39,181 bases of DNA. Origin: Candidatus Nanohaloarchaea archaeon (lineage in GTDB: Archaea; Nanohalarchaeota; Nanosalinia; Nanosalinales; Nanosalinaceae). The notes under the pieces are model-generated. The model was not told where the DNA came from. It did not search any database and saw only the letters and a list, made by a program, of their open reading frames with translations. The DNA lies in contig JBEQAY010000006.1 in the NCBI GenBank assembly GCA_041640075.1, positions 1 to 39,181 on the forward strand. The letters run 5' to 3'. Positions 1 to 39,181 of this stretch are shown piece by piece. Position numbers and translations under genes: made by a program. Positions within the stretch are counted from its first letter, which is position 1. Each line of letters begins with the position of its first letter.

Positions 1-244
1 CGAACCTTATGGTCTCGTTGACGCTGACGTTTACGGTGTCCGGTTCAAAGTAGAAGTTTCCTCCTGAAACAGTGATAGTCCTGTCGACGTCCACACTCTC
101 TCCCGAAGCCTCAGTTGTGTTTTCACCTGGTGCGTTACGTTCCTGTTGGTCTGCAGGTGCTTCACTGTTTGAGAGTCCGCCGATACATCCGGATGCAACA
201 ACCGCAAAAGCGACTGCTGTTAGAACTAAGAATCTTCGATTCAT
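1..244 (-). CDS. Halocyanin/plastocyanin-like (cupredoxin) lipoprotein, N-terminal part; runs off the window edge
   Basis: Not in the ORF track. Translated by hand from ATG at 244: MNRRFLVLTAVAFAVVASGCIGGLSNSEAP...TITVSGGNFYFEPDTVNVSVNETIRF. Has a twin-Arg/lipobox-like signal (ASGC) and the cupredoxin-type 'F.FEP..V.V..' segment. Cu ligands lie outside the window. Confidence 0.7.
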   Translation of the reverse strand, partial: MNRRFLVLTAVAFAVVASGCIGGLSNSEAPADQQERNAPGENTTEASGESVDVDRTITVSGGNFYFEPDTVNVSVNETIRF

Positions 245-301
245 AGAAAACAGATTGTACGCTCTTGTTTAAGAAATTTCTTGGTAGAGAAAAATCTTTT
301 T

Positions 302-374
302 TAGCCCCCGCAGGATTCGAACCTGCGTCGAGAGGGCCAGGGCCTCTCATGATTGGCCACTACACCAGGGGGCT
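302..374 (-). tRNA. tRNA-Gln (CTG)
   Basis: Cloverleaf: acceptor AGCCCCC/GGGGGCT with A1-U72 typical of archaeal Gln; anticodon stem AGAGG/CCTCT; loop CCCTGGC; T-loop TTCGAAT. No encoded CCA. Confidence 0.92.
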
Positions 375-420
375 ATAGGCATGTCCTGTAGCAAATTAAG
401 AGGGTATTAATTTTAAGTAA

Positions 421-774
421 TCAATTTTCCAGGACTTCTTCCCCAAGTTTCTCCACGGCTTCTCTTGATATGGAGTGCTCGACGGCGTCAGCTTCTTGCT
501 CAGGATTTTCTACGCCTGTCTTCGAGAATATTTTCTCCAGTTTCTCGAACTTTTCCTCTGCTTTCCGGCCTTTCTCTTTACCCATCGGGGAGAGGGTGAA
601 TCCTTTGTAGGCTACCCGGCATACAAGGTCTTCCTCCTCAAGTTTCTGTATGGTTTCGGAGGCGCTGGCATTGGATACTTCCAGTTCCTCAGAAACTTCT
701 GAAGTCTTCGTCTTGCCGTCCCCGGCATCTGTCAAACGGTAGATGGCTGACAGGTAGTCTTCTCTGGAGTTCAT
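421..774 (-). CDS. DtxR/MntR-family metal-dependent transcriptional regulator (short form)
   Basis: EDYL..IY N-terminus, HTH 'TSEVSEELEVSNASASETIQKL', and dimerisation-domain 'EADAVEHSIS'. Confidence 0.9.
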   Translation of the reverse strand: MNSREDYLSAIYRLTDAGDGKTKTSEVSEELEVSNASASETIQKLEEEDLVCRVAYKGFTLSPMGKEKGRKAEEKFEKLEKIFSKTGVENPEQEADAVEHSISREAVEKLGEEVLEN

Positions 775-1845
775 CTAGCTCTCTGCTTCGTTTTCTGCTT
801 TTTTGGTCTCGCTTTCCACATCATCTAGGAGATCCATTCCCTCGTTTAGTTCTTCTTCGCTTGCTTTCTCCCAGTTCTCGTCTCCGAGCTCCTCCATTGC
901 TGCATCGGTTTCTTGACCGGCTTCCTCGGCTTCCTGTTCTGCTTTTTGATCTATCTCTTTATCCTGTTTGTTGAAGGCTCCTACCTGGTTTTCGAACTCT
1001 GCTCCTTCCTCTACTATTTGTTCCTCCATCTCGTCTTGATTTTCTTCTTCTTCAGCTTCTTTCTTGGTCTCCTGTTCTTCCTCCTCAACTTTTCTTTCCT
1101 CCTGTGCAAGTTCCTGTAGAAGGTTTCTGGCTTTTTCGAGCTCTTCTTCTTTTCGATGCAGCATCTGGTCAAGTTCTTTTTCAAACTGCTGGGCTCCCAT
1201 CTGTTCTGCCATACCAACCAGTTCTTCAAGGTATTCGACGTCCTGTCCCAGTTCTTTGATAAGCTGGTTAACTTCCTCTGTAGTCTGGTAGATTTCCTTT
1301 GATATCTGCTCTTCTTCCTTGACTTCGTACTTTATTTCATCTGCTTCCTCCTCTTCCTGGTCTGCTACGGCTTTGAGGCCTTTTTCGAATATCTTCTTTT
1401 TCTCCTCGTTTATACCGTTGCTTTCCATGTCCTGCAGGAGTTTGTAAAGTGCTTTTTCCTCTTTTTTACTGGCCTTTTCGGAGCTCTCGGTGATGTTTAT
1501 TTCTTCTCCAACGAGTTCTGTCTGTTCGTCTATCATTTCTACAGCTTCTTCAAGGTCGCCCAGAATCTCTCTTTCCTCTTGATCTTCCTGTTGAGCGTCC
1601 TGCTCAAATCTCTGTTCCTGTTGCTGGTTGATACCGCTCTGCATCATTCCCTGTACCAGTGACCCTTCCTCGTTCATCACCTTGTTTGCCTGCTCGAGTT
1701 CCTGGTTTATGTTTTCAATGAACTCGTTGAAGTTGCTGGCTAGATCCCTGAATTTACCGAAGAAGCTCTTGGTATTTGAGAAACCTTTATCCACGTTTTT
1801 CTTGCTGTTTTGAATGGTGGATTTTACATTACCTGCTAGACCCAT
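775..1845 (-). CDS. Uncharacterised acidic coiled-coil protein (356 aa) with a basic amphipathic N-terminus
   Basis: Long E/Q/K-rich ORF with heptad-like pattern. Its stop abuts the DtxR start (TAGATG). TATA-like GTTTTTTATT lies 22 nt upstream. Confidence 0.85.
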   Translation of the reverse strand: MGLAGNVKSTIQNSKKNVDKGFSNTKSFFGKFRDLASNFNEFIENINQELEQANKVMNEEGSLVQGMMQSGINQQQEQRFEQDAQQEDQEEREILGDLEEAVEMIDEQTELVGEEINITESSEKASKKEEKALYKLLQDMESNGINEEKKKIFEKGLKAVADQEEEEADEIKYEVKEEEQISKEIYQTTEEVNQLIKELGQDVEYLEELVGMAEQMGAQQFEKELDQMLHRKEEELEKARNLLQELAQEERKVEEEEQETKKEAEEEENQDEMEEQIVEEGAEFENQVGAFNKQDKEIDQKAEQEAEEAGQETDAAMEELGDENWEKASEEELNEGMDLLDDVESETKKAENEAES

Positions 1846-1867
1846 AGGCGGAGATTTACATTCTTCA

Positions 1868-1877
1868 AATAAAAAAC
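1868..1877 (-). promoter_or_regulatory. TATA-like box GTTTTTTATT of the 775..1845 gene
   Basis: Ends 22 nt before the ATG, consistent with a near-leaderless archaeal promoter. Confidence 0.55.
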
Positions 1878-1989
1878 CATGCTTTCTGGCTTTTTCGATA
1901 CGGCTGTACGCCTGTACTGATATACTTTAGAAGGCAATTGTTGGGACCGAAAATTTTTATGAAGCTGAACGCAAGTCTCAGTTGAGGAA

Positions 1990-2190
1990 ATGAAAAAAGG
2001 TGTGGAACGTACGGCGGGCTATATAGTTGACTACCTTGAATGGGCGGAAGATGCCAGTATTCACGATATAGTGGAGGAAATTGATATGCCTCAGCCTGTG
2101 ATTCTAATGGGTCTTGGTTTTCTGGTGAATGAGGACCGTGTTGAGACTGTAGATGAAGAAGGCAAGGTAGTCAGTCTACAGAGCCAGTGA
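1990..2190 (+). CDS. Small winged-helix protein, DUF2582-like
   Basis: 'AGYIVDYL...ILMGLGFLVNEDRV' resembles the DUF2582 pattern AG.IW..L...ALGWLAREDKI. GAGG SD lies upstream. Confidence 0.7.
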   Translation: MKKGVERTAGYIVDYLEWAEDASIHDIVEEIDMPQPVILMGLGFLVNEDRVETVDEEGKVVSLQSQ

Positions 2191-2203
2191 AACTACTATC
2201 CAG

Positions 2204-3376
2204 TTAACTTTCTTCACCTGAAGTCCTGTCTATCACCGCGTAAAGTACCACTATAGTGGTCGTTGTCAGTAGCACGGAGGGTGCGAAGATCTGCAGGATC
2301 TCGTTGCCGAAGATCCCCATGTCGATCCCGATCAGCAGTACAACCAGTGTCTCGATATCCAGGCTTAGTAGCGAGCTGGCTATCATTACCGGTCGGTCCA
2401 TGCTGTGGAGTTTGGAGAACGCATAGCCGATGCCAAACTTCGAGACTGTTGACAGGACAAAGAGGAATGTAGCTGCCTCGATGTTGTTGATTATCCCTGT
2501 GATGCTCAGTCCAAGTCCAAACCAGGCGAAGAAGACCGGTATGAAGAGTCCAAGTCCGATAGCCCGGATTTTTTCCTGGAAAGCCCGTGAATCAGAGAAC
2601 TCTGAACGTGAAACCAGGATTCCCGCGAAGAAGGCGCCCAGTACTGTTGAAAGACCGATAACTTCGGTGGCGTAACTGAGTCCAAGCAGGAGTGAGAAAG
2701 TTATGGCGAACTGTGCCTCTGACTCCTCCATCATGATGACGTAGTCGTCGATCTTGTGGATAAACTCGTGCATCACGTAGAAAGCGATCGCAAAACCAGC
2801 AATACCTGCAATCTTGAGCATCAATGTCTCCATGGTGGAGTTGATTACTACCAGCCCGGTTAAGGCCAGTAAACCTACTGTGACATTTATTACAGACGCT
2901 TTTACTGTATATTTTCCTGTATCGCTTCTCAGAAGTCCTTTGGAAAGCATTATTTTGGATGGTACTCCGATGTCTACTATTGCGTAACCAAGTGCCAGGT
3001 AAACAAATGCAGTCATACTTTCGTAAGGCAGGAAGGTCGAGCCGAAAAGAATCATGGCTCCAAGTATGAATACAAAGGAACCTGCCAGAACTCCAAGTCC
3101 AAGCTGCAGGCCCTGGCGGTGCCTGAAGATCTCCATTACATTTTCTTCACGGAGTCCTGCCTGGAAAAGTACGAGTGACGCTCCTATTGTTGCGAAGCCT
3201 TTGACGGTACCGGGTTCGATCATTCCAAGCACGGAAGGTCCGAGTAAAAGTCCTGTAACTATGTATCCGATTATAGATTCGATTCCAATTCTCTCAAAGA
3301 TCTCTCCAACTATGAATGATGCGAAAAGCAGAAGTCCTAGCTCGTACATGGTGCCTGCTGCCAGACCACCTGCCAT
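2204..3376 (-). CDS. Cation:proton antiporter (CPA2/Na+/H+ exchanger family), no RCK domain
   Basis: About 12 hydrophobic segments; motifs 'GYIVTGLLLGP', 'LFQAGL', 'LGAFFAGI', 'FIPVFF'. Confidence 0.9.
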   Translation of the reverse strand: MAGGLAAGTMYELGLLLFASFIVGEIFERIGIESIIGYIVTGLLLGPSVLGMIEPGTVKGFATIGASLVLFQAGLREENVMEIFRHRQGLQLGLGVLAGSFVFILGAMILFGSTFLPYESMTAFVYLALGYAIVDIGVPSKIMLSKGLLRSDTGKYTVKASVINVTVGLLALTGLVVINSTMETLMLKIAGIAGFAIAFYVMHEFIHKIDDYVIMMEESEAQFAITFSLLLGLSYATEVIGLSTVLGAFFAGILVSRSEFSDSRAFQEKIRAIGLGLFIPVFFAWFGLGLSITGIINNIEAATFLFVLSTVSKFGIGYAFSKLHSMDRPVMIASSLLSLDIETLVVLLIGIDMGIFGNEILQIFAPSVLLTTTTIVVLYAVIDRTSGEES

Positions 3377-3799
3377 TTACTCCACCTCGCCCTCTTTTAC
3401 CACAGTGTTTTCGTGCACTACTCCGATGATTTCGCCGTCCTCTTTGACAGGAAGGGATCGGACGTCTTCCTCATCCATGAGAAAAGCAATCTCGCCCAGG
3501 GTTTCATTTGGAGGGATAGTTACTTGGTGTTCGTTCATTAGGTCTTCAGCAGTATCTGGAGCATAGCTCTGGTCAAATGAAAGCCCGAGGATACCTATCA
3601 TTGACTCCTCATCGACCTTTTCCTCAGGAATCAAAGCCTTCAGGACAGAGTTCTCATGTATCTCCCCTACAACTTTTTCCCCTCTCCTGACTATTAGAGT
3701 GTTCTCAGCTCCTGCGAACTCATCCTCAACTTCCTCTACAGAAGCATCTTCCTGAATGAAATCCGGGTCATCCATCAACTCACGGGCAGTCTTCGACAT
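3377..3799 (-). CDS. CBS-domain protein, probable regulator of the adjacent antiporter
   Basis: Tandem CBS pattern ('TARELM', 'TAEDLM...VRSLPV...IIGVV'). Its stop abuts the antiporter ATG. Confidence 0.85.
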   Translation of the reverse strand: MSKTARELMDDPDFIQEDASVEEVEDEFAGAENTLIVRRGEKVVGEIHENSVLKALIPEEKVDEESMIGILGLSFDQSYAPDTAEDLMNEHQVTIPPNETLGEIAFLMDEEDVRSLPVKEDGEIIGVVHENTVVKEGEVE

Positions 3800-3903
3800 G
3801 TCAATAATTTCTCTAAGCTGGTTTATAACTCCTGCGCCGGCTTTAAAGCAGCGTATTTGCTTGCTTTGATATCTTATCTGGAGAAAAAATGTGTGGGAAG
3901 TGT

Positions 3904-3966
3904 TCGCCGGGGCTGGGATTTGACCCCGAAGCTCGCAGATAGGGAGCTTCTTTAATCAAATCCAGC
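3904..3966. repeat. Duplicate of the tRNA-Ser 3' end embedded in a long hairpin
   Basis: tcgccggggctgggatttga at 3904-3923 is identical to 3983-4002. Inner inverted repeat gaagctc/gagcttc; outer gctgggatttga/tcaaatccagc. Confidence 0.85.
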
Positions 3967-3983
3967 TAATGCAGAAAAATAAT

Positions 3984-4072
3984 CGCCGGGGCTGGGATTT
4001 GAACCCAGGAGACCGCGTATGGGTCACCGGTTCTCAAGACCGGCGCAATTAGCCAGACTCTGCCACCCCGGC
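3984..4072 (-). tRNA. tRNA-Ser (TGA)
   Basis: Acceptor GCCGGGG/CCCCGGC, discriminator G, anticodon loop CTTGAGA, long variable arm (GACC/GGTC), T-loop TTCAAAT. Confidence 0.95.
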
Positions 4073-4098
4073 AAACGAAGATTGTGTTTTTGCTTGAG

Positions 4099-4123
4099 AC
4101 CAGAAACTACTATGTAGTTTCGG
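4099..4123 (+). repeat. Palindromic hairpin ACCAGAAAC-tactatgta-GTTTCGG
   Basis: Perfect 8-bp inverted repeat gaaactac/gtagtttc. The flanks recur at 27412-27435 on the minus strand. Confidence 0.65.
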
Positions 4124-4176
4124 ATCCCTGCAAAGAGTAAATAGAAATGTTCTTGGAAGTTTTAAATTAGGAGAGG

Positions 4177-5247
4177 TCAGCTGCCTTTTGCTTCTTCAAG
4201 TCTCTCTTTGGCAGTCTGGGTTTCTTCTACTGACTCTTTGACTTCAGACTCTGCCTCTTCAGCTGTCCCCCTTACTTTGCCTGAGACTTTCCCGACCGCG
4301 TCCATAACCTGGTCTTTGTCTACTCTTTGAGCGGCTCCGGCGCCTGCTCCCATCGCGATAGCTTTAGGTGTGAAGCCGAAGAGTGCGTCTCCGAACTTCT
4401 TGAGCCCTACACTTGTGTTTTTGACACCTATCTTCGCCACCGTGCTCCATCCCTGTTGCTGGGTAATCAAGTGATCTATGTGTTCCTCAGTTACATGCTC
4501 TTCTTCAGCAAGTTCAACCAGGTTGTCCATGAACTGGTTTTCCTCGCTTTTCTGCTGCCTGATCTCGTTTTTGAGTTCCTGTATCTCACTTACCAGGTCA
4601 GGACTGCCTTCCTGATCTACAAATCTTTGCATTTCGTCAAAGTCGTGGTTTACAGCCCAGCTTTCGGTATCTTCCATTTCGTTCTGAAGTTCTACCTCAT
4701 CCCTCTTCATCTCCACCAGCTCCTGGTGGGACTCATCCAGATCCTGCTCAAGCCGTTCAGAGATGTCTGCGGTTTCCTTCTCAAGATCTGCAGCCTCCTT
4801 AAGCTCATCCTTCACAGCCATGATCTCTGCCAGACACCTGCCGGCTAGCTCCTGGTCAACGTTCCCGTTATCTGCCTCCTGTCTGAGCTTCTCCAGCATC
4901 TCATCGATTTCCTGTTCTTTTTCCTCGATCTCCCTGTTTTTTCCGTCAATCCTGTGCAAAACCTGTGCAAGAGCTTTAACTGATTCCTCTTCCATGCCAA
5001 GCGAATTTTTCAGTTGATCCAGAATTTTCTGGCCTTCAGAAGTTTCCACTTCAAGACCGTGTTCCAGCTCCTTGACCTGGTCTCTGGAAAGAGAATTCAG
5101 GTTGTTCACGTACTCTGAGGATCTCTGTTCATCGTTCTCGAAGTCGCCTATATCTCCCTGAACCTGGTCCAATCCTTTTGCAAGCCTTGACTCTAGAGAA
5201 TCAAGCTCTGAGATCTTAGATGTAGGTTCCTCTGAAGACTGAGACAT
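4177..5247 (-). CDS. Uncharacterised acidic coiled-coil protein (356 aa) with a Gly-rich amphipathic segment near the C-terminus
   Basis: Long E/D/Q/L-rich ORF containing 'WSTVAKIGVKNTSVGLKKFGDALFGFTPKAIAMGAGAGAA'. GTTTTTTATT lies 22 nt upstream. Confidence 0.85.
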   Translation of the reverse strand: MSQSSEEPTSKISELDSLESRLAKGLDQVQGDIGDFENDEQRSSEYVNNLNSLSRDQVKELEHGLEVETSEGQKILDQLKNSLGMEEESVKALAQVLHRIDGKNREIEEKEQEIDEMLEKLRQEADNGNVDQELAGRCLAEIMAVKDELKEAADLEKETADISERLEQDLDESHQELVEMKRDEVELQNEMEDTESWAVNHDFDEMQRFVDQEGSPDLVSEIQELKNEIRQQKSEENQFMDNLVELAEEEHVTEEHIDHLITQQQGWSTVAKIGVKNTSVGLKKFGDALFGFTPKAIAMGAGAGAAQRVDKDQVMDAVGKVSGKVRGTAEEAESEVKESVEETQTAKERLEEAKGS

Positions 5248-5269
5248 ACTTAACCGTTGATTTCTGTAG

Positions 5270-5279
5270 AATAAAAAAC
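5270..5279 (-). promoter_or_regulatory. TATA-like box GTTTTTTATT of the 4177..5247 gene
   Basis: Same 10-mer and same 22-nt spacing to the ATG as at 1868-1877. Confidence 0.55.
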
Positions 5280-5319
5280 TGCTATATGGAGATATAGAAA
5301 GGACAGAAAAAATATATTT

Positions 5320-5628
5320 CTATTCGTCGAGTTCGATCTCGATCTCGACGCCTTCAGGTACGTGTACACGCATGACCTGTCTCAAGGCTCTTTCACTTTC
5401 CTTGAGTGTGACAAGTCTCTTGTGGACATGCATCTCGTATCTCTCTATTGTACTGGCCCCTTCTCCGTCCGGTGCTTTCCTGGTCGGAATCTTCATCGTG
5501 TCTGTTGGTAGTGGTACAGGTCCGGAAATCTCTGCATCGTATTCATCTCCGATCTCAAGTATCTCGTCTGCCAGGTCGTCAACTTTTTCCTGATCCGTAC
5601 TTCGGAGCTTTACTCTTGCCTCTTGCAT
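5320..5628 (-). CDS. rpsJ: 30S ribosomal protein S10 (uS10)
   Basis: True start MQEARVKLRS at 5628; the ORF-track extension overlaps tuf. Motifs 'SGPVPLPT', 'RKAPDGEG', 'HKRL'. Confidence 0.97.
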   Translation of the reverse strand: MQEARVKLRSTDQEKVDDLADEILEIGDEYDAEISGPVPLPTDTMKIPTRKAPDGEGASTIERYEMHVHKRLVTLKESERALRQVMRVHVPEGVEIEIELDE

Positions 5629-5730
5629 ACAAATTCTAAGGAAGTTAACTATTATAAATGGTTTTAGAAACTGGGTAATTCTGGTTGGTTTAATTGCATC
5701 TTTCGTCTGTAAGTTCTCATTAGAAGATAG

Positions 5731-5768
5731 GAAAAAGATATGTGGGGAAAAGGAATCCTTGCGGATTC
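5731..5768 (-). terminator. GCAA-tetraloop hairpin plus U-tract after tuf
   Basis: GAATCC-GCAA-GGATTC begins in the stop codon and is followed by CTTTTCCCCACATATCTTTTT. Confidence 0.55.
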
Positions 5769-7054
5769 TATTCTTTTTCGTTGACTGAGAGGCACTGTCC
5801 GGCTCCAACTGTCTGTCCCATGTCTCTGATGGCGAATCTTGCCATCTGTGGGATGTCGTCGTTGGATTCGATGACGAGTGGCTGCTGTGGTGTGATCTCA
5901 ACCTTTGCTGCCTGTCCCTGCTTGATGTAGTCAGGGTCTTCTTCGATCGTCTCTCCAGTCTTCGGGTTCATGGTGGACTTGATGTCCGTGAAGGTGCATG
6001 AAACCTGTGCTGTGTTGACGTGGAATACTGGTGTATATCCCTCGGAGATGACGTTAGGGTGGTTCAGGACGATGACCTGTGCCTCGAAACTGTCGACGAC
6101 TGTAGGCGGGTTGTCTGAAGGTCCTGCTACGTCTCCCTTCTTGACCTTGTCCTGTCCTACTCCTCTTGTGTTCCATCCGATGTTGTCACCAGGTGAAGCG
6201 CTTTCTACTTCTTCGTGGTGCATCTCGATGGTCTTGACTTCTCCACCGATGTTCTTGTTCAGTCGTGTGGAAGCAGGTTCAAACTTGACAGTATCTCCCT
6301 GTGAGATCTCTCCTGTCTCCACTCTTCCGACTGTAACTGCTCCGATTCCGGAGATCTTGTAGACGTCTTGGATCGGTGCTCTGAGAGGTAGGTCCTCAGG
6401 CATCTCAGGTTCTTCAAGATCGTCCAGTGCTCCAAGCAGTGTTGGACCGTCGTACCATCCTAGGTTGTCAGATTCCTCTGCAACGTTGTCTCCCTCGAAA
6501 GCGGAGATTGGTACGAAGTCGATGTCGCTTGGGTCGTATCCTACACCCTGAAGCATCTCGGAAACTTCTTCCTTGATGTCTTCGAACTCATCCTCGCCGT
6601 AATCAACGAGGTCCATCTTGTTGACGGATACGATCAGCTGGTCGATTCCAAGAGTCTTGGAGAGGTAAGCGTGCTCCTTTGTCTGAGGCTGGATTCCGTC
6701 GTCTGCAGCGACTGTTAGAACTCCAGCGTCAGCCTGAGAAGCTCCTGTGATCATGTTCTTGATGAAGTCACGGTGCCCTGGAGCATCGATAATAGTGAAG
6801 AAGTAGTTATCTGAATCGAACTCCTTGTGTGCAAGGTCGATTGTAACTCCTCTGTCACGTTCCTCGTCGATGGTATCCATCGCGAACGCGAATCCGAAGG
6901 TCTCCTTACCCTTCTCTTCAGCAGCGTCCTCAAGCTTTCTCATTTCTTCTTCCGGTAGGTTTTCTGTGTCCCACAGAAGTCTACCGATTGAAGTAGACTT
7001 ACCGTGGTCAACGTGTCCAATAAATACTAGGTTAATGTGTGGTTTATCAGCCAT
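5768..7054 (-). CDS. tuf: Translation elongation factor EF-1 alpha
   Basis: [35 protein letters not shown]. Start placed at MADKPH (7054) because SD AGGTGAT lies at 7062-7068. Confidence 0.98.
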
Positions 7055-7102
7055 TTTTTGTATCACCTGTTAATGCGTATAATCTCCGAATAGACCGTCA
7101 AA

Positions 7103-7110
7103 CTTTAAAA
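7103..7110 (-). promoter_or_regulatory. TATA box of tuf
   Basis: TTTTAAAG about 50 nt upstream of the ATG, leaving room for a short SD-containing leader. Confidence 0.55.
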
Positions 7111-7228
7111 GGGTGTGTGGACGTTAAAACCCCGAAACACGCCAGCAAAACAGAAACCTCAAAAAGCCGTAAAACAGGCTCCAGAGACGCTCTACACATT
7201 TCTTCAGAAATTTTTCTTCATCCCTGAA

Positions 7229-7651
7229 CTACGGGCAGTCATGGAACTCCACACCTGAATCCTTCAGAACTCTTTCAGCTCCCTCTTCGACCTGCTCAAA
7301 AAGCTCGTCGTAGTCATCAGCTTTCCGCAACTGGCACATAAGATGATTGCTGTAAACCAGGTCAAAGCTCTCGTCCTGGAAAGGCAGGTACGTTTCACCT
7401 GTCTCCTGTGCAGCGTTGGCGTGAACCTTGTTGTCGGTATCACCGTTCAGAAGATTCTCAAGGTCATAATCCAGGCCGACAACCTCTACATCTTTATCTC
7501 CCATCTCCTCGAATGTCTCCTCCATATCGTCGTGATACTTCGCAGACCCGCAGCCGAGATCCAGTACACGGAAAACCTCATCAGCTGAACGGTAGGCCTC
7601 ATGAATCTCCCCGGCTTTTCCAGCACCCAGGTGAAACTCGGTGTGCTCCAT
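7229..7651 (-). CDS. Small class I SAM-dependent methyltransferase
   Basis: VLDLGCGS, VVGLD, LPFQDESFDLV, ERVLK. Confidence 0.85.
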   Translation of the reverse strand: MEHTEFHLGAGKAGEIHEAYRSADEVFRVLDLGCGSAKYHDDMEETFEEMGDKDVEVVGLDYDLENLLNGDTDNKVHANAAQETGETYLPFQDESFDLVYSNHLMCQLRKADDYDELFEQVEEGAERVLKDSGVEFHDCP

Positions 7652-7662
7652 GTCGTGAGAAA

Positions 7663-8661
7663 TCAGTGATCCCCTCTAGCCAGGTTAAAGATCCTGTTAC
7701 CGGGTTTAACACTGTCGCGCATGTCTTCAGTCAGGACTGTTTCCAGAACACCGTCATCAGATGCTTTGAAGCTGAAATCGCCTTCATCCGTCTCAAGAAC
7801 AGCCACTTCATCTCCTTCCTCCACTGCATCACCTAGGTCAAAGTTGTATCTTATCTCTCCCTCAGGCATATCCATAGAGGTATGCCTCTTCTTTAGTTTG
7901 TTGAACTCTCTGCCCGTGAAGTTTGAAGCTTCACCGGCGACAGTGTAGTCAAGTATGTTTTCTATGATCTCTCTGTAGCTGTCAGCGTAGTCATCACTGA
8001 ATGAGTGCGTCCAGCCGTTTTCGACACCGCCACCGACCTCGATGGTGAGAGCAGGAACACCTTTCTTCGGCATCACAGCACCTAGGACCTCTGAGTTACT
8101 GTGATCTCCTTCCGATGCGATGAAGTCGACACCGGAGTTCTCCACCAGGTCACGCATCTCGGATCTCTCTACAGGGAAACTTTCCGAGTGCTTGTACCGT
8201 GTCTGCGGCATCTTGACCGTCCCAGACGTACCTGTATGCATATCCAGGACCAGATCAGGATCAAGGTCATCAAGATAGCTCAGGACGTGAAAAGCAGCCT
8301 GCTGCGTAAGGTTAAGATTAGTCATATCAGGATTCTCCGACTCTAACTCCTGTAAAGCCGTGTTGTAGCACCTGTTCAGGTCTTTCTGGTCGGCACTGTT
8401 CGGCTGGTAGCTGCGAGGAGTTTTCCTCCGCACGTGTTCGGATGCGAACACGTTCGCTTCCGGAACAAAGCTCAGGTTAAGATCATCGTAGCTATCGATG
8501 AATTCTTCATCCAGAAGCTCCTCGAAAACCTGTCGAGGACCTTTCTCATCACCATGATTCTGGCAGACCACTGCAACGGTGTAATCTCCGTCTCCAATCT
8601 CGTAGGCAATTGATTCAAGGCCGTTCGCCTCGTAAATTATTTTTTCCTCAGCGTCCGCCAT
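7663..8661 (-). CDS. Succinylglutamate desuccinylase/aspartoacylase-family (M14) Zn peptidase with a C-terminal barrel-sandwich-like domain
   Basis: HGDE Zn motif, DLNR, LDMH, TIEVGG; C-terminal 'LGDAVEEGD...ASDDGV'. Confidence 0.85.
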   Translation of the reverse strand: MADAEEKIIYEANGLESIAYEIGDGDYTVAVVCQNHGDEKGPRQVFEELLDEEFIDSYDDLNLSFVPEANVFASEHVRRKTPRSYQPNSADQKDLNRCYNTALQELESENPDMTNLNLTQQAAFHVLSYLDDLDPDLVLDMHTGTSGTVKMPQTRYKHSESFPVERSEMRDLVENSGVDFIASEGDHSNSEVLGAVMPKKGVPALTIEVGGGVENGWTHSFSDDYADSYREIIENILDYTVAGEASNFTGREFNKLKKRHTSMDMPEGEIRYNFDLGDAVEEGDEVAVLETDEGDFSFKASDDGVLETVLTEDMRDSVKPGNRIFNLARGDH

Positions 8662-8847
8662 GAAGAAAAACCTCTCTAAGTTGTGATTGAATAGTCACAA
8701 ATTTAAGTGTGTTGTATTTTCTCTGGAGAAATTCTGCGAAGGAGATATGAGATAGAATATCTAAAACATTGTTAATTTCTCCTCCATATAAGCTTTCGGA
8801 TGCGTTTAAAACCGGCTATGAGCAAAACTCTGAGAGGGGAGGAAAAC

Positions 8848-9201
8848 ATGGCTTCAACAGCTAACACGGCCTCGGAGACTTCTGAAACAACAGGAAAATC
8901 ACGTCAAACTCATGAAGGTATTGAATCGGAGTCAGGTATCTTAGAAAGGAACTGGAAGCCTGGAATGGATTACAGCCGGAAAGAGGAAAGATGGCTTGCA
9001 GACGACGCCAGCGAACTCTACATCGAAGATGTTCAGGACTGGATGGAAACAGACGCAGACTACCGCGTAAAGTACCGCGAAGGAAGGTTCGGGCCTTCAG
9101 ACGAACTGAAGTATGGAGAGTTCGACGAACTTGGAGAAGCACTGGAATACGCAGAATTAATCCTGCAGGGAGAAGCTGAACTGGAGAAACTCCGGACCTG
9201 A
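8848..9201 (+). CDS. Hypothetical acidic protein
   Basis: Start set at MASTANT after a GGAGG SD; acidic composition like the other genes; no motif recognised. Confidence 0.7.
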   Translation: MASTANTASETSETTGKSRQTHEGIESESGILERNWKPGMDYSRKEERWLADDASELYIEDVQDWMETDADYRVKYREGRFGPSDELKYGEFDELGEALEYAELILQGEAELEKLRT

Positions 9202-9253
9202 TTACCACAGGCTTACCAATCAGTTTTTCAGGAATACACCACAAATAAGGGAT

Positions 9254-9616
9254 ATGTCTGAAGAACTGAACAGTGAGGAGAGGGAAGTAATAGAACAGTG
9301 TGGAACAGAGCCACCTTTCTCCTCGGAACTTCTGGATATAGAGGAGGACGGGGTCTTCAAATGCAAGAAATGCGGACAGGAACTCTTCGACTCGGAGACA
9401 AAGTACGAATCAGGTACAGGATGGCCAAGCTTCTGGCAGCCCAAAGACAACGACGCCGTAGACAGACAGCAGGACGGCCGTAGAACAGAAGTAATCTGCT
9501 CGAACTGCGGAGCACACCTCGGCCACGTCTTCAACGACGGACCAGAACCCACAGGAAAAAGATACTGCATCAACGGTATAGCACTCGAATTCGAGACCTC
9601 TGGTGGTAAAGAGTGA
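9254..9616 (+). CDS. msrB: Peptide-methionine (R)-S-oxide reductase
   Basis: GTEPPF, two CxxC, GWPSF, HLGHVF.DGP, RYCIN. Confidence 0.96.
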   Translation: MSEELNSEEREVIEQCGTEPPFSSELLDIEEDGVFKCKKCGQELFDSETKYESGTGWPSFWQPKDNDAVDRQQDGRRTEVICSNCGAHLGHVFNDGPEPTGKRYCINGIALEFETSGGKE

Positions 9617-10227
9617 CTGAACCACAGGTTGTTTTTATTGATGGAGGGAATACCTTTGAGAACAGAGAAGAGTATCTAGATTTTCTCAGGGATCGAAGTG
9701 TTTCAACAGGGAAGAGCCAGGTGTGGAACAAGACTGATTATCTTGAAGAAAAGTTAGATTATGAAGTTGTCAGGTTAGATATGCCGTGCAGGGAAAACGC
9801 AAGGTATGAGGAATGGGAGATTACTTTTGAGAAATATCTGCCGTTAATTTCAGATGAATTGATCCTGGTAGGGCTCTCTCTGGGAGCCACGTTCCTGGCC
9901 AAGTATCTTTCAGGGAACAGGATTTCAAAGGATGTAAAAGAGACGTATCTGATAGCTGCACCCTTCGACGACGATCTGTTTAATGAAAAATTGACTAATG
10001 GCTTCCAGGTCGGAGAAGATCTTTCACTGCTTGAAGAGAACACGCAAAAACTCGAGGTGATGTTTGCCAGGGACGACGATGTTGTTCCAGTGAGACACGC
10101 CGACAAATACAGAGAAAAACTCTCAGATCCAAAGATAACAGTCTACGAAGACAGGCAAGGTCACTTCCAGATGGAACATTTCCCTGAACTGGTAGAGAAG
10201 ATAAATAGTCCAAGTGAAGAAAAATGA
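9613..10227 (+). CDS. Alpha/beta hydrolase, RBBP9/YdeN-like
   Basis: GLSLG nucleophile elbow, DDVVP, GHF. GTGA overlap with msrB. Confidence 0.85.
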   Translation: MTEPQVVFIDGGNTFENREEYLDFLRDRSVSTGKSQVWNKTDYLEEKLDYEVVRLDMPCRENARYEEWEITFEKYLPLISDELILVGLSLGATFLAKYLSGNRISKDVKETYLIAAPFDDDLFNEKLTNGFQVGEDLSLLEENTQKLEVMFARDDDVVPVRHADKYREKLSDPKITVYEDRQGHFQMEHFPELVEKINSPSEEK

Positions 10228-10817
10228 CAGAAGAGGCTTCACAGTTTTACTCGAGAGGAGCAGAAAGGTTTGCGGAGAACTATTCTCTGGAAAATATCGC
10301 AGAAAATTATCTGGAACTTTTAGAGGACTTTTCTGAAAGAATTGAAGGTGAAAAAGTTCTTGATGCAGGATGTGGGCCTGGAAGAGACTCAAAACTTCTC
10401 TCCAATAAAGGTTTCGAGGTTAACGGGATCGATCTCTCTGAGGAGATGATTGAGATAGCTAAGGAAAAAGAGGGAGACTTCAACGTCATGGATGTCCGTA
10501 ACCTGGATTTTGAAGATGAAGTTTTCAATGGAGTACTGGCTAACCAGCTGCTGGTATTCTTTAATAGCGAAGAACGGGAGAAAGCCTTCGGAGAGTTGAG
10601 CAGAGTTCTGAAAACTGGCGGAGTAATTTTCCTGGGGTTGAAAGAGGGAGAAGGAGCATTTACTCGTGAGAAATATGGATCATCTGTAACCCAGTATCCG
10701 ATGAAGGAAAGAGAGGCCAGAAAATTAATGTCCGGTTTCAGTATTCACAGAGTCGATAAAACGGAAAGAGAAGGAGACCAGCCAGGATTCATGAACTTCA
10801 TCGCAACGAAAAAATAA
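10224..10817 (+). CDS. Class I SAM-dependent methyltransferase
   Basis: VLDAGCGPG, GIDLS, RVLKTGG. ATGA overlap with the hydrolase. Confidence 0.9.
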   Translation: MTEEASQFYSRGAERFAENYSLENIAENYLELLEDFSERIEGEKVLDAGCGPGRDSKLLSNKGFEVNGIDLSEEMIEIAKEKEGDFNVMDVRNLDFEDEVFNGVLANQLLVFFNSEEREKAFGELSRVLKTGGVIFLGLKEGEGAFTREKYGSSVTQYPMKEREARKLMSGFSIHRVDKTEREGDQPGFMNFIATKK

Positions 10818-10870
10818 CTTCAACAGAACGTTTCCAAAGATTCTTGGAGCTGACGGTACAAAAAGAGTTT

Positions 10871-11377
10871 ATGAAACAGATAATTCTCGGTGGCGGATGC
10901 TTCTGGTGCACAGAAGCCGCCTACAAAAACCTGGAAGGAGTCGAAAAAGTAACCTCTGGTTACGCCGGCGGCCACACAGAAAACCCGAGCTATCGGGAAG
11001 TCTGCTCCGGAAAGACAGGTCACGCAGAAGTCATAAAAATAGAGTACAAAGAGGAAAAAATTTCTTTTAAAGAAATCCTGGAATTCTTCTTCAGGATTCA
11101 TGACCCGACAACTGAGGACCGGCAGGGACCGGATGTAGGAAGCCAGTACAGGTCGATAATCCTCTATGAAAACCCGAAGCAGAGGGAAACTGCGGAAAAA
11201 TTTCTCAGGGAAAAACAGAGTGAATACGAGGACGAGATAGTCACGGAACTGAACAGGTTGGAAAAATTCTACGAAGCGGAGGAAAAACATCAGGACTACT
11301 TCGAGAAAAATCCCTCGGACGCGTACTGCACTATGCACGCACAGCCGAAAGTGGATAAAGCGAAGAATTTTGACTAA
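10871..11377 (+). CDS. msrA: Peptide-methionine (S)-S-oxide reductase
   Basis: GGGCFWC, GYAGG, GHAEV, HDPT, QYRS, HQDY. ATG start at 10871. Confidence 0.96.
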   Translation: MKQIILGGGCFWCTEAAYKNLEGVEKVTSGYAGGHTENPSYREVCSGKTGHAEVIKIEYKEEKISFKEILEFFFRIHDPTTEDRQGPDVGSQYRSIILYENPKQRETAEKFLREKQSEYEDEIVTELNRLEKFYEAEEKHQDYFEKNPSDAYCTMHAQPKVDKAKNFD

Positions 11378-11383
11378 GAATTT

Positions 11384-12022
11384 TCATCTACTGGAGTATC
11401 TGTCAGTTAAACCCGGATCAAGGTCTCTGGCGACCTGCCGCAGACTGTATTCATCAGCTGATACAGGGGCCTGCTCCATTCCACGCAGAAGAGCATCAGC
11501 CATCTCGCCGCCAGCACTTGACTCATCAGCCTTCACAGTACCTCCTTCGGTAGTATCAACGTAAACCATCTCATCATCCAGGAAACCGAAGTTTTGAGGC
11601 TTGAAATCCAGGTAGACGCCTTGATCCGCGGCGTACTCACCGATCGCCCGGAACTCACCAACCCTGCTGTTGAACTCATCCCAGAAACCAGGATCCTGAG
11701 AACCCAAAGCCTTCACATGCTGCACAACACCATATTCTTCACCATCAACCTCCTCCGCCCAGTAAACACCGGAAGGAAAAGAAATACCGTACTCGGAAAG
11801 AACCAGGTGATTGCTCTCAACAACATTCGCGTTCACACCTTCAGGAAAAACCTTGGTAACAGCATCGTCCTCAACAAAAGCAGGAACATCATGACGCGTA
11901 GAAAGCTCATTGACATCACTCCCATACTCTGGAGCCTCCATCAAACGCTCCAGCTCGCCATCAACATCTTCAACACGTCCAAAAAAATCCTGATCCGGAG
12001 CCTCCTCAAGTTCATCAATCAT
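11384..12022 (-). CDS. Divergent protein-kinase-like fold protein
   Basis: 'VTKVF' (possible ATP-binding Lys), 'YLDFKPQNF' (DxKxxN catalytic loop), 'YVDT' (position of the DFG Asp). Confidence 0.55.
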   Translation of the reverse strand: MIDELEEAPDQDFFGRVEDVDGELERLMEAPEYGSDVNELSTRHDVPAFVEDDAVTKVFPEGVNANVVESNHLVLSEYGISFPSGVYWAEEVDGEEYGVVQHVKALGSQDPGFWDEFNSRVGEFRAIGEYAADQGVYLDFKPQNFGFLDDEMVYVDTTEGGTVKADESSAGGEMADALLRGMEQAPVSADEYSLRQVARDLDPGLTDRYSSR

Positions 12023-12149
12023 CTGTTGTTATCCAAAGGTTGCATGAACTATTTGTAAGTTTTCCTGTTGAGGAGAAGAACTGTAACTACAATTTTTTGG
12101 AAAAAGCTGCTTTTTGCGGCTTCTTGCGTGTCAACTCAGCGTAACGAGT

Positions 12150-12223
12150 TGGGCCAGACGGGATTTGAACCCGCGACCTCTTGGTTAAGAGCCAAGCGCT
12201 CTGCCAGACTGAGCTACCGGCCC
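12150..12223 (-). tRNA. tRNA-Lys (CTT)
   Basis: Acceptor GGGCCGG/CTGGCCC, anticodon arm CTTGG-CTCTTAA-CCAAG, T-loop TTCAAAT. Confidence 0.95.
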
Positions 12224-12311
12224 AGATTTTTCAGAAAAGAAGTTTCTGATCTGTCTGGAGTTCTTGTAAAGTAGAAGTGGAAAAGAAAGTTTTTTGACTA
12301 TTGCAGTACCT

Positions 12312-12866
12312 TTAGTCCAGTAGCTCTGTTTTTCTGACTTCGAGCTGTCTGAATGGGTAGATCTGGTCTGCTTCGTCTCTGATTTCTTCCTGGAGGTTGT
12401 CCATGAAGATGTTCTCCATGATTTCCTCGTAGCTCTGTTCTTCTCCTTTCTCTTCAAGGATTTCCTGAATCTTGTTTCTGACTGCTGAGAGCTTTTTGGA
12501 GCTTGTTCTTCTGAGTGTTGCGCCGACGAACTTGATTCTGACTGTTCTGTCGTCTGCTGTTTCCAGGTCGTAGACGTAGTCGAATCGGTCGCTTCCTTCT
12601 CTGATCATTCTTGAGACGAATTCTGAGGAGCATTCCATTTCGTCGATCTCTGTGAATGCCTTGTTTCCTTCGACGTCTGTCACCTTGAGTGAGACGTCTG
12701 CGTAGTATTTATCTGCGTTATCAAGTAAGTCGTTCAGTCCTTCTTTAACAGTTCTGCCGATTACCTGTGATTCCTTCTCTGCAGGTGTCTCAGTCACCGT
12801 ATCTTCGTCGAAAATGCTTGGTGCCTGAACCTCGTACCAGTTTTTCTGCAATACAGCCTTAGCCAT
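12312..12866 (-). CDS. rps3ae: 30S ribosomal protein S3Ae (eS1)
   Basis: K.WYEV.AP..F, IGRTV, IYPFRQLEVRK. Confidence 0.95.
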   Translation of the reverse strand: MAKAVLQKNWYEVQAPSIFDEDTVTETPAEKESQVIGRTVKEGLNDLLDNADKYYADVSLKVTDVEGNKAFTEIDEMECSSEFVSRMIREGSDRFDYVYDLETADDRTVRIKFVGATLRRTSSKKLSAVRNKIQEILEEKGEEQSYEEIMENIFMDNLQEEIRDEADQIYPFRQLEVRKTELLD

Positions 12867-12922
12867 ATTCTACCCAGTCATGTCAAATTTTATAAACAGT
12901 ATGTAGTTAATGAGATTTCTGT

Positions 12923-13420
12923 CTAAATCTTGTTCTTGTCTTCCGCAAGAAGCTCAGCTGAGTTCTTTTCAATCGTATCGCTTCTTTCCAAGTCAAGTTC
13001 CTCCAGTACTTTATCGAGCGTTTCAACTGAAGGAGATTCTATCTTGATATACTTTCCAAAGTCAAACTTTTCTACAAGTACGTTAATCTTCTCTTTTCCT
13101 ATTTTGAGTTCGTATTCTACTGCAAAAGACTTGAACTCTCCCCATCTCTCGTAATTCTCAAGATTGTCTACTTTCTCTTTGGTATCTGTGTAACCGAGAG
13201 GTTCCTGTATGATATTTATCTTGACCTGAGTTTCTCTATCCGGGAACTTTCTTTTCCTCAATATTACTTCTCTTGGACTGAAATCCGACAGTTTAATATC
13301 TTCAGGTTTGAAGAACTCATCCTTTATTTCTGATAGTTCCTGCCTGTTCTCCGCTTTTGATTCAATCTTTTGCTCCAGGCTGGAGGAATAAGCTGTTCTG
13401 ACAACGAAATCCTTATCCAT
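12923..13420 (-). CDS. CYTH-like (class IV adenylate cyclase/triphosphate tunnel) protein, degenerate
   Basis: 'KDEFF', 'ILRKR', 'GKYIKIE' and C-terminal 'SAELL' follow the CYTH layout; the ExExK motif is absent. Confidence 0.5.
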   Translation of the reverse strand: MDKDFVVRTAYSSSLEQKIESKAENRQELSEIKDEFFKPEDIKLSDFSPREVILRKRKFPDRETQVKINIIQEPLGYTDTKEKVDNLENYERWGEFKSFAVEYELKIGKEKINVLVEKFDFGKYIKIESPSVETLDKVLEELDLERSDTIEKNSAELLAEDKNKI

Positions 13421-13528
13421 CTAATAACAGAATATACGACCAGCATATTGAATTAGTTAACGGCTACAAACTTTCGGGCTATGTTGTGAGCAAACAGTTA
13501 TAAAATTGTTGCATTAACTTTTGAGTTT

Positions 13529-14656
13529 ATGACTGATTATCCTTCTGTGGAGGATTGGAAGCAGGAGTTTTCTCCGCTCTTGACGGATGATGTATCTGAG
13601 GCAATTTCCGAGGATTCGAGCTGGAGTCCTTCTCAGACAGGTATGGGTAGACTGCATGAGATGGAGATTGTCGAGAAGTTACAGGATCTCTCCAGTTCTG
13701 AAAGGGTTATAGAGGTCGGAAGTAGTGAGGGCTTGACCACTCTCGAACTTTCAATGATCTTGCCTGACTCGGATATAACAGGTTTGGATATAGATCAGAG
13801 AGCAGTGGATCGGGCTGTCCAGAACAGGCAGGCGCTGGAGAGTTACCAAGATTTTCTTTCAGGGCTTGAATCAGCTGACTCAGTCGACGAGGCAATTTCG
13901 AGTTGTAAACAGGATGATCTAGGTCTTGACGTGGATCTGTCTAACTATTTCAGTGGTTCTGCTGATAGATATTCTTTCAGAAGCATTGCCAGTGAGTGGG
14001 CGGTTCCAGAGCCTGTGGAGTACGTTTCCAGGCAGATCGCGAGAGCTGATGACTGGGAATCTGCTCTCAACGATTACGTTGCTAGACTGGATGGCACCGG
14101 TGATGTTGGGTTCCAGAACCTTGGTGCGCTTCAGGTTGCGGATGCCGAAGGAGATTACGATCTAGTTTTCGCACCAAACTCTATCGGAACCCTGGCTAAT
14201 ACTGCAGTTTTTTCCACTTTAGGAAGGATGAAGAGGGAGGAGTCTGATCTTTACAATCAGGTAGTTGATGAGACCGATGACCTTTCCGAATTTATATCTG
14301 ACAGTTCAGGTAAGTCCACTCAGGCAGCTGAAGAACTGTTCATGGAGCAATTTCTGGATCAGGTGGCTGATGCTACTGCGATGGACGGAGATCTGGTTAT
14401 TGCGGACGGAAGGCAGTATATTCACATGGTTCAGGATGATGGATGGAGAGCGGTCGAGGGCAGAGGAGCAGTAAGTGAGAGAAAGCAAGGTATGTGCAAG
14501 ACCTATCAGGAAAAAAGAGCGGAAGAACTCTATGAGACATGGTTAGGCCTGGAAAAAGTGGATACTGAAGGCTACACAGAGAAAATGATAAACAGGAGTG
14601 GAGAGTTAGAACACCTTTACCAGATAGTAGACGGCGAAAAGATAGAGCTAAGCTAG
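13529..14656 (+). CDS. Class I SAM methyltransferase-like protein with large insertions
   Basis: VIEVGSSEG, ITGLDID...AVDRA; later 'YDLVFA' and 'GDLVIAD'. Confidence 0.7.
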   Translation: MTDYPSVEDWKQEFSPLLTDDVSEAISEDSSWSPSQTGMGRLHEMEIVEKLQDLSSSERVIEVGSSEGLTTLELSMILPDSDITGLDIDQRAVDRAVQNRQALESYQDFLSGLESADSVDEAISSCKQDDLGLDVDLSNYFSGSADRYSFRSIASEWAVPEPVEYVSRQIARADDWESALNDYVARLDGTGDVGFQNLGALQVADAEGDYDLVFAPNSIGTLANTAVFSTLGRMKREESDLYNQVVDETDDLSEFISDSSGKSTQAAEELFMEQFLDQVADATAMDGDLVIADGRQYIHMVQDDGWRAVEGRGAVSERKQGMCKTYQEKRAEELYETWLGLEKVDTEGYTEKMINRSGELEHLYQIVDGEKIELS

Positions 14657-16030
14657 TTCCTCTGAGATCACTGAGTTCAGTTGTTCTATGAAGTCCTGCT
14701 TGTTCTCCTGTGGAATTTTTGCTCCTGCTGCGATGTTGTGGCCTCCACCTTCTCCCTCCAGGTCTTCACAGATCTCGCCGATGATGTCGCCAAGGTTCAA
14801 TCCAGCCTCCACAACCTCTTTTGTGGCGCGTGAAGAGACTTTCACCTTATCCTTCTCTGCGTCTGCAACACCCATCACCACTGCTGAGTCGAAGAATCCG
14901 TTGCTCATGGTGATCGTGGTCACGGTTCCGATGAAGTCCTCGTCGATGCTGGAGTTCCCGTCGATCACCCCGATATCTTTCTCGTACACTACTTCTTCGT
15001 CGTCCTTGTTATTCTCAACATATCTAAGCGAAGAGGAAATTTTCCGACCGTACTTCCGTGAAATCTTTTCTGCAAGCTGTAAATCATTTTCAAGTAGGAT
15101 CTTGACTCCTTTCCTTGGTTCTCCAAGTCTACCACAAGCGTTGATTATCGTGGAGAACTCGTCGATTTCGTAGCCGTTCTCCAGTGTGTAGATATTGTTC
15201 AGTAGCTTCTGTACAGGGTAGCCACGTTTGATCATTGTGTTGATAAGTTTCTTCTCCTCTTCGGGATGCAGGTCGGCGAGTGTGCGGAAGTCTCCGTTTT
15301 CCCTGATCTCGATGCCTGCGGACTTCACCAGCTGAATCGCTCCGGATTCATCATTTGAAACACCATCTAGATGAGGGTCTGTGGTGTACATCAGGGATTT
15401 CTGCAGGGGTTTAGTGGTTCTTCCGTAGAGATCCAGTCCTTTCCTTCTTTCAACTATGTTTTTTTCGATGGCTTCGTCAGCAAGCTGCTGGTTGAGACCC
15501 ATGAACTCTCCTTCCTGTTTCTGGACGTCTCCGGTAGCTCCTACAAGTGCGTACTGCACCAGGTCCTGGTTATCCTCATCTATTGCCTTCCCGAGCAGGT
15601 ATGTCATGCCGGCTGCTGAGATGGCTTCTCCTCCGTCATGCCCGAGAAAGTGCGGGTTAAGGTGGATCATGTTTTCCAGTTCTCTTGATTCCTCTTCAGC
15701 GAGTTCTGGCTCGTGGTGGTCAGAAATTATGACTTCTTTATCCGTGTTTTCGATTATATGTTCTTTAACTAAATCTGACTGACCTGAACCGATGTCAACG
15801 AAAAGTAATAGTTCTTCATCTTCCTCTGCTAGCCTTTCCACGCCTTCTTCGTACAGCTGTTTTACAATTTCATATTCGAAGTCTTTTCCAAGCCTTTCAA
15901 GTATCTCATGTGCTATAGCTGTCGCGTTGATCCCATCGGCGTCGTACTGTCCGATTAAACGGATGTTTCCTTCAAAGTTTTCCAGTTTTTCTGCTGCAGG
16001 CTCAGCTGATTCAAGAATCTCGTCTACCAT
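14648..16030 (-). CDS. RecJ-like DHH/DHHA1 phosphoesterase (GAN/Cdc45-type)
   Basis: DADG, DIGS, DHH, GDVQ, NACGR, GGGH.IAAG. Conserved position between rps15 and rps3ae. Confidence 0.93.
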   Translation of the reverse strand: MVDEILESAEPAAEKLENFEGNIRLIGQYDADGINATAIAHEILERLGKDFEYEIVKQLYEEGVERLAEEDEELLLFVDIGSGQSDLVKEHIIENTDKEVIISDHHEPELAEEESRELENMIHLNPHFLGHDGGEAISAAGMTYLLGKAIDEDNQDLVQYALVGATGDVQKQEGEFMGLNQQLADEAIEKNIVERRKGLDLYGRTTKPLQKSLMYTTDPHLDGVSNDESGAIQLVKSAGIEIRENGDFRTLADLHPEEEKKLINTMIKRGYPVQKLLNNIYTLENGYEIDEFSTIINACGRLGEPRKGVKILLENDLQLAEKISRKYGRKISSSLRYVENNKDDEEVVYEKDIGVIDGNSSIDEDFIGTVTTITMSNGFFDSAVVMGVADAEKDKVKVSSRATKEVVEAGLNLGDIIGEICEDLEGEGGGHNIAAGAKIPQENKQDFIEQLNSVISEELA

Positions 16031-16059
16031 CCCTGTTCAAACTTTCTTGCAGGTTTCTT

Positions 16060-16521
16060 TTATGGGTTTTCCTTCAGGGCTTTGAGAGCGGTTCTGCGGA
16101 CGTTATCAGGCATCTCGAGTTCTCCTTTTTCGAGCTCCTCTTTCGAGAACCATTCCAGTCCCGAGTGCTCGTGGCTGTGGGAGGCCTCTCCTCTGGACTT
16201 GATTCTTGCCAGATACATCAGATCGTAGTGCAGATGTCCATCCCTGATCCTGTGGATGTTTGTGTGGAAAGGAACCGGGAGATCCTCTTCTTCGGAAAAA
16301 TCTTCAGGTTGTTCGCCGTCGATGAACTCTATCTCAAAGCCTGTCTCCTCCCGTACTTCACGCCTAGCAGCCTGGTCTGGTGTCTCATCTCCCTCTATAT
16401 GTCCACCGGGCTGTATCCACTGACCTAGTTTCTCGTGATCCATGAACAGGATTTTTCCGTCTCTGATAATGAAGGCGGAGGCGGTGTAGTCTACTTCAGC
16501 TTCTTCAGGTAGAAAGTTCAT
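16060..16521 (-). CDS. NUDIX hydrolase
   Basis: Nudix box GGHIEGDETPDQAARREVREETG. Confidence 0.95.
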   Translation of the reverse strand: MNFLPEEAEVDYTASAFIIRDGKILFMDHEKLGQWIQPGGHIEGDETPDQAARREVREETGFEIEFIDGEQPEDFSEEEDLPVPFHTNIHRIRDGHLHYDLMYLARIKSRGEASHSHEHSGLEWFSKEELEKGELEMPDNVRRTALKALKENP

Positions 16522-16572
16522 TATGAAAGGAAATTGGAAATGAAAAAGTTAGAAAACTTATTGACCGGGAAT

Positions 16573-17010
16573 TTATTCTCGTCTTTCGTATTCCCAGTCT
16601 TCGTCTATGTTGCCTTCTTCTCTGTGGTAGTCGGCAACTCGGCGGATCTTGGCCTCTGTAAGTTCAAGTCTTCTGCGGGCCTGTTCGTCTTCAGAGTTCT
16701 CTTCCAGGTGGTCCTGGATGTTTTCAGCCTTGTCTACAAGGTTCTGAAGATCTTCAGGGATGTCGAGAGCCATTCCTTCGTCTTCAAGAATTTCTGTGAT
16801 GCTCATGCCTGTAAGTTCCTTTACGCTCGGGATTCCGTACTGGTCCCGGAGCTTGAGCCCTATATGTGCAGGGTCGTCGCCATCCCTTCTGAGCTTCACG
16901 ACAAGGTCGATAACTTCTTCCTCGTCGTACTCTACCCAGTCAGGGGTTTTCTTTGTTACAGGGTTGTCAGAGCCTGATGATCCGCGTCCGTCAGAGTGCA
17001 TTCGTGTCAT
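16573..17010 (-). CDS. rps15: 30S ribosomal protein S15 (uS15)
   Basis: RMH..GRG.SGS..P, IG..LRDQYGIP, PEDL, EAKIRR. GGTGA SD. Confidence 0.96.
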   Translation of the reverse strand: MTRMHSDGRGSSGSDNPVTKKTPDWVEYDEEEVIDLVVKLRRDGDDPAHIGLKLRDQYGIPSVKELTGMSITEILEDEGMALDIPEDLQNLVDKAENIQDHLEENSEDEQARRRLELTEAKIRRVADYHREEGNIDEDWEYERRE

Positions 17011-17019
17011 TAATTTAGT

Positions 17020-17085
17020 TCACCGTTGTGCTGATCCAGGAGAGTCAATCAAGACTTGCCTGGTCTAATTACCCAAGAGCATCAA
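17020..17085 (-). promoter_or_regulatory. Candidate structured 5' leader of rps15
   Basis: CCAGG-CA-AGTC-TTGATT-GACT-CT-CCTGG hairpin (17036-17063) between the TATA box TTTAAAAG (about 17089-17096) and the SD. Confidence 0.5.
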
Positions 17086-17121
17086 ATTCTTTTAAATCGG
17101 TCCGGATAAACAACCGTTTAC

Positions 17122-17931
17122 ATGGACTACGATCTTGACCCCTCCACAGCCATGTACGGCATCGCAGCTTTTCTGGGAGCGATAACAGTCGTCTACTTCG
17201 GCTCATCGCTGATTTTCGATCTCTCACCAGTTACAAAATCACTGGCATTTTTCTCAGCCTTCGCAATCTTTCTTGCAGCCAGCCTGTACCTTTCAGGTAA
17301 AAACAAAATCCAGTCCATGCTTGCACTTGGCTTAACAGGAGTATCATACCTCGCATTCCTAGTATACACTCTTGGAAAGTTTGATGTTGGGACGGAAGGA
17401 ATATTTGCTTCACTGTTCCTGTCATCACTGCTTTTCGTCGCACTTGGGTACCTAGCCAACCATGGAAAACTCGAGGTCGATAGAAAACACATGAAATACC
17501 TGGTCACATCTATAATAGTTCTCGGCTCCGTTCTCATCCTTGCTGACGTGGCAGGAGCCCAGCCATCATACAGTCTGGAACTTCAGGATTCTGTAACGCT
17601 TGAACCAAGTGAAGAGGCAGTCCTGGGAACACTTACGGTTGCAAACGACTTCCTGCTTCCACGTGAGATCTCAGCGCCGTCCTTCAGCTCATGTCTGGGA
17701 TGGGAAGAACACGAACGAGGTCTCTACACAGGCGTGGATACAGATGATATCATTAATGGACTTTCAGATCAGGATTACAACCTGACCGCTAATGTGCCAT
17801 CCACAAGATTCATGAACGAATCCACAACAGTCGATATCCGGAGAACAGATGCATGCCCTGATCAGAGAGACAACGAAACACTCTACGTTTTCCAGCATGA
17901 CCAGACTGAAACCGTTGAGTACATCGACTGA
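17122..17931 (+). CDS. Uncharacterised membrane protein (about 5 TM helices plus an extracellular beta-rich domain)
   Basis: Hydrophobic N-terminal half; S/T/D-rich C-terminal half with two Cys. Confidence 0.8.
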   Translation: MDYDLDPSTAMYGIAAFLGAITVVYFGSSLIFDLSPVTKSLAFFSAFAIFLAASLYLSGKNKIQSMLALGLTGVSYLAFLVYTLGKFDVGTEGIFASLFLSSLLFVALGYLANHGKLEVDRKHMKYLVTSIIVLGSVLILADVAGAQPSYSLELQDSVTLEPSEEAVLGTLTVANDFLLPREISAPSFSSCLGWEEHERGLYTGVDTDDIINGLSDQDYNLTANVPSTRFMNESTTVDIRRTDACPDQRDNETLYVFQHDQTETVEYID

Positions 17932-17975
17932 CAGCTTCTGCGGGATTTAAATCCTGTCCTGGACAAATATCGAGT

Positions 17976-18482
17976 ATGGATGAGGTCAAAACCAAGAGAG
18001 GGAAGATAGGTTTTGGAGAGGAGAAGATACTTCTGGAGGAGAACTATCTGGACTACTTCCGCAATCTCTACCGTGAACTCTGGAAAGAAGGAGAACATCA
18101 CCACATGCTGACCCTGTTTCTGATTGTTTTTGCCTTTTCCTACAGTGCAACTATATTTGCAGCAATTCTATTTTATCTTGATATACAGCAGCTAGTGATA
18201 TTTATAGGTACTGCACTCGTGGTCTTTGGCGTAATATGGACGATTCAAAGGCTTCGCGGTTTTACTACAGATCTAAAGATAGATTACAGTGATATAAACA
18301 CTATAAAGTTTGTAAAAGGTAGAAACCTGATTACATGCCCTAGATTTGTGATTGAATATGGAGAAGAAGGCAAGCAAAAACGCAGGTACATCTCTATGCA
18401 TTCACATATGATTCCGGGAGTTGAGGACAGGATAGATGAGATAAAAGAAAACTTTGAATCCCAAGATATAGAGGTTTCCTAG
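17976..18482 (+). CDS. Hypothetical 2-TM membrane protein
   Basis: Two hydrophobic helices flanked by soluble segments; TTTAAA box about 25 nt upstream. Confidence 0.75.
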   Translation: MDEVKTKRGKIGFGEEKILLEENYLDYFRNLYRELWKEGEHHHMLTLFLIVFAFSYSATIFAAILFYLDIQQLVIFIGTALVVFGVIWTIQRLRGFTTDLKIDYSDINTIKFVKGRNLITCPRFVIEYGEEGKQKRRYISMHSHMIPGVEDRIDEIKENFESQDIEVS

Positions 18483-19000
18483 CTGCACTGCCACAAACCG
18501 GTGTTGGTTTCTCGAGCCCGAGATTCCAGTTCCTGGTATTCTTCAAGCCGCTGGAACTTGGTTTCGTACACTCTTGCGTAGCCTTCTCTAAGCAGTTCCG
18601 CTCCTAGATCTCCTGAGTCTGTTTCAACGTATCCAAGCAGCCTTCCGTAGTCTCCTCTTCTATCCGCCTGTGCATCAGTCTTCAGAATTATCTCCCTGGA
18701 AGAGGTAAAGTTCGAGGTGAACTCTGAGGCTCTTTCACCCCATTTCTGGAGGCATTCTCTGTTCTGGAGTGTGTCCTGAAGCCCGAACTCACCGGGGCTG
18801 TTGGATGCCTGTGTCTCAGGCGTGTCTACCCCAAGTAACCTTACTGTCGCGGTTATATCTCCTTTTACATCTATGGTGTCTCCGTCAACTGTCTCAGTGG
18901 TATTTAATGTATAATCTGTTTCTTCTGGAACTGTATCAGCTGTTATAACTAGAGCTGTGCAGAGTATGATCAGAGCGGCCGCGATTTCATGTCTGTTCAC
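18479..19000 (-). CDS. Secreted thermonuclease (SNase-like)
   Basis: Signal peptide; VDGDTI, VRLLGVDTPET, DYGRLLGYV, LLREGYA, GLW. Confidence 0.93.
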   Translation of the reverse strand: MNRHEIAAALIILCTALVITADTVPEETDYTLNTTETVDGDTIDVKGDITATVRLLGVDTPETQASNSPGEFGLQDTLQNRECLQKWGERASEFTSNFTSSREIILKTDAQADRRGDYGRLLGYVETDSGDLGAELLREGYARVYETKFQRLEEYQELESRARETNTGLWQCS

Positions 19001-19575
19001 TTGTATCTTCCCCGGGACTCAACTTCTTTCAACCGGTTCATGACTTTTTCTCCTTCTTCATAATCTCTGTAACCTTTCAGGAATTCTTCCCAAGCCTCGT
19101 CGGCAACGCCAGGATGTGATGAATTTAGAACCTGTTTCAGGAGATGGATATCTACGGCTTTGTCCTCTATTCTTTCCGAAACCTGGGATAGACCGAGATC
19201 GATCAGGTAAATCTTGTTTTTCCCGCTGATAAGTACGTTACTTGTGGTAAGATCGCCATGGATAACGTCCGCGGAGTGCATGTTTGCGACGTTTTTACCT
19301 AGCTCCTTTATAAGATCTGTTCTGTCCTTAATTACTTCTTTAAGTTGTTTTCCATCTATTTTTCCCTGTCTGAGGGTTGTTTCGTCAATTTGCTCTGTTT
19401 CAGGTATTTCTGTACTGTATTTCCTGGCGCGCTGGATGTTCTTCAGTTCTTCACTGGTTCTTTCCTCTCTTATCCTTCTGTCAAGCTCTGGGTGCCGGTA
19501 TCTCTTCTCTTTCCTTGTTTTGGTTACGTTTTCCTCCCCGATTTCAACTTCTGCTTCTGCTCCCTGCAGAGTCAT
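18997..19575 (-). CDS. bud32: KEOPS kinase/ATPase Bud32
   Basis: QGAEAE, K.R..KRYRHPELD, HGDLTTSN, IDLGL, EDKAVD, RGRY. Confidence 0.95.
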   Translation of the reverse strand: MTLQGAEAEVEIGEENVTKTRKEKRYRHPELDRRIREERTSEELKNIQRARKYSTEIPETEQIDETTLRQGKIDGKQLKEVIKDRTDLIKELGKNVANMHSADVIHGDLTTSNVLISGKNKIYLIDLGLSQVSERIEDKAVDIHLLKQVLNSSHPGVADEAWEEFLKGYRDYEEGEKVMNRLKEVESRGRYK

Positions 19576-19614
19576 AGAAGTTGTCTTGAGGGTAAGAGTG
19601 AAATATTCCGTACT

Positions 19615-21267
19615 TTACCCTTCCCTGCTCTGTAGGTATTTTCTGACCTCGATCATGTTCCGTCTTCGCAGGTCTTCACGGTAACGGATATTCTCCATAA
19701 GACCCTCGATGTGATCCAGCAGAAGTTCGCTGCTGAGGACTTCTGGTACGTTCACATAGATCGCTCCGTCAGCAAGGAGTTCTTCAGCCTCCTCAACATC
19801 TTCACTTCTCAGGATCTTATCTGCGTCTGTATCAAGTGACAGGATTTTTCTTGAGGTTTTCTCGAGAGGTACTGTTGAAATTATCAGGTCTGCGTCCCGA
19901 TAATCTGCTTTCTCCCAGGTGCTGTCATCCATGACGTCTCCGAAAACGTATTTTTCACCTTTCTCCTCCAGGTCTGTGATCTTCTCAGGATCGTTGTCAA
20001 TCACCAGGTAATCCACTTCCTCGTCTTCCAGTGTCTCGATGATCCTTTTCCCCTGTGTGTCGTGTCCGACAACTATAACGTGGTCCTCAAGCTCGTGTTT
20101 TGACACGCTTTCCGATACCTTCTGCGGGAAGGCAGCGATATGGTCGTAACTTGAGAGCAGGTCGTAGATCCTGTCTCCGTGCTTTGCGGTGTATGAAGAG
20201 ATCATCATGGAAAGCGTTGCAGTGATGATCACTGACTGGAAAACTGCGTCACCGATTAGGTTGGAGAGATAGGCCTGGATCGTGATTATCAACGCGAACT
20301 CGGAGACCTGGTCGATGCTGAAACCTGTCAGGTATGCAGTCCTCTTGTTCTGACCCAGAGCCACGAGAGATGTGATAACCGCGAAAGGCTTCACCAGAAC
20401 CGTCAGCAAAAGCATGACTCCGGAAAGAATCAGGACACGTGGTGAAGGTATAGTCAGCAGGGCGCCGAGGGAAACAAAGAATATGGCGGAGAAGAAATCC
20501 TTCAGAGAACCTGTCGTGTCGAGGATCTCCATGTTATGCGGGTACTTGGAAACAGCCAGACCTGCCGCAAAGCTTCCGATCGCCAGGGAGATATGGAGGT
20601 ACTCGGTCAAGCTCAGGAAGCCGATTAAAACAGTTATAGAAACCAGCATCAGAAGTTCACGCGAGTTCTCGGTAAGCCTGGCCACGTAGTCAAGCAGGTA
20701 CTTCCTGAAAAGCAGGGCGGCGACCAGAAGGCCGAAACCGTGTGCAAGACTGAGTGAGACAGCTTCCAGAGTGTAACTGGATGCACCAAGAATCATAAGG
20801 AAGATTACAGCTATCAAGTCCTGGCTTAAGTGCAGAGATTCAGCCAGACGCCCGTGAGCAAGCCTTAAATCCACCTCTTTCTCCAGTAGATCTAGGCCTA
20901 CTAATGTCGAGCTTAAAGCAGTTGCGAGCACAAAAATCAGGGATTCAAAGCCAGTTAATCCAAGCAGAAAAGATAATCCAAGTGACAGTGCTGAAACAGA
21001 TGTGATCTGGATGGCAGCTGTCTTCAAACCATCCCCTGCCACGGTTTCAAGTCTTTCAGGATCCATTTTAACTCCAAATATGAATACAAGGAAGGATAAT
21101 CCGATCTGCGTGAAGTTTATCATCTCGTCTGCCGGGAAGAAGTTTCCAACGATTACTCCTGCAACAATGTACGCAGGTAGGGCAGGATGTGAGAATCTGT
21201 CAAACAGGAACAGGATTACTGAGGACGCCACGAAAACCATCGTCAATACATTGATCAGCTCTGAGAT
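19615..21267 (-). CDS. Kef-type CPA2 cation:proton antiporter with C-terminal TrkA-N (RCK) domain, copy 3; start uncertain (ATC 21267, TTG 21246 or ATG 21240)
   Basis: SST, QD, QVSEF motifs; HVIVVG RCK domain. Confidence 0.9.
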   Translation of the reverse strand: MSELINVLTMVFVASSVILFLFDRFSHPALPAYIVAGVIVGNFFPADEMINFTQIGLSFLVFIFGVKMDPERLETVAGDGLKTAAIQITSVSALSLGLSFLLGLTGFESLIFVLATALSSTLVGLDLLEKEVDLRLAHGRLAESLHLSQDLIAVIFLMILGASSYTLEAVSLSLAHGFGLLVAALLFRKYLLDYVARLTENSRELLMLVSITVLIGFLSLTEYLHISLAIGSFAAGLAVSKYPHNMEILDTTGSLKDFFSAIFFVSLGALLTIPSPRVLILSGVMLLLTVLVKPFAVITSLVALGQNKRTAYLTGFSIDQVSEFALIITIQAYLSNLIGDAVFQSVIITATLSMMISSYTAKHGDRIYDLLSSYDHIAAFPQKVSESVSKHELEDHVIVVGHDTQGKRIIETLEDEEVDYLVIDNDPEKITDLEEKGEKYVFGDVMDDSTWEKADYRDADLIISTVPLEKTSRKILSLDTDADKILRSEDVEEAEELLADGAIYVNVPEVLSSELLLDHIEGLMENIRYREDLRRRNMIEVRKYLQSREG

Positions 21268-22940
21268 CCTTCATCACCTCTGATGTTGTTCAGTTCTGAT
21301 TCCACTTCCTTAATGAAAAGATCTTCATCTTCCAGGTATAGTTCGAGGTATTCTCCAATTCTGTTTCCAGCCAAGACGTTTTCAAGTATCACGTAGTCTG
21401 CTCCAAGATCGTAGAACTCTGTTGCTTCCTCCAGTGACTGTGCTGTAACTATCTGCACAGGTTCTTCAAGTTCTTCTTCCAGTAGTTTGAGGTTGATGTT
21501 TCTTTCATCTGAGAAGCAGATCACGAACTTTGCATCTTCCAGATTTGATCCTTCTCTTATTTCTCCGTGCTTGAAGTCTCCATAGATATATTCGTATGGT
21601 GATTCTGCCAGTACCTGTGTGTTTTCGGGGTTTTTATCTATCACAAGTATATCGTGTTCTCTGTGAAGTTTTTCGCAGATTTTCTCTGCTACCTCGTCGT
21701 ATCCGATGATTACTGCGTGATCTTCAAGCCGGTTAATCTCAATATCTTTCTTTTCCTCTGATTCCAGCCACGCAAGCAGGTGTTCAATTTTTTGGTAAAT
21801 CTCCTTGTTATAGTTAATCAGGTAAGTTGAGACACCTATCGTCAGCAGCGCCATTACACTGATGTATCCGAGTATGTCGTTCCCAATGTAACCTTGTTGA
21901 ACCGCTAATGCTCCGACTACGAGAGAGAACTCACTGACCTGTGTCATGTTTATGCTTCCGATGAAAGATGTACGCGGAGTGAACTTCATCCTATCAATAA
22001 GATAAAACATGATCAAGAAGTTCCCAATCATCATAACTCCTGACGCTATGACAGCTTCAACCCAGTAAGCTTGCAGGTTATCAACTGAAAGCGTCAAACC
22101 TAGTGTGGAGAAGAAGATGACCATGAAGAAATCTGTTAAGGGCCTGATACGTTCCTTTAACTCCTCTCTATAAGGTATCTGTCCGAGACCTAGTCCTGCT
22201 AGGAAAGCACCGACCTCAACTGAGAGACCAAGATACTCAGCTAGTGAGATAAAAAGAAATGCCCACGCAATACCATGAACAAAAAATGCGTGTTTGTTGT
22301 CAGCGATTCTCCTGAACACGTCATCGAGAATATAACGGGATGAAAGTAGAGATAAAACTGCAATAAGACCAATAAGACCGATTATTTTGACAAGCGTTCC
22401 AAGAATCTGATCTGGCTGTGTTAAAGTACCTGAATTAATCAGTGCCACTATCAAGATGAGATAGATATCCTGCAGAACCAGCACCCCAACATCCAGCTTT
22501 CCAGGCAGACTCTGAAGCTCATCCTTTTCGGTTAAAATCTTTACGATAACTGGTGTGGCGCCGAAAACCGTACATAAAGCGATTATAGTTGTTTCAAAAA
22601 GTCCAAAGCCAAGCGCATAAGGTACGACAAATGCGAGGCCAGTCTGTAAAATTGTCTGTCCAACAGCTATTATCGAGATAGGTTTCAGGATTTCTTTGAT
22701 TTCCTCTAAATTCATCTCGATGCCGACTAAGAACAGCAAGAATCCCAGACCAAGTTCAGACATCAGAGTTAAGGTAGCAGTCTCTCCTACTATATCAAGG
22801 AGTGCAGGACCTAGTACAAGGCCTGTCACCAGATAAGCGAGCAGTACAGGTTGTTTCAGTTTCCGGGCAATAGTGGCTAAAATGGTGGCTGTTACCACTA
22901 CAAGCATCAGCTGGAAAGGTAAAGCGCTGTCGATTATCAT
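21255..22940 (-). CDS. Kef-type CPA2 antiporter with TrkA-N domain, copy 2
   Basis: LLFLVGIE, LQD, GAFLAG, QVSEFS, HAVIIGY, GADYVI. Confidence 0.93.
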   Translation of the reverse strand: MIIDSALPFQLMLVVVTATILATIARKLKQPVLLAYLVTGLVLGPALLDIVGETATLTLMSELGLGFLLFLVGIEMNLEEIKEILKPISIIAVGQTILQTGLAFVVPYALGFGLFETTIIALCTVFGATPVIVKILTEKDELQSLPGKLDVGVLVLQDIYLILIVALINSGTLTQPDQILGTLVKIIGLIGLIAVLSLLSSRYILDDVFRRIADNKHAFFVHGIAWAFLFISLAEYLGLSVEVGAFLAGLGLGQIPYREELKERIRPLTDFFMVIFFSTLGLTLSVDNLQAYWVEAVIASGVMMIGNFLIMFYLIDRMKFTPRTSFIGSINMTQVSEFSLVVGALAVQQGYIGNDILGYISVMALLTIGVSTYLINYNKEIYQKIEHLLAWLESEEKKDIEINRLEDHAVIIGYDEVAEKICEKLHREHDILVIDKNPENTQVLAESPYEYIYGDFKHGEIREGSNLEDAKFVICFSDERNINLKLLEEELEEPVQIVTAQSLEEATEFYDLGADYVILENVLAGNRIGEYLELYLEDEDLFIKEVESELNNIRGDEGSQS

Positions 22941-24631
22941 GCCTGATCGCTATCTTCTTCAATTTCTTTTGAAGCTTTACCTTTGATTTTCTCTAATTCT
23001 TCCTCTGTCTCCTCTAAAAATAGATCTCGATCCTCGAGATATACTTCCAAGTATTCTCCAATTCTGTTACCGGCTAAAATATTCTCAAGGATTACATAAT
23101 CTGCTCCGAGATCATACATTTCAGATGCATCATCAAAGTTTTTGGCTGTAGTAATAACTACTGTGTCATCTTCTCTTTCTTCAAGTATTACAGTATTTAC
23201 TTCTTTTTCATCGGAAAAACTAATTACAAATTCTGCTTTCTCTAGGTTTGCACCCTTTCGGATCTCTCCGTGCTTGAAATCGCCATAGACATATCTATAA
23301 CTTGATTTGGCAAGTTCCTCAGTGTTATCAGGGTCATTATCTATAACAAGTACCTCATACTCTTCAGAAAGCTTCTTACAGATATTTTTGGCTATCTCAT
23401 CATATCCGACCACGACAACGTGTTTCTTGAGCTTCTCTACAGTGAGATCTTCCTTCTCCTCGGAGTCGAAGAATAAAAGAACAGGTGCGAAAAGTTCCTG
23501 TAACTTGTCTCTGTATCTTATAAGATATGCTGAGGAACCCATAGTAAGGATTGCTATCATACTGATGAATCCCGAGATACTTGAGTCAATATAACCTTCA
23601 GTAATTGCTAAACTCGTTAGTATAAGTCCAAACTCACTGATCTGCCCCATATTGACTGAAGCTTTGAAGCTCGTTTCTGGAGTGAACTTGAACCTGTCAA
23701 TAGTGAGGAAAAATATCAGGAACTTTGCTATAACTAGGAGAAATGAAGCAATAATTGCAGGAACAAAATACTGTTGTAGTGAACTCCCAGTAATGCTTAT
23801 ACCGAAGTTCATGAAGAAGATGGCCATGAAAAGGTCTGTTAAAGGTCTAACATTTTCCTGTAACTCCCTACTGTACGGTACCTGTGCCAGTCCGATACCT
23901 GAGAGAAATGCTCCTATCTCAAGAGATAAATTAACATAATCTGCCAACGTGATAAAAAGAAATGCCCATGCAACACCGTGTGTAAAGAAAGCTAGGCTGT
24001 TACCTGAGATTTTCTTCAATATCTCGGAGAAAACATACTTTGAGGATGCCAGTGAAAGAATTCCGACTACTGTTATCATCAGGAATATCTCAAGCAGCTT
24101 CAGGGCCGCCTGCACAGGGGTTGAGAAATTTACTGTAAGAAGAGCCAGTATAATAACAACAGCCACATCCTGTACCAGTAAAACGCCTACGTCAAGTCTT
24201 CCTGGTAATGTTGTGGCTTCATCTCGCTCAGTAAGGATTTTAACGACAAGCGCTGTGGAGCTAAACATAACTGCTGCACCAATAACTATGGCTGTAATTC
24301 CAGTGAATCCAAGACCAAATGCTATCCCAGCACCGGCTATAAACGTTAAAATCATCTGGATAACAGCAATTCCTATAGTTGAACCTAAGACCTCCCGTAT
24401 CTCACTGATATCGATCTCTAGACCGATCAAAAATAGAAGAAAAACTAGTCCAAGTTCCGAGAAAAGACTAAGCATCTCTCCTCCACCTACAAGATTGAAA
24501 CCTACAGGACCTAGAAGGAGACCTGCCACGATGTAGGCGATAACTTTAGGCTGACCAGTCTTCTGAGCTAATATTCCCAGAACTGTCGCAGCACCTATCA
24601 AAAGAGCCACGGATTCAAAGCCGGTCGCCAT
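22937..24631 (-). CDS. Kef-type CPA2 antiporter with TrkA-N domain, copy 1
   Basis: LLFLIGLE, SSTA, VQD, QISEFG, HVVVVGY, GADYVI. Confidence 0.93.
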   Translation of the reverse strand: MATGFESVALLIGAATVLGILAQKTGQPKVIAYIVAGLLLGPVGFNLVGGGEMLSLFSELGLVFLLFLIGLEIDISEIREVLGSTIGIAVIQMILTFIAGAGIAFGLGFTGITAIVIGAAVMFSSTALVVKILTERDEATTLPGRLDVGVLLVQDVAVVIILALLTVNFSTPVQAALKLLEIFLMITVVGILSLASSKYVFSEILKKISGNSLAFFTHGVAWAFLFITLADYVNLSLEIGAFLSGIGLAQVPYSRELQENVRPLTDLFMAIFFMNFGISITGSSLQQYFVPAIIASFLLVIAKFLIFFLTIDRFKFTPETSFKASVNMGQISEFGLILTSLAITEGYIDSSISGFISMIAILTMGSSAYLIRYRDKLQELFAPVLLFFDSEEKEDLTVEKLKKHVVVVGYDEIAKNICKKLSEEYEVLVIDNDPDNTEELAKSSYRYVYGDFKHGEIRKGANLEKAEFVISFSDEKEVNTVILEEREDDTVVITTAKNFDDASEMYDLGADYVILENILAGNRIGEYLEVYLEDRDLFLEETEEELEKIKGKASKEIEEDSDQA

Positions 24632-24633
24632 CT

Positions 24634-25221
24634 CTACAGTACTTTTTCTAACTCGTGCTTCTTAATAGGTCCCTCTCGGTGTACGACTACCTCGCCTGAA
24701 TCGACTTCAACGATCGTGGAGGTCGATGAGGGATCCAGCTCTCCGGCGTCAATCACGTAATCAACTTCTTCAAGAAGTTGCTCTGAGATATCTTCGACCG
24801 AGTAAGAAGTTTTTTTACCGGAAATATTTGCACTTGTGGCAGTGATAGGGCCTTCTGAAGCAAGTTCGGAAGAAACCTTTGAAGGAGAGATCCTGAAAGC
24901 AAAATCTTCGTTCAGGTTTTCAGGGACCTTTTTCTTCTTTTCAGCTACAAGTGTCAGAGGGCCTGGCATGAACTCCTCCCCGATTTTCCTCTCTTTTTCA
25001 TCCAGGTTAGCGTACTCCTTTGAGGTTTCAAGGGAGTCAACTATGGCGGTTAAACCCTTACTTTTCGGCCTTTCCTTGGCCTGATAGACTTTTTCTACAG
25101 CTTCAGGATCTCTTGCGTCAGCTGCAATACCGTACGCAGTCTCAGTAGGGAAAATAACTATTCCACCGTCTTCGATCACTTTTTTGGCTTCTTCAACCTG
25201 TTTTTCTACTTTTTCTTCCAT
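24634..25221 (-). CDS. tsaC: Threonylcarbamoyl-AMP synthase (YrdC/TsaC type, no SUA5 domain)
   Basis: FPTETAYG, K.RP..K, PGPLT, TSANISG, STIV. Confidence 0.93.
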   Translation of the reverse strand: MEEKVEKQVEEAKKVIEDGGIVIFPTETAYGIAADARDPEAVEKVYQAKERPKSKGLTAIVDSLETSKEYANLDEKERKIGEEFMPGPLTLVAEKKKKVPENLNEDFAFRISPSKVSSELASEGPITATSANISGKKTSYSVEDISEQLLEEVDYVIDAGELDPSSTSTIVEVDSGEVVVHREGPIKKHELEKVL

Positions 25222-26186
25222 ACTGCTTCCACCTCGTCAGGTCTCCAGCTTGGACGTGGTTCTGAGTCTTTTAAAATGGTTTCTTTTCCTGCCTTGAGTT
25301 CAAGCATTCCCTGATGGGCGATCATGACGCCGTTGTCCATGCAGTACTCTGCCGGTGGGAAGTAAGCTTTAGCTCCACGCTGTTCACACATTTCCTCCAC
25401 CATTTCCCTGAGACGAGAATTCATGGCGACTCCTCCAGTTAGAAGAGCTTCTTTAGATCCTTCCTGAGCCATTGCCCTCTCCAGCGCTTCTACTGTTGCT
25501 GCGTAAGCGTGTTCCTGGAAGGAGTTGGCCAGTACCTCATCTGATACATCCCCAATTTTTCTCTCAGCTTCTGTTGTTAGACCTGAAAAAGAGAAATCCA
25601 TGCCTTTGATGGGATAGGAGAGTTCGATTATCTCATCAGTTTCTTCCGCAAGTTTCTCGATCTCCGGTCCGCCTGGATGTGGATAGCCCAGTTTACGGGC
25701 GAACTTGTCCAGTGCGTTTCCAAGCGCGATATCCAGTGTTTCCCCTATTATCCGGTATCTACCTTTTCTGAAATCAAGTATCTGTGAGTTTCCACCTGAA
25801 AGGTATAGTGTAGTTGGGTTTTCCACCTCCGTAGTCCGGACGCCGATGGAGATATGCGCCAGGCAGTGATTCACACCGATCAAAGGAATGTTGTACCGTT
25901 CTGAGAGGCTCCGGGCTGCCACTGCACCCACGTCAAGACATGGAGGGATACCAGGGCCCTGGGAAAAAGCGATACCGTCCAGATCCCCATACTCAAGACC
26001 AGCTTCTTGCAAAGCGTTATTCAGTAACTCCAGAGCATGTTGGTAATGATGTTCAGCAGCCTCACGCGGATGAATACCACCCTCCTCAGGCTCAAACATG
26101 TCCTTCTGGTTTGCCAGAACCTCTTCTTCATCTACGATGCCAACGCCGAAGGTGTGCGCTGTTGATTCTATTCCAAGGATTTTCAC
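25206..26186 (-). CDS. kae1: tRNA t6A threonylcarbamoyltransferase Kae1
   Basis: GIESTAHT, GGIHPREAA, NHCLAH, SGGNSQ, DNGVMIA, R.DEV. GTG start. Confidence 0.96.
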   Translation of the reverse strand: MKILGIESTAHTFGVGIVDEEEVLANQKDMFEPEEGGIHPREAAEHHYQHALELLNNALQEAGLEYGDLDGIAFSQGPGIPPCLDVGAVAARSLSERYNIPLIGVNHCLAHISIGVRTTEVENPTTLYLSGGNSQILDFRKGRYRIIGETLDIALGNALDKFARKLGYPHPGGPEIEKLAEETDEIIELSYPIKGMDFSFSGLTTEAERKIGDVSDEVLANSFQEHAYAATVEALERAMAQEGSKEALLTGGVAMNSRLREMVEEMCEQRGAKAYFPPAEYCMDNGVMIAHQGMLELKAGKETILKDSEPRPSWRPDEVEAVWKKK

Positions 26187-26270
26187 GAAAGATTTACTCG
26201 GCCGTGAGTTAAATAAAACTAGTTCGTTCGTTACCTTAGAGTTATAAAAATTCTGGAATGTTTTCTGTTC

Positions 26271-26729
26271 ATGGATTTTGTTGAAGATGATATTCAGGAT
26301 GTCGCAAGAGGACTTCCAGAGATGATGAAGGAAGTTGATACAGGTTATGATTTCTCAGAGAGAAACTTCAGCTACGAGACAGGTCCGGAAAATGAGGAAA
26401 ACGTTGGAGCAATATCAAAGTACACAGTAAAGGTTCCAGAAGAAGATATACCTCATCCACGTGAAGACCTGGAAAGAGTTTTCGGAGCCAATGTAACTCT
26501 ACAGGTCTGGGAGGATCTCTCTGATCTTGATATGGATGGGGAGGTAGGTAGAAAAGTACAGCTTTACACAGGCGCCTCAAGAACTACACCAAGAGATTAC
26601 AGACAGCAGGAAAGCCAGAAACTACATGAACTGCTGACGGAAGATATAGACCAGGTAATGACACCTGAACCAGACAGATCTGAACATATTGACGCGAATG
26701 GCTCAGAAGTCTACGAATGGCTTGAATAA
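26271..26729 (+). CDS. Hypothetical acidic protein
   Basis: Acidic ORF with a TTATAAAA box about 20 nt upstream; no motif recognised. Confidence 0.75.
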   Translation: MDFVEDDIQDVARGLPEMMKEVDTGYDFSERNFSYETGPENEENVGAISKYTVKVPEEDIPHPREDLERVFGANVTLQVWEDLSDLDMDGEVGRKVQLYTGASRTTPRDYRQQESQKLHELLTEDIDQVMTPEPDRSEHIDANGSEVYEWLE

Positions 26730-26812
26730 CAAAGATGTACTCCTATTTTTCCTTTTAGGCCGTGTAGTACGGTATTCGCAAAATTTCAACTGGTGTTCTG
26801 GGCTAGAGAGTC

Positions 26813-27196
26813 TTAAACTGATTTCCAATTGCACTTGGTGTATCTTTTTTCTTCTAGACAGATATCCTCCTCTGGTCTGTACGTTTCTGGGTTCTCACCA
26901 GTTTGCTCGAAACTGAAGTTCTGCATCACCGGTGGCTTGTCAGGAAAATCTTCTGGGGGACATCCCGAAGCATCCGGATGCGTGCTGCAGTAAGTTTCTC
27001 TGTGAGTAACGTATTCATATCTATCGGTGCCGCCACTTGCAAAGTGAACCTCGAAGACAGAACCTTGCATCAGGTTCGTGGTTCTGTCCTTTTCAACTAC
27101 TTTGACCACCTCCGAGTCAGGCTGTGAAAAACCGAGGGCTGAGAAAACTACCAGTGCAACCGCTGAAACCAGGATAACTGAATGAAAACTGTCCAT
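26813..27196 (-). CDS. Hypothetical secreted/membrane-anchored protein with four Cys
   Basis: ATG at 27196 gives MDSFHSVILVSAVALVVFSALG (signal/anchor); Cys pairs YC..GC and IC..KC. Confidence 0.7.
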   Translation of the reverse strand: MDSFHSVILVSAVALVVFSALGFSQPDSEVVKVVEKDRTTNLMQGSVFEVHFASGGTDRYEYVTHRETYCSTHPDASGCPPEDFPDKPPVMQNFSFEQTGENPETYRPEEDICLEEKRYTKCNWKSV

Positions 27197-27223
27197 ATTT
27201 TTTCTGATACAAAACAGAAGATT

Positions 27224-27257
27224 AAAAACGTGGAGGATATGTTCGACTTGCGTCGAA
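27224..27257 (-). terminator. GCAA-tetraloop hairpin plus U-tract after rps27ae
   Basis: TTCGAC-GCAA-GTCGAA followed by CATATCCTCCACGTTTTT. Confidence 0.5.
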
Positions 27258-27261
27258 TCTT

Positions 27262-27408
27262 TTAGTGCTGTGTGTAACCGCACTTTCCGCAGCTCTTCCT
27301 GTCGTCATGTTCAGCCAGGAAGCTGCCGCAGACCGGACACTTTTCTCCGTTGAAAGTGCCGTCTTCGTTGTATTTCTCGTAGATCGCTACGTTCGCATTT
27401 CTACCCAT
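27262..27408 (-). CDS. rps27ae: 30S ribosomal protein S27ae (eS31)
   Basis: Below the ORF-track cutoff. Translated: [48 protein letters not shown], with CPxCG...CGKCGYT zinc finger. Syntenic after rps24e. Confidence 0.95.
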
Positions 27409-27462
27409 TTACCGAAACACCTCTGTGTTTCTGGTAAGGCTGAAAATCTTTGATTTTCGCAT
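27409..27462 (-). CDS. Candidate 17-aa upstream ORF (MRKSKIFSLTRNTEVFR) spanning two hairpins
   Basis: SD AAGGTGA 6 nt upstream of the ATG; its TAA is followed directly, in frame, by the rps27ae ATG. Confidence 0.4.
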   Translation of the reverse strand: MRKSKIFSLTRNTEVFR

Positions 27463-27473
27463 TAGATTTCACC

Positions 27474-27911
27474 TTATTTCTGGCTTTCAAGCCAGTCGAT
27501 TAGTGTTGTACGGTTTTTGTTGTCTTCTTCTGCCTTGATTAGAGCGTCGTAGTCAGGGCTTTCCAGGTCTCCGATTGCGTCTTTTGCATCGGTGATGGTG
27601 CCTGAGACGATTTCCTCGTATTCCTCTGTTACTTCAGTTGTTTCTGAAGTTGTCTCTGCTTCTTTTTCAAGGTCTTCGCTGTATTCGAATTCTTCGTAGA
27701 CCTTGAGTTCTGTGATTGAGGAGTTGCTTCCGTAGCCGGTTTTGATTGTTCCGACTTCGATTGCCTCCTCGTTCAGTGTTTTTTCTGCTGCGAAGCGGCT
27801 TTTGATGTCTTCTCTGCTTGGGGTTGCTTCTTCCTCGTGGTCGACCTGTAGTGTTACCTGTCTGCGGTCGAGCAGAGGATTGTCTCGTACTGATTCAATT
27901 TGAACTTCCAT
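27474..27911 (-). CDS. rps24e: 30S ribosomal protein S24e (eS24) with an extra C-terminal helical domain
   Basis: NPLL.R, TPSR, T.YG, KVY. Start at 27911 after SD AAGGTGA. Confidence 0.93.
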   Translation of the reverse strand: MEVQIESVRDNPLLDRRQVTLQVDHEEEATPSREDIKSRFAAEKTLNEEAIEVGTIKTGYGSNSSITELKVYEEFEYSEDLEKEAETTSETTEVTEEYEEIVSGTITDAKDAIGDLESPDYDALIKAEEDNKNRTTLIDWLESQK

Positions 27912-27922
27912 AGTATTTGTTT

Positions 27923-28111
27923 TCACCTTACACTTATTGCGTATCTTCCGGCTACACTTACGCCGAGTTGTTCTGCGATTTCACTGTCTTCTGGGTCGTA
28001 GATAACTACAAGCCCGCTCCAGTTATCTCTTAGATCGTTGTTCTTGTCGATAGGACATTCTGTTTCTTCTTCTACCAGTCTGTGGCACTCTGAGCAAGCT
28101 TTTTCACTCAT
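27923..28111 (-). CDS. spt4: Transcription elongation factor Spt4 (RpoE'')
   Basis: KACSECH, WSGLVVI.DP..SEIA..L....GRYA. Confidence 0.95.
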   Translation of the reverse strand: MSEKACSECHRLVEEETECPIDKNNDLRDNWSGLVVIYDPEDSEIAEQLGVSVAGRYAISVR

Positions 28112-28114
28112 GTT

Positions 28115-28687
28115 TTATTCCTCTTCTTCGTCTTCTTGTTCGGCCTGTTCTTCTTCGTACTGTTCAATCCATTCGTCCTTTCCTAGGCCTGGCTGTCTCA
28201 TAGTCAAGTTGATTTTGTTTGTGTCCTCTTTACCGAGGCTTACTGCGATTATACGTGCTGTTACTTCGTCTCCGATCTCTAGAGTCTTGTCGCCTTCTTC
28301 GGAGACAAGCATGTTGTTTTCTTCGTCGAGGTTAACATATTCATCCATGATCTGTGAGACGTGGCATAGGCCGTCAAGTGGTCCTATGCGGATAAATGCT
28401 CCGAAGCTTGTAATGTCTACTACCTCTCCCTTTACGACTTCTTGAAGGTTTGGTTCGTAGACGACTGCTTCGTATTCTGCATCGTAGTGGACTCCTGCGT
28501 CTTCAGGTTCGATTTCTCCGCCTTCAATGGAGTTAACCTTGTCAACTGCAAGGATTACTCCTGCTTCCTCGGAGATGCTCCCTTCAACATTCTTTCTGAG
28601 AGCTCCTTTTACACTTTCTTCAAGATCTTCTCCCAGGTTTTCAGGTGGCACCCTGATGGAATCCGCTATATCCAGTCTCTTGTACAT
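28115..28687 (-). CDS. rpoE1: RNA polymerase subunit E' (Rpo7)
   Basis: RVPP, FGAFIRIGPLDGL.HVSQI.D, LTMRQPGLGK..W. Confidence 0.96.
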   Translation of the reverse strand: MYKRLDIADSIRVPPENLGEDLEESVKGALRKNVEGSISEEAGVILAVDKVNSIEGGEIEPEDAGVHYDAEYEAVVYEPNLQEVVKGEVVDITSFGAFIRIGPLDGLCHVSQIMDEYVNLDEENNMLVSEEGDKTLEIGDEVTARIIAVSLGKEDTNKINLTMRQPGLGKDEWIEQYEEEQAEQEDEEEE

Positions 28688-28788
28688 TTCATTCTACCTC
28701 TATGGAACATAAACCGAGTCGACGTCAATTCTTAAAAAGGATTGTCAGTGATATACGGAAAACACGTTGAATTCAAAGCTACTGCTAT

Positions 28789-29166
28789 TCACTTGAGGTG
28801 CTGTTCGTTCACTTTTTCCAGGTGGTTGCCGCTTCTGACTATAACGACTTCTCTTCCTTCGTCAATTAACCTGTTCTTCAGTTCTTTGTCGTTGGTCGCT
28901 GTGACAAACCCTTCGGAGAGCCTTACAATCAGATCGTCTACTTCCCCTTCACCGGTAGTTTCCAGTACCTCTATGTCTTTGTTGTCGATAAGTTTTTCCA
29001 CAAGATCTCTGTATTTCCCCTCTTCGATGCTTTTGGCCTCTTGGACTGCGTCGTCAAGAGTGTAAAGCTCGTAGCGTCCGTAAAGCCTGTCTAACTCTGC
29101 AAATATATCGAAGTCTAGCTGGAAAGGTGCTGTAAGGAAGTTTGTATCTAGCAGGATTTTTTCCAT
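28789..29166 (-). CDS. PIN-domain protein (Fcf1/Utp24-like)
   Basis: ILLDTNFL, VDD, ATNDKELK. Conserved position upstream of rpoE1. Confidence 0.9.
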   Translation of the reverse strand: MEKILLDTNFLTAPFQLDFDIFAELDRLYGRYELYTLDDAVQEAKSIEEGKYRDLVEKLIDNKDIEVLETTGEGEVDDLIVRLSEGFVTATNDKELKNRLIDEGREVVIVRSGNHLEKVNEQHLK

Positions 29167-29230
29167 TGATCTTTTCTGGAAAAGTTTTCACTGGAAAATG
29201 TATTAAAGTCTGCTCGAGTCTTCAGTTCTC

Positions 29231-30259
29231 ATGGAATTCGATCACAGGGCTTCAAGTCTAAAACAGGTAGAAATAACCGATGAAGCAGAGATAAAATACA
29301 GTGGCCACAAACCTCAGGTCGGCGACGTAGTCGCAGTCAGGATCCAGAAAGTAAACGATACTTACAGAGAACTGGATCTTGAAGGTGGAGAGCTTGTTGA
29401 ACTGGAGGAGGGAGACATTGTCCTAGGGGTTCTAGGAAACCGTTCAGGCGTTAAAGGATATATCGGAAAAGTACCGGAAGAACTTGAGGAAGATGACTCA
29501 CTCAGCTTCCTGGGTTCTGGAGGAATTTTCGGGGACTACATCAGCGGTGCTAAGGAGCTTGATGAACCCTGTGAAGCAGAATTTCTGGGCTACCTGAAGG
29601 AAGGAGAAAAGATACTGAACACCAGGGACTTCGGTATAGAAGGTGCCAATGAGGTCGAAGTTGATGCAAATCTTGTTGCAGTAGTCGCATCAAGAATGGA
29701 TGCAGGAAAAACAACTCTTGCAAGTAAATTAATTGAAGAGCTTTCAAAGGACTACAAAGTCGCCTCTCTGAAGCTTACAGGATCAGCCAGGGAACGTGAC
29801 AGGTTGAAGATGCTTGAATCAGGTTCAGAAGCCTCATACGACTTCGTGGATGCAGGAATTCCGTCTACCGTAGAGGATTCTGAAGTTGTTCTATCCGCAG
29901 CTAAAGGTCTGATCAACGAGGTATGGGACGACGACCTTGACTTCATTGTTATCGAGTTCGGTGCAGGACTAATCAGTAATTACGGTGTCAAAGACGTTCT
30001 GAGGGATCTGGATATCAAGGAAAACGTTTTCGCAGTTTCAGGAGTTTCACTGGATGTGATGGGTGCTTACGGTCTTAAAGAGATGCTTAATGATCTTGAA
30101 TATGATGTTGACTTCATTTCAGGGCCTATAACAGATACAACGGTTGGGAGAGAAACAGTGGAGAATCATGTAGGTGTTCCAGCACTGAATGCATTCCATG
30201 AAGAAGAGATGGATGAAGCAGTCGAAATTGTGTCGAAAAAGTTCGAATCAGTTCCCTGA
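29231..30259 (+). CDS. DUF1611-like P-loop protein
   Basis: N-terminal 'GDVVAVRI...GD...GNR'; Walker-A variant SRMDAGKTT; KLTG; DFVDAG.PST; IVIEFG.GL. Confidence 0.75.
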   Translation: MEFDHRASSLKQVEITDEAEIKYSGHKPQVGDVVAVRIQKVNDTYRELDLEGGELVELEEGDIVLGVLGNRSGVKGYIGKVPEELEEDDSLSFLGSGGIFGDYISGAKELDEPCEAEFLGYLKEGEKILNTRDFGIEGANEVEVDANLVAVVASRMDAGKTTLASKLIEELSKDYKVASLKLTGSARERDRLKMLESGSEASYDFVDAGIPSTVEDSEVVLSAAKGLINEVWDDDLDFIVIEFGAGLISNYGVKDVLRDLDIKENVFAVSGVSLDVMGAYGLKEMLNDLEYDVDFISGPITDTTVGRETVENHVGVPALNAFHEEEMDEAVEIVSKKFESVP

Positions 30260-31141
30260 GCTTTCCTCAACGGCTTTCATCCTCATGTACTCCATGAATC
30301 TTTCAGCCATATCCCTGTTCAGTACTTCTTCAGTTCCTTCAACTCCTGGACAGGCGTTTATTTCACCTATGTAGAATCCTCCTTCCTCGCTTTCATCTTC
30401 GATTATATCGATACCTGCAATGTCTAGGCCGGAAAGTTTTGCGGAGTTAACAGCGGCTTCTCTCATCTCTTCAGAAGGCTCAACTTTCTGTCTTTTCCCT
30501 CCAGCAGAAATGTTTGATCTGAACTCCTCTTCGTCGCCTCCTACTCTCTTGTAGGAGTATGTTTCATCTCCAACTACTATTACCCGTATGTCTTCTCCAG
30601 GATTCTCAATAAATTCCTGGAGGCAGATATCCTGCTCGAAAAGTGTCAAAGTATCTGTTATAGGTCCTATATCTGATTCAGAGTCAGCTTTCATGACGCC
30701 TTTTCCACCGTAGCCGGAGATTATCTTGATGACGGCCGGGTAGCCAAGCATGCTCCCGGCTCTCTCGGTCTCCTTGGTCGAGAGAGTGTAAGTTGATCTT
30801 GGTACGGGTACTCCTCCTTCTGCCAGAACCTTCATCATATGGAACTTGTTTGATGCGATGGCAAGTGAATCTGACTGCATCTGGGTGTATACGCCGTTAT
30901 CTCTCAGGACCTCAGGGATGTGTTCTCCGTACATCAGGTCGCTTCCCAGTAATCTCAGGTATACAGCATCAAACTCGGTTAGATCTGTATTTGAATACAT
31001 CAGTTTGGTTCCTTCCTCGCTGTAAACCGTTCTTACGCCCTCAAGTGGAACTCCAAGAACCTTATCGAAATGTTTCTTCCCTTTCTCTATGAAGTGATGG
31101 TGCTGTGCAGATTTCTTACCGTAAATTACTGCGCATTTCAT
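30248..31141 (-). CDS. RimK-family ATP-grasp ligase (intact)
   Basis: NKF...L...GVPVP, PAVIK..SGYGGKGV, QEFI, DIRV.VVG, FRSN...GG, GIDI, EINACPG. Confidence 0.92.
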   Translation of the reverse strand: MKCAVIYGKKSAQHHHFIEKGKKHFDKVLGVPLEGVRTVYSEEGTKLMYSNTDLTEFDAVYLRLLGSDLMYGEHIPEVLRDNGVYTQMQSDSLAIASNKFHMMKVLAEGGVPVPRSTYTLSTKETERAGSMLGYPAVIKIISGYGGKGVMKADSESDIGPITDTLTLFEQDICLQEFIENPGEDIRVIVVGDETYSYKRVGGDEEEFRSNISAGGKRQKVEPSEEMREAAVNSAKLSGLDIAGIDIIEDESEEGGFYIGEINACPGVEGTEEVLNRDMAERFMEYMRMKAVEESSGN

Positions 31142-31968
31142 TCTTCATCACCTTTCAGGTAGTCTGCTACACGCCCATAGACGTTTTTACCGCTCTCCTG
31201 CTTGAAAAGTTCAAGTCTTGGATCGGTATCCATATCCATAATTCTCTCTCCCCGGATCCTTATTCGGCATATACTGGTTCCTATCGACTCTACTGCATTT
31301 TTAACTATCTCTTTCTGGGTATCTGAGATTCCGTGGTAAGAGAGACTGATTTCTCCTCCTTCCGTCCATGGAGATCCCTCTACTTTCAGGCTTATCATAG
31401 CACCATCGATGTAAAGGATATCAAATACTTCCACATCTTCCTTGTGTTCCTGTATAATCAGGAAGTCCTCCCCGTGCTCGGTTAACTCGGCAAAGGTCTT
31501 CAGGTCATCGAATTCTTCGAAAATATTCTTTTCCGCGAGTTCAAGGTTTGAGTATTTCTTTGCTACCACGGGGAAGTCCACGTTTTTACCTAGCTCAGTC
31601 ATACCTTTTTCTGTGGAGATGCTGGCTAGTCTTGGTATACTGTTGCCTTTGTCCGCCAGTACCTTGAACAGGTAAGGTTTCTTGGTCAGTATGAATATGG
31701 AGGAGGTGTCAAGATTGCATCTTACATCTTTATTGTTGATAACCTCCATCAGGACACGGGTGTAGTTGAAGGCTTTTGGTTCTGGTTTGATGTATACTGC
31801 GTCCCACTCCTCTATGTTTTCCCCATCCACTGTTACCTGAGACATTCTACCTGTTTCAGCGTCTATAAGGACTTCTGCAAGCGATTTGGAGTCTACTTCG
31901 TCGAAGTAGTTACTGAACCGTTTTTCCTCGTCTTCGAATTCATTTGCTAGAATCAGAAGTTTGCTCAT
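31138..31968 (-). CDS. Degenerate RimK-like ATP-grasp protein
   Basis: Retains KPYLFKVL...IPR, FPVVAK, IIQE. Lacks the Gly-rich loop and RSN; 'DMDTDP' replaces 'EIN..P'. Confidence 0.75.
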   Translation of the reverse strand: MSKLLILANEFEDEEKRFSNYFDEVDSKSLAEVLIDAETGRMSQVTVDGENIEEWDAVYIKPEPKAFNYTRVLMEVINNKDVRCNLDTSSIFILTKKPYLFKVLADKGNSIPRLASISTEKGMTELGKNVDFPVVAKKYSNLELAEKNIFEEFDDLKTFAELTEHGEDFLIIQEHKEDVEVFDILYIDGAMISLKVEGSPWTEGGEISLSYHGISDTQKEIVKNAVESIGTSICRIRIRGERIMDMDTDPRLELFKQESGKNVYGRVADYLKGDEE

Positions 31969-33514
31969 CGTCTTCCCCCTCTTTACGCTTTCCCTCTGGT
32001 TTCCAGAGTCTTTCTACGTTTTCCTCCCGTTTCCATTCATCAAGATATTCCTGAAGATGTTCTGGCAGCACGTTCTTCAAAATCCTGCCCTGCCTTAGGA
32101 TTCTCCGGAGCTGAAGCTCCATGTTCTTGTTGAGCTGGTCGTAAAAGGTCTCATCTGCGTAGATCAGTCCTTTACTGATTCTCCAGTAGGCTGTAGTGTC
32201 TTCCGGAGCGATCACAAGGTATCCTCGGCTTCTGCCTTCGAACTCTCCCATTGCTTCAAGCATCTCGGAGCTGTCTGCGTAGTAAACGCCTCCTGAAACT
32301 GTGTCTGCACTTGGATCTACTATAAGCAGTTCATCGCCCTCTACTCCGACGCACAGGCTGTAGTGTGCTGTATCTGCCTGTGGGAAGAGTACTGGTTTCG
32401 CGAAGTTTGGTATGATGAGTGCTCCATCGTTGAACCAGACTTTGAACTCGTCTGCAAGATCTGTTATCTTCTCGTACTCCACGTATTCTGCTTGGACTTC
32501 TCCATCTGTCAGGCTTTCAACTGCTTTGATCAGGTCCTGAGGCATCGTGCCTTTTCCGACCTCTGTACTTGAGATTTCGCCTATTTCCTCCTGGCTGTAT
32601 CTGTAGCCGAAGATGCTTAAGGCCATTTCAGCGCATGCAGGTCCGCAGTACGATGGGTCCTGCGCTATAAAGTATTTTTTGACGTCTTCAAGAGTTTCGA
32701 TGTCGTTCTGTGTTCTCTTGAACTTCAGGTCTGCGTCCATGACTTTGGAATTCTTTGTTATCATTCTGTATCCGCCGTCTGTCTCTATCTCTGTGCTGAA
32801 GAGGTCTATTCCTTTGATTTCTCCGCTTTCCTCGTCCATATAGACCTTTTCTCCTGGTCTTACGAGTCTGGTATTCTTGAGGTAGAATCCGGCTGCCAGG
32901 TTTCTGAATATATCCTTGAATCCCCAGAAGATGAGTCCGCCAGCCACGAACACTGCTGCGTATGCTGAAGCAGTGATGGCTCGGTTCAGGAATGTGTCTC
33001 CGATTCCCAGTCTCTGAAGTACTATCTGGATGACTATCAGGTACAGGAATCCTTTGACTGCAATTGAAAGCAGGTTTATCGAGTTCTTTGAGAGACCGAT
33101 CTCTCTGAAGTATGTGCTGATACCGACGCTTCCGAAGAATACTCCTCCGAAACGGGTCAGCAGGTTGATTCCTAGTATCCCGAGCATTCCGACCAGGATC
33201 ACTGAAAGTACGTTAGGTAGGTGAGATGTAAACTGCTGTGTCAGGCTTGCCGTTAGACCGGTGTTCAGGTAGAAAAGTGCTACCGCAATCACGATGGCAT
33301 CGAGCAGATAGGTTATATGACGGGTGGTCTGGTATCTTCTCTCTATAGTCTTCTTGGTCAGATCTTCTTCTCTGATCATCCAGATCTTCCGGATGACTAT
33401 TGTGATTATCTTCGCTGTGAGATGTCCTGCAATCAGTAATCCGAGTGTAACAAGTGTTCGGAAAAGTGCTTCCTGTCCTGATGCAAAGTTGGTTAGAATT
33501 TCCGGCAGAGCCAT
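31940..33514 (-). CDS. MscS-family channel fused to a papain-like (C39/phytochelatin-synthase-like) domain
   Basis: About 5 TM helices, 'GFKDIFRNLAAG', MscS beta domain 'PGEKV...GEIKGIDLFSTEIET'; then QDPSYCGPA (C290), AHYS (H384), IVDP (D400). Confidence 0.85.
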   Translation of the reverse strand: MALPEILTNFASGQEALFRTLVTLGLLIAGHLTAKIITIVIRKIWMIREEDLTKKTIERRYQTTRHITYLLDAIVIAVALFYLNTGLTASLTQQFTSHLPNVLSVILVGMLGILGINLLTRFGGVFFGSVGISTYFREIGLSKNSINLLSIAVKGFLYLIVIQIVLQRLGIGDTFLNRAITASAYAAVFVAGGLIFWGFKDIFRNLAAGFYLKNTRLVRPGEKVYMDEESGEIKGIDLFSTEIETDGGYRMITKNSKVMDADLKFKRTQNDIETLEDVKKYFIAQDPSYCGPACAEMALSIFGYRYSQEEIGEISSTEVGKGTMPQDLIKAVESLTDGEVQAEYVEYEKITDLADEFKVWFNDGALIIPNFAKPVLFPQADTAHYSLCVGVEGDELLIVDPSADTVSGGVYYADSSEMLEAMGEFEGRSRGYLVIAPEDTTAYWRISKGLIYADETFYDQLNKNMELQLRRILRQGRILKNVLPEHLQEYLDEWKREENVERLWKPEGKRKEGEDDEQTSDSSK

Positions 33515-33539
33515 GTAATTTACACTCTTGTTTCTCCTA

Positions 33540-33549
33540 GTTAAAAACC
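33540..33549 (-). promoter_or_regulatory. TATA-like box of the MscS-peptidase/RimK operon
   Basis: GGTTTTTAAC 25 nt upstream of the ATG at 33514. Confidence 0.5.
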
Positions 33550-33557
33550 TTTGATTT

Positions 33558-34751
33558 TTATTCCAAGGATGTTATTTTGCCGTGACCGATTAATCGCCAT
33601 CTAGATCCTATCTGCCGGGAAATAGCTATTCTATCGCCTTCCTCAGCGCAAATTGGAACTTTTAAGTCGATTCTGACGTTCTTACCTGCCTGGGTTACTC
33701 TTCCAGCAGACTTACCTGTTCCAACGTTTATCATCAGTGGCTCGTGTTCCTTGATGTTTTCAATCTCTTTCTCTTCCTCTGAACCTACAAGACGGTCCAT
33801 TAATTCTACTTCCATCTCTACCTCTATTGAATTTTCCGGAAGATCGCCTTCAAGACCTAGTACGTTTCCTGCAAGTCCATCAGACTTTGCCATAGCAGGA
33901 TCAAGCTCTGTTTCAACTGCAAGAAGTCCTCCAGGCTTGCCTTTATCAACAACGCTGTCTCCATGTATTATACTTTTTATCTCGGTGGTAACAGTCTCCC
34001 ATTTTCCTTCATCAACCTTCCTACCTGGCTTCAGTTCAACTTCGTCACCAGGTTCAAGCTCTCCTCTCACAAGGCTTCCGCCGATAACTCCTCCAGAAAT
34101 ATCTTCTGAGAGAGTACCTGGCTTGTTGATATCGAATGACCTGGCTGCCAGCATCTTTGGTTCGGAATCAGATTCTCTTTCCGGTGTTGGAATCTCCTTG
34201 TCTACAGCCTCCAGTAGTGCGTCGATGTTGATCTCGTGCTGTGCTGATACAGGGACTATCGGTGCATCCTCTGCAACTGTTCCTTCAACAAAATCCTTAA
34301 TCTGCTGGTAGTTTTCACGTACCTGTTCCTCGTCAACAAGATCTATCTTGTTCTGTACAATTACAATATTGTCTATCCCGATTATGTCAAGTGCTGCAAG
34401 GTGTTCACGTGTCTGTGGCTGAGGACATTCCTCGTTTGCAGCTACAAGTAGAATTGCTCCATCCATGATGGCTGCTCCTGAAAGAACGTTTGCCATCAGT
34501 GTTTCGTGGCCTGGAGCGTCTACAAGTGAAACAGTCCTGATTGAATCCCCGTCTTCATCCACGTTCAGATTTCCGTCATCGTCCTGGTAGTATGTGATAT
34601 CTGCGTATCCGAGCTTGATCGTGATTCCTTTCTTTAGCTCTTCACTGTGTTCGTCTGTCCATTTGCCTGAGAGGGCTCTGGTTAAAGTTGTTTTTCCGTG
34701 GTCTACGTGACCTACAAGTCCGATGTTGGCTTCTGGTATTTTTTCTGTCAT
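33558..34751 (-). CDS. eif2g: Translation initiation factor 2 gamma subunit
   Basis: [44 protein letters not shown]. Confidence 0.97.
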
Positions 34752-35053
34752 TCTATCTCGTCCTCTGTGAACGTGTCTGAAACGTAACTGCTTGTGAGCT
34801 CGCCGTCAGGGTTTTCGAACATCCTTTCACCTTTGTAAACCTTCTCTTTTCGCAGAGAGGTTAACAAGGGTTTGCGGCCTGTGATCCGGTATGTCTCATC
34901 ATCTGACTCCAGTTCAACGATTTCTCCTTCCACGTGATCGTAGTTCTGAAGTGCTTCTAAGTAACTGGCTAGACCGGGATCGCTGATCTTCCGGTCAAAT
35001 TCCTGAAGTTTCTCAAGTGATTTCTCCAGCCAGTAGCTGGATACTACACCCAT
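34748..35053 (-). CDS. Hypothetical protein
   Basis: Fills the gap between rps6e and eif2g with an ATGA overlap; no motif recognised. Confidence 0.65.
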
Positions 35054-35059
35054 AAATTT

Positions 35060-35425
35060 TTACTCTTCTTCCAGGATTTCTTCTACAGATTTTTCTCCGG
35101 ACTCTGCTACCCGTGTATTCAACTGCTCGATCTGATTGGAAACCGTGTTTCCTCTGACTGACTTTCTCTGTCTCTCTCCCTCAGTTTCAGAGTTGAAGCC
35201 TACTCCTTCACTCAGCAGGACCTGGTGTCGCTCAGTTCCTTCTCGAGACTTCTTCATAGGGAATCCGTCTCTGTCGCTTCCACCGGTTACTTCAAGTTCG
35301 TATCCTGAAAGACCGATGATCCCGCCGTCGAAGGATTCTCCAATCTTTTTTCCGAAGATTTGTGATGCATCTTCAACTTCTTTCTGGTAAGTATTGCCGT
35401 CCTGTGTTCCGATTGTAACTTTCAT
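35060..35425 (-). CDS. rps6e: 30S ribosomal protein S6e (eS6)
   Basis: GKKIGE, TGGSD.DGFPM, RKSVRGN, QLN. SD AGGTGAT. Confidence 0.96.
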   Translation of the reverse strand: MKVTIGTQDGNTYQKEVEDASQIFGKKIGESFDGGIIGLSGYELEVTGGSDRDGFPMKKSREGTERHQVLLSEGVGFNSETEGERQRKSVRGNTVSNQIEQLNTRVAESGEKSVEEILEEE

Positions 35426-35436
35426 TTAGTATCACC

Positions 35437-35539
35437 TTTGCTCAGTCTCCCGAACGCATCGCCTCATGGGCGCTGCTTGACTCACCGCTTTCCAGAGGAA
35501 AGGGCTAGGTTTCCGAGCATCAACGTTTTGGGACGCAAA
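35437..35539 (-). promoter_or_regulatory. Candidate structured RNA leader of rps6e
   Basis: Outer stem TTTGCGTCCC..AACG / CGTT.GGGAGAC...GCAAA with two internal hairpins, ending at the SD. Confidence 0.5.
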
Positions 35540-35604
35540 TCTTTTGAATACATTCAGGCTTCACCGACTTTTTATTCCAGCGAGGCCTTAAACGAAACTA
35601 AGGA

Positions 35605-37029
35605 ATGAGGATAAAAAGAGTTTCCGGTATACTGGGTCGCTTCCTGCAGATTTACGCATTACTGGCCGTAGTGCCGGCGCTTGTGGCGCTCTTCTACTCC
35701 GAACCGTTCTCGAATATAGCCTATTTCATTGTTACAGCAGCTCTTTCCCTTGTTTCAGGCAGTTTCCTGGCTTACTTTGGAGATGCTGATGACCCTTCTG
35801 TAAAGGATGCGATAGTTGCCACTGTCGGAGGATGGATTCTGGCAGTGATTATAGGCGCGATACCTCTAACCTCTTACATGGTGCCTCTGGACGCTGTTTT
35901 CGAGGCCATGGCAGGTTTCACAACTACAGGTATCTCCCTCCTGGCCGAACCTTCACAGCTTTCCCACTCAATGCTTTTCTGGAGGAGCTTCACCCAGTGG
36001 ATCGGGGGACTTGGTATACTCACCTTCTTCATCGCAGTTATCAGGGAGTCTGGTGGAGCATCACAGAGACTTTTCTCCGCAGAGGCTCATAAAACAGATG
36101 CAGGCTCCATAAGACCGTCACTTACAAAATCCATAATCGATCTCTGGAGGGTCTACGGGTTCGTCACGTCGGTAATCTTCGTGGTTTACGTATCATTGGG
36201 GATGAACTTCTTCAACGCCATAAACCACGCATTCACAGTATTATCCACAGGAGGTTTTTCCACGTCAGCACAGAGCATGTCAGCCTTCAACCCGGCTATA
36301 CAGACAGCAACAGTGCTTTTCATGTTCATTGGAGGTTTGAACTTTATCCTGCTCTACATGCTTCTCAGAGCAGACTGGAGACCTATGCTGAAAAACACAG
36401 AGTTCAAGGTCTACATGCTTTTCTTCCTGGTTGTGACAGTTCTAGCCATCAATGAACTAACGGCAGCACTTCCGCTTTCAGAAGCTCTTCTTCACGGGTC
36501 TTTCCAGTCAGCTGCTCTGATCTCTTCCACAGGTTATGCAACCGTCGGGGTTATGGAGTTCTCAAAGCCGTTGCTTGTATTATTCCTTTCTGTAATGTTT
36601 GTGGGAGGCTCTCTAGGTTCTACGTCCGGAGGTCTAAAGGTTTTCCGGCTGGTCACAATGTTAAAGCTTTTGAAAACCCGTCTCAGATCTTACTCTCTTC
36701 CAAAAACTGCTGTTAACAAGGTGAGGATCGATGGAGAAATTGTAAGCGATGAATCGGTGAAGACTATATCTGTTCTGCTCTTCGCCTGGCTATCTGTCAC
36801 TTTTGTATCAGCTCTTCTCATCGTGGCTTTTGATGGAGCGGATTTCATAGGTGCTTTCTCCGCCTCCATCTCTGCAGTAGGAAACATGGGACCGCTTTAT
36901 CTTTCAGGTGAAACCTTGATCGGTCTTTCCCCTGGTTCCAAAATCGTGATGATCTTCGGCATGCTCGCAGGAAGACTGGAGATGCTGCCGCTTCTGGCAA
37001 TATTTAATAGGGAAGTCATCAAACACTGA
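35605..37029 (+). CDS. trkH: Trk potassium uptake membrane subunit
   Basis: Four pore loops (GFTTTG, STGGF, SSTGY, GNMG); QWIGGLG, GSTSGGLK, GRLE. Confidence 0.95.
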   Translation: MRIKRVSGILGRFLQIYALLAVVPALVALFYSEPFSNIAYFIVTAALSLVSGSFLAYFGDADDPSVKDAIVATVGGWILAVIIGAIPLTSYMVPLDAVFEAMAGFTTTGISLLAEPSQLSHSMLFWRSFTQWIGGLGILTFFIAVIRESGGASQRLFSAEAHKTDAGSIRPSLTKSIIDLWRVYGFVTSVIFVVYVSLGMNFFNAINHAFTVLSTGGFSTSAQSMSAFNPAIQTATVLFMFIGGLNFILLYMLLRADWRPMLKNTEFKVYMLFFLVVTVLAINELTAALPLSEALLHGSFQSAALISSTGYATVGVMEFSKPLLVLFLSVMFVGGSLGSTSGGLKVFRLVTMLKLLKTRLRSYSLPKTAVNKVRIDGEIVSDESVKTISVLLFAWLSVTFVSALLIVAFDGADFIGAFSASISAVGNMGPLYLSGETLIGLSPGSKIVMIFGMLAGRLEMLPLLAIFNREVIKH

Positions 37030-37036
37030 AACAGCG

Positions 37037-37696
37037 ATGTATGTTGTGGTCACAGGGATCAATTCCCTATCTAAGAGACTGGTATCAAGACTGGAAGGCA
37101 AGCACGATGTAGTGGTTATAGATGGTGATAAGGACAGGTGTGAAAGACTGTACTCATCTACAGGAGCTACTGTCATAAACAAGTCGCCATCAACAATTTC
37201 TGCTCTCGAAGACGCAGGTGTGACCGAGGCAGATGTTTTGATAGCTTCACAGAGGGAAGATAATGAAAACATGGTTGTCTGCAGCCTTGCCCGCAAGTAT
37301 GGAGTACCTAAAGTCGTAACACGTGTTGAAGACGACGAATACACGGATGCATTCCAGTTGATCGGTGCAGACCCTGTAAGCCACAATGATATACTGATGA
37401 GTGAGTTCCTCTCGGCAGTAGAACATCCACATCTCGTTAAACTGGCAAACATTCAGGGCGACAGGGAAGTGGTCAAGGGCTCGGTCAGGAAAAACTCTGA
37501 TATAATAGGTGAGAAACTTTCAGAACTTGAAAGCAAGGACGGATTCCCGGACGATTTCCGTGTCACAGCACTTGTCAGAGAGGATGAGGAATATGTAGGC
37601 AATCAAGAGGAGGAGCTTGAATCTGAAGACGAGATAATAATGATAGGACCTCAGAGCCAGAAAGAACAGCTGAACAGCTTCTTCCAAAACCAGTAA
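37037..37696 (+). CDS. trkA: Trk potassium uptake regulatory subunit (RCK)
   Basis: Rossmann N-terminus 'YVVVTG', 'LEDAGV..AD', TrkA-C domain; adjacent to trkH. Confidence 0.9.
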   Translation: MYVVVTGINSLSKRLVSRLEGKHDVVVIDGDKDRCERLYSSTGATVINKSPSTISALEDAGVTEADVLIASQREDNENMVVCSLARKYGVPKVVTRVEDDEYTDAFQLIGADPVSHNDILMSEFLSAVEHPHLVKLANIQGDREVVKGSVRKNSDIIGEKLSELESKDGFPDDFRVTALVREDEEYVGNQEEELESEDEIIMIGPQSQKEQLNSFFQNQ

Positions 37697-37722
37697 AACA
37701 TCTTTCACCCAACTATTTTCCC

Positions 37723-39147
37723 ATGACAGCGATAGTCTGGATCAGACGTGCCCTGAGGGAACACGACAATACAGCCCTCGTGAAGGCCTCAGAGGAACAC
37801 GAAGAAGTCATACCTCTCTACGTGGTAGACGACAACTACTTCCAAACTGCTGAACTGGGGTATCCAAGGGTAAAGTTCTGGCATGACTCACTGAAGGAAC
37901 TCAAGGAAGATCTGGACAGCAAGGAAGGAAAAAAACTTGTCATCCGGAAAGGAAACCCTTTGAGACAGCTCGAAAAAATAATAGAGGAGACTGAGGCTGA
38001 TGCAGTATATCACAATAGGGACTATTCTCCGTACGCCCGGGAGAGAGATGAAAAAGTATCCGATGAACTTGATTTACCGGTTAAAACATTCAAGGATATA
38101 GTGATGTTCGAGAAAGAGGAGATACTGACAAATTCTGGCACTCCTTACAAGGTCTATACTTACTACAAGAAGAAATGGTTCGACAGGGACAAGAGACGAC
38201 CGCAGGAAGTCGAAGAATACTCTACACCTGAAACTGAATCAGATGAGATTCCTTCTCTACAAGAGCTTGGATTTGAGAAGCCAGAGGAGATGGAGGTCTG
38301 GGAAGGCGGCCGTGAAAACGGATTGAAGAGGATCAAGGACTTCAAGGAGAAGATCTGGAACTACGACGAGAACAGAGACTATGCCTGGAAGGATTCAACC
38401 TCAAAGCTTTCGCCCCACCTGAAGTTCGGTACTGTTTCTATACGGGAGGTTTTCTGGGAGGCTGAGAGGATCAAGGCAAGAAACCCGAATGACGACACAG
38501 AAGGTATCGAGACCTGGCAGGAGGAGCTTGCTTGGCGAGATTACTACATGCAGATTCTCTGGAACTATCCACATGAAGTCGATGAGCCTTTCATGGAGAA
38601 GTACAGAGACAATGAGCCTGACTGGGACTCGAAGGAGGAGGCGCCGGAGAAATGGAAGGCATGGGTGGAAGGTAAAACCGGCTATCCGTTCGTCGACGCC
38701 GGTATGCGCCAGTTAAAGAAGACAGGTTTCATGCACAACCGGTTGAGAATGGTTGTAACGAATTTCTCCTGCAAGGATCTCTGGCTGGACTGGCGCGACG
38801 TCCACGACTACTTCTCGAAGATGTTCGTCGATGCGGAGATAGCCGCTATGGTCGGGGGCATCCAGTGGAGCTACTCGATTGGAACAGATGCACAGCCCTA
38901 CTTCAGAGTCTTCAACCCGACCTCACAGGCAGAGCGATACGACCCTGACGGCGAATACATACGGAAATGGGTGCCGGAGCTTGAAGACGTGCCTGACAAG
39001 CATATCCACGAGCCCTGGAAGATGAACAAGCTGGAACAGGAACAGTGTGGTGTCGAGATCGGCGAAGACTATCCTGAACCGATAGTCGACCACGATGAGA
39101 AGAGAAAGAAATCTGTGGAAAGGTTCGAGAAACTTGAAGAAGACTAG
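37723..39147 (+). CDS. phr: Deoxyribodipyrimidine photolyase
   Basis: W.RR.LR..DN.AL, TSKLSPHL.FG, ELAWRDYY, G.TGYP.VDAGMRQL, MHNRLRM, YFRVFNP. Confidence 0.96.
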   Translation: MTAIVWIRRALREHDNTALVKASEEHEEVIPLYVVDDNYFQTAELGYPRVKFWHDSLKELKEDLDSKEGKKLVIRKGNPLRQLEKIIEETEADAVYHNRDYSPYARERDEKVSDELDLPVKTFKDIVMFEKEEILTNSGTPYKVYTYYKKKWFDRDKRRPQEVEEYSTPETESDEIPSLQELGFEKPEEMEVWEGGRENGLKRIKDFKEKIWNYDENRDYAWKDSTSKLSPHLKFGTVSIREVFWEAERIKARNPNDDTEGIETWQEELAWRDYYMQILWNYPHEVDEPFMEKYRDNEPDWDSKEEAPEKWKAWVEGKTGYPFVDAGMRQLKKTGFMHNRLRMVVTNFSCKDLWLDWRDVHDYFSKMFVDAEIAAMVGGIQWSYSIGTDAQPYFRVFNPTSQAERYDPDGEYIRKWVPELEDVPDKHIHEPWKMNKLEQEQCGVEIGEDYPEPIVDHDEKRKKSVERFEKLEED

Positions 39148-39181
39148 TCACGGAGAATTATTTTCATGGAGACAGGACTGA

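Follow-up and report, generated by a model that had tools for sequence, protein, structure and literature searches.

A conserved MscS-papain and paired-RimK operon of Nanohaloarchaeota with interchangeable accessory genes and a possible role in capped oligoglutamate turnover

Nearly all Nanohaloarchaeota carry, behind the eIF2-gamma gene, a core operon encoding an MscS channel fused to a papain-fold domain (the fusion), a dead RimK (pseudo-RimK) and an active RimK. This gene set is conserved in tiny salt-loving symbiotic archaea and is unstudied. In it, a pressure-relief membrane channel with an attached peptide-cutting domain is encoded next to enzymes that are probably makers of short, capped peptides of glutamate, and the accessory enzymes are interchangeable. 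Herein, we tentatively propose that the channel is the site at which a capped oligoglutamate is synthesised and trimmed, with osmotic balance as the probable role. No published description of the system was found in the literature; one paper annotated the two ATP-grasp genes of the locus as GshAB (PMC10266531), and this naming as glutathione synthesis is a mislabel. The window analyzed here is a stretch of 39,181 nucleotides from one such genome.

Pseudo-RimK was found in 65 of 70 nanohaloarchaeal genomes, and the order fusion, pseudo-RimK, RimK was kept at 64 of 65 loci, the remaining locus ending at a contig edge. The eif2g-PIN-rpoE1 order is conserved in other archaea, and relative to them the block does interrupt it, as the first-pass annotation of the window had stated. 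Within the phylum, however, the fusion came next after eIF2-gamma at all 55 loci where its position was visible. The three-gene core behind eIF2-gamma is the phylum's fixed state, and not an insertion peculiar to the window genome. Co-occurrence had also been expected of all four gene families of the block; the three core families are almost universal, while the P-loop gene is present in only 19 of 70 genomes. Because the P-loop gene is this restricted and is replaceable, the four genes do not form one fixed module. The same operon occurs at another chromosomal site in seven Aenigmatarchaeota genomes, again near translation genes but not beside eS6 or eIF2-gamma. At 18 related Woesearchaeota-like metagenome loci the fusion, mostly with its catalytic residues intact, had no RimK within the available sequence, which at five of these loci reaches 7 kb to either side. 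Cassette type changed 14 times on the eIF2-gamma tree (49 genomes), often within one genus, and cassette genes clustered in trees by type, not by genus. These trees indicate that entire cassettes are exchanged between genera.

All four open reading frames of the block were found where they had first been placed (Table 1). The fusion and pseudo-RimK genes overlap by 29 nt, the pseudo-RimK and RimK genes by 4 nt (ATGA) and the convergent RimK and P-loop genes by 12 nt, confirming the overlaps noted earlier. The TATA box ascribed to the operon was likewise present, and its motif recurs before the fusion genes of relatives: a TTWWAW motif starting at -36 to -24 preceded 32 of 52 fusion genes, compared with 1 of 52 pseudo-RimK and 0 of 55 RimK genes. 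The AstE-like gene lying 20 kb off in the window genome is probably an accessory member of the module.

Table 1. Features of the locus and its surroundings in the window, and segments of the fusion protein
Feature	Position	Strand	Length	Basis or remark
MscS-papain fusion	31940..33514	-	524 aa	ORF call, profile/structure search, family conservation
Papain-fold domain within fusion	32201..32692	-		Q285, C290, H384, D400 intact in window genome
C290 codon	32645-32647	-		papain domain of fusion
H384 codon	32363-32365	-		papain domain of fusion
Fusion transmembrane part	residues 1-214			about 5 TM helices + pore helix
Fusion MscS beta-domain	residues 215-265
Fusion C39/phytochelatin-synthase-like domain	residues 275-438			where MscS has its C-terminal cage domain
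Fusion helical tail	residues 439-505			conserved
Pseudo-RimK	31138..31968	-	276 aa	ATP-grasp fold, catalytic motifs lost
Active RimK-family ATP-grasp ligase	30248..31141	-	297 aa	all catalytic motifs intact
P-loop gene (slot gene)	29231..30259	+	342 aa	N-terminal beta domain + P-loop domain
TATA box TTTTTAA of three-gene operon	33541..33547	-		27-33 nt 5' of fusion start codon
TATA-like TATTAAA	29201..29207	+		24-30 nt 5' of P-loop start; read from window sequence alone
AstE/aspartoacylase-like deacylase	7663..8661	-		homologous to slot AstE of relatives, E 1.5e-56
eIF2-gamma	33558..34751	-		fixed upstream flank, outside module
PIN_9 gene	28789..29166	-		fixed downstream flank, outside module
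rpoE1	28115-28687			next after PIN_9, outside module

The MscS-papain architecture was borne out by several searches. Residues 15-200 of the fusion hold five hydrophobic segments, and a profile match to E. coli MscS (E 4e-11) covers the pore helix and beta-domain, in agreement with the structure search; PF00924 scored 19.8 bits on the beta-domain, marginally under its cut-off of 20.2. The pore helix bears bulky aromatic residues. For the C39 domain, PF13529 (27.5) and PF03412 (24.9) both exceeded their cut-offs, and Pfam PF05023 gave no match to the window fusion protein. The nearest papain structure by structure comparison was PeiR (Z 17.5, rmsd 2.0, 145 aligned). Phytochelatin synthase Alr0975, the top Foldseek match, followed (Z 15.6, rmsd 3.2, 164 aligned), and PCAT-type C39 domains were structurally almost as good (Z 14-15). 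PeiR is reported to cleave Glu-gamma-Thr-pNA (PMC6189367), and the closest structures act on gamma-Glu-X peptides, which supports the glutamyl-peptide link drawn for this domain at first sight.

The reading of the ligase genes as an active and a degenerate RimK also held, the second copy being a conserved pseudo-enzyme under purifying selection. RimK passed TIGR00768 (149.1, cut-off 143.4) but not the equivalog cut-off for RimK (115.8 against 331); its closest solved relatives are bacterial RimK proteins (E. coli, Pseudomonas). Pseudo-RimK aligned to the window RimK (BLASTP E 7e-10), and its family profile matched solved RimK at E 5e-10. It is devoid of the Gly-rich loop, R186, RSN, D245 and E260-x-N262, all of which are retained without exception in the 37 active RimK copies, and may serve as a structural or regulatory partner of RimK. 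RimB was not found in the window genome (89% complete), and to our knowledge archaea are devoid of bS6/RpsF. A sister module in other Aenigmatarchaeota consists of an active RimK, a degenerate RimK, a short MscS and a RimB-type polyglutamate protease. Nineteen Aenigmatarchaeota loci with active RimK were chosen by hand, and 11 of them contained, within the RimK locus, the short MscS that is distinct from the fusion. Production of free poly-alpha-Glu by RimK in vivo, and its cleavage by RimB, are reported in PMC11957791.

The place of the P-loop gene is a variable slot. The P-loop gene (19/70 genomes) and a GCS2 gamma-glutamyl ligase (13/70) never occurred together and each was found exclusively in the slot, which is otherwise occupied by extra ATP-grasps and a carboxypeptidase. 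Slot genes encode C-N ligases or amide hydrolases (GCS2, YheCD-like ATP-grasp, second RimK, MATCAP/QEGLA, AstE), at least four slot chemistries occur, and AstE is present in 10 of the 19 P-loop genomes. The glutamyl chemistry suspected for the block is thus supported, since all variable neighbours act on glutamyl or N-acyl amide bonds. The P-loop protein had been called DUF1611-like. Its fold is remotely like DgcN (7XRJ, Z 15.8), and its P-loop domain is equally like dethiobiotin synthetase (Z 16.5), but the DUF1611 Pfam family gave no match to it. Outside DPANN, arg genes stood alongside its homologue at 63 of 70 loci, bacterial arginine operons among them; in five of five such genomes tested, neither ArgJ nor ArgA scored over the cut-off. 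A preprint predicts an alternative N-acylglutamate synthase that shares both this arg context and the remote DgcN likeness (bioRxiv 10.1101/2024.10.14.618325 Appendix 2). From gene context and fold, we infer that the P-loop protein is an N-acyl-L-glutamate synthase of this alternative ArgA-like kind. It would more likely acylate L-Glu than D-Glu, the substrate given for DgcN in the first-pass annotation. No ArgB scored over the cut-off in five of five nanohaloarchaeal P-loop genomes; therefore, the product is not for arginine.

The state of the papain Cys/His pair (the dyad) was correlated with slot content. The dyad was intact at 30 of 30 scorable loci with a P-loop or GCS2 gene and lost at 26 of 27 without; intact and lost loci numbered 19 and 17 in the discovery set and 11 and 9, with one exception, in held-out loci. 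In genome G067 the dyad is intact although both slot genes are missing. MATCAP was present at 20 of 26 dead-dyad loci and at none of 31 intact-dyad loci. Among Aenigmatarchaeota, the dyad is intact in six P-loop genomes and dead in G136, which has no P-loop gene. Other GCS2-family genes lie off-slot in intact-dyad genomes G000 and G067 and in dead-dyad genome G010. The eIF2-gamma tree gave 8-to-0 pairs for dyad versus cap, largely because linked genes were transferred together. The tree of RimK and pseudo-RimK held two dyad changes, with two concordant pairs and no discordant pair (p 0.5), while the cassette tree without the papain domain held four, and on it the AU test did not reject one common origin for the dead forms of Nanohaloarchaeota (p 0.108). 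The dyad-cap correlation stands on only two to four independent origins. Processing by the channel-bound papain domain, which the first-pass annotation had proposed, is not obligatory, since the dyad was lost at 26 of 57 scorable loci while the channel and ligases remained.

In the proposed process, a small N-capped oligo-alpha-glutamate would be made and turned over at the mechanosensitive channel. To judge by its fold and genomic context, the P-loop protein would acylate L-glutamate from acyl-CoA, yielding an amine-blocked starter; for the window genome, acetyl is the likelier acyl group and succinyl the less likely. Where relatives have a GCS2 ligase, it would instead form a gamma-Glu-X starter. 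The active RimK, with its intact motifs, would then use ATP to add residues, presumably alpha-glutamates, to the starter carboxylate, probably in a hetero-oligomer with pseudo-RimK as its putative partner. On the channel's cytoplasmic face, the papain domain, whose fold and catalytic residues are evident, would bind the capped end of this presumed substrate and cut or transfer the cap-X unit. In lineages without a capping enzyme, the Cys/His pair would decay, with the domain kept for binding or as a scaffold, and an extra ATP-grasp with a MATCAP or AstE carboxypeptidase would mostly be gained. Glutamate polymerisation and release might shift the osmotically active anion pool, and either the channel might vent short products on downshock or bound peptide might gate it.

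Glu is often the last residue of the neighbouring proteins eS6, RpoE1 and eIF2-gamma, which could be acceptors; this counts against the capped-oligoglutamate reading. Reversible protein glutamylation, in which RimK would add Glu tails to these translation and transcription proteins or to the channel, peptidases would trim them and the channel would anchor the complex and report membrane tension, is considerably less probable. C-terminal Glu was found in 37 of 51 eS6, 32 of 47 RpoE1 and 28 of 55 eIF2-gamma proteins; among 608 acidic ORFs of the window genome its share was 13%. Halophile proteins are, however, commonly acidic-tailed. RpsF is the target of bacterial RimK/RimB, and the ATP-grasp CDC123 is reported to bind eukaryotic eIF2-gamma (PMC4431377). 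The Aenigmatarchaeota operon likewise lies near translation genes, yet away from eS6 and eIF2-gamma; the P-loop and GCS2 slot families act on free amino acids, and a protein acceptor needs neither; and the fusion's own terminal residue varies, being Glu in 20 of 64. An exported peptide that acts as a signal or on the surface in interactions with hosts or viruses, whereby cassette-specific capped peptides would be released through the channel and their diversity selected, is unlikely. The 14 cassette-type changes and the clustering by type amount to replacement in place, as occurs at interaction loci, and the slot chemistries are diverse. However, brine chemistry could equally drive cassette swapping, an MscS pore opens under tension and passes small solutes only, and the gene maps hold no dedicated exporter or anchoring gene.

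Two unrelated functions, an MscS channel with a peptidase and a RimK system linked by co-transfer only, could account for the lone Woesearchaeota-like fusions, for transcription of the fusion gene in a single cultured strain at 3-7 times the level of the ligase genes and, through physical linkage, for the dyad-slot pattern. This is improbable: one promoter and overlapping genes unite the core in nearly all Nanohaloarchaeota, the operon is kept at its different site in the seven Aenigmatarchaeota genomes, and a different MscS recurs beside active RimK in that group. Synthesis and turnover of glutathione or another gamma-glutamyl thiol, with the papain domain as a phytochelatin-synthase-like glutathione hydrolase, is quite improbable. 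The GshAB label, the slot GCS2 ligase, a separate GCS2 pair on G000 C7 and the Alr0975 match speak for it, but RimK (52) and the slot ATP-grasp (46.5) scored far below the glutathione synthase cut-off of 272, and RimK passed a RimK-family cut-off. Moreover, the slot GCS2 is missing in 57 of 70 genomes, the window genome included, and the P-loop alternative is unable to supply gamma-Glu-Cys. RiPP maturation and export by a graspetide-type ATP-grasp cyclase and a C39 leader peptidase on a transporter, doubted from the outset, is highly improbable. An ATP-grasp with a membrane-fused C39 domain is the graspetide/PCAT pattern, and PCAT C39 domains resemble the papain domain, but the membrane part is MscS and not an ABC exporter, and about half of the loci have a dead peptidase. 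There is hardly any room for a precursor: the gaps in the window measure 43 and 64 nt, and at 55 of 65 loci no two called frames are more than 90 nt apart.

The module shares parts with several known systems. The fusion has the pore helix and beta-domain of E. coli MscS and YnaI, but a papain domain and helical tail instead of their C-terminal cage domain. Its papain fold with Gln/Cys/His/Asp is common to Alr0975, PeiR and PCAT C39 peptidases; however, the window domain is channel-fused, neither free nor on an ABC exporter, and the Cys/His pair is missing in about half of the module loci. In the pathways of NAAG, beta-citrylglutamate (synthases RIMKLA/B) and the osmolyte NAGGN, a RimK-type ligase joins Glu or Gln to an acceptor that is N-blocked or an organic acid; these pathways have GNAT acetyltransferases, no channel and no pseudo-enzyme, whereas the module's capping enzyme would be a P-loop or GCS2 protein. 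ACG33_RS14135 (GapMind 2026) resembles the P-loop protein in context and fold, with arg-operon homologues without ArgA/ArgJ and a fold remotely like DgcN/DUF1611, and its published N-succinyl/acyl-L-glutamate synthase function is itself a prediction; unlike it, the window gene adjoins RimK and occurs in genomes without ArgB. From DgcN/DUF1611 the P-loop protein differs in its missing Pfam match. An intact-motif RimK-family ATP-grasp is common to the module, Pseudomonas rimABK and E. coli RimK, and rimABK shares the ligase-peptidase pairing; the module adds the dead RimK partner, the channel-fused papain domain and the capping enzyme. The Pseudomonas rlo operon (ATP-grasp, dead-transglutaminase membrane protein, polyGlu protease) governs hypo-osmotic survival, as described in PMC11957051. 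As described there, rloABC parallels the module in that a single operon encodes a cytoplasmic ATP-grasp, a polyglutamate protease and a membrane protein with a catalytically dead cysteine-peptidase-like domain. The module has no counterpart of its secreted retropepsin, and where RloB carries a dead transglutaminase in the periplasm on a 7-TM membrane part, the module has an MscS channel with a cytoplasmic, often active papain domain.

The four open reading frames of the module were recovered in the window on the strands, and with the overlaps of 29, 4 and 12 nt, described in the first-pass annotation. The fusion gene encodes 524 aa, in which five hydrophobic segments are followed by an MscS beta-domain and then by a C39 domain carrying Q285, C290, H384 and D400, and its close homologues carry the names Candidatus Nanosalina and Nanohaloarchaea. 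The MscS pore helix and beta-domain were detected with a family-profile E-value of 4e-11 to E. coli MscS and with agreeing Foldseek matches; the single window protein scored 0.4 bit below the MscS Pfam cut-off. Its AlphaFold model (pLDDT 79, pTM 0.48) matches MscS structures, and residues 275-438 match PeiR (Z 17.5), phytochelatin synthase Alr0975 (Z 15.6), ComA (15.1) and PCAT1 (15.0). Phytochelatin synthase was the top Foldseek match of this papain domain, near-tied with C39 domains; PF05023 gave no match for the window fusion and was precomputed on 3 of 120 homologues. Together, the profile, the structure matches and the Gln/Cys/His/Asp residues bear out the annotated MscS-papain fusion.

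The 297-aa RimK scored 149.1 against TIGR00768 (cut-off 143.4), the level of a RimK-family alpha-L-glutamate ligase, and its catalytic motifs (K99, K139, GxGGxG, R186, RSN, D245 and E260-x-N262) were found in 37/37 active copies. It fell below the equivalog cut-offs for bacterial RimK (115.8/331), LysX/ArgX (114.1/275.6), MptN (135.9/350) and CofF (61/300). From the nearest structures and the neighbouring genes, we infer that L-glutamate is the amino acid ligated. The 276-aa protein, though related to RimK, no longer has the catalytic motifs, so that the pair consists, as proposed, of an active and a degenerate copy. The dN/dS of this pseudo-RimK was 0.03-0.21 in the 7/10 close pairs with measurable dS, indicating that purifying selection persists. 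A TATA-type motif at -36..-24 preceded 32 of 52 fusion genes versus 1 of 107 downstream genes; a sigma-70 promoter scan of the window was set aside as inapplicable to archaea.

Of 40 relatives, 37 had pseudo-RimK and RimK and 36 gave a strong match to the fusion, and pseudo-RimK was found in 65 of the 70 genomes of the nanohaloarchaeal phylum set. The order fusion, pseudo-RimK, RimK was kept in 64 of 65 examined loci, a contig end truncating the remaining one; eIF2-gamma lay upstream of the fusion in 55/55 loci where it was visible. The operon is therefore the fixed state of the phylum, and the supposed interruption of the eif2g-PIN-rpoE1 order applies only relative to other archaea. The expected co-occurrence of all four genes applies to the three operon genes, which are near-universal, but not to the P-loop gene, present in only 19/70 genomes. 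The same three genes were also found elsewhere on the chromosome in 7 of 251 sampled Aenigmatarchaeota-phylum genomes. A representative library held about 45 full-length fusion clusters (50% identity), 3 of the 20 looked up being named Woesearchaeota, and Q/C/H/D were kept in most of 40 aligned distant fusion sequences. RimK was absent from the available DNA of 18 closely related Woesearchaeota-like metagenome loci, 5 of them with 7 kb on both sides.

Several further features were noted around these loci. A short, divergent second MscS gene lies directly upstream of rps6e-eif2g at nine loci of families f3 and f4 (L051, L053-L057, L059, L061, L074). The eIF2-gamma frames at two loci, L040:10426-13494 and L094, reach about 1020-1030 aa and probably contain inteins. 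Potassium transport genes (Kef-type and Trk) stand on both sides of the operon in the window.

Features in the window and in the nanohaloarchaeal P-loop genome G000
Feature	Sequence	Positions	Strand	Remark
Two 356-aa coiled-coil-like proteins, very acidic, Glu/Gln-rich	window	775-1845 and 4177-5247	-	
AstE/aspartoacylase-like gene	window	7663-8661	-	homologue of relatives' slot AstE; 20 kb from operon
Three tandem Kef-type K+/H+ antiporter-like genes	window	19615-24631	-	sequence likeness
Trk genes	window	35605-37696		sequence likeness
251-aa AstE-like gene between two long GCS2-like genes (453 and 510 aa)	G000 contig C7	25932-29851		
SucC-like, SucD-like and citryl-CoA-lyase-like genes	G000 contig C29	8429-12175		

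The slot between the RimK and PIN genes varies in content across loci. Its occupants were the P-loop gene, a GCS2/YbdK carboxylate-amine ligase, one to three YheCD-like ATP-grasps, a second RimK, MATCAP/QEGLA metallocarboxypeptidases and AstE/aspartoacylase. The P-loop gene and the slot GCS2 gene (13/70 genomes) never occurred together, and no copy of either was found beyond the slot; GCS2-family genes beyond the locus were seen in three genomes (G000, G067, G010). In the discovery set, comprising the first 38 loci, the papain Cys/His dyad (C290/H384 in the window) was intact exactly where a P-loop or GCS2 gene was present (19 intact, 17 dead, 2 unscorable). Of 27 held-out loci, 6 were unscorable owing to contig ends, 11 were intact with a P-loop or GCS2 gene, 9 were dead without one, and 1 (G067) was intact without one. 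MATCAP was found at 20/26 dead-dyad loci versus 0/31 intact ones, and an extra ATP-grasp at 26/26 versus 9/31. In Aenigmatarchaeota, six P-loop genomes had an intact dyad, and in one genome without the P-loop gene (G136) the dyad was dead.

The eIF2-gamma tree, for which 49 genomes were scored after omission of two long frames and of rows that were short or missing, shows 14 changes of cassette type (the operon with its slot set), and independent pairs were 8 concordant and 0 discordant; the cassette's own trees contain only 2 to 4 dyad changes. Every tree came from a quick IQ-TREE run in which SH-aLRT was the only support measure. Many changes on the former and few on the latter indicate that the cassette is swapped whole at a fixed site, in many cases inside one genus. 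The few dyad changes also mean that a functional coupling between dyad and slot rests on few origins. An estimate from the fusion tree that the dyad was lost independently at least three times is weakened by these cassette trees and by the AU test, in which a single origin of the nanohaloarchaeal dead dyads was not rejected (p 0.108). AstE was present in 17/70 genomes, among them 10/19 P-loop and 0/13 GCS2 genomes, so that its co-occurrence with the P-loop gene is partial; the window's AstE-like gene occurred in only 2/6 genomes of the genus. The GCS2-like/AstE-like trio of G000 forms a second amide ligase/deacylase set.

The P-loop protein was modelled with a pLDDT of 93, and its P-loop domain matched TM0796 (2g0t, Z 17.8), dethiobiotin synthetase (16.5), a DUF1611 protein (2obn, 16.2) and DgcN (7xrj, 15.8). 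PF07755 (DUF1611) had no match on the window protein at E 1 and was carried by 11-16% of members in its Atlas clusters. The DUF1611-like label given to this gene is thus retained as a structural likeness of the P-loop domain, shared with dethiobiotin synthetase, and not at the level of the family profile. A genome scan confirmed 521 relatives, of which the best 80 were considered; among these, 63 of the 70 loci outside DPANN and the first Halobacteria match carry arg genes, typically in the order P-loop, argC, argB, argD, argF, argG. In five genomes with the P-loop gene in arg loci, ArgJ was found in 0/5 and ArgA over cut-off in 0/5. The family fills this ArgA/ArgJ gap in arg operons (L106-L174) of Micavibrio, HIMB59, Planctomycetota and a Daviesbacteria genome; the Daviesbacteria locus has N-acetylornithine carbamoyltransferase and no argBCD. 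A second archaeal pairing with RimK-family ligases was seen in Thermoproteota (L160:6896-12445), where two tandem P-loop genes adjoin two such ligases without a channel fusion.

We took the nanohaloarchaeal P-loop family to be that of ACG33_RS14135, a predicted alternative N-acylglutamate synthase (bioRxiv 10.1101/2024.10.14.618325), matched by context and description rather than by aligned sequences. For the P-loop protein, a BioD/CobQ-like ATP-dependent ligase activity was ranked under acyltransfer on the arg-operon context. ArgB over cut-off was found in 0/5 nanohaloarchaeal P-loop genomes, G000 included; the predicted N-acyl-glutamate must therefore serve something other than arginine synthesis there. 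A blocked amine and a free carboxylate are common to N-acyl-Glu and gamma-Glu-X as starters, which would explain why the P-loop and GCS2 enzymes can stand in for each other. Acetyl-CoA is available in these organisms (PMC10266531, in part), and a succinyl donor was not established from the genes examined. A SucC-like gene in 52/70 genomes was rejected as a succinyl-donor marker, because its spread ignores cassette type and its neighbours are an alpha subunit and a citryl-CoA-lyase-like gene. The G000 set of these genes suggests citrate cleavage to acetyl-CoA. Citrate is an acceptor of RimK-like enzymes.

A sister module was found in Aenigmatarchaeota by way of weaker matches (62 of 251 genomes of the phylum had matches in all). 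Twenty sister loci (L202-L221) were hand-picked for tandem matches or a nearby MscS, so that the counts are biased: an active together with a degenerate RimK occurred in 18/20, a short MscS without a papain domain in 11 of the 19 that had an active RimK, a RimB-type retropepsin in 10, and a C39 match in none. A family of about 320 aa in 8 loci bears a weak likeness to N-formylglutamate amidohydrolase (Atlas 0.89). The degenerate RimK of the sister module clusters with the active RimK found locally (SH-aLRT 98), and the residues that it has lost are different ones; thus, it probably decayed independently. Polyglutamate made in vivo by RimK is cut by RimB (PMC11957791, in part). No RimB was found in the window's own genome.

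The mechanism that we propose joins the observed gene order, motifs, folds and co-occurrence to predicted substrates, a putative RimK/pseudo-RimK heteromer, its putative docking on the channel and a presumed osmotic role. A starter would be capped, glutamates would be added, and the chain would be cut back and either vented via the channel or gate it. We give this reading a little under an even chance. The sister module is the best support both for a glutamate-chain product and for a genuine tie between the RimK pair and MscS, and a merely coincidental linkage of these genes is improbable. RimK might instead glutamylate a protein, for which a C-terminal Glu on eS6 in 37/51 loci versus a 13% background speaks; we consider this unlikely. 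Less likely still is an exported interaction peptide. Glutathione would fit the published GshB assignment at the locus, but the GshB equivalog cut-off was missed by RimK (52/272) and by the slot ATP-grasp of a relative (46.5/272), and we hold this product to be very improbable. As for a RiPP, there is no room for a double-glycine precursor peptide within the locus, to which the search was confined, and we give this explanation hardly any credence.

A bolder version of the cap-and-trim mechanism, which we regard as doubtful, makes MscS a metabolic device. The papain domain replacing the cage would read capped oligoglutamate from a docked RimK/pseudo-RimK heteromer; the peptide would gate the channel or be clipped and vented; swappable capping enzymes (P-loop N-acyltransferase or gamma-glutamyl ligase) would set its chemistry; and whole cassettes would be swapped between genera at one chromosomal site. 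Nanohaloarchaea are symbionts that have shed most biosynthesis. If true, the fusion would be the first case of an MscS coupled to a ligand or an enzyme, and symbionts with almost no metabolite synthesis of their own would possess a pathway dedicated to a small peptide.

The module is real and conserved; our literature search found no description of it, and the first-pass annotation knew of none. Iyer et al. 2009, the main survey of such operons, lay outside that search and may describe related sets. Nor is the system described in the accessible part of Baker et al. (bioRxiv 10.1101/2023.07.03.547478). Supplementary Table 1 of PMC10266531 lists the locus of a cultured strain, SVXNc, as eIF2-gamma (RPKM 3506), MscS (3484), hypothetical (486), two GshAB ligases (995, 769), hypothetical (479) and PIN (160), and the accessible parts of that paper name neither the fusion nor the dead ligase. 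Ribosomal protein genes on the same table page range from 355 to 4358, so that in this one strain the fusion gene is transcribed at ribosomal-gene level. Retention of the operon in 65/70 genomes and this transcription point to a function that is important yet unrecognised, the most plausible being to cope with swings in salt. The module provides a natural MscS in which an enzyme replaces the cage, a pseudo-ATP-grasp subunit that is conserved, and a substrate with which the papain domain can be tested; it also lends independent genomic support to the predicted new N-acylglutamate synthase class, and corrects the printed 'GshAB' label of the locus.

RIMKLA/B, NAGGN chemistry, MscS pore size and general archaeal gene order served as background to the comparison with known systems, and our analogies draw on parts of PMC4431377 and PMC6189367. 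Unlike MscS, the fusion lacks the C-terminal alpha/beta cage domain and has a papain fold in residues 275-438. It shares the C39 fold and Gln/Cys/His/Asp with the PCAT C39 leader peptidase, but its membrane part is an MscS and not an ABC exporter. In function, the nearest parallel is the Pseudomonas rlo operon, in which loss of the protease is lethal under hypo-osmotic stress and is rescued when the ligase or the membrane protein is removed (PMC11957051, in part). In conclusion, the module would work like RimK/RimB and Rlo, while being a member of neither.
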